Below, one piece after another: positions 1 to 64,000 of a DNA stretch of 64,000 nucleotides. The translations under genes and the position numbers were made by a program. This stretch comes from Takakia lepidozioides. Lineage: Eukaryota > Plantae > Bryophyta. Under the pieces are notes generated by a model. The model had not been told where the DNA came from. It saw only the letters and a list, made by a program, of their open reading frames with translations, and ran no database searches. The stretch is taken from contig CM060734.1 in assembly GCA_030704615.1 (NCBI GenBank), forward strand, positions 9,672,001-9,736,000, in the 5' to 3' direction. The stretch's first letter is position 1; each line of letters starts with the position of its first letter.

Positions 1-230
1 ATGCACAGCAGGGGCGCGGGATGGAGGCCTTGGAGACGTATGAGCAATTGATGGGGGAAGGGTGTGAGTGCAACCACATCACGTTTGTGTGCGTTTGCAA
101 CTGTTGTGCAACTGGCAGCCCTGGAAAAGGGCAAAGAGGCGCATGGTGACATCACCAAAGCTGGAATTTTACCAGATGTGATTCTGAACAATACCCTCAT
201 GGACATGTATGCCAAATGTGGGTCCACCGA
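1..230 (+). pseudogene. PLS-class pentatricopeptide repeat (PPR) gene fragment, frameshifted and truncated
   Basis: Frame 3 reads AQQGRGMEALETYEQLMGEGCECNHITFVCV, then a frameshift near 110 gives LAALEKGKEAHGDITKAGILPDVILNNTLMDMYAKCGS (P-L-S motif consensus). Similarity stops abruptly at ~230. Confidence 0.85.
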
Positions 231-1702
231 ACGGGGATCACCGAGCATTTGGGTGGCATGGACCCAACAAACACACGCCGTGGGCCCAGCCAGAGTCTAG
301 TTTTTGTGTAGGATGGTGCTGGTTCTAGAGTACCGAAGTCAACGGCATTTGCCTTGGCCATACAACAATCCTTGTTTGAGGCGCGTCCACTGCAGAAGTC
401 GGTGCTGACTTCTGAGGTGAAATGCATCCACTGCGACATCTTCGCACTTGTTGAGCAGCGCATGGCAAACAAATCCACCATGAAGAGGTGGCCAGCGGAG
501 AGGGCAATGGTGGATGCGTTCATTGAACATCACAAGAAGAGGAGGGAGTCTGTGCGGGGGGGAATTTTCGAGTCGTCCATGAAGGAAGGTGCTGACCTTG
601 TCATTGTGGATATCCCATATGGGCAGATGGTGCAAAATTGCGGGGCAGAGGGTGTTGTGCCTGATTGGAATGTGCGGAAGCTTTCGCACATCAGCTCTAC
701 CATATCACTGGCAAATGCAATCACGGATGATGTGGGACGACTCCTCATTTTCTGCAAGGGTGACGGCAGGATGGAGATGGAGCTTCGACGGATAGTGAGC
801 AATGCGCCCTTTCGTTTTATGAAGAGGAAGTGGACCTGCATGAATGCCCTCCCGCTCCTGACAGGCAACGAGGAGCAGCCACAATGAACCCAAAACACCA
901 CCTCCTTCTCATATTTTTCATGTTCCATTCCCTTTGCATGTGGGAAGTCGCCACAGACTTCCCAAATGCCTGAATGGTGTTCTGATCACTTCCTGTTGTG
1001 GGGGATAGCTGCACAGACTTCTCACATACACAGCCATGTTTTCATGGAAGAGAGTAGATCATCCTAGCTGTTCCCAAATCCACTACTGGTTTTTTAATAG
1101 AGCAGTAGTGAGGTAGGTGAGCAGTTTGAATTTGGTCGGAGTCCAGGTCTTGATTGGGAAGTCGGTACAGACTTCCCAGAATAGTGTGGGATAGACTTAC
1201 TAGTGTGCGTTGAGGTAATTGGGTTTTGTGTGCAGACTAGGGTGTTCTATGCTTTTTTGCTGTTGAAGAGCCCGACATACACCTACTTACTTGGCCGGGA
1301 TGCCAAGAAACTCAATTTGGACTTCAATCCGGTGGACACCGACATTGTGCGGAATTTCGTCAGCAAAGACAGCTGTACACAAGACCTAATGGGACCTGGT
1401 TCAGAGGCGCCAGAGAAAAAAGTCCAATGTCCCTACAGACTTTTATGGAGATGCTGACTGACGTTGGTGGCAAGATTGTCGACCTCACTGCAAACTGTGG
1501 CGCATCGATAGTGCTGGCACGGGTTTGTGGTCACCACTTACTGGCCTTGGAAGGCGATGGAGAGCTTGTAAGAGAGAAACTCATGGGCCTGCAATGTGAC
1601 ATGCCTGCTACCCCAGATCCCATGGCCGCAATGGACTTGACACCTGATGAGTGGTTCAGGGAATCTGGTGACCAAGCTGTGCATGTCCATGTATTGGAGT
1701 GA
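231..1702 (+). pseudogene. Beta-class N6-adenine/N4-cytosine DNA methyltransferase-like gene, degenerate
   Basis: Motifs in beta-class order: VKCIHCDIF, ADLVIVDIPYG (591-633, DPPY-like motif IV), GRLLIF, RKWTC, FYAFLLLKS, then after a frameshift at ~1380 RGAREKSPMSLQTFMEMLTDVGGKIVDLTANCGASIVLARVCGHHLLALEGD, which matches the KP..L...T..GD.VLDPF.GSGT...A...GR...G.E.D block. Stops at 309 and 885; probable intron ~890-1240. Confidence 0.7.
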
Positions 1703-2084
1703 GTAAGTTTGATGTTCCTGTCGTTCATTTTTTTTAAATTGGATAGTCGGCGCAGATTTGGCAATTCTTCTTTGCTCTCCTTGCGTGCCATGGCTGACCA
1801 TGGTTTCATTTCCTACTGCAGTGATGATATTCCCTCAATTTGCACAAGGAGGCCAGCTCCAACGACGCCAGATGCTCGCCGTGCTGCCTCGTTAATGGCT
1901 GCACGTCAGGAGAGAGAAAAGCGGAGGGCACATATTTCCGAGAAGAGGGTAGAGCTTCATTGAAAGGCAGCTGCTATTCTCTTTACCCCACCCAAACCTC
2001 TGTGTCTTCCTGAGTATGCAGCAAAGATGGCAGAAAGGCTAGCTCAGCAGGAGTCCCCCGAATTGTCGAAGAGGCCAATGTGGC

Positions 2085-3742
2085 CAGGTGAACGAATGTG
2101 ACTGGTGCACGAATACCGCGCCACGTGGCATGCCACGAGCGACCGCTCAATCGCGGCCGTTGGCGACCGTGATATCCGCGCTAATCTCTGCATTCTCTGG
2201 GGTGTTGGAAAGGTGGGAATACTCCGCCAGTATGTCATCCGTTATCTCCCAAAATGACTCATGTGCCATGAACTCGACAAGGGCCTCCCGTGTCAATTTC
2301 ATCCAATTTGTGTCTCGTTTGTTGAGGCACTTCAGGTACACCTTTTCGGACAGTGAATTCTTGTACTGCTCGACTGGAGTTGTTGCGCATAGCTCGAAAT
2401 AGTAAAGCTTGTGTGCTAGGTCTGACTTCACATTGCCCTCTTTTGTCACCCTGCATAACAACAATGGAGTAAGCACAGGGACAACAGGGTGGAAGAATGG
2501 GTAGTTGGTGCAGACTTCCCACACTATGGCAGTCCACAAAATAGAAAAAGCACCATCACATGCAGTGCCACATCAACTCTTGGGAAGTCGGTCCAGACTA
2601 TTCACTGCCATTGCATAGCTCTGCTTGGGTAGTCGGCACACACTACTCGAGCAGAGAAGCTTACCATGAAACAAAATGAAATAGTATGATACAACATGTA
2701 GCGTGATACAGCATGATACAGACTGAGACAACATAAGTCGGCACAGACTTCTGAGCACACTCACTGGGCCTGGGAAATCGGCACAGACTCCCCACATCCT
2801 GCAGTCGAAGTAATTGCCAGGAAATGTTTGCTCCTGAGCAGACCTCTACATGACTTACGACAGAAACAATGCTCATATGAGCAGACTATGAAGAAGCGTG
2901 AGCAGTCTTACACATTCATGCGATTCATGGCCCTTCTGACCAAGGCGATGTCCTCTTGTTTCACATCCAGAATCTTGGCATTGACTACATAGTGTCATTT
3001 CGGGGTCGTCCGCATGCTGCTCTGTTATGACCTCCATCCACGCCAAGTAGCGGTGGTTGCCGTCATAGATGTAGAGCCATTTGTTGCTCAAAAACTCCCA
3101 CATGGTGCCTTTGATGGCATCCTCAAAGCACAGGTCCTCCTCCTGCCAGTGAATGTCCCAGGTCACTCTATCCTCGGGCGTGATGGTGGAAACCATTCTA
3201 GCAGTGTTGCTCATTGCAAGCAGAAAGGACGCAAGGGCGTTGTTGTACCCATCTCCCTCGAAAAAGAGCTTCAACTTCTTTATCCCGAGCCTTTCAGCTC
3301 GCCAAATTGCAGGAAGTGTCCTCATCCTACACAATGGAACATGTGGAGGGTGGCCTTTTTGGAGAAGATGCAAAATGGAGCTATAGGTGTGGTTCAGGGC
3401 GCTGTCTCTCAACGTCTTTAGGGCTCTCTGCCGTCTCTCTGCAGTGAGCACCACATCTATGTCAGGTGCCGCTGGACCCCTTCCATGGTGACCCCTGTGC
3501 GAGCTCCCTGCTCCAGGCGAGGAGCGGTTTGATACCGACATGGGAGAGGTCGCAGACTTGTGCTGCCGAGACGACGGAGCAGATGCGTCTGCAAACCCAG
3601 ATTGCCCTTTCATGTGTTCCCCCGCGCCTTCCTGCTCCCGCGCGCCTGCTCGCTGCTCTGCGAATTGGAGACGATGGTACGGGTCCTCAGCACCATCTGC
3701 GAGGGTCTCTCCTGCTGAAAGTCGGGGTTGTCCTCGCTCCAT
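2085..3742 (-). pseudogene. ParB/Sulfiredoxin-like domain gene, at least 2 exons, degenerate
   Basis: HVPLCRM..P....I.KL...F..DGY followed by LYIYDGNHRYLAW (~3040-3078, ParB/Srx DGxHR signature). A frameshift plus TGA near 2995 restores HYVVNAKILDVKQEDIALVRRAMNRMN. A GT donor at 2911 and an AG acceptor at 2451 join in phase to VTKEGNVKSDLAHKLYY. Confidence 0.7.
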
Positions 3743-3966
3743 GGCTGCTCCAAAAAGCGGGAACTTCTCTCGGCAAGCGTTGCAACGTACTGCTGCAATC
3801 CACGAAGGGGCAGAAGGCTCGGATAGAGTGAACAATGAAGTGAAGGCGCAGCTGCGGAAGCAAAGAGGCTGTTTAGCGGAAGACACGAAACTGACGGCTT
3901 GGTGGAAGTCGCTTCGCGGTGACGCTTGGGGAAGATGCTTCGCGCACACACCTCTCACCACGTAGG

Positions 3967-4246
3967 CCCCAACGGATGCCTACGCGACACGTGCAGCGCC
4001 GAAAAATGCCACACTTGGCATCTGGAAACCGGTATGGATGGGAAGTCTATGCAGACTTCCCGGCTTATTTATCCCCAATGGGTGCCTACGCGACATGTGC
4101 TGCGCCGGAAAATGCCACACGGTGCGCCTGAAAACCGATCTTTCCGGGAAGTCTGTGCAGACTTCCCGGCTTATCTAACCCCAACGGGTGCCTATGCGAC
4201 ACGTGCAGTGCCGAAAAATGCCACACGGTGCGCCTGAAAACCGATC
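3967..4246. repeat. ~106-bp tandem repeat, ~2.6 copies, upstream of the ParB-like gene
   Basis: CCCCAAYGGRTGCCTAYGCGACAYGTGC..CGCCGRAAAATGCCACAC starts at ~3967, ~4073 and ~4178. Each spacer holds a GGGAAGTC-N6-GACTTCCC palindrome. Confidence 0.9.
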
Positions 4247-5343
4247 TTAGAAAATAAACAGATGGCATGGGAGACAAAAAAACGCTAAGTCCCCTCTGCT
4301 CATGACTGGATGGATGAATGGATATATGGATGAATTTTGTTTTTATCCATCCATTCATGAGTAGATTTATTGAAGCTCTCAAATGACATCCATCCATCCA
4401 TCCATTTTAATTTCATCCATTCATCTTTAAGTGAGTTTCACTGTCAATTGACTACAACTAACTACTGCCAAAATAAGAGACGTTCGACATCACTATGTGC
4501 TTGTTTCAGATTGACAACGTTCTTCTTTAAAAAAAAGGCCTAATCCCTTGCAAGTAAACTCATCCCAGATATGAATGATAGCATTAAACTACATTCATGC
4601 AACCAAATCATCCACAATACTTGCCACCTGTCATTCTCACACATGTACGTGTCCTAAGAGTGTGACTTACTCTACACTGGTGTGAGAGAAGTCTTGGTCA
4701 ATAAGCATAGTTATACAGTTGACTTGAGTCCCTTAATCAACGTGTCCTACGAATGTGGCATAATCCACAACAGTGTAAGATAAGCCCAGTAACATTTCTC
4801 ACACCATGTCTAGTCAGTATGCCACATCATATAGTTGATCCCCATTGTGTGAATTAACTTACACTATGTGGCTCATTCTCACACTGGTGTGAGTTAAGCC
4901 TTGTACACTGTTCGACACCTTTTCAGTCAATGACCGTTGACCACAGAAGGTGTGAGCTTGGTATAGACTAGTCTACACCAGACAGCTTTTTTTACACTGG
5001 CTCAATCTACACCATCAAAATTTTACAGGGGTGTCAAATTTGGTGTAAGTAAAGCCAGGTGTGAACTACCCTTGATGTAAAAAAAAAACCAGTTTCTCTT
5101 GTAGTGAAGTGCTCATTCTTAGAGCTGTAAGCACTGAAGTCATCTAAGAACACTTGCATGAAATCATCAAGAAACTCATGGAAAGATGCACTGATCACTC
5201 TCTGGAAAGTTGCTGGTGCATTATGTCGATCAATTTTTCAGATCATAATTTAGAATAGCATATTTTATGTACATTAATATATATTTTATGAAGTTTAGTA
5301 CGAAATCATAGTAAGAAATCATAAATAAAATGGAATTCTAGCA

Positions 5344-5892
5344 ATGGCAGAGCCGGAGGACCAGTCGAAGGACAACTCCTTGATTCCGGGATTGACAGAC
5401 CATATGATACTAAAATGCGTTGCACGGGTGCCTCCTTGTTATTATTTACCGTTGAAAGGTGGTTGTAAGAAATGGCAGAATGCGCTACCGGTGGTTAATG
5501 ACGAAGGCCGCAACGACGTCCTTGAGACTCACAAACGGGTAGGGATCAAGGAGGAATGGGTTTACATGTTGGCTGGTTTTGCACACAATGTACAGCCTCT
5601 CATAAGTGCACGGAAGTGGTGGGCGTTTGATTCCATCAGTACGCGTTGGCGTTGTCTGCCAGACTACCCTGTGGATTATACCTTTGAAGTTTCTGACAAT
5701 GAGTTGGCAGTTACAGGAGGACAGTACCCTAGAGGCTACATGATATGGAGGTATGATCTAGAAATCAATGAAGAGTCTCCAGCGCCAAGAATGATTCAGG
5801 ATCGATGTCTTTGTAAGTTAGCAAATGCAGGAAAGTATGCTATCTTGCTGGAGGATCTCACCAGCAGACGACTAGCACGAAAAGAAAGATAA
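5344..5892 (+). pseudogene. F-box/kelch-repeat protein, truncated
   Basis: SLIPGLTDHMILKCVARVP (plant F-box start), EEWVYML, WWAFDSISTRWRCLP and IWRYD...APRMIQDRC kelch motifs. It ends after ~2 repeats, next to a retroelement fragment. Confidence 0.8.
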
Positions 5893-5902
5893 AAAGACTA
5901 AG

Positions 5903-6220
5903 CTATGACTCAGAATCAGCTGTCTGCATACGAGATTGAGCAACTCGAATTGGTGTGAAGATCACCTGTCTATTCTCCACATTGAGACAAGTCAAGTCAA
6001 ATGTTAGTGTGCAGGGAACTAACAGAGAAACATGCACAGTGCTAGCAAGAATAGGTGTAGAGACATGCTGAGGAAGCAAAGCATATTGCCTACCAGAAAG
6101 GATCTCAGTAATCAAGTAGGGACCATCGATTCTCCGCTTGGCTTTAGAAACCTGCTTACCTGGCTGCAATCTTACACAAACTGACTGCCCAACCTTAAAA
6201 GATTCGGAACTTGGGGGCAC
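5903..6220 (-). mobile_element. Ty3/Gypsy integrase C-terminal (GPY/F module) remnant
   Basis: FKVGQSVCVR...SKAKRRIDGPYLITEIL...YAL...VHVSLLVP matches the GPY/F module consensus. Confidence 0.75.
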
Positions 6221-6521
6221 TCTTTATAAAATATCCGTATCACGTGCGTTCGCCGCCTGATAAAAAAAAACCCCTGTATAGGGGTCTTTGGATCATTTAT
6301 ACCCCTTCTGCACATACATTTTGAAGATTATAAAACCCCCTCATGTAAATATATAGAAATTTGTAAAATTTAAAAATACCCCTTTTTGTATATGTATATT
6401 TATTTTCAATCATTAAAAAATACCCTCAAATATGTATATGTATGTTTTTATATTATATCAAGTTTATTCATTTAAAAATAAAATAAAATCTAATGAATTA
6501 CTAAAAAATATTTGTTTGCCT

Positions 6522-6630
6522 TTGACAACCAGCATATAGCCCAGTGGTAATGGGCACAAACCACGTTGGATGTGGTTGTGGGTTCAAACCACGGTCTGGT
6601 GTGTCATGAAGGTGTCCACCTTTCAGCTGG
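6522..6630 (+). repeat. tRNA-derived (SINE-like) head, copy 1
   Basis: Pol III A box TAGCCCAGTGG and B box GGTTCAAACC. A related copy lies inverted at 28757-28852. Confidence 0.55.
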
Positions 6631-8298
6631 AAAGAAGTAGCCCTTGTGACGAAGTGACACCATAAGTTACGCTCCCTACGGGAGGCGTCATACTTTACTT
6701 TACTTTTTGGTTTGCCCTTGATAAATTATCAAAGATTTGGTGTGGAATCTCACTTTGAACATTAAACAGATGCAGAGAGGAAAGGGACATTGTCAATGCC
6801 CGATGTGCAAGAGGCTTGAAGAAAGTTTCCATTTTCTGATACACAGTCCTGGGTATTTTCATCAGAGTGACGCTCTTGAGGATCATCAAGACCTTAGTCA
6901 CTGCACTCTGTTCATCAACTAGGACAGTTTCTGAACTTAATCTACAGTTTCAACCTTCGCAAGGTCCAATTATGTTCAAAACCTACCGTTGAGAATTCCT
7001 CTCCAAAAAGATTTCGTGCGCCTTTGCTGCCACTGTTGGAGTCCAACTTGACTCTCAGCTGGCAGAGAATGCATTCAATTTTTCAATACATGAATGTGAT
7101 TTGGTATAAATCTTTTTTAAATAAGTCCAACTGCAACCTGTTAGAAAAGAAAGTTATTGACTGCTCTCAAAGGTGGGCCCCCATTCACCTATGATAGCAC
7201 ATTCCCCCACACCTGCTACATCCAAACTGGATGTGGTTTACAGCCTTGTGGCTACAAGATAACTCCTAAATGTGGGTCTCTAGTTTCTTCTTTCTTCCTC
7301 TTACACACACTATGCACTCATCTGGGCAAAGCTACCTGTGAGTCTAATTCACTGTTGCAAGGGGTTATCTTTTGACTGAAAGGCTATCTTGAAAGATTCA
7401 CCTAAACTCTCACTGCATCTTTCATGGAGAAGCTAGAGCCTTAAGCTGTGGCCTCCCTTAGGTCTGAATTATAGTGTGCACGCTCGCATCCCACTGAAGC
7501 TAACTGTGAAAGAGTAAGAAAACACGGAAGACCAGAATAAACATCAGTACTGATGTTCAGTTCCAATCACTGGCGTGCGGGCGTTCCCATGGTAGAGGAT
7601 CCGTTCACTCTCCCCTGTCCAAACCAGGGCTGCGGCAATCAAAGTTCAAAAAACTCTCTCACATTACTTGCAATAGCTCTTGAATTCCATACATGGGATA
7701 AGAATCTCCAGTCCCAATTGCTAATTATTAGGAGAAGGATGACACCCAAGCAAGCCTTCCCTCGACAATGTAGTCTACTGCCTCCCCCCACCACACATAC
7801 ACCTCCCAAAAGGATCTGTTGGGAAAAACACGATATCAACATGCTGCTGCGGCTACTGGCTTATAGCTTTAAAGAGCTACCCACTTGAGAGCCACAGTCA
7901 ACTACACACCCAACATACTTCAAAACTGGCTTGCAGGGTTGCTTCCTTTGTGATCCTTCTCCTTGACTTGCAAACCCTCTATATGGTTAGAGCAAGCTAA
8001 CAGATCCCAGCTACAATATGGGAAGTTTAGGCACAAATGGTTTCTTTATATAACCTTTTCTCAAAATAGAAAACTCTCTATGCGTCTGGCAGTTGGAGAT
8101 CCCAAAAATGAGGGAATGATTCTCCCATTGCAAGCCTACACACAGAAGACCCGCCTTGCCAGTCACAAAACTCACATCTTCGCGCCGCTCCTCAAAGACA
8201 ATCACCTGTCAATAGACTTGGGGTTGAGATATTACAATCTTGAACTCCAGCTTGGTTTCAATTTGCGGTCCGCCATGGAGGTGCAACTGTCAACCCCT

Positions 8299-9621
8299 CT
8301 ACTTATCCACCTGCTTGGCTCGTCGGGGCTTCTTATTGGAAGAGTGGTTGCTGTTTAAGTGACCAGTGCGTCCCCGCTTGCTTGTTGATTTCTTTCCCCC
8401 AAACGCCGATGAAAAGACAAGGAGCAGCGCAACAACCGGCAGGGCCAAGAGTGCCGAGGCCAAAAACCAAGCAAGCTCCTTGGTGGCCAAGAGAGCTAAC
8501 GCTTCATGCTTTCCTAGTGTCCCCTTTATTGAGATTTGAAGATTCTCATGGTAGCCGGTAGCGGAAGTGAGGACACGTCGATAGTGGAGATTGACCTTCT
8601 CCAGATAAGGTTCTGTAAGGGTGTTCACTCTCTCAAAATGAGGTGCCAGAGAAACTGCAGCTCGATCCACATATGGTCGACTCTTTTCCCTCAAGACTTG
8701 CACATAGGGCTCAAGACTTTTCTGCGCCTTCTCCAGATATGGGGTTACGTACTCCTTGGTGGCATCTACGTACTGAGGTCCTGCCTTCTTGATCCTTTCA
8801 AAATATGGGGCAACTGCAATTGCGATTTTTTCCCATCTTTCCCTAATCACGGGGTTCCCTTTTGTGTTCAGTGTTTCCAAGTGAGGTTTCGCCCACTCCT
8901 GAGCCATAGCCGCTTGTGCTGATGCCGATCGCTTTAGACCGCTCACCACTGGTTCTCCATGAGTTGACCAGTGAGAAGAGGCCGTTGAGTGGAGTGTGGC
9001 GACGTGGGTGGACACCCACGGAGGCAACCATGCATCCGAAACCTTCGCCAGCTCTTGAGCTTTCTCGGCCGCTTCCGATTCTGCATTTGTCATAGCAGCC
9101 TCTGCAATACGAAGGGCCCGTTCCACCTTTTGAAGCCGCGTTTTGAGCTCGGACAGACTTGTTACTGCTTTATCTTTCTCAAACAAGTGCTGCGTGGAAC
9201 TTGATTCTGCTCGCTCGGCGCGCGACGTCAGAGACCTTACCTCTAGCTTCAGTTGTTCGGATTCTGCCTTCAGATTCGTAACCTCCGATTCCAATTGACT
9301 CACTTTAGCCAAAGCGGATTCAAGTTGACTTTCTGCCTCTCCAGCCCCATTCTTGTGAGTGTGAAGATGATCAAGCTCTGTTCTCAGGTCACTGATCTTC
9401 TTGTCCTTCTCTTCCAAGGTTGATTCTTTCTCCTTCAGCCCGGACTCCAGGTGCGATAACTGTGACTTCAAGTTCTCAAGTTCCTTGACAAGAGCAAGCT
9501 TCGCTGTCGTTTCTTCTGCTTTTCCTGGATGCACGCCCTCATCACCCTGGACGACCGGCCCAAAGCTCAAAACAAGGACACCCAGCAGCACAGCCAACAC
9601 CGTAGACCTCCGCGCCGCCAT
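8299..9621 (-). CDS. Signal peptide + long coiled-coil + C-terminal TM protein, similar to the plant 'myosin heavy chain-related' At4g31340/At2g24420 family
   Basis: One uninterrupted ORF (start MAARRS at 9621 or MHLVG at 9636), hydrophobic N-terminus, heptad-rich region, recognisable AWLPPW, WSTHGEP, WAKPHLET and LATKELAWFLASALLALPV motifs, basic tail. Confidence 0.85.
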   Translation of the reverse strand: MAARRSTVLAVLLGVLVLSFGPVVQGDEGVHPGKAEETTAKLALVKELENLKSQLSHLESGLKEKESTLEEKDKKISDLRTELDHLHTHKNGAGEAESQLESALAKVSQLESEVTNLKAESEQLKLEVRSLTSRAERAESSSTQHLFEKDKAVTSLSELKTRLQKVERALRIAEAAMTNAESEAAEKAQELAKVSDAWLPPWVSTHVATLHSTASSHWSTHGEPVVSGLKRSASAQAAMAQEWAKPHLETLNTKGNPVIRERWEKIAIAVAPYFERIKKAGPQYVDATKEYVTPYLEKAQKSLEPYVQVLREKSRPYVDRAAVSLAPHFERVNTLTEPYLEKVNLHYRRVLTSATGYHENLQISIKGTLGKHEALALLATKELAWFLASALLALPVVALLLVFSSAFGGKKSTSKRGRTGHLNSNHSSNKKPRRAKQVDK

Positions 9622-10378
9622 CCCCACCAAGTGCATGTCTTGTGCATGCACAGAGAGAAACTCCAACAAGACTGGCTGTGTAAAGAGGCCACACCCGAAA
9701 CCAACCCAGATAGAATACGAAATGAGTTGACACAGTATATAACTTGCCGATTCACCTAAAAAACTGAGAATTCAAGAGAACCCAACAGAAACAACAGATG
9801 AATCAACCAAAAGTGATGGTAGGAAGGGGACGTCAAACTCCCAGACCCTCTAGAAACAGGGGAAAGCAAACCCTCGCTGAAACAAGCCAAAGAGAGAGAG
9901 CCCAACACTGCAATCTACTCACACCGCACAGGGAAATCGCAGATGCAGAGAACCAGAGGGACAGAGAGGAGAAATTGCTACGATAGGTGAATACGATGGA
10001 ACAAGCCCAAATGCTCTTTCTCTCTCTCTCGACCGATTCTTGCCTCTGATTCTAGACTGTTTAGGACACTGGGCCCGTATCCAACGCTCAGAGGCCTCAC
10101 ACGTGGCGCCTATATTACTGGCCTCGTGGAATCTACGACCGGCCCTCCACCCATCTGCCACGAAATTCTTGGTTTTCAGAGCTGTGCGAGAAAGCTCAGT
10201 GCATCAATTTCGTTTCTGCATTCACCCCGTCATACCTTCACACCCAACCAACGGGGAGAACCGGCAGCTAGTTACATGCTAGCCGACTGATTCGGAGGAT
10301 TTCCTAGTGAAAATTGAAACCTTCGGAAATTTACCGAGTATGTTCACATAGGAAATTGACTATTGCAGTTACCATTAA

Positions 10379-13300
10379 CCCTTAAGCGCCCATTCGACCC
10401 GTTTTTCGGCCGTTGTTTTGGTTTTCCCCTCTGTTTTTCTCAGATTTGAACCGATTAACCTGATTTTTGGAGGGTAGGATGCCAGCCACATGGCAGTCAG
10501 GATTCCAACGCGCGATTAGGTTTTTTTTTGGTTAGGGTTGCAATTTTTGGCTGCAGCAGGAGGTGGGGTCTGCTTCTGCAGCGATTTTGGCTTGCTCCCG
10601 CGTTTTCAGCGTCGTCTCTCTCCTTCCCGTGCTTTGCCTTGTGCTGTGATCTCGTCTGTTGTGGCGTTTGCGCGTGTTCCATACTTTGTTGCAGGTTGCC
10701 GTTGCAGATGCCTTGACAGGTTGCCGTTGGTGGTCTGCTCCGATTGCATCTTCCATTATCTCTTTCTCTTTCAGTTGAGGAAACTTGGAAATTGTGGCAC
10801 CGCTACAGAGACTGAGCCATAGCTGTGAGAGAGGATGGGTCGGCTTTGCATTGATACTCAGGGTGCGCATTCAAGGCAATGTTCATTGTTTGATACCTGA
10901 GCTAGACTATGCGCAGTTAGGGCATCGTGTAGCTCATCTTTGTGTTTATCCTTGTGTGCATATGCAAATTTGTGGATGAAGGTTGAAGCTACATAGTATA
11001 AGATGGGTTCGGGTGTGTTGCCTCCCCCTGCACCTGCGCATTTGGAGACTCAAGCTGCATCGTTGCCAAGTGGGCACGCTCACTGGGCGCATCAACCGAG
11101 CAAGTCGAGCGGATTGTCGGGTGCCTGAATGAGGACTACCTCTTGTGTTTGAAGAGACCTGCTCGTGTGCGTTGGCCTGGATTTCCACAGCCCTCCAACT
11201 TTCGTTACTTGTTTAGGCGCCATTGTGCAGAGATTTTGGGTTGGGTAGATCGCAAGGAGGAAGGAGACCCTCTTGGGTTCAGCGCAGAGGTCAACGACAT
11301 TTTGAGGCTCGAGGTTTGGCCTGACTTCCAAACGTCTTCTGCCAGCCACGATGAGGCTCAAACAACTGGCCAGGGAGAGAGGTAATCGTATTGAACCCTC
11401 TTTTGATTTCATGAGTGAGGAGATGGGCAATTCGACCTACTCCTTGCGCAACTCTCAAAATCCGCTATGTGATCCTGCTGGTCACTCCCAAACTATGGAG
11501 GACATAGGGATTTTGGGATCCACAGTGAAGGTGGCAGTGGCTGAGCTGCACCTTCAGGATGTGGCATCGTCTAGCAATGCCCACGAATTTGGATATGGCA
11601 CTGTGGTAGACAAGACATGGAACATCCTGAATGGTACAAAAAATTATACTGTCTCTTTTTTTGGTGTCCTTGGTGTTCATGTGGTATCGTCACAATCCTG
11701 TGTTGTGTGTAATCTTGATGATTCAATGTTGTGCACTATCCCTGAGCTCTTGGGGTTGGATTCTGAAGCTGAATTGCCTGAGGGGGAAGTAGATGATAGT
11801 GAATCAGATTCTGATTGTGACTATAATCCAGAAGATGATGACCTTGTTGACATCGACAATCCTGACTTGATGGACTACTGTGTTGACACGGGGAATCCAA
11901 CGCGTGAGGTGGGATTATATGATTTGCCGCCCAATTGGGAGCAGTGGAGTCCTGCTGAGTTGTTTGGTGATGACATGTGGAACTCCTCTGCTACTGAATT
12001 GCCAGACATTACATGGTTAGGTGGGGATTCGGGTCCTCGTTTGCCTTTTGGAGATTCAGCAAATCCAGTTGATTTTTTCAATTTGTTTTGGCCACTATCG
12101 GTCATGCGCCGAATTTGTAGCATGACCAACTTGTATGCCAGGACAGAAAACCAGAATGGAAACCTGAAAGGAGGTAGATGGTGGTACCCTATCACCATCC
12201 GTGAATTGAAGGCTTGGCTTGCTGTTCACATGCTCATGGGAATCAAAAAATTGCCTAGTACTAGATTGTATTGGAAAGCCAACAATGTCTTCTTCAATTG
12301 CCCTTCCATCATGCGCATTATGTCCCGCAACCGATGGGAGGCAATTCTGAGGTGCCTCCACCTTGTTGACAATAAGGATGTATGCACTATTGACACTGAC
12401 CCTGCTTTTGATAAGTTAGCTAAAACCAGGTGGTTGCTACATGCACTAAATGGTTTGTATGCCACCTACATGAGCCCCGAGCAGAATTTGAATGTGGATG
12501 AGCAAATGGTGAAGTACAAGGGCAAATATGCCCGAATCCAGCAATACCTGAGCAAGAAGCCTGTGCAGTGGGGTCTGAAGGTGTGGTGTTTGTGTGGTGC
12601 ATGTTCCAAATATGTTCAGAAGTTAGAGGTTTACCTTGGGAAGGATGATGGGAATGATATGACCCATGGTAGTGGATATGGCGTGGTGACAAGGTTACTA
12701 GAAGGATTTGAGGGTAAGGGCCATATTGTAACGATGGATAATTTTTTCAGTAGCCCCATCCTGTTCTATGATTTGGCAGCAAAACAGATCTATGCTACTG
12801 GCACGGTAAAAACCTCCCGATTGGGTTTTCTTACGTGCCTTGATTTGGGGAAGAAGGGTGAGAGAGGTAGGCTGGAATATCGTGTTCACATAAGTGGCAA
12901 AGTAGCCGCTATTGCCTGGATGGATGCCAAGTTGGTGACCATGATTTCCACTGCCATTTCCCCTGTCAGTCCTGATTGCTTCATACAAAGATGGCACAAA
13001 GGGGCAAGACGTGATGTGCCTACCTCCCCTATTGTGGTTCATTACCAGCAGCATATGCGGATCAGCTACGGGGTTACTACTCTGTTCAGACCAGGGACCA
13101 TAAATGGTGGCACCGCTTGTACTTTCATGGAGTTGACACTTCTTTGGTGAATGCTTACATATTGTACCTGGGTTTTATGAGGGGAAAGGGCCACATTCCT
13201 CTTAGCCACATGCTTTTCAATTTGGAGGTTGCAAAGGGACTAATTGTGGGGTGAGTTCCTCCCAGGAGAACAGTAATGCCAGGGGCAGATGTGCCCAACC

Positions 13301-14469
13301 CGGGGTTTGTGCATTTCTCCCTCAAGACTAGTAGGAGGAGGAAGTGTGTTCAGTGCGGTATGCGTCAAAGGTATTTTTGTCACGCGTGTGGAGATGTGTA
13401 TATGTGCCTTGGAGGATGCTTTGTCAAGAGCCATAGCCTTCTCTGATTATAGATACTTCTATGTTCAGTAATTGATATGGTTGATTTCTTACTGCACTGA
13501 TGTGGAGACCTTTGATGCCAAAGAGGGGGTATCCTCCTTACGACACTTTTTCTATGTAGTGGTGTTCTGTCTTTTTCTAAGCAGTGGTGTGTTTGGGGGT
13601 TGGTTTGTTGTTGGTAGCCATGAAACGTTTGTACTGAGGATCCAGCCGTAGAGAGTCGCTTGACAGTCCAAGGAGAGGTTGTGCAATATTGGGGTTCACT
13701 GAGTCCTGATCTGAATGATTTGTTTGCTACTCCAGCTTTTTGCCTTAGTGTTCATGTAGCTCTGAGGTCTTTGCTGCAACAATTTTGTGTTTCAATTAGG
13801 ACTGAGTCCATTTTCTTTGTGTCTAGTATAATTATGTGGTAGTCCCCCAGTCAAGCGGGGGTGCGCATAAGAGTGGCCCTTGTGTTCATGTGTGAGTTGC
13901 CAATTGGGGCAAGTTAGTGGGTTCAACTCCCACTCACACAATTCGGCGTGTAAATGTGGGTTCATCTCTACTTTTTCTGAGTCTGATTTGATGCTAGTGT
14001 TGGCCACATGTTGGTCTTTCTTTGTGTGAGCTGCCAGTTGGGGCAGGCCACTGGGTTCAATTCCCACTCACACATTTTGACCCCCCTTACTTTGACCAGG
14101 TGTAAATCAGAAAATATGAATCCATTTTTTGCATTCTATGGCTCATCAGAATGCCAATGTGCTGGACAACACCTATAAGCAGGATGAGATCCTGCAGATT
14201 TCATCCCGTCAGTGAAAATTGCAAATTCCTCCAATTTCCCTTATTGTTTTGGGAGGGGCCCAAAAAATGGGCCCCACACTCAACGGTGGCGTTTCTCGGA
14301 TTTTCGCCTGATTGGCCTGCAAATTTACGGGTGTTTGGAAGGGGTAGGTATGAGCATAATGTCCGGTCAATTTTCCCAAAAACTTTTTTTTCGCTGAGAT
14401 ATTCTCATTTTTCTGAGCTGGGGTCCACTTTTTTCAAAAAGTCAACATTGGGCACTGGGCGCTTAAGGG
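10379..14469 (+). mobile_element. Full-length piggyBac-superfamily DNA transposon (4091 bp)
   Basis: Perfect 14-bp TIRs CCCTTAAGCGCCCA (10379-10392) and TGGGCGCTTAAGGG (14456-14469); TTAA target duplication at 10375-10378 and 14470-14473; internal piggyBac transposase. Confidence 0.95.
11351..13446 (+). pseudogene. piggyBac transposase (DDE_Tnp_1_7-like) with C-terminal Cys-rich domain, inactivated
   Basis: PVDFFNLF, MSRNRWEAILRCLHL, LNVDEQMVKYKG, KKPVQWGLKVW, IVTMDNFFSS, YATGTV and WMDAKLV. At ~13060 YQQHMR joins out of frame to DQLRGYYS...KWWHRLY, so the GVD motif is missing. A further TGA at ~13252; CVQC...CHAC...C...CF tail. Confidence 0.92.
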
Positions 14470-15117
14470 TTAAGGGGAAGCAACCGACTCCCCAACCCAC
14501 TTAGCCGGTTGGTTCTCAAAACGAGGGGCCATTGGCTGGTTCAACTGAAATTATTTTCCGGACGCTGTTCACACCTTCACTGCACTGCCCGCAAGTCAAA
14601 CCACACTCTCCTTCTCAACTTGTCAGCCACCCCTCGCTCTTTCGCATGCGTTGCCGACGATGATGGAAACACTTAGCCCCACCGCACGAGTCCACGCACC
14701 AACCCACCCTCTGATGCTTCTGGTGCCTTCCACTTTTTCTTCTTTCTTTCTTTTCCTTCGTAATAAGAAGCTTCCAATCCCTCGCCACGCACTGGCACGC
14801 GGGTTGATTCGTTTGATTCCTATAACACAAACATTCAGTCCGCACACACGTGTGTTCACGAACAAGTGTGCGTCACTCCATTCGCCCATCTCACACACCC
14901 GGATTTGCTCTCTCTTTTTTCTTTTGTTTTTTTTGGCCAAAGGGATTTGCTCTTCCAATGCCGTCCGACAGAATTGAAATCTCATAAAAAAAATGGAAGA
15001 TAATAGGAATAATGTAAGAACTTAATGCACATGTGCAAACTCTGACAGGATGGTACGCCGTTTTTGGACATGTCAAATCTCCCCACCCTCTCTTGAGAGT
15101 GACATGGAACTCCTGAG

Positions 15118-15262
15118 TGTAAACTCGAGTCGGGGTTACAATGGATTACACGACGAGGTGTGTAACTCCACTTGGGGTTACATCGGGTTACACGATGAGG
15201 TGTGTAACTCCACTCGGGGTTACACAGAACGGAGTACAACTTCTCTCGATGTAACTCACACT
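15118..15262. repeat. ~41-bp tandem repeat containing GGGTTACA/TGTAACTC inverted motifs
   Basis: GGGGTTACA..GGRTTACACGAYGAGGTGTGTAACTCCACT is repeated, with further GGTTACAC motifs out to ~15390. Probably a TE remnant. Confidence 0.7.
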
Positions 15263-16860
15263 TGGTCTCGAAGTTTGACTATGTCCAAATTTGGTTTAAG
15301 TATAAAATGGACTAACGAGAGTTACATCATGAAACCGGCACTACAAAGGATTACACCGATTGGAGGGTTACACCGACCAGGGTTACACACAAGTGCCTCC
15401 CATCAAGATTCGATCTTTGAAACAAGTTGGGCAGCATAAGTATGAAGGATGTAGTCCTTTTTTGGACTCGGCATGAAATCTGCCTTGGCAAAAAAAGGCA
15501 CGTTCCTCCTGCCCATAAACTGCGGTGTAGACGTCCCTCCTGCAGTACTTGGCATCCTACAGTAAGAACAAATCCACTTCAAGAATGTCAATACCAACAG
15601 AAGCACAAAGGGTCTTTCAATGAAATAAGAGAGCGAAGGGAAGTGCCTCACGAAATTAGGAGGCAACTTACAATGTGACCACTCACTCATAGACGGGGGC
15701 TCCTCGGCCTCGATCCCAACTTGTACCTCCCCCTGCTCTTTGTCGGATTCTTCCTCATCCTCACCTGCAACGCTACCACCTTACCATCATGCTACCCACC
15801 ATAGCTTGAAATCCTCTTGGATTCGGAAGTATTTAATAGTTAAACCGAGGTAAGAGGGGGTGGGGAGGATTTGACAGGGGCCCCGCCGGAGGATCCGACG
15901 AAAGTACCGTCAGATCACACGAGTCCATTAAGTTCTTACATTATTCCTATTGTTGTGGGTTTTTGTGGGTCTGCATAGTAGGAGAAAAAAAATCAAACTT
16001 TGACAAAAAATTGTTTGAAATTCCTAATTGATATAAAATTCTGCAGAACATGCGGTCCTAAATTTTGTACTCAATCTATCCACGAAACCGGAGATGGGTT
16101 CACCTCTAAAAATTCCCACTGCCCCTTTGTTTCTCAGGGCTTATCCAATGAAGGTAGCCAGCCCCTGGAGAGAGCATTCATTTGCCCGCAAGTTACGATT
16201 TTGGACGCTTAAAACACCATAGCTTTCTGCCATCTGCACCAATTGTCTTGGGGCAAGTGTCAGTGGAAAGCCCTTCCGGGCTACAATTGTGCTCTTTACT
16301 GCAGGTCGATCAGATTCCAATCCAGGAAGTTACGGCGGGTTGAAAAAACGGGTGGAACCAGAAGAGGACAAAATGGGAATTTGTTGAAGGTGAGTAACGT
16401 TGAAAGACAAAATGTAGCCCTACATCCCAGCTTGCCAACGACTCCTAGAATGGTGCCAGCAGGTCAAAACACAATTTATTATGATTTTTTGAAGAAATTC
16501 CAATCAGTTTTTTCTTACTGCGAGCATCTCGCTGCCCTAGCTGCCCAGATCTGCATACGTGGCCCCAAACCGATGGGATCCGGACAACTCAATGGTTAGC
16601 GTTGCGTGGCAGGCCCGCACTGGCTGTCTGTTCAGTCACGGGGCCCGCCATGCAGGGATGGAGGACGTGGCCCCATACCACGGGTCGGATAGGGCGTACG
16701 CATATTTTGGCAAAACAGGTGAGCCCTACGTAGGGCAGGCCCAATCCGACCGCAGAAACTGCCTCGAAAGGGATTTTCCATCCAAGAAATCCTTCCCCCT
16801 CGTGGTTTCGATTCGCAAGAGGTCCTCGGGATGAATTGGCAGTGAGCGAGAAGGAAGAAG

Positions 16861-19837
16861 ATGAGCCTGCTGGAGGATTCGCTGGCAAGGATTGAGGTTA
16901 TGGCAGCTGGGGATCATTGCTCGGAGCCCTGTGTGGGAAGAGCATTATTTGGAGGCGCCATCACTTGTTCCTTCCCGAGCAGATTTCGAGTGCGTTCTCT
17001 TTTGGGTAGTCCTTTGTTCAAAGTTCTGATTCAAACAGCAGAGTGTAGTCAGAAAAGCCCTAATTACAGAGGGATGTTCAAGATTAGGCATGAAGAGAAT
17101 CCTGAGCCAGATTTTGGCAGTGCTATTGTGGAGTAGCAGTATCTTGATGCATGTTGATAGCTATTCCTTCTTGCCACAGGAACTGGAGGAGTTTTCAGCT
17201 TGATTGTGCATGTATGAGCTCTAGTGAGGGTTTAGCTCCCGATTTTGCAGAAATCTAAGGAAAGGAACTTTGGAAATGTCCATTGGATGCTCAAATGGAT
17301 GCTAAGGAGCTTATCGGACAAAAGAAAGCAAAGAAAAGACCGATTTTCTGTTGTGGTTACATAGTGCACACTTGCCTCTTGAACGTGAAAATATTGGATT
17401 GGATTTCTTGTCGGTATTGGAAACTCAAAGTCAGGTACGTAAGATTTGAAATGGAATCGAGGTGGTTGTGCAGGATTTGAGTGAAATGAGGGAGGTCCCC
17501 AATAATCAGGTCTGACATTCTTCTCTCTCACTCTCTACCTCCCCTCCCCCAAGAAAACGAATTCATACCTCTGACATAATTGATCGCCAAACTCTAGGTT
17601 TGTGGACAAGCTTCTCAAATTCAAGTAGATTCTTGAATGAAGACATCTCAACAATGGTTTTCAAGGTGTACAGAGGGCGCCTAGCCTAGAAACACAATCT
17701 TGTCGAAAAAAACAATCATCTGGAGCAAATTTGTAATCTTGTAGGATCAAATTAGAAGAAATTGAAACAAGGTGTATGTCGTTCGCGACAGAAACCATGA
17801 CATGCATGCATTATGTTATAATAATTTTGCTAATTTGTGTGCGGCAAACAAACAATTATACACCTCTCGAACCACGGCTATTGGTTGCCTAGCTTGTTTG
17901 CATGGGGTGAGGTGCACTCTGCATATGGTATTAATTAAAGACTAAAGAAATCTGCATTTTTCTGTTAAGCACTGTGGTGATGATGATGTGAAACTTCAGG
18001 AGATAATGAGAAAGTTCTCCTTCTGATAACACGTTGGGGAGGTGCATGGCATTACTTGCACAGGAAACATTTTTGGATCCAAATCGGGATGAAAGCATAA
18101 TTGTGGAGTTGCTAGAGTTCAAGGCCAATGTGCCAGATGAGGGCAGTTCACGATGGTTCCTGCAAGACATTGCTGCTGAGCAAGATTCAGAGCAGAGCCT
18201 GGTAAGCCCAATGACCTTCTCTTTTATGGGTCATCTTCATGAAAAAAACTTTGTCTGAACCAAATCTACTGAAGCCATGGGTGCTACCATGAGTTCACAT
18301 TATTCCTCCACTGATTATGGGTATTGCCTCCTGTCAAGAGGTGGTGCTTGAGGCTTTGAAGGATATTTACTGTCAGCCATGCGCATGGGTGGACTATGTT
18401 GCATATCCTCTGTTGTAACCCACTGGACAAGCAATACTGACAATGAGCTTGATGGCTTGTTGGTTTTGCAATTTCAACTCGATCAGCTGCAATGTGCCTC
18501 AACCCAATTGCTTCAGCGACTGTTCGCCTAGGACAATTTACATGTATCTAGGAGCATACCTGCAGATCTGAACGGTTAGGATTTGTGTGGTGTGTGTGAG
18601 AGAGGAAGAGACCAGGGAAGATCTGCGCCTGAGCTGTATTGTTTGGGCAATAAAACAGACCATGGCATTGTTGCCATGAACCTCGAAGGGAAAAAGCGCA
18701 ACTGTTCATGTTGAGTGAGAATTTGGCATGGATTTGCCATGGCTCTTTCCAAGCAAATGAGGTCCCATGACGAATTTAAGCTTTTACCCTAGCAAGGATG
18801 CATGGCCACCTTCAAAATAGAGAGAGGAAGAGAGCTATGCCAACATGGATGTGGATGAAGGGTGGAAGCAGATAGTGGAACAAGAAAGCTATATAGCAGC
18901 TGCTGATTTCCCCCCTTTGGACCCAGCCACCACTGTGAATGCTGCTGTTGGCACCCTTGTAAGTTCTGACACCTGTCTCCCACCCTCTTCTTTTTCCCTT
19001 GGGAATGCTCCCTACATAGCCCCTTGTCCTTTGAGAAAGTGTTCTTTTATTACATGAGGCCTTGTTCTCTGGATGGATGATCAATTGATGGGCTCAATAT
19101 CCGATTTTAAAGATATCCTTTGGGATTCCTTCGAGCATGCCCTTGAGTGATTAGAAGGATGCAGTATGAGTTTTGATACTGGAATGTGGGTGGGGAGTGA
19201 ACAGGCTATTGCGAAGGGCCGACAGGGTAATGAAGCTCGGAACCTTGTTCGTGTAAGTAGCTTTTTTTGCACTTTGATCTCTTTTGTTGTAATTGGTAGT
19301 TTGTCAACTCTTTTGACACATCAGTTACAGGCCGGGATGAGAGAATGACACAGAGGATTGTGCTTGTTGACTGTTTCCTAATTGATAGTTGACACTTATT
19401 TCTCTTGATGCAGGCTTATGTGGCAAACATACGCTTGTGTGGAGTTGAGACTGATGTTCTGATCACTGTATATGAGCCTTTGAGCATAAGGTGATCACTC
19501 CTCTCTCTTTTCTGCTCTTTGGTCTCCTTTGAATGCCCTCATCTCAACAGCTCTCTCTAAAGTATTTCTTTTCGTCAACCGGCTTTACATTGTATAGACA
19601 GTGTGGTGTTAGTAATCAAGTGAGATTCTCTGAAGCTGCTTATGAGGAAAAAGTGTTTTTACTGTGTTTTTGGACTTGGGCAGTGAGCACAGTGAGAGTG
19701 CGGCATCTGTAGGAGTGGGTCCTACAGTACCAGCTGAGCTTGCAGGGTGCATGGCAGCAGCTGATGTCTTCAAAGGAATTTTGTATACCTTCAAGATACA
19801 GGACTGGAGTCTCTTTGGGTATGCAGATGCAGAGTAA
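16861..19837 (+). CDS. MOG1: Ran guanine nucleotide release factor (Mog1/PsbP fold), 7 exons
   Basis: GT-AG exons in phase: 16861-16989 (RALFGGAITCSFPSRF), 17474-17509 (DLSEMREVPNNQ), 18064-18201 (ETFLDPNRDESIIVELLE), 18872-18958, 19205-19252 (AIAKGRQGNEARNLVR), 19414-19490 (ANIRLCGVETDVLITVYEP), 19684-19837 (FKIQDWSLFG...TAA). The start could alternatively be ATG 16900. Confidence 0.92.
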
Positions 19838-21689
19838 GTATGGCGCCCACAGTTTTTGCCACCAGGTTGAATTTAGATCTCACCTGGTTGCCAAGTGGCT
19901 GTACACTGGTAGGCAGATAGACACACGACACTGACTGAACACTCTGGCTGCATTTTTCAAGTAGTATGTTTACTCTCAGGCTGTTGGGAAGGGGGGCCCA
20001 AAGGTCAGCTATGGGTCTGGGCCACATTTGCGGAGTCTCAAGCTTCTAATGGTACAACACTGGATTTTTTCTTAGTGCAGAATTGGCCAGACATTTGCAT
20101 TTCCTGGTGGAGTGAGTAACATGTAGGGCAAGCACAAGTCCCTTTTTTCAGATATATTTAGTAGGGCAATTTGATGAATGTTGCATGTCTAGCAAGTGTC
20201 ACTGGTTTTTTGCACTACTGAGGTTGGGTCCTCAAGATTGTGAGGGCAAAGAGGATGATAGTAGGGATCATCTCTTGCCACAACCTTAAAGTTGCATCTG
20301 GTTTCCAGTTCCCAAACAAATACCACACTGTGGTTTCACAGCTACAGTCAAATAGCAGGGAAATCTCGGACACATTTCATGTGTGAGGGAGGGCCGAGCT
20401 TCGGAGGCACTGCCCATGGATTCATGACAAAAATTGTAGTACACGCTGCAGAAAACACCATAATCAAACATCATCAGCAGATGAATTTGGTGGACAAATG
20501 TTATTCCTGAAATACAGACCACCGGGAGAATTGGAGGAGACCGTAGGCCTATACCAAACATAGGGCAAGCTTTACTTAGTAACAACCGAGCAAAGCTCTC
20601 AAGAGCAAACAAGTCGCGGTCCCGGCCTCTCAGAACGGCAGACCGCCGTGTTTGCTTTGATCACTTCACCAAGTCCGATGCAAAAGATGCTTCACAACAG
20701 CTCCGGCATTTCGCAGTGTAACGGACCATCACTTAAATATTAGCAACAACACTACACTGTGGCGGGCTCAGGATGCCTGCAATGGTAGGGTTCTGCATTA
20801 TATGTTGGTTCATTATAGGCAAATATTTATCCCATATCGTTTGCAGACTTCTTGAAAGATGAGTCCTATTATAACCCTTGCCTTCCATCTATGAAAATAT
20901 CAGCCGGGGCTCAGCGCAGAGCGCACTATTCTTTCGCATTTTACTAAAGAATACTGTGCGCGGGGTTCAGAAAGCGGCGTACCCTAGTTTTAGGGCCGGC
21001 CCCTTCACCGGGGCCCTCCAACTAAACCCAAGTAATTTGGACTTAGCTGCCAGAGAAACGTACCACATCTCTCTCCTAAGTACCGTGCGTGAATACTATA
21101 TGCAATGCAAATGTTCGAAACTAACGCAGTAACATGCTCTCCGTTGAGACACGTAAGTCGAAAACAGTGTGACGCGCACAACGATACAGCAGAGGAGGAA
21201 TATGTTGTTAATATGTTGTTATATTTCACACAAACTAAGAAGAGTTACTGTGCAGCAGAGAGGAACAAAACTGTGACCCATCAGAAGGGGTGCTGTTAAT
21301 GGACATATCAAGTCTTAAGCTTGAAGCCACAAAAAATGTCTGTACACTGAAAGGTCAAATTTAGTGGTCTGCTTTTCCCACCAACTCAATACTGAGTGTA
21401 TCTCAATCTCCCATAGACTGTGGCCTTGGGGCCAACTGGCTCACAGACACCATGTCCTGAGCAGGGTGCGGTCTTTGACAGTGGCAGCAACCCCCAGTCT
21501 GCCTGCTTCCTTGTTCACACAGTTCAAGGCCACAAGGGTGACCGAAGCCAACCTCCCGTGAGGTCCCGTGAGGTGTGTGTTCGAAGGGGCATCGATAGTA
21601 CTATCATCCATCTAGAGAAACAATTTCTGCTAGATTCTGATCCACTCAAAGTGAAACAAACTCAAATGTGACTAGTTGCAGCTTATAGA

Positions 21690-24600
21690 TTACTTTGTCT
21701 TCCACCCATGTGCACGGGCGGCACGCTCATATGCGCCGTAAGCTTCGGCCTCCGGATATTCCTTTCCAGGTCTAGATCCATCTTTATCAATACGGCCCCC
21801 ACCTTCAACAAAAGCCATCACCACTTGAACAAGCAAGCTCTCAAACGAGCAAGCAGGGCTCCAACCACTGGCAGTCAAGAGTTCCATACAAATGCTGCCC
21901 CCAATAGTGACATGGCCTGTATGCATCATGAACCTAGGAGTAAGAACCCTCACGAAGGGAGGCTGGAAAGGGTAGTTTTCTGGAAATTTGATCTCCAGCT
22001 CAACATTGACATCCTCGTTTGCATTCCACTTCTTAGTGAGATCCATGAGATCTTTCATGATCGGGCTTTGTTTGAACAAAACCTGGTGGAGGCTCACCCG
22101 CCAGCAATAGATGTTACTCTCATCTGGAATATCAAGTGAGATCCCAACAAGCACTGGGACAACCTCATCAAGTCCCACAGATGCTGCCTTCGCCTGAGCC
22201 ATGGACTTCAGAAGACTCTTGTACTCCTGCATAATCGCCCGTGTTGCAGACAAGGTGGGGGTAGCATCTGCAAGCTTTCCTCTCTTTTCTCTGTGCAGCT
22301 GAGAGCTGGGTGTCCCTTTTTGCATATTTTCTGCAGCCTTCATGGGTAAGGTGCCTGTGCTGTCCATGTCCTGACCCAATTTTATCCTTCGGTTCTGATC
22401 AGCTATGGCCCGCAGGGCATTGCAGCGTGCCACCTTTCGGGCAGCTTGCTCTGCCAGCCGCCCCTCCTGATAGCTGTCACGGAGGCCCTGGTAATGACCA
22501 AAAAGATTGGTAGTTTGTGAGAGCATGTGCCCTTGGATGCTGGCATCTCCATGGACAACACTCCCTTGGAAAACCAAAAGATAACGAATTGCAACATCTG
22601 TTTGGAATTGTCGTGGAACGACAAGGATTTCGTGGTGACTTTGAGTCTGGGTGGCTTGGTTTGTACATCCCTCAACTATCTCACAGATTGCTAGACACTG
22701 GAACCCATCTCTGAGGCGACCATTAGCCCAGCCAGCCCCAGTTGCACGCGCATAGCTCATAGAAGTCATCATTTTGCGGGCAAAATAGATTCCCTCTCCA
22801 TATGCAGCCCCTGCTGACATGTAGATTGTGTTGCTCATGCAACGAAGTCCATTTCTGAATCCCAACCATCCAAGCCCACCCATAAATTGTCTTTGAGCCA
22901 GCACCCAGCTGAGAAGCTCACATGCAACAAAAAATCCAGTAACTTGGGTTCAGACAGATAAGAGAGACAAACAACACAACTCCAAAGAAATGATTGAAGA
23001 CCTGTGTATCAACAGAAGGCGATATACAAGGGTCCAGTAAGTCACACCTTAGAATGGAGTACCAATTGTCTGCTGAGCTTCCATGAAAGGCAAAGAAGGA
23101 GCCACCGGCTGCAGCACGCCGCTGCGCAAAGTGAGCCTCCTTCTCTGGACTGTCATGGAGCACTGCAAACTGGAATATGCAGTTGGGAAAGTTGAGCATC
23201 TGGTTTCCATCAAGAACCCGCAGTGATAGTCGGTTGGTAGTCAAAACAAACCGCATCACATCATATGCCAGCCATCGCTCCTTGGCCCAATCTGATACCT
23301 GCTGTGCACAAAGTGTGGTTTAACATCCAAGCACCCCTACAATACATTCCTCACATTTCAAACTCCCTCATGTTCTTCCCTCTCAGGCATTGGGGAACTT
23401 TGTGAATGTCATCTAGAGCCTTGTCTCTCTAAATCTTTGTGTCATTAACTAACCCTGACAACAAGTAAGAATGGGAGAAAAGGGTATACGAAATGAAGCA
23501 GACCTCTCCTAGTCTCTCTCCTTCCAAGGATTTCCTCGTGAACGAAGATTTGTCCAACATTTTCCAACCACAAGGTGGACACAGAACAAGATTTCTTCCT
23601 CTCAATCCCCTACCTTCCTGTGAGATCCAGAGAAGATACTAGTGTCTTCTTAGAGTTTCCTTGTCCCCAGCCAAGGCATCAAGTTATGAGGATCCGAAAT
23701 GCTTTGCTGTAATCAACAGTAGATTGAAAAAATCTGAATAATCCGATATACCTAGAGGTTTCCTACACGAGGCACTCCAACTTCATGCAACATCGGGGTT
23801 TGGTTTGTTCTTTGTTCCCAGAATGTCTGGCCTCCAATGAATGAGAAAAATTGGTCTCCTTCTACTTTTGAGCCATGAGCCCAATAGCTAGATAGAAGTG
23901 GTTGGTGGCCTACCTGAGGCTTCTGCTGCATACCCTGGGGGCCTTTCCCCTTGAGGCCTCGTTGGTACCAAGCTTTGGTCAAGATTTTCTTCAAGGCAAC
24001 CTCATCCGAGCACCGCTGGAGCTCTGTGGTTGGAGGGATGCTCCTCAGGACCCCTTTGAGCAGGTCCAGCTTCTTATTCACCAGCGGCGACTGGGTGTTG
24101 GCCTTTTGGCCATTACTAAACCAGCCACTGCGGCCTCGCATCTCAACTCTTGCTAATAAGAATGCTGGAAATGGCTCAAACACGTCCCGAGTGCTTATGG
24201 CTGCTGCTGATGCCAGTGAGAGCTCGAGGTCCACAAGCTCAGGAGACTTCTGGACTTCTTGGAGCACTGATGCTCCTAGGCCCAGTTCCTCAAACCGATA
24301 CAGACTGCACCCAAAGGTTTTTGCCACAGGAGAGAGCAGCACATAAGCATCAACCCACGTCATCAACCACTTAACACTACTTTCAAGCACCCCGGGTTGA
24401 GTGCTGCCTTACCAACAGCTGTCTCAGGTGGTAGATGGGGCACAAGATTTGCCCATGTGAGAATATATTGAGGAAGTCTCACAGCATGGAAGGCAACAAT
24501 AACCTATCATTCTTCAAACGTGTGCCATCTGAGGACAGTTGCAATAGATGGATCATAGCGGACACAAATGCAGAGCCAACCATGCAAACCTTACTTGGTG

Positions 24601-26658
24601 AGGTACCTCAGCCCACTCAGGTGACAAGGTCTATGATTTACACCAAATCATGATAGTTTCCTTGCAAGGTGGCCTATGATGTATACTTAAGGCATATTCC
24701 CAGCAGAACCCTCCCAAAGCCAGGGATGCAGGGTGTAATGAGACAGCTCACAGCACTCGTGCACCGGCAACAACAACCAAGGTGCAGGGGAGGCTCTAGG
24801 AGCAGTGCTGACAATGCCTTGTAGCATGATGCCAACGCCATACTATGAATCAACACTCAAAAACTTCCAACAGATGCAATGCATTTGGCTGCAGGTCACA
24901 TTGTTGAGGAAGAAAGGCATTACAAAGCCCACAGGAAGTTCATGTTGAGAGAAAGGGGACAGAACAGGGAGAACACAGAGGAAGAGTGAGAGAAGGAAGA
25001 AAGGAGCATTAGAGATAACACTCACCATAAATCCTTGCTACATGTGCGCAGACGTGTGACAGAAAAGGGGAGTGAATCCCAGCACACTATACACCAGTTG
25101 GGCAATGCTTTCAAGCGCATTGAAATAAACCTCAGAAGTCCAAGGAAAGGGTTCTCTTCAGATACGCATGCTTCCAGTTGGTCAAATAGACTGCGGGTTT
25201 TCTCTGTCAGCATGCAGTGCTGAGTCTGGTGCAGTACGTTTGCAGGACCCCCAGCCTTCTTCCAATTTAGGGCCTCGAAAAAGGTGCGAATCAATTCAGG
25301 GAAGAGAACCTCCAACCCATATAGATGCTTCTGGTTACTCCCTCTCAGCTTTTCAGCCTCTTCGTCAAGAATTTCATCAATCTCATCAATGGATTTTCTT
25401 TTCAGTTCATCACCCTCTGCAGTCACCTCCACTCTCTTCATCTCCTGCTTTGCAGTGATGACCTCCGGACTCAAAATCTTGAATGCTGAGAACAAAGATT
25501 CTGACCACACCGACTTGCTAAACTCTAGTTGAAGATTCACAGGTTCATCCAACGAGAACCCAAGTGCTGCAGCTACCCCCTCATCGAGAATCCCTGCAAG
25601 CTCAAACTGCATCTGGACCTTCAAATATGTGGGATTTGACGATACACAGCACCACATCAACAAATCATCTCTGGAAGGGAGGCTGAGAAGAACCCCCTCG
25701 TCTGTTGCAGAAAGAGAATGTGGGAGAAACCCCTTTGTCTGTGCTGCCTCACAGGCTCGTCTGGCGTCCTCTGCCAGTGCGTGAAGGAAACCGCGAGATC
25801 GATACTGAACTTCAGAGCTCTGAATGTCCATGGGTTCCCCCATGGCCAAGTCATAGCCGTCCTCGTCATCCTTGTCCGATTCATCAAAGCCCATGAAATC
25901 TGGGCCACTCACATCATTATCTTCTGCACCACCATTGATATTCTCCATCCCAATGTTCACCTACCACAATCCAGCAAAAATGGTGAGTTCAGAAGATACT
26001 GAGACAGCTGATTTGTGGGAGATAGTCAGTATGCCCCATGGCTTTGTACCCACTACAGGAATCCCACGGTCTAGAATACAAACCTAAGTCAATGCAAGGC
26101 CACATCAGTCATCTCCCTGTATTCCCCAAGTTCCAAAACTCGGCGACAATAACACATCAGCTGTCTAGTTCTCTTAAAACAGTTTGCAAGTTGTGTCATT
26201 ACCTCCATCATAACCCCCTTTGCTTGAGAAGATCCCCCTCTAGCTTTGGTGACACAAAGGTTCTGCCGCTGACACTGGCCTTTTCGATTCTGGAATTTCA
26301 TCAATGCCGCAAGCAACGCATCCAACACTTCATGCAGTGCCTTAGGCCCAACCTTGATCCGCTCAACTTTCTCATTGAGAGATTCCAGGTAGTTCTCTAA
26401 ACTTTCGTTGATCCTAAGACCCATCACAATGAAAACCTCGTCGGAGTCAATGGCTTGCCCGCCTACCTCAAGGACGTTAATGGATCGGAAGGTGGATGGG
26501 ATGATGATTTGTAGCATGTTCCCATTGGCGTCCAGATTGAGATATGTATCGGAGGCATCTGTGAGCTTCAAAGCCAGGCCTGAAATTTCAACCTGCTTTT
26601 CTTTGGCCCATGATAGGTACTCAGATTGGCTTTGTTGGACCACCATCTTTGCCTGCAT
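21690..26658 (-). CDS. PARP6/8-like mono-ADP-ribosyltransferase fused to a C-terminal UBE2Q-like ubiquitin-conjugating (E2) domain, ~1065 aa, 5 coding exons
   Basis: In-phase exons 26658-26203, 25960-25026, 24304-23914, 23298-23048, 22854-21690. WCIVC...CSKDLCLYRFEELG Cys region; ART core FAFHGSSADNWYSILRNGL...AAYGEGIYFA...SMSYA...CLAICEIV; E2 FPENYPFQPPFVRV..PRF...GHVTIGGSICMELL..SGWSPA. The first exon and start codon are less certain. Confidence 0.88.
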
Positions 26659-28756
26659 CTTGACAATAATAGAGTTGGCAAAGTTGCTAGTGCTTCAAAG
26701 GAAGAAACTCTTTGAACAATTTATCGGTGAAGCCACCCGCCCTCCTCGCCTGGCTGCCACCCCAAGAGCCTTGCCTCCGTTCCGCAATGCCGACCTACTC
26801 TGACATGGAAAATGGACATAAGAATCAGTTGAAGTACTTTTAAGGTGTGGGTACTTGCTCCAGCTGAAGGAACGGGTAAGACTCTACTGGCAAAAGTAGG
26901 ACACTGATCAACGACAATATACCACAAAACCTCGAATACTTTCAGTAGAACTAACTTCGTAACTATTCAGAGGAAAGCAGATCGAGACTCCAATCTTCCC
27001 AAATGTTAGTCCAGAAATTGATGAATTGTTTCATGGTGCATAGTAAATGCTGACTGATGTTCTTGAGTGACGATTGAGCTCCAGGTTCGACTCAAAGACT
27101 GGACAGATCGCAATGTCAGCTAACCATTTCTCACATGCACTGACCTAACATCGAATTCTCAAAGTAACAAGAGAAAGAGTGCGATTCATCTAATTGTGTT
27201 CGTAAGTTATCGTTAACAACATCCAAGTGATTATAAAAGCTTGAGAAAACGACAAAACGCTCAGTTGATTAGAATACCTACTGCGAACGGCAACGGTACG
27301 TTCAGACTTAGATCATGCGTAAATCTGTGCACGAAGAAACCATACAATCCTCTAAAGCAGCCTGCAAAGAGTAGGTTTGCTCAATTCACGTGAGGCTTAA
27401 GCCCCGATTGTTTGGAGTCTCGTAGGAATTGTAACAAGTTCAAGAAACAGAGCACTGGGTACCATTCAAATCAACCATCATGGGTCACCCTTCAGAGATG
27501 CGTACACAAAGACACCTATACGACCCAAAAGAATCTGAACCAGAAGTGTGGACACGACTAGGTTCTGGAGGAAGATGAGACTCTGATACCTGGGAAAAGA
27601 GTGTGCTATGGAGGAATTGCAACCATTCCAACATAGGCATGCTGGAAATTATCAATGCAGCTCATGTAACCTCCGTATGCCGCAATTAGCCAGATTTGAA
27701 TGCAAAAGCTACTTTTTCAAGCCTTACAGGCCAAATCTTCCTTTGGCATCCGAAATATAACCATATGGTGCATGAAACCTCCTCACCACCCTTAGGAACG
27801 AGAGAAACCCAAATTCTCAATCCTCCTTTGCTCTTTAAACAAGGAGAGCCCCGCTACCACTGCCTCTACTCCCTCCCACCTCTTTCTGTCCCCCCTGCCT
27901 TTCCTGTACAAAAAATCCGCTGAAATCAAAGACCCACACGGAGATTTCTGTTAAGAAGGATCGGCGTGTTGCCCACTCATCTTATCTGCTCCAGAATCTT
28001 GTGAGTCCTCGGCAGCACAGTGCGAGGCTTGCTTCGTCACAAAGCGAAGAGCAAAAGAGAAAAACGAGGCTCTTCGGGGCCACGTCAGCCTCACTCCTAT
28101 TGGCCAGATCTTCCCAACGGATCCTAGCCGTACATCTCGTAACCCTCGTCGCACTCTGGTCCCCAGCGTGGTTACCGTAGTACTACTAGGGTTACAATTA
28201 TAAAATAAACTAAAAACAAATCAATACACTTTGAGGATTTTTATTTTATTAACTTTTTTAGGTAGTAAAACGTTTAGAGCTAAGTACCCCCACCTGCCAA
28301 TCCGGATTAAACCTTAAACTTCCCCACTTACGGATATTCTTGGGCATGTCACCCTACTTTCCTTTTTAAACAATTTGTTTGGACAAATATCGACCCCCCG
28401 GACTCAAGACCGTGGGGCCTACCATCCGCTATTTTGACAGCGGCCCGCTGTTTACGGGGGACTCGTGGCAGGCCACCCGGGCACCAAGTGCCAAGCAGCC
28501 CCCGACAATCGGGCAGCGGGCAGAGGATCTCTGGAATCTGGATTATATTCTGATGTCACATCATGCTTTTTGGGCCATAAATTTCTCCCATTCTGGCCAA
28601 TGAAGCGCGGGCAGGTGGTGCTACGAGTTCTTCATTTCATGTCCTCCTTGCATGTGAAGGGCCCCCTCATGCTTTTAGCAGTCTATATATATACGTGTGT
28701 GTGTGTGTGTGGCCTCCACAAGAAAGCGTAAAATATGTTGTCTCTTTTGGCACTTC

Positions 28757-28852
28757 AGGCAAAAAGGTGGACACCCTTTAGACACCAATCGGTAGATTGA
28801 ACCCCAGGTGGTATGTGCCCATTATTGCCTGGCTACAACTTGGTTGTCAGAC
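28757..28852 (-). repeat. tRNA-derived (SINE-like) head, copy 2
   Basis: The reverse complement TGACAACCAAGTTGTAGCCAGGCAATAATGGGCACATACCAC...GGTTCAATC...GGTGTCCACCTTT aligns by eye with 6522-6630. Confidence 0.55.
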
Positions 28853-30252
28853 AAGTACATTTAGCGCCACCACCTAGCGTATAGGGTATTGGCCCGATAA
28901 TTGTGTTTACTAATACTCTTGGGCGATATCCTACCAGCCTGGTAAGTGGTTGAACATTTGGTACTTGATACCAGTATCATTTTGTGAGGAACAACCTGAA
29001 TATGAGTATTGCTGGTGCACGCGGCACAAATATGGATGCGGCTCCAAGTAGAAATCAGGTGTTGGTGTTTTGATGGGGATGTGTAGGGTTTACAGCCTGT
29101 GAGGCTTGTTAGTTAGCCATAGTGTTAGAGTAAGGGTATCCCTAGTTCCAAAAGTTTTGAACGACGAACTACATTTATCGGCATCAAAGAGCCTCCATAT
29201 GCTTGATACTATCATTCAATGATTTTTTATCTAGTGTGCAAGTGATATCAATATATAGTGAGTCTTTTTATACCACACACGCAAACTTGGGGGCTATCAG
29301 CAGCTACTGTACTCTGTCCCTATTAATTAATATATCTATGGTTCGTGTTTACATTTTTTTTTTGGGCCCTCCATAGCCCACTACTTATTAATTTAGTAAG
29401 TAGTAGTGCACAGTCCCAATATGGATGTGGCTTGCTTTTATTGCAAGCGTGTGGGCTGACAGGTACGGCCCGCAAGGTATAGGCGGGGAACACCCATTCC
29501 GGCCAGCGTTTCTTTTAAGGTATTTACATTGTAGCACAAGTGGCATCCATTAGAACCTTAGAGGAGCATGTATGGCGCTTGTACAAAATGCGTAGTGGAA
29601 ATGGCTGGCGATAATATGAGATTTTGAATGGGTATTGGGCGAATGAACCTAAAACCTAGCAGACTTGTTGAGGCGAATCACCCAGAATTGACATAGCAAA
29701 TTGGAGGGTTTAGGCATCATTGGAGACTAGGCAGAAATTATGCCAAACACCACCAAAAAAACTTAAACCACCATTCATAAGTATAAAACCTTAAATTGGC
29801 TTATATTGCATTTCAGTCAATCTACACTAAGTGGCATATTTGAACCCTCGCCCAAAAAGACCCTGCCTGATGCTACATGGCACATAGATAAGAAGTATCA
29901 ATGTTTGCTCTCTTTAATCGCAGCCTTGAGTGATTACTGATTAACATAAAGTGCATGCGAAAGCACGCTCTGCAACTTGCAAGCAGCCCTAAGGCCTAAA
30001 GAGAGGAGAGGAAAAAAATGAAAGAAGCGGAAGAAGTGTGTTTCGGGGTTTTTTTTTTCCCCTAAACTTGATGACATGTGTCCTTTTATCCCAAAAACAA
30101 TGAATAAATGACATTCTCATTCCGTTAACCCTATGCCAACCTTTTGATTATCATCCTCCTCTGCAGTCACCCTTTTGCCCTCCTCCGCGGCCACCTTTTT
30201 CATATTTAGGAACTTTATCATCCAAACCTGGTTGCTATCAAAAAAAAACTTT

Positions 30253-30318
30253 GAGGTGTTAGGAATCGAACACCAAGGCGATTAGCTAGGACTGGAGATG
30301 TTTACCACTAAGCTACCC
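30253..30318 (-). other. Degenerate tRNA-like sequence (Pol III A/B boxes)
   Basis: Minus strand GGTAGCTTAGTGGTAAA...GTGTTCGATTCC. The acceptor and anticodon stems do not pair convincingly. Confidence 0.45.
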
Positions 30319-30378
30319 ATACAAATACTACAAACATACCACTACAAAGTTTATCTATACAGATTGTACTATACTTAC

Positions 30379-30380
<2 letters not shown>

Positions 30381-30408
<28 letters not shown>
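30381..30408. repeat. (TA)n microsatellite
   Basis: Direct reading. Other (TA)n tracts lie at ~34277-34308, 48840-48903 and 53291-53313. Confidence 0.95.
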
Positions 30409-30411
<3 letters not shown>

Positions 30412-30839
30412 GGGCAACCACGTCCTCCAGCGCACTCGGAATGCGGCGATGTCTTGCACGTGGTCAGTGGGATCTGGCTCCTCTGCTGTAAACTGTCTTC
30501 ACTCAATATGGCGCCATATGCCTCCCTGTGGCGGCCCCTCTAGCGAATGGTGCGCCCATCAGATCAGCTTTTGGCGAAAAGTGATGATTTTTCAGCCTCA
30601 TTTCCCTTTACCCCCATCGCCAAGACCCGCGCGAGGTCGAAATCTGGCGATTATTCGCCACTAAGAGAATGGCTGCTTCCGGCACCCTCGTCGGTGAGCT
30701 GGACGTCCCATGTCAAATCATCCCCACCCCCCTCCGATCCCTCCGCCAACCCGCCCCCCCCCCCCCCCCGCCTGCTTGCCCCCCCCCCCTCACCCCCCAC
30801 GCTCGCCCCCGAACCCGCGAGCCCACCCCATCGAGCTCC

Positions 30840-31965
30840 CCCACCATCGATCCCCCAACCGTGCGCCCCCACGACCGCCCGATCTCCAGCCACGTGCCGC
30901 CCGCCCCCCCCCCCCCCCCTGTGGATCCCCTCATCCCTGGGTTCATCCCCCGTCAAGTGCCGGAGTGATCCCCCATCTCCTGCCACATGGTGCTCCCCCG
31001 AACCGTCGATCCCCTGCCCATCCATCCAACCTCAATAAAATGGATGATGTGGGTCATCCGCCCCTCATCCCCCGCCATACTCCCGCGCAGAGGATGGATG
31101 ACGAGCGGATGAAGGACCAATGACACTGCCACGCCACGTGGCGGTCCCCCCGCCGTCGATCCCCTCATCCCATCCACGGCATGATCCCCCGAGATGTCGT
31201 CGTTCCCCCTCCCTGGGTTGATCCCCCGTCCAGTGCGGGAGTGATCCCCCACCCCTAATCTGCAGCCACGTGGTGCTCCCCCGAACCGTCGATCCCCTGC
31301 ATATCCCTCCATCCTGAAAACAATGGATGATGTGGGTCATCCGCCCCTCATCCCCCCGCCATCCTCCCGCGCAGAGGATGGATGACGGGCGGATGAAGGG
31401 CCGATGACACTGCCACGCCACGTGGCGGTCCCCCGCCGTCGATCCCCTCATCCCATCCACGGCGCAATCCCCCAAGACGTCACCGTTCCCCTCCTGTTTT
31501 GATCCCCCGTCCAAGTGCGGGAGCGATCCCCCACCCCTAATCTGCAGCCACATGGTGCTCCCCCGAACCGTCGATCCCCTGCACATCCATCCAACTTGAA
31601 AACAATGGATGATGTGGGTCATCCGCCCCCAATCCCCCGCCATCCTCCGGCGCAGAGGATGGATGACGGGCGGATGAAGCGCCAATGACTCTGCCACGCC
31701 ACGTGGCGGTCCCCCCCGCCGTCGTTCCCCTGATCCCATCCACGGCGCGATCCCCCGAGACGTCACCGCTCCCCCCTCCCTGGGTTGATCCCCCACCCCT
31801 AATCTGCAGCCACGTGGTGCTCCCCCGAACCGTCGATCCCCTGCCCATCCATCCAACCTTAATAAAATGGATGATATGGGTCATCTGCCCCTCATCCCGG
31901 CACCATCCTCCCGCGCAGGGGATGGATGGCAGATGAAAGGCGGATGACACGACAGAGCCACGTGG

Positions 31966-32001
<36 letters not shown>

Positions 32002-32165
32002 CCGTCGATCCCCTCCGACTATCCATGGCGCGATCCCCCGAGCCGTCGCCGCTCCCCCCCTTGGTTGATCCCCCATCCAATGCGGGGAGTGATCCCCCTC
32101 CACTAATATGCCGCCACGTGGTGCCCCCCCGAACCGTCGATCCCCTGCGCATCCATCCAACCTGA
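30840..32165. repeat. GC-rich ~260-300-bp tandem repeat, ~5 units
   Basis: GCCACRTGGTGCTCCCCCGAACCGTCGATCCCCTGC anchors at 30982, 31265, 31547, 31809 and 32113, with long C runs. A related partial unit lies at ~35160-35380. Confidence 0.95.
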
Positions 32166-32984
32166 AAAGGGATTGCTGAAGCGTGAGCAGAATGAGCAAA
32201 AAATTCCGTGAGCAGAATTCTGCCCACGCTTCAGGATCTGCTCACCTATAACCGCGGACAACTGTTCGGCTTAGAGGACCTATTACTGCAGGTAGTGTCC
32301 AGTATAACATGCATACCGACAAGTCGTTATGGATGAATGATGGATGAATGATGGATGAATGGCCGATGAATGTATGTTGGACGAATGGCACATGGATGAA
32401 TGTAGTTTGTGGATGAATGGAAAATTAAAAAGCATTAGAGCTGCTCCTCCCCCTCCATCCCAAGAAAATGTCTTCTTGCATACTTGCAGGCATGGAACGA
32501 AGCCCCTGCAGGAGTGCAAATGGATCCATAAAATCATGTCAGAAGTCCAAACAGACGGCCAACATACATTGACTCCGCTAATGAAAGTGACCATGATCGG
32601 TCGCACCCCTTTCTGTGACCTTCCTATGTTGCATCATTTGTTCTATCTGAATTTGCTCGACCACATCACAAAGAGTCATTGCAATGGTATGTCTGAATGG
32701 CTACCTGACTGGGTCCAGATTAAGATGGCGTTGACGCCAGCTTAATTTCCACCCCTCTAAGCTCAAGGAAACTGATAAACAGAAAAGAAACACCACTGAA
32801 GTCTTACCGTCTGTTTGTGTATCTGTCTGTCTGTCTGTTTGTTTGTGTACATGTCTATCTGTCTACCTGTCTGTCTGGGTCTGGATTAAGATGGCGTTGA
32901 CGCCAGCCTAATCTCCACCCCTCTAAGCACAAGAAAATTGACAAACAGAAAAGCAGAAACCACTCAAGAACCTTGTCTGTCTGG

Positions 32985-34184
32985 GGGAATGCTTGCGCGT
33001 GAGCCTGTGAGCCCAGCCAAGCTCACGCCACGTCAGCAAGGTTTCCTACGTGCATGACCTAATTTCGCGGATGCCACCTATTTCCACGGAACTGTAGGCG
33101 ACTACCATACCCCAGATTTGCCAACTTTATTTTCCGAGAAGTCTCATCCCTCATCCAAATCTTGGTCGGATGAGAAATCACGGGTGGTTTGTGGATGGTT
33201 TTTGTCCACGGACACAGGATATTTTAGAGAGTACAATGTCATGTTGCGTAATGAACACAAAGGAGAATGAGTTTGTTCTAACGAAGTTCCTTCCCCCCAA
33301 TTCACATCCACTTTTCATTGATAGACGTTCTCCAGACAAACACCAGGAAATCCCTAAAGCGTCTTTGCGGTTTATGAAAAAACATGGTGCAGAACAGGTT
33401 GGCAAGACTTGCAATGCAAGACACGAAACGAAGAACAACAAGACCAGCAACCATACAAAATGCAAAAAACATCATAAAAAAAAGATGCTTTCATTTCTCA
33501 AATCAAGGTTGCGTCAACGCAAGGTTGATTTGCATCACCCCCCAGGAAGGAAAATAAAATAAAATAAAAAATAAAAAATCTTCAAAAAATGATGCTTTCA
33601 TTTCTCAAATCAAGGTTGCGTCAACGCAAGGTTGATTTGCATCACCCCCCAGGGAGAATAAAATCATATGTCTGTCGGTGTATGTCACGTCATCAATCGT
33701 GTTGTGCGTGCGTCTGTCATTTGTTGCATTCATTCCTCAAACTCATTTGTTCATTTGCGAACACATCAAGTCACAGTCAAATGAACATTCTCGGAAATCA
33801 ACCTCGTGTTAATACAAGGTTGATTTCGAGAACTTGAAATCAACCTCGTGTTAACACAAGGTTGATTTCAGTTCTAGGAAATTAACCTCGTGTTAATACA
33901 AGGTTCATTTCAAGTTCATTGAAATCAACCTCGTGTTAACACAAGGTTGATCTCTTCGGACGCCCTAAACCCTTAACCCATCTCACCTTCAGATGGTGAA
34001 ATCCCACAGTTATAGGCTCCACGATTATAGGCCCACCATCTTTGTGGTGACGTGGCACGACCTTGGGTGGGTTCACGCCACATCAGCACCAGCGCCACGT
34101 TAGCGCTGTGAGCGTAGGCTCACGCCACAATCACCATTGTGTGAGCGTACGCTCACATGTCAGGCTCACGCGGTAACATCGTTG
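32985..34184. mobile_element. 1.2-kb non-autonomous nested insertion (MULE-like MITE)
   Basis: Flanked by the direct repeat GTCTGTCTGG(G) at 32975-32984 and 34185-34194, interrupting a host repeat that is intact at ~32869-32900. Imperfect inverted ends CGCGTGAGCCTG / CAGGCTCACGCG. Confidence 0.75.
33794..33954. repeat. Four tandem ~34-bp palindromes (period 42-43 bp)
   Basis: GAAATCAACCTCGTGTTAAYACAAGGTTGATTTC at 33794, 33836, 33878 and 33921. Confidence 0.95.
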
Positions 34185-34273
34185 GTCTGTCTGGGTCTGG
34201 ATTAAGATGGCATTGACGCCAGCTTAATCTCCACCCCTCCAAGCATAAGGATATTGCAAAAACAGAAAAGCAG

Positions 34274-34311
<38 letters not shown>

Positions 34312-35601
34312 TTTGTTTGTTTGTTTGTTTTTTGTTTTTTTTTTTGGTTTTCCGAATGTGCCAGATTAGACTGGCTGGTCTTCTGGGCTGGAATTAAGCT
34401 TCTGCCAAATTAAAATACACTTATTTAAGCTCAACAACACATACATTTTTGGGTTGTTGTTTTAATTTGTTCTGTTGGGTTGAATTCTCATGTGCCAACA
34501 CGGGCTGGGAATTAAGATGGCGTTGACGACACCTTAATCCCCAGCCCCTACACACACATGCTTACCGCTAAGGTTTTTTTTTTCCTGTGTTGAAATGTTA
34601 TGTGCCCCTGCTTGGAATTAAGGTGGAGTTGACGCCACCTTAATGCCTGCTTCCCTGCAAATGAATGCTTATGGGTAAGGTTTTTTCCTAGGGAGATATT
34701 TATTTATTTCATGGGTTCATTTGTCATGTGCTGACAGGGGCTGCGAATTAAGCTGTCGTTGACGACAGCTTAATGTCTGCTCCCCTGCGCATGCTCATCC
34801 CTTAGGATAGATGTTGTTGCAGTCATCCATGGTTTACTCATCTGGGCAATTGTTCATCCGAAACTCATCCAACGTTCATCCATTCCCTTTTACATTCATC
34901 CGTAACTTTTTCATCGCATTTTCGTGCCACATTGTCGTCATAGAGCCTGTCTGTCTTCACTCCGATGGAGACGAGATTGCGTCATTGCAGTGGAGTTTGC
35001 GTCCACAGCAATAGGCCCACTTGTTCCCTCAGTTTTAGGATCCGCATCAGTAATCTGCTCACGCATGGGAGAATCTGCTCATGCATAAGGGAATCTGCTC
35101 ACGGGTTCTGCTCACACGGTAGCTGCCCTCAGCATGAAAAACTGGGTCATATGCAGTCCCCCCCCCCCGCATTCGATCCCCTCCTCCCATCCATGGGGCG
35201 ATCCCCCGGGCCGCTCCCCCCGCGCCTCGGTTGATCCCCCGTCCAAATCGGGAAGTGATTCCCCTCTCGTCATCTGCCACTACGTGGTGGTCTCCCTTGC
35301 CGTCGATCCCCTCCTCCCATCCACGACGCGATCCCCCGAGCCGTCGCTCCCCCCTGCCTCTGTTGATCCCCTTCCACGTGTCAAGTGTCAGGGCTGTTTC
35401 CTATGTGGCTATGCTTCCGTTCATCTGTGTCGTCCTCCCCCATCCAACGGCCATGCACGTCCCCCGCCATTTTGGTCTGCGACATGAACAGAGTGGATGT
35501 ATTGAAATTTAGGGTTTCTTGCTGCTCGCAGGTTTGTTCCTCTTTGCGCGCGTGTATGCTGCACTTGCGTGTGTAGTTTGCTGTTGTGTACTGTTCCTGC
35601 A

Positions 35602-38600
35602 GGGGTGCCGGGAATCATGAGTGCATCTTCGGAGTTGCGCACGTCATTCCTTCTATCACAGCTTCGTGGCACATTGCAAATCCCCCCAGATGGTTCCTTC
35701 AACCACAGGAGCCTTATATGGACTCCAACTATTTCAAGTAGAGGTGAATACGGATATTGCGGTCATTCCTTGGACATGGATCGACGATTTTGTGAGAGGG
35801 GAGAAAGAAAGGGCAGAGGCGCCCACTCACTTCAACAGAACGGTGCCTAAAAAGGGAAAGCATGAGGAGGCGAGCTCTTAGCTCCAAGGGCCAATAGTTG
35901 CTCTGTTGTGATAAAGTCCGCCTTCTCCTTTGTGGTTTCTGGATGGTCTTAGTGTGTTCTTTGTAATGGCATGCTGCTTGTTTGCATTGTTTGCTCTTCT
36001 ATTATGTCAAAATGCATGCTCTCTTGCTCCGAGTATTCCACTCCGCCGACTTAGTTATCATCATTGTTCAAGTTCCATTGTTCTTATGGACCTGAGGACA
36101 AGCGCACAAATGTAGTACCTGCCAATAAACATTCTTTGAAGAGAAAGAACGGGAGAAGAGGGTGTGTGCTGGATGCTTCATCGCCTTCTTACAACAACCA
36201 CAAAGGGCCGAGACGGAAGAAAGTCGTTCAGGGAGAGTCCATCAAGAGGGGTTGTCTCTGTCAATTTAGGATAGGTTGATGCTACCTGGATCCTTCTCTT
36301 GTTGTCATAACATACTACAACAAAAACCATGTGACAAGGTCTGCCATGGTCACATTGACCCGAGTTCAACTAACACCCGTTTCGCGCATGCACCTCACCT
36401 TAGTGAAGAGGTTAAGATGTGGATAACGGATAGCATATGTGCTGGTTTGTCGCCTATTGAAATAATGGCCCAACATAAACAACAGGTATTTGACAACAAG
36501 GTCAATGGAGAGAAGTGGTGTTGTGATGATGTTGTGCTTGAGCATGACATTATAAACATCATGGATAAGCTTGCATGTGTTAGTTTCAAGCGGCATAAGG
36601 ACGAGGGGACCAGTCTGAAGATGTGGGAAGGAGGCCCAGCCCCAGAGTGTTTTCTTCTATCAAGAGGACATGCCCGATGCCCCTGCTGGAGGAATATGGC
36701 GCGGCAATGTCGACCTCAAATTTGCCATTGGCATTCAAACAGAATTTCAGAAAAAAATAATGCTCGAAATGGGTGATAAACGAATCGTCTCTTGTGATAC
36801 GACCTTCAGAACCAATGAACACAAGGTGTGTGGAATCGACGGCGTGGACTCCTGGGAGCATGAGAGCATAGCATCTTTCACTGTGAAGGGGATCATTGGG
36901 GAGCATGGGCACAAGGGGAGCATAGCATGATCTGATGTGTAGGGGATCACGACACTGGGTCATCACCACGGACCTATTAATCCCCCTATCGGATTGGACA
37001 GCACGGCAGCCTCAGCCCATTAGGGGACCAGACACATGGGCCAAACTCCATTCTGTATACTGCTCTATACATGTTGGGACCATTTTGGGACCATGACGTG
37101 TACTTATGTGATTCGTAGTGAGGGGTGCGCCAACAGGATGGAAGACAACTTAGCATATGCATGCCTTGGAGGGTTATAGAGAGGAGTGATAGACGGATGG
37201 TCTCGTTCAAGGGGATCATGGCATAGCCCACAGGGGGGATCACATAATACTAAAATGAGAACAGAAGGGGTTATGGGGTTCAGGGTTGACCTCCTGTGGT
37301 TTCTTGTCATTAATTTCAGTAAAATGTTTCGCATATTTTCAAAACAAAAGTACTTACATTGCACATTTCGTCTTTGTGTGCAGTATGCCATGTATACTCT
37401 TATGGTCTTCGACATTTGGCTGAACAGCACCCCTGTTGCATACATAACATCTTCAATAAATAATGCCAACGATTTGTCAAGTTGGATGTTGGCTCTTCGT
37501 CAAAGGCTCCATGCCGATCAGCCGGATTGGCGTCCCAACGCATTCATTAATGTGGACGATGCCGATGCTGAGATTAACGCCATTCGGTTTGTTGACACTC
37601 CCTCCCCGTTACCAATGAACTTCCATTGTCTTGCCTGCTTCTGCATGAGGGGATCACTGAGAGGGGACCAGTCACAATGTTTCCTTGTTTGGGGACAGGA
37701 GGCTCGGGGGATCTAGTGATCTTCTTTGATGCACATGATCACTCATCCCAGGATCACATGTGTAGCAGTGTGGTATTGCCTTACCTGCTACTGCATGGGG
37801 GGATCAGTGAAAGGGGATCAATTAGAAGGTTTGGTCGGAAGGGATCAGTGATCAGGGGACCAGTAGGGTCAGGGTATCTTATGGCCTTTGAAGCAGGGGA
37901 TCACTCATCCCAAGATCAAACTTGTAGCAGTCTAGGGTTGCATGGGGGGATCAATGAAAGGGGATCAATTATGGGATCAGTGATCAGGGGACCAGTCCAG
38001 ACTCAAGGTATCAGGGGATCAGGAATAGCAGATCTTAGATCCGACAATGAGACTTGTATCAGTCTTTTACTGGCCTTCGCAAGACTCATGCATTCCTCTA
38101 GACCTCTTTGCCCAGTTCCAGGGCTGCCAGGCTCGCATTTGGCATACATGTCCACCAGGGCAGTGCTCAAAATGATATATGATACAATTCTAGCTTTGAT
38201 GATATCGGTGCCATGGACCTCTACGCCCTTTTCCAGGCTGTTAGGCTCGCATTTATACCGCAGCAGAGCAGGCAGAGATTGAAATACGACCTGCTAAGAC
38301 CAAGCTGAATCTCCCAAGAACCTTGTAAACATCAGGAAGAATACCAAATGATGCCCTGCGGTCGACCATCCACCCACGCACGCGGGATAGGATGGGAGAG
38401 GAGGGAAAAGAGAAAGCCCACGGGAGGGAAGGAGACAGATCGTGGGGAGAAGAAAAAAAAATAACGAAACAAAATGATGCATCGCGATGTAAAATGATTT
38501 GATCCCGCGATGCATCGCGGCCTAACCGCCGTCCTTACCACTAGACTACCCCTAAAATTCAACAACCCCCTCCTGTACTTTTATATTTAAGGTGTTTTAA

Positions 38601-40060
38601 ACCCCCCTATGTATGTATAATGTTGTACATGGGGGGGTTAAAAATACCCCCTCCTGTGCACGCACGTGGCTGGTACAGGTCGGCTGGAGTGCACCCCCTA
38701 GGCATGTATTGCACTTTCATTGCCTTTATTGGTTCTGTATGAGGGGTTCAGTCAAAGAAGATCAGGGGATCAGGAGCAGGGGAACACTTATCAGAGAATC
38801 ATACTTGTATCAGATTTGTAGTGGTATTCTTTTGCTATTCTAGTGGCCTTGCTAATGCGATTTTGTGGATGGTTCATACGTTCCCAGGGGTGCCGGTTTT
38901 CCTGTGCCTTTGGCACGTTCGAAGGGCCTGGCTGAGGAATGCCATTGAGAAGATCAAGGATGCCCAATTAAGGGTCGATGTCTTGCAAGGTATGGGGGAC
39001 ATCATGTACAATAAAGGTGGTCCTATTGGTGACTTTCGCAAGCATGGGCTGTGTTTCAATTGTATGACTTACAAACAAAGTATCCCGCAGCTGAACTGTT
39101 CTTCTTGTATATCCACAAATGGTGGATCCCGAAAGTGGACATGTGGGTTGTTGGAGCTCGAAATATCCCACATGCCGGAAAAGATACGAATGCTGGAATT
39201 GAAGCGTACCATGCCAACCTGAAGAGGCGCTTGTCCCAAACAAGACAGAAGATGGATGGGCGTCGACTGGATTGGTTGGTCTACATCATAACAGGTAGCC
39301 TCCTCACACATTATTGGTACATTTCGACCTTGAAAGTTGAAGGTTTCATTCGCAACTCTAGGATGGAACATTTCGTGCAAAATGTGGTGTGGATGGCTAG
39401 GCAGATACCGGATTCCAACGTGGAATTGCCCGAGCACACATGGGATCCTGCGAAGGTAAAAAACATGTCTTCTCCAGGCACTGTATGTACACTATATGCA
39501 ATCCAGCATCCGAGTGGGCTTGTTGTGACTGCCCTAACGCCATGGAAGGGAACCTATGCAAGCACCAAGTGAAGGTGTTCAAGATGTTGCGGCCACATGT
39601 ACCAGAGGGTTTAATTGTCCAAACTTGTGGAACAAGCCTTTGGGACAGTGAATGGGGGCATGGCCAAGCTGCTGGACCTTGATCCCCTATCTGCTACGGA
39701 GCCCCCGTGTGACACAGATCCCATGTGTGGCATTGATCCCCCCGTAGCAGACACGGTTCCGGTTGGCAATGTCTTGGGCAAGCAGCAGCCCACCATGAAT
39801 CGGAGGCAAGTGTCATGAAGGCCATTGCAAATGAGATATTCGGTTTGCAAATATGTGTCAAAGGTAACATAGCCCTTCAAAACCATCTTTTGAGTGACCT
39901 TCGTGTGACGAGAGGAAAGCTAGCGCAAATGCCACATGCATGGCTGCAGGTCTTCTCCACCCACATGTTATTAGAAGGTTTCAACGTGTTCAGGATGGAT
40001 CGGGAATGAGTTTGAAGAGAAGAAAGAATTGGGTAGAGGTTTCTATGTCACAGAAATCAA
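35602..40060 (+). pseudogene. MULE-type transposase with C-terminal SWIM zinc finger, At1g60560/At4g13970-like; many frameshifts, with introns
   Basis: Ordered motifs AVIPWTWIDDFVRGE, FHCSYGPED, SIKRGCLCQF, CHGHID, FAIGIQTEFQ...VSCDTTF, YTLMVFD...PVAYI, WRPNAFINVDDADAEINAIR, VFLCLWHVRRAWLRN, WIPKVDMW, TNAGIEAYHANLK, RRLDWLVY and NPASEWACCDCPNAMEGNLCKHQVKV (SWIM). Confidence 0.88.
38101..38251 (-). pseudogene. PLS-class PPR fragment inside a transposase intron
   Basis: The minus strand reads LEKGVEVHGTDIIKARIVSYIILSTALVDMYAKC, followed by a second CTGGCAGCCCTGGAACTGGGCAAAGAGGTC (LAALELGKEV). Confidence 0.8.
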
Positions 40061-40874
40061 GACGTCTTGGATCGAAAAGAGTCTCAGCAATCCCTCCATC
40101 CTCGTCTATTTTGCATGCACTTCGTCAAGTTGGGCGTCCAAGATTGAAGGGTTGAGAGCAAGCAGGTTTATGCTCTCGTGCTCCATTCATAGCTTTCAGA
40201 TTGCTGATTTCCCTGGGATTGCATTGTCATCCAAACAATTGCTAGATCAAACAATTTCTAATAATTCAAATGACTGTCGCTATGTTCAGTGACCCATGTG
40301 TTGTGTGATTGAGAATGGAATGAAAGAGATGTGGATGATCATCCACCTTTTATTGCAATTGAGTCTGTATGGATGCATTTGCAGTGATGTGCAAAATACA
40401 AATTACCGTGCACTATTAAGTTTAGCCTTTAAATTCACACTGGTCAATTCCAATACTTCAAAACGGTTGCCGGCCGTTCCTACTGTGTTTGCTGCCACCA
40501 CTGCAAATGGGTTTGTGGACTACCCCCCTCCTCCCATCATGTCCCTCTTCGTGCAGTGCTTCCTCTGCTCCCCTAAGCCTACAGAGGTTCCCTGATCCCC
40601 CTGATCCCCCTTATCATCACACCTAGCCTCCTGATACCCCTGCCTTCCCACGTTGTGCTCAGCTCCCCATGATCCCCTTCCCATTCAGTGAGCGGAAGTT
40701 TGTGGGCACTGGGTCATCTTCCGACTCTGGGCTCTCGGCCATTGTCGGGCAAATTTCTGATTTTGCTTTGGAGTTTATTTTCAGTTTTTGTTGCATGCTT
40801 ATGCACCACTCATACATGCGAGGGACGTGACCTTTCAGAACTTGCCCCTTCACACGTGACCTTTCACCCGTGAT

Positions 40875-41365
40875 GACCCGATCCTCCTAGTTCCTTGATC
40901 ACCTGATCCCCTCGTTCGATCCCCTCGTTCCCTCATGATCCCTCCATCCCTCCATCCCTTATGTTCCTGATCCCCTCACCCCATGATCCGCAGATGCCCC
41001 AGTTCCCTGATCCCTTGATCCCCCGGCCCGCTCCCGTCGTTCCCTGATCCCCTGATCTCCCGGCCCGCTCCCGTCGTTCCCTGATCCCTTGATCTCCCGG
41101 CCCGTTCCTGTCGTTCCCTGATCCCCCGGCCCGTCCCCGTGGTTCCCTGATCCCCATGAACGCCTTGTACAATCCCTTCTCTTCTTCATCCCGTGATCCC
41201 CCGATCCCCCGATCCACTTGAATGCCTTGTACGTTCCCTTATCTCCCTGATCCCCTGGCTAAGTGATCCCTTGAGGCACCGATCCCCTGGTTCCATGACC
41301 CCCTCATCTCGTTGATCCCCTAGTTCTCTGATCCCTCCCGGATCCCCTCACCTCTGATCCCCTTC
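40875..41365. repeat. GATCCC-rich low-complexity array including ~36-bp tandem units
   Basis: CCGGCCCGCTCCCGTCGTTCCCTGATCCCYTGATCT is repeated at ~41023-41150, with numerous GATCCC motifs around it. Confidence 0.9.
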
Positions 41366-41499
41366 ACATGACAGTGGACGCCAATGAAGGCACAAAAGGA
41401 TTACAAAGAACTGGACAAGCTTCATTTTTTTTTCATTTGGAATGGAGATACAATAGTTAGATCCGAGGCATCCGAGGCATGCACATGCAACAGTCTACG

Positions 41500-44280
41500 C
41501 TACAATTTAGCATCATCCAAATTATCCACTATGCATCCCCAAAGAAAATCTTGCTTTGATACTGCATATTCACGTGTGAACCAATCTGCTGTAAAGGTTG
41601 CCCCGCATTTCTTTGTGATTTTTGTCTCCAAGTATTTCTCTATGTAAGTCATTACAAAGTAGCCACACTCCCAGCCGCTTGGTTGATGTGGCACCTCAGG
41701 TTCAAGCCACTCCCATGCCATTATTTCCTTCCAAAGTACTGAGTCCGGTTCAGCTTTGTGTAGGTATGCTCTAAATGTGCGAAGACGCTTTTCAAAGGCA
41801 TTTCGGCTATGGGATCTCAATGCTGTCATGGAATTCAGATGAACAAACTTGGTCTTATCAAAAACCATCAAACTCCAATGGCCCCTGCAGAAACGCACAT
41901 GTGTTTGAGGCCAGATAGTACTATTGCTTTGCATTCTCGACACCAAATCGAAATCGGACAAAACGGGAATTTTTTTTTTGGGTGCGGGGGGGGGGGGGAT
42001 TGATGGACGTACCCAGTGCACAAAGGAATGAACCATGTCTGAACCTTACCTGGTCCCTAGCCACTTCTTAGCCACCCAATCAACTACAAGACCTTTGCAA
42101 ACCTCATGAAGGTCGTCCTTGGCAGCCTCCAGAGCCGACCATATTAGTGTGTCCATCACAACCCACCAACAACGATGACTCTCCTCCTGGGATAGCTGCA
42201 AAATATTCGCATACAAATATACCCCTCCATCCCCCGCTTCCCCATACAATTTTGACAACCGGAGGTAATCCCACGAACCCAAAATGGACTCATGTGGGGT
42301 GCATTTGAAAAAAAATAAATGAGCCCATGTCCTCTGGCAGCTTTTCCCTCAGTCTATTCTGGTTTTTGCATTTAATAGAAGTTAATGAAGTCAGAAAGGT
42401 GGGCAATTAAATCCCAGGCAATTTTTCAAGCAACCATGTCATCCCCCTATCATGCGTATAAGCCCTGCTGAATGTACTCACCATGAATTTGGTCCCCCCT
42501 TGGTCATTGGAAGCCCTGGCCCACTTACTTAGTGAGTTCTGGCCGACCTCTGTCCGGTCTGCTCCCCCTTGTCTTTCATCTGTTCCTTGTCCTTCCTCTT
42601 CTCCTTGTTTCTTTGTGATCCCCCTGCTATTTCCCCTGCAGGTGCAATTGCCGTCCACAACTTTTTGCAGCCCCACCGTGTTCGACCTGCAACTGGGCTA
42701 GATGATGGTTTGTCGGAGCTCAAAACCAACTATTGGGGGATTGGAGCAGAAACCGTAGGCTCAGGCACGTTCAGACCCATGGTGAATGTGGGGCTAGGGG
42801 TGTGCCCCAATTCAATATTCCAAGTCGGCTTGGAAGAGGGCTGGACTGAGCACTCCGGGGGCTGGAATGCGTGTTCTGCTATGGGGGAAACCAGGCTGTC
42901 TTCGAGTGCGGATAACAGCGGGACGGCTTGTGGATGACATGGGGGTGGACCTGGGAAAACAGACATGGGCGGAATAAACCCCTGCGTTGTTAGTTCGGTG
43001 TTCTTCCTGGCAATGACTCGCGTTTCGGGGTCACCACAGTTGAAATAACCTCAGCATGTATTGCCACCGACAGAGGGCTGGAAACAGGATGAGTTGAAAG
43101 AGGTGATGGGGGAGTAGAGAGGGGGGGAGCAGAGAGAGACACGGCAACCTGCGACAGAGCATACACATGGGGGGAGCAGGCATGGAATCGGGGACAACGG
43201 TGGGGGATGACACCTCGGATAATGGAGCAGTCCGGGGGGGGACCAGAGGGAGTCACAATAGCATGCGAGAGAGCAGACAGATCTGGGGAAGAAAAGAGTT
43301 CAAGAGCAGACAGGGGGGGACTAGGAACATACACAGAACCATGCAATAGAGCTCCGACCTCTGGGGGACCACAAAATAATCAGGAGCAGAAGTGGGGGAT
43401 AATGGGGGAGCAGACAGGGGGGGACCAGGGTGACACACAGAGGCATGCAAGATAGAATACAGATGTGGGGGAGCAGACAGGAAATCAGGAGTAGAGGTGG
43501 GGGATGCCTCGGCTACAAGGAGAGCATATAGGGGGGGGACCAGTGGCAGACACAAAAGCACCAGATGAAGGGGGACCAAAAAAAGAAAAGTCTTGCGAGG
43601 AGGGAAATGAGACAGATGGGATAGCATTCGGAGGATAGCCACTGTGGGGAAGCGGATAATGGAAGAGGAGCAGAGGCGGGGGAATCACATGGTGGGGCAG
43701 CAGAGACAGAGAGGGCAGCAGACACAGACAGGGGGGCACAGAGGAGGGTAGCTCCTTGAGAGGGATCAGAGATTGGAAGGGGAGCAGCGGCGGGGAGATC
43801 ACATGATGGGGCAGCAGAGATAGAGAAGGGAGTGGAGACGAGGGTAGCTCCTTGAGAGGGATCAGAGAATGGAAGGGGAGCAGAGGCGGGGGGGTCACAT
43901 GATGGGGCAACAGAGAAAGATAGGGCAACTTCCGCAATGGGCGTGTAGAAATCTGCTGTCGGAGATGCCACTTGATCCCTCTCTGTATCCGTCGCTTCGT
44001 GGCGTTCAGGCAGAGAGGGTGTTGGCGACGTCATCTACGACGCAAAGAGGGACAACTGCGACAAATTGAAGGCGTCAACATCAATGTGGGAAAGATGAGG
44101 GGCATATGGTAACACTCGTCGGTCATGTAGTTCCTGTCTTCTCGCCAACAACACCTTGTTTGCTTGCAAGACATCGTCCATGGCATTTTGAACTCCAACA
44201 TCACGAATTTCCAGCGACCATGTGTGAAGAGTTGAAAAAAACCCTTGAAAACAAACAACCAAACAACCTTGCTTCATATA
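41500..44280 (-). pseudogene. Ulp1/peptidase C48-like SUMO protease with a long Pro/Ser-rich N-terminal region, degenerate
   Basis: GHWSLMVFD (His), HLNSM, and VPHQPSGWECGYFVMTYIE (Gln/Cys) in 41500-41885; upstream exon-like ORF at 42048-42282; repetitive Pro-rich ORFs at 42500-44280. Confidence 0.78.
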
Positions 44281-45481
44281 TTGAAAAAATCAATTATTTC
44301 CAGGGCGTCGCATGCAATGACTTGGCCAAACTGGCAGTCCCTCGGTCGCATTGCGACGCCCGAGGCATCATTTTCAAAGCAACGGTTTATACAGCGACGC
44401 TTTTGCCCCCAAGACTGACATTGCGACGTCTCATGCGTCGCAGATATGGACTTAGCCAAAATGGCAGTCAAAGGGATTGCAATACGACGCTCGAGGCGTC
44501 GTTCCCATTGCGACGACAGCGGCGTTGCTGCATAACAACGACGTTTTTTCCCCAAGACTGACCCTACGACGCCCCAGACGTCACAGATATGGACTTCGTC
44601 AAAATGACAGCCACGAGCGTCGTTCTGCGACGCTCGTGGCGTCGCAAAATGTGCGACGACAGAGGCATCGCTATATAATTATGACGTTTTTGCCCTCCAA
44701 GACTGAACTTGCGACGCCCTGAGCGTCGCAGCTAGGGACTTGGCCAAATTGGTTGTCCCTATGCCGCCTTGCTACACGTCAGGCGTCGCAAGAATCCGCT
44801 GTGACGCTCCTGGCGTCGCAAAAACCACCGCGGTCCTGCAAAAATGGGGGGAGGGGGTTTAGCAACGCCCAACCCCCCGCGCCCCATTTCCGGTGCGACG
44901 CCATTGGGGGTAGTCCATAAAGTTCTCGGAGACCCCTTAGCCTCTCTACCCACACCCGGCCAAGCTCACCACTTCACCGACCGTAACTAACTGCCTTCAC
45001 CCCCACCTCCACATGCCCACATGCATCCCTAGTTATCATTCCTGACGTGAAGTGGCGCTGATACGTCGGCCGTCATGTCCGACGTGCGTCACGTCACGTC
45101 ACGTCGAATCCGTTTACCCATATAATTTTTATTTATTTGTCTTTTATGATTTACTTCTACCTTTTCTAATGACATGGCAGCCACGGTGTAAAACAGACGT
45201 GGCCAATTATTAATATTTATTAATTTATTTTAAAAAATATGTCCGCCTATATTGGCGGTCGCTTATAATTTATTATTTTTTAAATCAAGCGACCGCCAGT
45301 CGCTAATTTAATATTTTGTTAAATTAAGCAACCGCCTATATTGGCGGTCGCCGGTAATCTATTAATTTAGGGTGGAAAAAAATGCAAAATTTTAAAAATA
45401 TAGCCTGGTATAACTATACCTTGGTACGCATGTGATATGGAAAAAATACATAGAGTGACCCCCGTGAGAAACTTGTCACCA

Positions 45482-46429
45482 TTAACACAAACTGGGGAGT
45501 AGAGAAGAGTAGGTATAGAGGGGCATAAGTACACCTGATGTGATGGGTACAAAGGAGGTTGTACATACTTCAGAGATAGAGGCAGGTTTGCAAGTATGAG
45601 CAGAGTAGATGGTGGTGGCACTTGAGAAAGATCCATCGTCGTGGGGATAAGAGTTGTGCCGACCTTCATCGCCGTGGATCATAGCTTGATAACCCCAGCA
45701 GGGTAGCGCCTTGAAGTTGACTGACTGCTGTTGCCGTAAAATGGACAATACACCTATAAGGGGTCGCTTAGTCCCAAGAAGACCTCCACGAGAGCCGTGG
45801 GGGCCGGGGTACTTTGTCTGTCGATTGAATAGCCATGTCGTGGAATGCAAACATCCACTGACTTGAGAACTCCAGCAGACTAATAAGGGAACCGTGCTTG
45901 TCAGTTTGAAGTAGATCAGTCTTGCAAACATCCCGGAGGGGGGTACCTGGTAACAATGTATCGACCTCCTGCTTGAGTACGCATCTTTAACGTGTTGCAC
46001 CGTACCAAGAGAGGCAACATGATTTGCAAACTCAGTAGAGTGGTAGAACTGCTGTTGGCCATGCCCGATGGCATATTGTTTAGAGAGGCCTGTGCGATAA
46101 AGAAGCTTGAGTAAGGGCTCATGGGCCCAGTGCGGACGATAACCCTGCGGTGAAGAGCTTAAAACATGCGTAACAGAATGGGGAAGGGAAATAGGGTGGG
46201 GCCACAACCAGATGAGGTGATACATAGTGTGTAACGAGAGGAATAGGCGGGTAGGAGAGCTATGGCGGCAGACCTCGCTAAACTCGATAGTCTTGACTTC
46301 AGTGGCAAAACCGCTAGCAGAGGCGTGAGAACTAGTGGAGATAAGAAGAAGGTTTAGCAGAAGTGCTAGATTGGTGGATAGCTGGAAGTTTAGCCGAGAG
46401 GCTGGGGGGAGGGCGGCGCTCCGCCCTCC
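45482..46429 (-). other. Possible spliced gene or gene fragment with a signal-peptide-like start; product unknown
   Basis: MGGRSAALPP...LALLLNLLLISTSSHASASGFATEVKTIEFSE, with plausible GT-AG introns at ~46273-46146 and ~45946-45822. Flanked by AT-rich repeat DNA. Confidence 0.3.
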
Positions 46430-47205
46430 CATCGCAAGGACCTGTCGCTTCTTCACAAGGTACCCCGGAAACAGAACATCTGTTTCTGGACACAGATAGT
46501 ATGATCCAGAAATACAACATTGTGAGGTCCAGTAAGATGCTAACAATCCGACTCAGCCCATACTTTGACTTCCCAAATATCCGTGGGTGATGCTGCAACT
46601 GCAGTAGCAACAATCACACTAAATGAAGGATATTCCTCTCTCAAAGACGTGACTTACAAGACCAGAAAAAATGCACCAAACTAGCTTGAAAAGGTCCACA
46701 GCTAAATGGAACTGAGAATGCACCACAAAATCAAAATGACCACCGCACAACTGGTAACAATGACCACATGTTGGGAGAGGTCTTAGTCAACACACCTAGA
46801 TCTCTGAAATGGCAGCGCCCTCCATGGCTGCAAGGGTAGGAATGAAGCGATGCATTTCACCATACAAGCGAAGATTTGATACCAATGAGGGCTGCAGCCA
46901 TAGTCATGCAGTTTAACTTGCATCCATCCCACTACCATGGGATTTGTTATCAACCATTTCTATAAAAATCAAGACGGGATATGAGAGAGGTGGTTGGGAT
47001 TACAATCCGACAATAAACATAAGGGGCAGCAACTGGTACCATGCGGAGGCAAGGCCTGGATATATCTGGATGGGACCAGCGCTCAAGGCTCTCCAAATTC
47101 AAGGCATACCACGATTTGTTTCCTACTTGAGTTCATGTCATCCAATTTTGTCATTGTGAAAAAAAAATCCTCTCATGGATGAACGGCTATTGCGCCCATT
47201 GAACC

Positions 47206-48837
47206 GATGTGGTTCAAGCTCATCTTTTGCTTGCATGTGCTTGAATGTGTGTGAAACACATGTGCAGAGATTCAACAGGAAAAAAAAACATTTGCCTCCC
47301 CAATGACGCACTCACCCTTGAACCAATTTTGAATTAAATCAAATTTAAATGAAATTTTAGTAGATAATTGGATTTAGAATGTCTATGATTGCGGATTTTT
47401 GCTAATCATATGCTATGATGTAGATGTGTCTTGAATCGCCCTATCTGATTCTAACAAAAAGCCCTCCAATCTTCACTTCATATTTTTAAAAATAGAAAAC
47501 AAACGACCGCCAATATGGCGGTTGCTTCAAATTTTTAAAATGAGAAAAAAAACGACCACCAATATGGCTTTATATTTATGAAATTAAAAATATAAGCGAC
47601 CACCAGTATGGCGGTCGTTTAATATTTTTTATATTAAAAAAAGGAGTGACCGTCAATTATGCGGTCACTTTATTTATTTTTATAAAAACTATGAAGCGAC
47701 CGCCAGTTTGGTGGTCGTTTTTTTTTATATATATTTCTAAAAGAAGCGACCTCCGCCGATGATGGTCGCTGGCATTTTCTAAAATACAAAATAGGTACGA
47801 CCGACCGACCGACCGACGCATGCTCAGGTGGGATGGTAGAGAGAAGCACAACATCCGATGATTTCGCTTTGTATAAAGCTTTGGCCTTATTTCAAAATCA
47901 ACATCAATCAAATATCAAATCATCAATTCATCAATTCATGAAATCATCAAATAAAAAATCACGGATGTGGTTCAAGCTCAACTTTTGCTTGCATGTGCTT
48001 GAATATGTGTGCAACATGCAGAGATTCAACACAAATTTTTATTTATTACATTTATTTAAAATAAATAAATAAATAAATAAACTCCCCAACGACGCACTCA
48101 TCCTTGAACCAATTTTGAATTAAATCAAATTTAGATGAAATTTTAGTAAATAATTGGATTTAGAATGTCTATGATTGCGGATTTTGCTAATCATATGATG
48201 TAGATGTGTTTTGAATTGCCCTAGATCTGATTCTGACAAGGAGCCATCCAATCTTCACTTCGGATTTTAAAAAATAGAAAACAAACGACCGCCAATATGG
48301 CGGTCGCTTCAAATTTTTTAAATGAGAGAAAAAGCGACTGCCAATATGGCTTTATATTTATGAAATTAAAAATACAAGGGACCGCCAGTATAGTGGTTGC
48401 TTAATATTTTTGAAATTAAAAAGAGAAGCGACCGTCAATTGTGCGGTCACTTTATTTTCTTTTTATAAAAACTATGAAGCGACTGCCAATTTGGCGGTCA
48501 CTTTATTTTATTTTTATTTGTAGAAGAAGCGACCCTGCCGATGATGGTCGCTGGTATTTTCTAAAATACAAAAAAGGTACGATCGACCGACCAATCGATC
48601 GATGCGCACATGCTCAGGTGGGATGGTAGCGAGAAGCATTACATCCGATGATTTCACTTTGTATAAAGCTTTGGCCTTATTTCAAAATCAACATCAAATT
48701 AAACATCAAATCATCAAATCATATCAAATCATCAATTCATCAACTCATCAAATAAAAAATCACGGATGTGGTTCAAGCTCAACTTTTGCCTGCATGTGCT
48801 TGAATATGTGTGCAACACATGTGCAGAGATTCAATAG

Positions 48838-48906
<69 letters not shown>

Positions 48907-49025
48907 AAAAACATTTATCTCCCCAACGACGCACTCACCCTTGAACCAATTTTCAGTTAATTCGAATTTAAATGAATTTTTAGTAAATAATTGGATTTGG
49001 AATGTCTATGATTGCGGATTTTTGC
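47206..49025. repeat. AT-rich ~760-800-bp tandem duplication (~2.3 copies) with internal GCGACCGCC/GGCGGTCGC hairpins
   Basis: GATGTGGTTCAAGCTC anchors at 47206, 47964 and 48765. The same hairpin motif occurs at 45240-45355, and further partial duplications at 49266-49450 and 49960-50060. Confidence 0.9.
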
Positions 49026-51550
49026 TACGTAATGATTTTATTTTTGGCTCAATTTTGTTCTGTGAATTCAACCCCCGTACCATTACATCCATACAAAAAA
49101 TTGGATCAAACAAAAATGAAAAAATAAATAAATAAAAATAAAATCTTCGCTCACTATTGCAGAACTCTCTAGGAAGAGTGCATGAATTTGAAGATAAATC
49201 AACTTTGGAACGCAAATGAGGGATGAAAATATGGTTTTGGGTCCAAATGGCTTTTGTTCACTTCAAAGAGAAGCACAACGACCGATGATTTCGCTTTGTA
49301 TAAAGATTTGACCTTATTTCAAAATCAACATCAAATCATCAAATCATCAATCATCTAATCATCTAATCAAATCATCAAATTATTTCTGGAGGAACAATCA
49401 ACACAACCAGCTTTGACATGAAACCCAATGCGTGTCTAATGAAATAATTAGCAAGCAATCCATCAACTCCACGAGTATACCACGATTTATTTTCTAATTT
49501 GAGTTCTACTCAAGGTAGAACTCAAGGGACTCGAGAGCTCTATTTGGCGGATGAAATATGATATGAAGGAGCCTCAGGAGTTCCTGAAATGTGCCATTGG
49601 GATGCACCTCGACAGCTACAAGGTGCAAGCCCAGGTGGTGGGGTCATCCAGATTACCCTTATTTCGAACCCAGTGAACATGGGACGTTCATGCAAACCAA
49701 GAGGCGAGGGTCACTGGAGCCACGGTGTTGTTGGAGATATGACGGCAGCCAAGCTACATTGTACAATTGACCGGGCCGAGTATATTTCAAATGATGGAAT
49801 CCGTTTGAACAGTGTTAAAATGATTGCGAGTTCGCAAGCATTGAAAACTCGTCCCCGCTCACAATGCTTCGCCTTCTGCATTTTCGTTGCCCGGACATTG
49901 CCCTACAAATTGTCGGTGTTCTTCTGGCTGCAAATGATGCTTGCAACCCCCACAATCATCAAATCATCAAATCAAATCATCAAATTGTTTCTGGAGGAAC
50001 AATCAACACAACCAGCTTTGGCATGAAACCCAATGCGTGTTTGATGAAACGATTAGCAAATTCAGTAGTTGCTCTGCTCCCTGTTCTACTTGTACAACAC
50101 ATTAATTCACTCACCAAGAAGCCGCCCGTGTAGGTCTTGGTCATGATGAGAATAACACTTCGGTTACTGGTTTTATGTACACGTGCAGCCTCAAGAGCCT
50201 TCACAGTGTTACCTGCTGGAACCTTTGGAGATACTTATGTCCTTGATGGTGGTAGCAGAACTCTAGGAACCTGGTCTATGAGAACCAATTCATGACTGAA
50301 TAACCAAATTTTGAAAATAAAGTTGGAATTCTGGCAATAAGACTTGGGGTCTTGGTACTGGTAATTCAAGCCTCTAATGTTGGCAAGTTTTGCTTATAGA
50401 CACTATCTTTAAAATCTTCTTAAGAAGAACGCCTCTAGTGCAACACTGCTAACTTGGTTGCCAAGAAACCTGCAACACATAAGGATAATGGTGGATTTGA
50501 CAGAATTAATGAATTGGTGACAGTTTGATTTTCATCAACTTCCAGGCTGACCTCAGAATGGTGCTCAGGTTGCTTCAATCCTCTGCTGCTCCCAAAATCA
50601 GCTCCAATGTCAATGAGGTCCTCTATCTCAGCACTTCGTCTCTTGGATTCTGGACTCAAACACCTTTGAGGGTTGAAAATTGCTGTGGGGTCAGTGAATC
50701 CTGCTCAGTATGACGAGCCAGAAGTTGGAAAGTTAAATTCTCAACAAGGGAGGCGCTTATTTCACACATGCCGCGACCCCATAGGCAAGTAAGGGTCAAA
50801 GGGAAAAAAAAACGAGGGCGCGGGCCCCAGTCCATTGCATCTGGTTGGCATCCCATACTAGCTACTTCCAAATGTTTCATTCCTAAGTTTGGAGCTTTTC
50901 TTCTGGCGGGAAATAGGTCTGTTCAAACTGACCCAGCCCGCGCACTGCTCTCAGGCCACGTGGCATAGGACTGCATCGTATGTTGGGTCCCGGGGACGTA
51001 ACCTACTGAGATGGGGCACGTGGTGGGTTCTAACCTAACACACTCATGAGCGAGGGAGCCTGCCTATCCGATGTGTGTGTTGGTGTGTGTGTGTGTGGTT
51101 GTCATTCTGATGCGGCGGGAAGAGGTGCCATCCCAGGGATTTGCTTGGTCACCATATTGTTCCCTGCTGTTTCAAGGCTGGAATTCCCGGCATGAGGATT
51201 GGGAAGGAGTGGCAAGATTTTATGTAGGCCATTGCTGTTTGTACATGCTGGGATTAGATATAGGCAGTTGCACACTCTGTTGTATGTTGTTCTCCGTACT
51301 TTGAATTCATGGTGTCCCGGAGCTTTGTAGTGTGGTCCATATCTAGAGAGTTGCTGTAAGGGAAAGGACGCGGGATTTAAGATAGGGACCTTCACCCTTT
51401 CCCTGGCGTTCCCAAGTAGAATTCTCAGCGTGAAAGGGTCGCTGTGATGGAGAGAAAGATGCGGGATTGAATTTGAGCGCCTGACTCAGTCCTTCCCCGT
51501 GCTCAGAAGTTTGCAACATCGGCTTTTTGAGGCTTAGAAATCCGTTTAAA

Positions 51551-54500
51551 ATGGCAGATTTGCCATGTGATATAGAAGGACGGTGTATGGTTTGCAACAA
51601 TGTGCCACCCGACTGTGATGTGTTGCTTTGCAGCAGTTGCAGTAGCCCGTGGCATTTGCAATGCCTGAATCCTCCTCTTTCTAGCGTGCCTTTGCGGGAC
51701 TGGTCTTGCCCAGATTGTTCTCTTCCGCCTTCCTCCTCCCAGTCCGCTGGAGTGGCTGCCAAACCTCCACAGACGTCGGAGAACGATGTGGTGAGTAGGA
51801 TTCGAGCTATTCAAGCGAATGCGAGTCTCAACGAGCAGGAAAAAGCAAAAAGACGACAAGAGATCATAAGCAAGAGTTCAAATGATGGGGCTGCAGTGAA
51901 GACAGGAACCATGCAAGGGGGAACAAAGAACGGTGACAGGAGGATGCGAAATACGACATTAGAAATATTAGACCAGAATCTCAATTGCATTTTCTGCATG
52001 CAGCTTGCTGACAGGCCTGTCACAGTAAGCACTTTCTATATTTGTGTATAGTGCACCTGTCGCCTGTCTGTTTAGCTCTAATTATCTGCTTTGTTTTCTC
52101 AAGCCCCCCTTCCGAACTTTTAAAGGCCGTTTCTTGTTTCTTCTTTGGGGTTTCCAATTTCGTCATGCTGTTGTGTCTTGCATTAGTATTTGTAAGTGTG
52201 CGCATTTGTCCCCCATCTCAGCAGCATCGTTTTTGACAGTCAACAATCACATCCTCCACAGCTGCTCTTTGGATGTAACCACTATGCCTGTGTATGGACA
52301 GGATTGTGATTGTGAACTTTGGAGTGGATTTTAGAAGAGGTTGTTCCTACTTGTCATGTTTCAAATTAGCACTCTTCCCCAACTCTGATTGGGCGGGGTT
52401 GCATAATTCGGGGCGACACATCCAGGAATCCTCAAGCAAGACAGTCCATTTTGGATTTCTGAAGGGAGGGAGGCTCCTATTGAATTCATATGGATAGCTA
52501 TTTTTTTAACTAGACATGTCATATAGCAAGGATTTGTGAGTTTTGTTCTGGAGTTGTAGCCTAATAGCCAAAAGGTTGTCTTGCTAGAGCTTCAGAGGAG
52601 CAGTCTACTCAGAGTGAGTTAGTGACCAAGTAAGTTACTGGGTGCTGTGGACAATGTAAAAGAGAATGCGACTCCAGAAGCAAAGCTTTGGCACACCGGA
52701 GAGCAGAGGTTTGATAGTGTGATTGGTGGATGCAGACACCATGTGGTCACAACTTCTGCCTTAAATGCTTTCAAAGGTGGGTGGGACAAGGCAAGAAAAC
52801 CTGTGGAAAGTGTCGGGCTGCAATACCTGCTAAGATGGGCAGCCAACCACGCATTAATTCAGCTCTTGTGATGGCAATCCGCATGGCTAAAGTAGCAGGA
52901 GGGAGTGCAGGCCCTCCAAAACCTCACCAGCATCGTGACAATGAGAGCAGGCCTGATAAAGCCTTCACCACTGATCGAGCAGTGAAGACTGGTAAAGCCA
53001 ATGCTTGCAGTGGTCGCATCTTTGTCACTGTTGTTCCGGATCACTTTGGGCCCATACTGGCGGAAAGTGATCCTTTGCGAGGCCAAGGGGTTTTGGTGGG
53101 AGAGAGCTGGGAGGATCGCATGGAATGTCGACAATGGGGTGCCCATCTGCCACATGTGGCTGGCATTGCCGGCCAATCGGAACACGGAGCACAATCAGTT
53201 GCTCTTTCTGGGGGCTATGAGGATGATGAAGACCATGGCGAGTGGTTCCTCTACACTGGCAGGTGTGGCACCCTTCATTGGAACACAATCATATATATAT
53301 ATATATATATATATTCATTGTCCTGACAAGTTAGTGGGGGTAACAAGGATAATTGAAATGGTGGATGGACTGATTTGGATGGACTGATTCTATGAAACTT
53401 CTTCCAGCTTACAGATATGGTATTTTCCATACGGTATGCCCACCAATCAGGACTCATGTAAATTTTCCAAGAAAATCTGACTAAAAGAATTACAAATAGC
53501 TTTATGGAGTCTGCAGATGGAGGTCGGAAATGTTTGAATGTAGTTGTTTAGCTGTGGAGCTATTATTTGGCTGTTGTCCGTTGTATGCACATGAACTCAG
53601 GCACTCTTAGTGGCCATTGTAGTCCACAGGTGTGTACATGCATTTCTGAACTGTCCTTGGTTCTGAAAATCTGGTGTGGCCCTGCCTAATGACACTGCAT
53701 TTGCCAGGTGGAAGGTACCATATTCCCTTGTTGCTTAAGTAGACCTACTTAATGGTTGCTTGTACCGGCTCTTGTTGCAGTGGTGGGAGAGACCTCAGTG
53801 GGAATAGGCGAACAAACAAAGAGCAATCTTTTGATCAAAAGTTTGACAAAATGAATGAGGCCCTGCGAGTCAGCTGTAGGCAGGGCTATCCTGTGCGTGT
53901 TGTCAGGTAATGTTCACTGATCCATATGATTTGATTTTTTCACCCTGCTCCAACCGCTTTTCCCATTTGTGGGCCCCTTCAACCCATCTATCATGATATT
54001 TTTGCTCATTTTGGAATGTTAAGGTGAAGTGGGTTTACATTGGTACTAAGCAACTTGCCAGACAGCAATGTAGAGGGCATCTATTGTGAACTGGGTTAGG
54101 CAACTGGCTCAAAGGTTATGTGCCTTCTGGCATGCAACATCACTGTGTTGTAGGGAACAAAATTCCTAATCTAGCTGTTTCTTATTAGGAATGTCTTCCT
54201 ACCATTATGTGCGTACATCTAGCTAAAGTAATCTTAGTTCAAATTGATAGTATTATGTAGATCATGTTGGCATTTGCTTCTCAGTTTGAACTCGAAATGA
54301 CACGTATTTCTTTGACATAGAGTTGGGCATGTCAGTTGGGTGTGTGAAGAGCAAGATGACCTGTTTGGCCTTGACTACCTATCAGGCAGGATGTCATGTT
54401 AAACACTCTCTGGAGCCCTCCTTGATGCTCATCAAATGCCACAGGTCACACAAGGAAAAACGCTCCTCATATGCCCCAGAGGCAGGTGTCCGGTATGATG

Positions 54501-57254
54501 GGGTGTATAGGATTGAGAAGTGTTGGCGCAAGAAAGGCATTCAGGTAACAAACTACGTGAACACTTGCTTACACAGCCTTGTCATGCCAAATCTCTGATT
54601 CTCTCAACATGTTTTGGTTCACTTTACTTTTTCTTACTTTACAATTTTTTACTTCGAGTTCCTTCTCAATAGTCATGGCACTGAAGTAAGCTCCTCCTTG
54701 GCTTGAGATGATGCAGGGGTATCAAGTTTGTCGCTATCTCTTTGTGCGCTGTGACAATGAACCTGCCCCTTGGACCAGGTGTGTGCTGTGCCACTGATTG
54801 GTCTGGTTTCAAACTGTTCTCAGTGATGTGAAATGCCCAGCAGTTCAACACCTAGTGTTTTGACAACAATCAGTGAGAACTGCAGGGCTTGCTTGTTGTA
54901 TCTCCTTGTTGTGTCGAGTACAAGGCTTCATTTTATGGTTCATTCAAAGGTTTTTGTGCAAGGATCATGGATCTGAGCCCCTACAAGTGTGCCCAACATA
55001 ATTTGGTTCTTGGTCAGTTCAAAAAATGCACTTTCTGTAATGCTTCAATCTCCCAACTGCAATGGCCAAATTAGTTGATTGTTTACTTGTGAAAAGTCCA
55101 TAGTAAGCTGTCATCTGATATGGTTCAGATGTATGAATCAATGCCAAATCCAAAACTGCAGTAGTTTTCCAGTCCAGACCTGCCTTCTAGTGGTTAAGAA
55201 AACAGATATCTGCGAGCAGCTCCTGTTGGCAAGGGAGAGCAAAATAATAGGGGATACTGGGTCTCATGTGAAAGGTGAAAGTGATCAGGTACGAAACAAG
55301 GTGGTAATAATTAGTATATTTCAAAATTTGCTGTTAGTGTAGAGATACACAGCTCTGAGACCTGATGTACAAGAGAGAAAATGACTTAACAAGAGGGAAA
55401 AAAGTTGAAGTCTGATTGTTGTCCTGTGAAATGATGTGTGGACTCTGAAAATAAGCTGAGCTACTTGGCATTTTGCAGTAGATGTTGCAGCAGTGCAGAC
55501 ATCATGAATGTACTCATAAGCGTTTGCTGTAGCCTTGTGGCAGTTTGGGAGGAACAAAAGGGCAGTAGTGTAGACATCATGGTGCGACGGTTAGAAGAAA
55601 CATAGTCTTCAGGCTGCGGCTTGTAGTGCGAGCAGTTGTTGTGGTTGTCTGTGCAGTGATGAGCAGGGAGACCGGCCTAGACCTCTTCCACATATAGAAG
55701 AGCTGAACTCAGCAGCTGACATTTTTGACAGAAAGATACAGCCAGCATGGGACTGGAAGGTACTGGAATATAATTTAATGGAACTATTATTCAGTTCTAT
55801 GAAATATTAAAATAAATTTGTATTGACTTGTGATGTGGACATTTGTAAATCTCTTTCCTGATGCATGTGCTATGTCACCTTTCTAGATGTAAGCATTCTT
55901 TATGAATTGTTTGTGGAATGAATGATCTAGATTTATCTGTATGTAAAGCTATGTGCACAAGAAGTCAATGTAAGTCAGTGTTGTCACTGTGTAAAGGAGA
56001 GGGGAGAATGGGGATGGACACGTGATGCACCGGCAAGCAGGAAGGTCGGGGGAGGTGTCAGTGACTCAACTCACAAACGCAAGCATCTCTCTATTCAACA
56101 ACGCCTGCTCAAAGGTGACATGCTATCCTTGCACCCATGACTATTTTCTAGTTGAGGTTGGCAATGGTGTTTAACTGGGGACAGGATCTGCAGAGTTTGG
56201 GTGCAGTGTTTGTCGCAAGGTGCTACAGCAGCCACTTTCCATGCCATGTGGCCACAACTTCTGTAAGCCTTGTTTGGACTCTGTGTTTGCTGGCCAGCTA
56301 GCCACGCGTGAGCGCACAGGCGTTGCTGGCCGTTCCCTACGCACCCAGAAAGTGATGAAGCACTGCCCCACCTGCAAGGCAGATATCACTGACTTTCTGA
56401 TATCTCCTCAGGTAACATGCATTACCTGCCTTTGTTGGTGCAGTGATGCATGGTGCTCTTCTTTTGTCACACTCTGACTCAGTGATATATTAGGGCCTCC
56501 ACTCCTATATCGGCACAATCCCATCACTCAAAACCTTACTAATACTTTCGGACCCATTCAGGAATGTCCAGTTTGCTTGTAAGGGATTTGAATTCCTTTA
56601 CTTTTCTGATTCCTTTCACTTTTCAGTAGTCATTAGTCGACGCACTCTTTGGAATTCCGAGCGCTTCAGCACTTTTGGTGCTGAATTGATCATAGTTGGT
56701 TGTTACAGAGCATACCAATGAAACCTTCTAGGTTGTGGCCAGTCAACCTTTGGTAGGGAGGGCCAAGGCCCAAAGCAAGACAAGCAGGAAAAAAAAAAGA
56801 TATTTGGAACTGTGGGGCACTACCAAGCACCAAGCTGAATTGTGATTGTGTTTCATACCAGATAAATCGGCAGATGCAGGAGGTTATCCTGTCACTTCAA
56901 AGTGGTGCTGCCTCTGAACCTGTGAGTGTACCACATGAGAATGGGGAGAAGGCATTGGACAGCAAAACAGGCAAGCCTGCAAGCATTACTATGCCCAAGG
57001 ATGTGGAAACTGCTGACTCTGCTCAGAAAGCAGCCACACCAGCACTTGTAAAAGAAAAATCTGAGAAAGTGCGGGATCTTGAGCCAAATGGTGCTCCTCA
57101 TAAAAGAAGAGTGCAGATCAATGGTACTGCTTTGACTCCAAGGGTCTCACGGAGCCGCCTCTGCAAGCAAAGCAGGGTTGGTGGAATATCAAGTCAACTT
57201 CAGCTGTATTCCTCAAGTGCAGTAATTGTCAGTTCTGATAGTGATTTTGAGTAG
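51551..57254 (+). CDS. ORTH/VIM: ORTHRUS/VIM (UHRF1-like) PHD-RING-SRA-RING E3 ubiquitin ligase and methylcytosine reader, 9 exons
   Basis: GT-AG exons 51551-52024, 52736-53262, 53781-53906, 54445-54544, 54717-54778, 55657-55759, 55997-56114, 56194-56411, 56862-57254. [68 protein letters not shown]...VRYDGVYRI, and a second RING PCGHNFC. Confidence 0.96.
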
Positions 57255-58429
57255 GCATGCAGAGTCTTTTCTGTGAGTAATCAAGTCAACTGGAATTGTC
57301 CTTGGGTTTGGCAGCCAATCAGATTGAAGGAGCCCGGATGAAATCACTTTTCCCAGTTTTGCTATTGATGTTAAACTGGAATGGTCAGAACATCACACCA
57401 GTCTGTCACTGTTGTCCCTCAAGAAATATTAAAGTTGCTATTGACATCTACAGGATGAGGCAAATTTCTCCCTATATATCTGTTAAATTTATGGAAAGAG
57501 TGTGACTTGTAATTGATAATGAAGAAGATACAATAATGAGTGTGTGTACACTTTAAGACGTAAACAGTTATGACTATTGTTGATACACCCAATAGGTTTG
57601 AGTCACAGATCACAACTCTTAGACAAAGAGTGGTGTATTTTCAGGATTCACCATATGAATTGTTGAATGTTAGAGTTTACTTCCAAAACCCTCGGACCTT
57701 CCCTCAATCAAGAGGCAGTTTTGTTCAACAATGTTATTAAAGTATATTCATATTATTTATTTATTTATTTGCCAACAGGGGGATTAAGCCCTGATAAATT
57801 TTATTATAAAATATTTTTGGGGGGACAGAGCCCTTACACATTATTTGGGATTATTTTGGGGAAAAACTTAAAACCCCTTAAATGCCATAAGGCGCACACA
57901 TCGTATTTAATGATTAGAGAACTTGACTGGAGAACAATTCTTTTGAACCTCAAAGAAGACAACTGCGACGACATACAGAATCATGCGACCTATCCATTAA
58001 TACTAGAGGCAAGTCATAAGTAGGCAAGTCCGACCAAGAAGTGCCCTGGGAATTAGCAACAATCCAATCTCCCCGGGTTATTAGTTTCAACGGTAATTGA
58101 GCCTAGATGATGTCGCTGAGGACTTAATGTGTTTCCAGTTAACCTCACGGTCGAACTCCGGGGATGTTGTGATCATTCTCCCCTCACTTCTTCTCCACAC
58201 AGCTTCTGTGTGCGTGACATTTCATTATTCCACGACACGTAGTCACGTGGAAAAAAGAAGCCATTGGTTGGGTGGGGGGGTAATTTTTGCCGCGATTTCT
58301 GTGAGGTCGTTACAGAATGCTCCCATAGGCCTTACTCTGGCTTCCATGATCATTTTATTCTACAAAATTAGCTTTTAGGAACTATTCTGACACCTACTCA
58401 AACTCGTTTATGGTGAACGGTTCAGAGTT

Positions 58430-59802
58430 ACGTCTTATTAGTAAACCTCATTTCGTGTTGCTCTGATTGTTGCAGAATGACAGAAGGCTAGGACGATGAG
58501 CGTCATGGAAGAGATGACCCCAATGAACATGGACCGCCCCTAAGAAAATCAAAGGGTCAAAGCAAGACTTGAATTGGGAAGTATATGGTGACCCCAGCAT
58601 ACTAGCAGAAAGAGGGCCGGGAGGATGTTCCGGAAGAGTTCAGGTGGCCAATGGCGAGATGCAAAAAATTCGTGAAGTGGTATCACATCAATCGATTGTG
58701 TCCTTTGGATAGGCATGACGTGCAAACCCGAAACAATTCCGCAGAGTCCAGGTCTTGCACGAACTTGCATTTACAACGTAGGGCGAATGAGGTGCATTGC
58801 ACATTGTGGGGTCAACCTCTCTTAAAGGGCCAAATCCCGTACACCTTGGCAGTCATGTTGTACGTGGAGGTCATTCTCTTGCGTCCAGTGAATTGGCAAA
58901 CTGTTAGTAGGAGGAATGCAAGGATGCTATACGATTTGGAGTACATCCCGGACACGTTTCGAATACAACCGGCTGCAACGTTAGAGGAACAACTGGCGGA
59001 AAGATACCAGCGAATCAGGATCCTGCATGACCGACTAGACTTGCAAACACTACGCATAGCCGAGTTGGAAGCTAGATTGCAAGACATGCCTCCAAACAAT
59101 GAAGGCACTGTTGTCCACAATGAGGATCGAACAAACGTCGTGGATATGGACACGGAGTTTGCGATGCCCGATCGCAGTATTGACCTCATCATTCACGAAA
59201 TTAATAAAAATAAAAATAAAAATAAAAATATTAGACGCCGCATCGTACCGCTTTGTGCCACGTGGCATAATGTATTTTATAATAATGAAAAAAAAAACTA
59301 CGTGGCAGCCCATCTAAGGTGTCGCGTGCTATCGCTAGCTCGTGTTCTAACCCTAAGGCCACCTTATCCATTTGATTGTATTTAGAGAAGTTTGAACCTC
59401 CAACCTCTTTATTATAAGATTTATAATTCACTACCTGCTAACCAATACACCCATTAGTCATTCATGTGATCATGTGGTGTTTTAATTGTATTATACACAC
59501 CAAATTATAAAACCCCTAGTAGTCATCATGACTATGTAACCTCATCCATGTACACTGTAGTCATGGAAATGACTATAGTGGTGAGCTAAATCTGGTCAAT
59601 TACCGTTGACCAGCCTTCCGCCTATTTCGGAGCCATGTAGTCATACAGACGACTACGTAGATAGTCGTTTATATGACTACAGTCGTATGAACGACTGCGG
59701 GAGATCAATTTCATATAAAAACATGGTGCAGTCATGATCAAAGTCAAGAAAACCATGACTATGACGGTTTGGCAGTCATAATTACCGCGATCTGTTGTAG
59801 TG
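58430..59802 (+). mobile_element. Truncated CACTA element end with an accessory ORF remnant (58651-59200)
   Basis: Terminus ...CCGCGATCTGTTGTAGTG at 59785-59802 (reverse complement CACTACAACAG), with subterminal GACTA/TAGTC inverted repeats at 59515-59780. The ORF has LYVEVILLRPVNW plus a coiled coil. No matching left TIR was found. Confidence 0.7.
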
Positions 59803-60421
59803 AGACTTCATACATCTTCGTTACTAATCACGTGCTGTGAGTTTCTTTTTTTCTTCACCGAGTGAAGAACCACAGGTGCAGGAATGGGAACAATGGGTTG
59901 GCTAATATATGCACTCTTGTTCAATGCACACTGTCGATCATCATTTTTTTTTTTTTATCAAAGAATAAATCTGTGTCTGCTCAAACATATCTCGAGAAAA
60001 AATAAATGCTTGTTGTATCAAGCATTCTACAGTATACTGATGCTCCTTGCATGGAGCACAGCGACTTCCCGCACGGGGATTCTAACCTTAAACCCTTTGT
60101 CATTTTCACCTTACCCGGCTGCAGCATTCATCGTAGAGAGATAAAAGTCAGAAGCAGTGAGGGGGTAAAAGGTGAGTTGTAGAGCAGTGGTTGCTGTTCC
60201 CTCACATGAGTAAAGGCGTCAGGCACAGGAAAACCCAGAAGGGCCTGTGACCTCTTTCGATAGAATGATAGATTATTCCAGAGTATGGACCTCTGAGGTT
60301 CAGAATGGATCTAATCGTTTCTTAGGTCAAGAATTTCATCATGAGCTCTGCGAAATCCATGAGAGGTCCCTGCGAGTCATGAACCAAGTTAGATTGTAGT
60401 TAGAAATGGTGTGTCTATTTC

Positions 60422-63356
60422 ATGGGTAGGGTCCTCGGGTATCCAAGTTGTGTACAGCAGATTTTAGATGAGGCAAGCCTCAGGAAAATGAAGATGAGGG
60501 AGGAGGCAACAGCTATTAGAGCTCGTCAGGCTCGTAGATTTGTCTTGGATTTTGCTAAGGAAAGTGAGGGAGAAGAGGCAAAAGATTCTCAGGAGGTGAG
60601 GTGGACAGTCCCCCAAGGAGGGGACGGTATTTTTGAGAGGCATAGTGGAACTGATGCATCTCAGAGCTCAGAGGATGGGGAGGATGAGGGGGATGAGGAG
60701 GAAGGTGGGGCAAGTTCCTCGGAGGGTGTGGGAGAGTAGTGCCCATTCCGGCTATGACATCTGTGAGGTTCGATTGTATGCAATTTATTATTTGCAACGG
60801 AACTTTATTTACTCGGGGGACCGGTACTGCTGCTGAAGCGCAACTGATGGTGCAAGTTCTCTATTGATTGGAGCTGTCACAACCAATGTCAACAATCATA
60901 TTTACGGTAAGGTGTTTGATGCTATTGTTGTTCCTCAAGCTGAATTCTATAATACTCTTTTTGCTATTCCCATGCCAACAACATCAGGTCCTATAAGACT
61001 GTCATGTTCAAACGAACGTATCAGCCACCCTGGCCAGCTTGTAGCCACGGCCCATCATAACTTGAATGAATTGGAGATTTCGTGCTCAGTTCCTGGTTTC
61101 ATGTCCGTGGTGGCTGATACGGAATTCGGAATATGGTAGTCCCAGTGGACCTGATGTTGTTGGCATGGGAGTAACAAAATGATTCCTAAAGAAATTAGCT
61201 ACATGAATATCGGCAGTATGAAACACCTTGCAGTACATATGATTCTTTGAGATTGTTTGCACTGGATGTGGAGGCCAACCTCAAGTTGCAGAAAGAGTTG
61301 GAGGACAATAAAACTGTCTTACAGCTTGCGAAGGAAAATTTAATTGAAGCAGGTCTTGAGCAGGAGAAGTTGCATGAAGTGCATAAGCAACAACTATATC
61401 AGTTGCAGGTTAAGCATGAAGGCAAGTTGCAGGAAGTGAAGTTGCTTCATACAGAGTTGGAAGCAGTCCATCAGAAAATGACCATACAGTGTGCCACACT
61501 AACGACTAATCTGGAGCTGACTGCACTAGAAGTTAAGAACCAAGCTGAGAGATGTTTAATGGCGGAGACAGAGTCAATGGAGCAGGGGAAACTCATTGCT
61601 GACATGAAGACTACTATCTGTCACAATGAAGATACTATTCAGCAGTTCCACCAGGTCGATGCCCAGAAAGACAGGTACATATTTGAGTTGCAGCAAACCA
61701 TCACAGTAAGGGACAATGAACTTTCTGTGAGTGAAAAAGCCTGGAAAGAAGCCAATAATTTGTCAGCTGCCTATGCAGCTCTGGTTGAGCCTCATGCGAA
61801 GTGCATGGAGACTTTACAGCAGCAGTTGGACACATACAGACTCAAGGAGGAGCAAGATCTCCGTGGTGTTACACAGAACTTGGTGGATAATCATCTTTTG
61901 CAAGAGTGGTTAACACAAGGGCCAGTGGAAGGGAAGGCACCAAGAAAGCTCACCCAAGATGAGATGAATGATCTCAGGCTACGGGTGTAGAACATTGCCA
62001 CAACCACTATAGACAATGTCTATAGTCGGATAGCTGAGTTGCAGGAGGATGTGAAAGGGCTGCAGACTCAAGTAGATGACTTTAGCTCCAACATTGATGA
62101 AAGGGCATTTGTTCCTGAGGAACAGCTCATGGCTACTTATTGCACGTCAGGACTTTGACTTTCCAATCTTCAGCACAGGAAATGCAGGACTTGCCAACAT
62201 CAGGAGGGACTGTGGCAACCGCATTACAACAACCACGCCACGTCGACAGTGTTGATACCATGACACTGCAGCAATCACTGTCTGAGGTTTGGGGTGATGC
62301 TTCTTTTAACCCACCTACTACTCCTGCTGCACTTGAATACAATCGGGCTATAATTCTACCCTCAACCAAATTCCCATTGTTATGGATTTGGCTTGGAAAG
62401 AATTCAGTCCTCCAGAGTCTTTGGCACACTATTACCAGATTATGCGCATTTGGTTGCCAGTGGCAACTCGAACTAAAGTTCTTCCAAATGACAGACCCAT
62501 TGAAGATCATCATTTTGCACGGTACTGGTCTGAGGCAGGCACCATGCTGAAGGAATTAATTGCCTTCCAGATTGTCATGGACATCTACACCAAGACCAAG
62601 GAGGTACCTAGTTTGGTCATGGGTTGTGGACTGTATTATGCTGCTTGTTTTATTTCACGCTATCACATTGGGCAGCAAAAGATGCAGATGAGATTTCAGA
62701 CTTATTCCAATGGGGAGCATTGGGTGTTACCTTCAGTTCCATCACATACATATCTGTATGATGTAAGGATCATGCTTCAGAAAGATCCCCAACTTCGTTC
62801 TTGGTTTACTTTTACTCTGGAGAATTTGGCCAAAGAAAACTTGGGTCTTGACCACATTTTTCCTAAGGGGCATGAAGCCAGAAAGTGGTTACACTTTTCC
62901 AATGTCATTGGCACACCACTCAGCTATACAAGCGATGAACTGAGGGCATACACTAATTTTGCCAGAAAGGGGTTGATACAAGTCTTAAAGTTTAAGCTTC
63001 CAGACATGGTAGGCATACACTGTATGCCAGTCAGGATTCATGAGAAGCCACATAAGGTCAGCGCACCGAAAGGCCACCGGGGGGAAGATGATTTAAATAC
63101 TACTGGTTCTGTGGATGGGAATTTTAACATGGCTGAGGATTATGCGATACAAATGGCCGAGAAGAAACGACGAGGATCTCCTATGCCTGAGAAGTTACCT
63201 CCTTATCAGCCAAAGGCAGGGCAATCAGTTCCATCCAGTCGGCAGTCATCCCTACCAACCAACGATATGGCTCGGGCTCACACACAAAGCCCTCCGAGGG
63301 ACTCTCACCGGCAGAAGGGTGATCGTTCACAAATGTTTGCTGATCCTAAACAATAA
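60422..63356 (+). pseudogene. Long interrupted ORF (acidic region + coiled coil + unknown domain) directly upstream of a retrotransposon PPT
   Basis: Successive ORFs 60422-60739, 61247-61990 (read-through past TAG to ~62130) and 62382-63356. No RT, RNase H or integrase motifs were seen. Confidence 0.55.
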
Positions 63357-63377
63357 ACCGTAAGGACACGGCTTTTT

Positions 63378-64000
63378 GAGAGGGGGAGGGATAATGTTAG
63401 AGGGTTATCTGGGACTTAGACAGTTTTATGGGTTCTGTGGGGTACCCTTAATTTTGCGCAGACTTACGGATGGTAGACTCAGACCAATAGAGGCCTTAGG
63501 GGTGACAGACACAGGCCTTAGGGGTGACAGACATAGGCCTTAGGGGTGACAGGCACAGGCCTTAGGGGTGGTAGGCAGGCTCACACAGTCAGTTACAGGC
63601 TTACACAGCTTGTCACAGCCTGACACAGCTTGACACAGCCTTACACAACCTTACACAGCCTATCATAGCCTATCACAGTCAGTCACAGTCTATCACAGCC
63701 CGACATAGCCAGACACAACCCGACACAGCCAGTCACAGCTCGGCACAGTCACAACCCGACACAGTTTGGCACAGCCGGTCACAGCGTTCACAGGGAACGG
63801 TTATCATTGGCAGGGAACGACTATGTAGGAACGACATTTGCAGAGGGAACATGCATTTTGTCCTGGATGACAGTAATTAGTTAGTTAGGCGGTTAGAACA
63901 TCTTGTAGGTAAAATAGGCAGAGTAGCGACATGGAGGGGGTCACTTCTTGGAGATCACTTCTTGGACATCACTGGGGGAGATCAGGCGGAGAGCACGATC
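63378..64000 (+). mobile_element. Gypsy-type polypurine tract and start of a 3' LTR
   Basis: AGGACACGGCTTTTTGAGAGGGGGAGGGATAA is followed by TGTTAG at 63395, a typical PPT-TG junction. The LTR runs off the window. Confidence 0.8.
63491..63790. repeat. 22-bp x4 and ~10-bp minisatellites within the LTR
   Basis: AGGCCTTAGGGGTGACAGRCAY at 63491, 63513, 63535 and 63557, followed by ACACAGCCTK-like 10-mers. Confidence 0.92.

Follow-up and report, generated by a model that had tools for sequence, protein, structure and literature searches.

The locus described here raises the question of whether a plant DNA transposon carries, as its cargo, a DNA-modification module made of a ParB/Srx-like gene and a methyltransferase (MTase) gene. 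Such a spliced module, placed inside a CACTA element, had been proposed in an earlier note on the window, that is, the whole 64 kb stretch of Takakia lepidozioides DNA that was analysed. The analysis indicates that positions 223-4248 probably represent an internal fragment, now decayed and rearranged, of a gene that is accessory to a cut-and-paste DNA transposon family of seed-free plants. This fragment has no element ends, belongs to a multi-copy element and contains an MTase-like part (plus strand), a ParB/Srx-like part (minus strand) and a 22-bp palindrome that recurs about ten times. From the earlier proposal, a spliced, multi-copy and transposon-associated family with ParB/Srx-like and beta-class MTase-like parts is retained, but its role as CACTA cargo is not. 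The concept of a ParB and methyltransferase passenger of transposons is already described for algae (2025; PMC12477816; bioRxiv 10.1101/2025.02.11.637652).

Composition and borders of the fragment

The features of the locus are collected in Table 1. The open reading frames, the motifs and the CACTA terminus lie where the earlier note had located them, but the two halves are actually arranged tail to tail, and the left edge, previously set at 231, is corrected to 223, where homology with PPR paralogues stops. The stop codons of both genes are about 50-190 bp apart. Such nearby stops (within about 190 bp) would also fit a natural convergent pair.

The PPR fragment is matched by very many paralogous contigs, whose common sequence parts from that of the window beyond 222; compared with these paralogues it contains indels, and it runs off the window start. 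In the contig comparison, coverage of the window by other copies of the element begins at about 250, and over 395-4137 contigs of at least 80% identity reach a depth some 10-20 times that of a single contig. The left border of the fragment is a breakpoint (222/223) inside an intron of the methyltransferase gene, and the right border (4248) is a breakpoint inside a unit of the tandem array, which another copy carries on from there (joint 4248 to 4041). This copy had been considered dead, and it is indeed broken: there are two frameshifts, one per half, the middle exons are missing and the MTase gene clearly lacks its upstream (5') exons. Besides, no recognisable splice donor was found in this copy for the intron at 885-1235, and ParB-like exon 2 is not followed by a good one.

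The 22-bp palindrome, absent from the earlier note, consists of GGGAAGTC, four bases and CAGACTTCCC. It is present at seven places (13 matches counting both strands, against 0.03 expected), and there are about three further degenerate copies. All of them are non-coding, lie within 942-4167 and are confined to introns and the upstream tandem array, where each 106-bp unit bears the palindrome (4040-4061 and 4146-4167) and hairpin z-scores range from -4.8 to -5.8. In relatives, the array upstream of the ParB exon is built on a different palindrome.

To the right of the array, a CACTA-type terminus, CACTACAAGAGAAAC on the minus strand, ends at 5106 and closes a piece of 858 bp, the cassette being on the inner side of this terminus. 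GC content passes from 0.53 (bin 2001-4000) to 0.42 (bin 4001-6000). The CACTA end was inserted into the very high-copy sequence of 5107-5230, which has a very high summed contig depth and whose homology breaks at 5107; its reverse transcriptase label was given by eye, because the 54-residue piece had no match in Pfam.

Table 1. Features of the locus, in coordinates of the window
Feature	Positions	Strand	Details
PPR (PLS-type) pseudogene fragment	1-222	+	Context, outside the element; ORFs end ...MYAKCGS
Remnant intron upstream of first retained MTase exon	223-311	+	Polypyrimidine tract and AG acceptor 311/312
MTase-like exon, N-terminal half of domain	312-884	+	ORF 354-884; D-I-P-Y-G at 609-623
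MTase intron	885-1235	+	Palindromes 942-963, 1156-1177; degenerate copy near 1002-1023; acceptor 1235/1236
MTase-like exon, motifs X, I, II (1412-1558)	1236-1698	+	Frameshift near 1392-1397; translations, alignment A5
GT-AG intron	1699-1821	+	Donor GTGAGT at 1699, acceptor 1821/1822
Last MTase-like exon, basic tail	1822-1963	+	Stop at 1961-1963
ParB-like second exon	2147-2450	-	Stop 2147-2149
ParB-like gene intron	2451-2911	-	Donor GTAAGA 2911, acceptor 2451/2450; palindromes 2499-2520, 2582-2603, 2772-2793; degenerate copies near 2630 and 2735
ParB-like first exon	2912-3742	-	ATG 3742; D-G-N-H-R 3050-3064; frameshift near 2985-2995
Tandem array, 2.7 units of 106 bp (family D18)	3967-4248		Upstream of ParB-like gene
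CACTA-type transposon terminal fragment	4249-5106	-	Terminus 5089-5106; subterminal short repeats from about 4600
Retrotransposon reverse transcriptase-looking fragment	5107-5230	-	Context; ORF with ...FLDDFSAYS...

Similarity of the two gene parts to known families

Homology of the C-terminal MTase half with bacterial beta-class DNA methyltransferases, as had been suggested, is supported by profile comparison. A profile (A5) built from the C-terminal MTase alignment, in which the exon 1236-1698 of the window was included, gave significant matches with CcrM (E 8.9e-4) and DpnA (E 0.002), and further matches with MboIIA, TTHA0409 (2zie) and two unnamed beta-class methyltransferases (9c3u and 8urk); its best seven matches are all beta-class DNA methyltransferases, with QKP...GD-VLD...G...GR...E as the aligned block. 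The proposed order of motifs is also found in this copy, where motif IV is N-terminal to R-E-K-S-P (1412-1426), a motif-I-like stretch (1478-1507) and the L-A-L-E-G-D stretch (1541-1558). Pfam gave no family at threshold for any piece tested of the MTase or ParB parts. Weak MTase signals were obtained with phrog_67 (E 0.015), PADLOC MTase_II (E 0.039, twice) and, at motif IV of the exon 312-884, AviRa (E 0.005), and language-model neighbours include methyltransferase families. Profile searches match the C-terminal half, but PF01555 stays below threshold (E 0.05), and for the N-terminal half no methyltransferase of the PDB was matched even with a profile of 52 sequences.

The exon 312-884 has 332 exon-sized relatives. 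The family alignment shows no variation at W105, N106 and N164 and very little in many other columns, and tblastn against the relatives L006 and L012 gave E values from 1e-12 to 5e-7. Estimates of dN/dS, which had been put forward as a check, are 0.19-0.48 for ten pairs of this exon and 0.22 for one pair of the ParB exon. A basic C-terminal tail resembling that of 1822-1963 is present in the relative L004.

The canonical motif IV is (D/N/S)-P-P-(Y/F/W). A DPPY-type catalytic motif had been read in the 'DIPY' of this copy, but the family consensus is D-I-P-E-G (44 of 52 members) and the Y is found in this copy alone among the 52. Motif I of the family retains one of its two glycines. Because the consensus is not of DPPY type, enzymatic activity is doubtful, and with it the self-marking by 6mA or 4mC that the earlier note had envisaged. 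Much of the SAM-pocket motifs is kept, and the MTase-like part may work as a non-canonical enzyme, or its role may be limited to binding DNA or SAM.

The other half had been described as a ParB/Srx gene. Its signature, D-G-N-H-R, is found in a 362-codon ORF (2873-3961) and the gene is spliced, but nothing was found for it in Pfam and no ParB in the PDB, either by single-sequence or by profile search, the best profile match being the BRCT domain of XRCC1 (E 0.02). There is a single weak ParB signal (phrog_1033, E 0.08), and two AlphaFold models (pLDDT 41-42) were too poor for use. The assignment to ParB/Srx is made at motif level, beyond which these searches brought no confirmation. By tblastn, exon 1 matches L012 (E 2.8e-10) and L006 (about 1e-4), and exon 2 matches L012 at 7990-8181 (E 4.7e-5). 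The frameshift in exon 1 is confirmed by an alignment with relatives (A3), in which the reading after the frameshift agrees.

Layout in relatives and relation to the CACTA end

Five contigs from relatives hold both parts (L012, L006, L013, L016 and L017), and in all five the ParB and MTase exons are on one strand. In L012, ParB exon 1, ParB exon 2 and the MTase exons follow in order (E 2.8e-10, 4.7e-5 and 4.5e-7), ParB exon 2 being upstream of the MTase exon, and the same order is repeated in the other four. This copy, with its halves tail to tail, is thus rearranged. In L006/L010, L016 and L017 (three of the five contigs with both parts), a conserved transposase-like gene of 453 residues is placed head-to-head, and L013, L014 and L012 have it in the vicinity as well. 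This gene had no Pfam or PDB match, and a reading of its sequence suggests a Mutator-type transposase. The relatives are distant (24-33% protein identity with the window), so the window's own lineage could differ in layout (two convergent genes) or in carrier.

Intact members would consist of one spliced gene, with a ParB/Srx-like N-terminal part followed by linker exons and a C-terminal beta-class amino-MTase-like domain; a palindrome specific to the family would be arrayed upstream of this gene, and the transposase-like gene would lie head-to-head with it. What remains here would be a 5' piece (array and ParB exons 1-2, minus strand) joined tail to tail with a 3' piece (MTase exons, plus strand). 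The CACTA piece probably does not belong to the ParB-MTase element; it would be a fragment of a separate element, placed next to it by nesting and deletion among the dense repeats of this region.

Juxtaposition of this kind is more likely than the cargo relationship proposed in the earlier note. In a cargo reading, two convergent genes, a ParB-like one with its palindrome array and an MTase-like one, would lie inside an EnSpm/CACTA element, as PAG2/PAG3 do in red-algal Plavaka, the window showing its right end and the left part being lost. The cassette does sit on the inward side of a genuine CACTA terminus, with close stops and no good donor after ParB exon 2, and the summed contig depth at 4335-4728 is similar in order to that of the cassette; besides, the red-algal cassettes are made of two genes, have inverted-repeat arrays by the ParB-like gene and move between superfamilies including Plavaka. 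Nevertheless, cargo is unlikely, since the 64 kb contain neither a second CACTA end nor a CACTA transposase, and no other copy of the CACTA piece is found in the window. The fragment has no ends: its left border lies within an intron beside an unrelated PPR fragment, and its array is cut mid-unit at 4248 and continued in another copy. Palindromes are absent from the CACTA piece, and the MTase gene here has no upstream exons. Where CACTA ends around copies were looked for, the terminus was present in 0 of the first 15 relatives' loci, and the neighbour of the collinear gene (five of five contigs) is instead the other, conserved transposase-like gene.

Plant CACTA elements capture gene fragments, and a non-autonomous one could have passively picked up the dead PPR fragment and two ParB-MTase pieces, which would be functionless and cargo in a trivial sense. 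Breakpoints rather than ends on both sides of the fragment, an unrelated PPR piece with indels directly adjoining and the mixed orientation of the pieces agree with such a well-established process. However, no capture is needed to account for this picture, which would also result from common nesting and deletion events among dense repeats; the PPR fragment continues beyond the window start, and the left CACTA end, if there is one, is outside the 64 kb, which leaves the limits of the element undefined. Capture seems quite unlikely. Still less probable, to a marked degree, is that the ORFs are neither ParB-like nor methyltransferase-like and that short motifs were picked out by eye. The Pfam results and the unrelated PDB match of the ParB profile would fit this, and D-G-x-H-R alone is estimated to occur about once by chance in a six-frame translation of 64 kb. 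Against it stand the seven beta-class enzymes heading the C-terminal profile matches, the size of the family (hundreds of members), its conserved columns and its dN/dS, well under 1, and the ParB-like exon, which is kept along its length between distant relatives (tblastn, alignment A3). Chance remains as an explanation for the ParB label only.

Known systems and a putative role

In the brown alga Ectocarpus, the accessory protein of Sola1-1_Ec32 combines a ParB-like DNA-binding part with a prokaryote-type N4C/N6A methyltransferase domain and is encoded on the strand opposite the transposase; binding and modification of the element that encodes it were proposed by the authors (PMC12477816). 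The family described here is alike in joining both parts in one transposon-borne protein on the strand opposite the transposase, whereas its host is a seed-free land plant, its relatives lie beside a transposase-like gene other than that of the Sola1 carrier, its catalytic loop is D-I-P-E-G and the present copy is broken and rearranged. The red-algal PAG2/PAG3 cassette, found in Plavaka (EnSpm/CACTA superfamily), Mutator, Zisupton and Fanzor elements, between whose superfamilies it moves, contains a PF01555-type methylase and a ParB-like gene (a weak call, HHpred E 0.29) with inverted-repeat tandem arrays beside the latter (bioRxiv 10.1101/2025.02.11.637652). The pair of genes, the arrays beside the ParB-like gene and the weak ParB call are shared. 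However, PAG2 and PAG3 are separate genes that also contain a SET domain and a 2OG-oxygenase-like domain, respectively, whereas neither domain is seen here and the relatives hold both parts in one collinear gene.

ParB-HTH proteins fused to Dam-type methyltransferases in chlorophytes and chytrids, and the methyltransferases of phage ParB-terminase loci (Iyer et al., PMC4738411), also associate ParB with an adenine/amino-methyltransferase of prokaryotic or phage origin, in eukaryotes. They form the M.EcoKI/TaqI-like 'chlorophyte Dam' group, whereas this family, in which the canonical motif IV is lost, aligns with the beta-class enzymes CcrM, DpnA and MboIIA. With the PF01555 beta-class enzymes (CcrM, DpnA, MboIIA, M.RsrI and M.PvuII) it shares motif IV before X and I and a conserved QKP...GD-VLD...G...GR-x-x-x-x-E block, but no member reaches the Pfam threshold, D-I-P-E-G and the single motif I glycine depart from them and, unlike theirs, the gene has introns and is carried by a transposon. 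N4CMT of bdelloid rotifers is a transposon-linked, bacterial PF01555-type methyltransferase acquired by a eukaryote (PMC8885841). It is comparable as a bacterial PF01555-type enzyme tied to transposon biology in a eukaryote; however, N4CMT belongs to the host, has a chromodomain and a functional catalytic motif and helps to silence transposons, whereas here the gene would be the transposon's own and the motif is non-canonical.

ParB recognises parS and, by analogy, the ParB-like part of intact members might recognise the palindromes of its own element, so that the MTase-like part would be brought to the element's own DNA. Such a role of self-recognition or modification is beyond the ability of the broken copy in the window. 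VANC, an accessory protein of the Arabidopsis VANDAL (Mutator-like) transposons, counteracts silencing and recognises short repeats in the element that encodes it; the parallel would be one of function, VANC being unrelated and having neither a ParB-like nor a methyltransferase-like domain. For intact members, self-recognition or protection from host silencing would be a plausible benefit.

State and arrangement of the gene parts

The fragment at 223-4248 holds parts of a methyltransferase (MTase)-like gene and of a ParB-like gene, and it abuts a terminal piece of a CACTA transposon at 4249-5106 (see table). The MTase-like gene is cut within an intron at 223, and its upstream exons are therefore absent. 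When contigs from public runs of the same organism were mapped to the window, very many paralogues covered the PPR fragment, and the sequence common to them departs from the window after 222; other copies in this genome were seen through this contig coverage alone. Comparison with distant relatives of the family, encoded on fetched contigs (designated L006, L012 and so on), places a frameshift near 1392-1397 in the MTase part. The reading frame of the ParB part shifts near 2985-2995, and the residue-by-residue alignment of the shifted reading with the relatives confirms this second frameshift. The copy had been described as dead in the earlier note; it has two frameshifts, lacks its 5' MTase exons and is rearranged.

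The window retains the array and ParB exons 1-2 on one strand and the MTase exons on the other. The two gene parts stand tail to tail, with their facing ends about 50-190 bp apart, and the linker exons of the relatives have no detectable counterpart in the window. The most economical reading of this state is an inversion with deletion, or the joining of two truncated copies. Given how distant the relatives are, a convergent pair of genes, one ParB-like and the other MTase-like, may also be the natural arrangement in this lineage: both genes close in stops, and ParB exon 2 is without a good donor.

Features of the fragment and its borders (window coordinates)
Feature	Position	Strand	Remarks
PPR (PLS-type) gene fragment, degenerate	1-222		ORFs ending ...MYAKCGS
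3' part of spliced MTase-like gene	223 to ~1963	+
Splice acceptor of first retained MTase exon	311/312	+
MTase-like exon	to ~884	+	ORF 354-884; D-I-P-Y-G at 609-623
MTase-gene intron	to 1235	+
MTase-like exon	1236-1698	+	R-E-K-S-P at 1412-1426, motif-I-like stretch at 1478-1507, L-A-L-E-G-D stretch; block 1412-1558
GT-AG intron, MTase-like gene	1699-1821	+
Last MTase-like exon	ends at stop 1961-1963	+
ParB-like exon 2	2450-2150	-	closes in a stop
GT-AG intron, ParB-like gene	2911-2451	-
ParB-like exon 1	3742-2912	-	ATG at 3742; D-G-N-H-R at 3050-3064
Tandem array, 106-bp units	3967-4248		directly upstream of the ParB-like gene
CACTA terminus CACTACAAGAGAAAC	5089-5106	-

Relationships of the two gene parts

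All searches were run piece by piece and exon by exon, with exons unjoined, frameshifts unrepaired and no consensus built, and stops in the pieces of the relatives were replaced by X in the scripts. The motif IV-like D-I-P-Y-G lies upstream of R-E-K-S-P and of the motif-I-like stretch on one strand, in permuted order, and the relatives have the same exon order; the earlier note had likewise placed DIPY ahead of a motif X/I-like block. A profile of the motif X-I-II region (alignment A5, made from exons of the fetched loci with the window exon included) matched in the PDB CcrM (E 8.9e-4), DpnA (0.002), MboIIA (0.055) and TTHA0409 (2zie; 0.059), with further matches to 9c3u and 8urk, two unnamed beta-class methyltransferases. 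Each of the seven best PDB matches is a beta-class DNA amino-methyltransferase, and the alignments cover the block in which similarity is expected. This supports homology for the C-terminal half, a true relative of the bacterial beta-class enzymes. Profiles of the N-terminal MTase exon (A1, and A4 with 52 sequences) found no methyltransferase in the PDB.

Motif IV reads D-I-P-E-G in 44 of the 52 family members, its second residue being I, L or V and never P, and the dead copy of this window is alone among the 52 in having an aromatic residue at position 4. The family thus departs from the canonical (D/N/S)-P-P-(Y/F/W), and the tyrosine of the DIPY described in the earlier note occurs in this dead copy alone; 'DIPY' was accordingly rejected as the mark of an active N6-adenine enzyme. 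Motif I of the family is D-x-T-A-(S/N)-(T/C)-G-A-S, which keeps the second glycine alone of F-x-G-x-G, and motif II retains its acidic residue. The family is thus methyltransferase-derived and devoid of the canonical catalytic tetrad, which D-I-P-E-G replaces throughout; methylation of DNA by its members is doubtful.

No family of Pfam, NCBIfam, PHROG or PADLOC reached its threshold when exons were scanned singly, and phmmer with them against the PDB returned nothing relevant. The gathering score of PF01555 was not reached in the scans of single exons: the best score, on a relative's exon, was 14 bits where 26.7 is required (E 0.05, profile positions 163-194), and the pieces of the window had no PF01555 match. 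Below threshold, AviRa was matched at the D-I-P-Y-G stretch (E 0.005), together with PHROG 67 DNA methyltransferase (E 0.015) and, twice, the PADLOC type II methyltransferase (E 0.039); amino-methyltransferase families were also found among the language-model neighbours. All these sub-threshold matches point toward a methyltransferase. An exhaustive representative search with the first MTase exon gave four short relatives and one spurious repeat protein, and a profile of those four led to 332 exon-sized family members; tblastn of the exons against phage genomes gave no match, nor did metagenome scans. The AlphaFold model of the MTase exon, made with 5 sequences, had a pLDDT of 41, too low for fold matches to carry meaning.

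For dN/dS, which the earlier note had suggested estimating among copies, comparisons among relatives gave 0.19-0.48 for the MTase exon (ten pairs) and 0.22 for the ParB exon (one pair), values that therefore indicate purifying selection on the protein. Besides, contigs of a run guessed to be RNA are 89-93% identical to parts of the MTase-like (645-808) and ParB-like (2906-3057) exons; as far as this guess is right, they hint that some family members are transcribed.

In the ParB-like part, Y-I-Y-D-G-N-H-R-Y-L-A-W ends at 3050, and a signature of the D-G-x-H-R type is present after a hydrophobic strand. The relatives show F-(I/V)-C-D-G-N-H-(H/K/R), or N-G-N-R in L013, and D-G-N-H-(R/K/H) is kept between window and relatives together with the upstream P-L-C-R-M and G-Y blocks, at about 25-30% identity. 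On visual inspection the blocks are arranged in a way reminiscent of the N-terminal domain of ParB, and the label 'ParB/Srx-like' is plausible, though putative, for this gene part. The earlier claim of an intron-containing ParB/Srx gene stands as regards its signature and intron, but Pfam found no ParB family in the exons and the PDB no ParB, either with the sequence or with the profile of the ParB-like exon alignment (A3). The best PDB match of A3, the BRCT domain of XRCC1 (E 0.02), was taken as chance. A weak match to a ParB-like partition protein was obtained in PHROG (E 0.08), word-indexed protein searches with the ParB ORF gave no match, and the AlphaFold model of the exon alone (pLDDT 42) was unusable. 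The published ParB call in red algae is equally weak (HHpred E 0.29).

Among language-model families, clusters of the fungal DUF3723 lie nearest to the ParB-like ORF (2996-3499, - strand), with a score of 0.95 and 171 features in common. The giant Starship transposons of fungi repeatedly carry DUF3723, whose function is unknown, as an accessory gene, and a ParB-like module common to giant fungal and plant transposons is conceivable.

Palindromes, layout in relatives and the CACTA end

A 22-bp palindrome, composed of GGGAAGTC, four bases and CAGACTTCCC, occurs at 7 places with at most 3 mismatches (13 matches on both strands of the window, against 0.03 expected). Three further degenerate copies bring the sites to about 10, all of them non-coding and within 942-4167: 3 in the MTase intron, 5 in the ParB intron and 2 in the tandem array. 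Their single strands fold far better than shuffled controls (z-scores -4.8 to -5.8). The same palindrome is present in both gene halves, which therefore belong to one element family. Relatives have a differing palindrome, AGCCGTCG, two to four bases and CGACGGCT, upstream of the ParB exon in L006, L013 and L014; it forms an array at 3900-4980 in L006, upstream of the ParB-like exons, with copies near 178 in L013 and near 5897 in L014. The design is conserved, with a palindrome whose sequence varies from lineage to lineage. The tie with the ParB-like gene is an association of sites with a gene, and the palindromes may be regarded as candidate cognate sites.

In L012 the matches to the window's ParB exons (E 2.8e-10 for exon 1 and 4.7e-5 for exon 2) and to its MTase exon (4.5e-7) follow one another in that order on one strand, and the MTase exon lies about 2.2-2.6 kb downstream of the ParB exon. 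The same chain of about 10 exons, on one strand, is found in L006, L013, L016 and L017. A conserved gene of 453 residues is placed head-to-head with the chain in L006/L010, L016 and L017; it is also near the chain in L013 and L014, and in L012 its C-terminal exon is present. This gene, with a Cys/His-rich N-terminus and a DDE-transposase-like core, had no match in Pfam or the PDB; its sequence reads as that of a putative GCM-MULE-SWIM transposase. Distant relatives with different palindromes thus share one layout of array, ParB-like exons, MTase exons and transposase-like gene in head-to-head position. Directly downstream of the ParB-MTase gene, L012 contains a PIF/Harbinger-type DDE_Tnp_4 fragment (12114-12329, +) and a Myb/SANT-like gene (14811-15152, -), a reminder that such genes commonly have pieces of transposons from other superfamilies as neighbours.

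The terminus CACTACAAGAGAAAC at 5106 resembles the En/Spm terminus. Inward of it there are about 500 bp of short subterminal repeats, and beyond it lies a fragment of a very high-copy sequence, reverse-transcriptase-like by eye; its family homology breaks exactly at 5107, and the terminus is therefore real and inserted into that retroelement. The earlier note took the gene pair and this end as one unit, in which the cassette would be cargo of a CACTA element. The position of the cassette on the inner side of the terminus leaves room for that reading, as does the equivalent red-algal cassette, carried by Plavaka elements (CACTA superfamily) among others. Against it, a second CACTA end was sought in the 64 kb with up to 3 mismatches and none was found, the window holds no other copy of 4249-5106, and a search within it for a second copy was negative. 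No ORF within 223-5106 encodes a TnpD-like transposase, nor is there a CACTA transposase among the ten scanned ORFs of at least 170 codons of the window; the sole transposase among these ten is piggyBac-like. All 15 loci of relatives that were examined for the terminus lack it, the CACTA piece contains no palindromes, and GC falls from 0.53 in the bin 2001-4000 to 0.42 in the bin 4001-6000. At 4248 the palindrome array breaks off within a unit, a little short of the next palindrome, and in another genomic copy the array runs on past this point. The flanks of 223-5106 are mutually unrelated, a PPR fragment on one side and a retroelement fragment on the other, and 231-5106 was rejected as a single insertion.

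The single end, the lack of palindromes, the cut array, the absence of the terminus from relatives and the unrelated flanks therefore suggest that the CACTA piece is a neighbour brought by nesting and deletion, and the CACTA link of this cassette is probably accidental. Real CACTA cargo is accordingly considered unlikely, and a passive capture of pieces quite unlikely. Similarly improbable is a history in which the ParB-like and MTase-like parts became separate, convergent genes in this plant lineage and a CACTA/EnSpm element acquired them, on the pattern of the PAG cassette in red-algal Plavaka elements; if true, it would mean that transposon superfamilies of land plants, too, exchange the same self-recognition cassette. 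Both 'DIPY' and 'next to CACTA' are traits that mislead in single copies.

Comparable systems and other observations in the window

In the brown alga Ectocarpus, the transposon Sola1-1_Ec32 has an accessory protein with ParB-like and DNA-methyltransferase parts, proposed to bind and modify its own element (PMC12477816). Red algae have the cassette genes PAG2/PAG3 with inverted-repeat arrays (bioRxiv 10.1101/2025.02.11.637652), and accessory genes of the ParB-like and DNA-methyltransferase kinds were noted earlier in chlorophytes (PMC4738411). No description of such transposon accessory genes in land plants was found in the literature searched. The likeness to the algal Sola1, Plavaka and Mutator cassettes lies in their described layout, ParB-like and PF01555-like parts near a transposase with an inverted-repeat array: the two parts beside a transposase-like gene are found in relatives, the window fragment being without transposase, and an array beside the ParB-like gene is found in the window and in L006.

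A transposon protein that recognises the DNA of its own element, and perhaps changes the chromatin there, would be an unusual means of countering silencing by the host; it has so far been predicted, and in algae alone. The window adds little by itself: this copy is dead and rearranged, and its CACTA link is probably accidental. The picture of the land-plant family is sharpened in four ways, namely the relation to beta-class MTases, D-I-P-E-G, purifying selection and the conserved layout.

Elsewhere in the window, a remnant of 23 residues (32438-32506, -) shares 61% identity with the motif-II exon of the MTase-like gene of L006 type (E ~3e-6); it is a second tiny relic of the family, of another subfamily, adjoining a C-rich repeat block. 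Tandem repeats of about 283 bp occupy 30700-32200, extremely C-rich on the + strand and with long poly-C runs (GC 0.59, GC skew -0.31). An uninterrupted ORF of 599 codons at 11351-13147 (+) strongly matches the piggyBac-type transposase domain (PF13843, E 4e-66); it may belong to a piggyBac-like element that is still intact, or it may have been domesticated as a gene. ORFs at 21690-24390 (-) with PARP catalytic, ARTD15 N-terminal, RWD and ubiquitin-conjugating-enzyme-like domains probably represent a host gene of PARP6/8 plus UBC-like type. Finally, 47100-49350 consists of about 3 tandem units, each some 790 bp long; short inverted repeats (GCGACCGCCA...TGGCGGTCGC) lie inside them, and an (AT)n tract is present as well.
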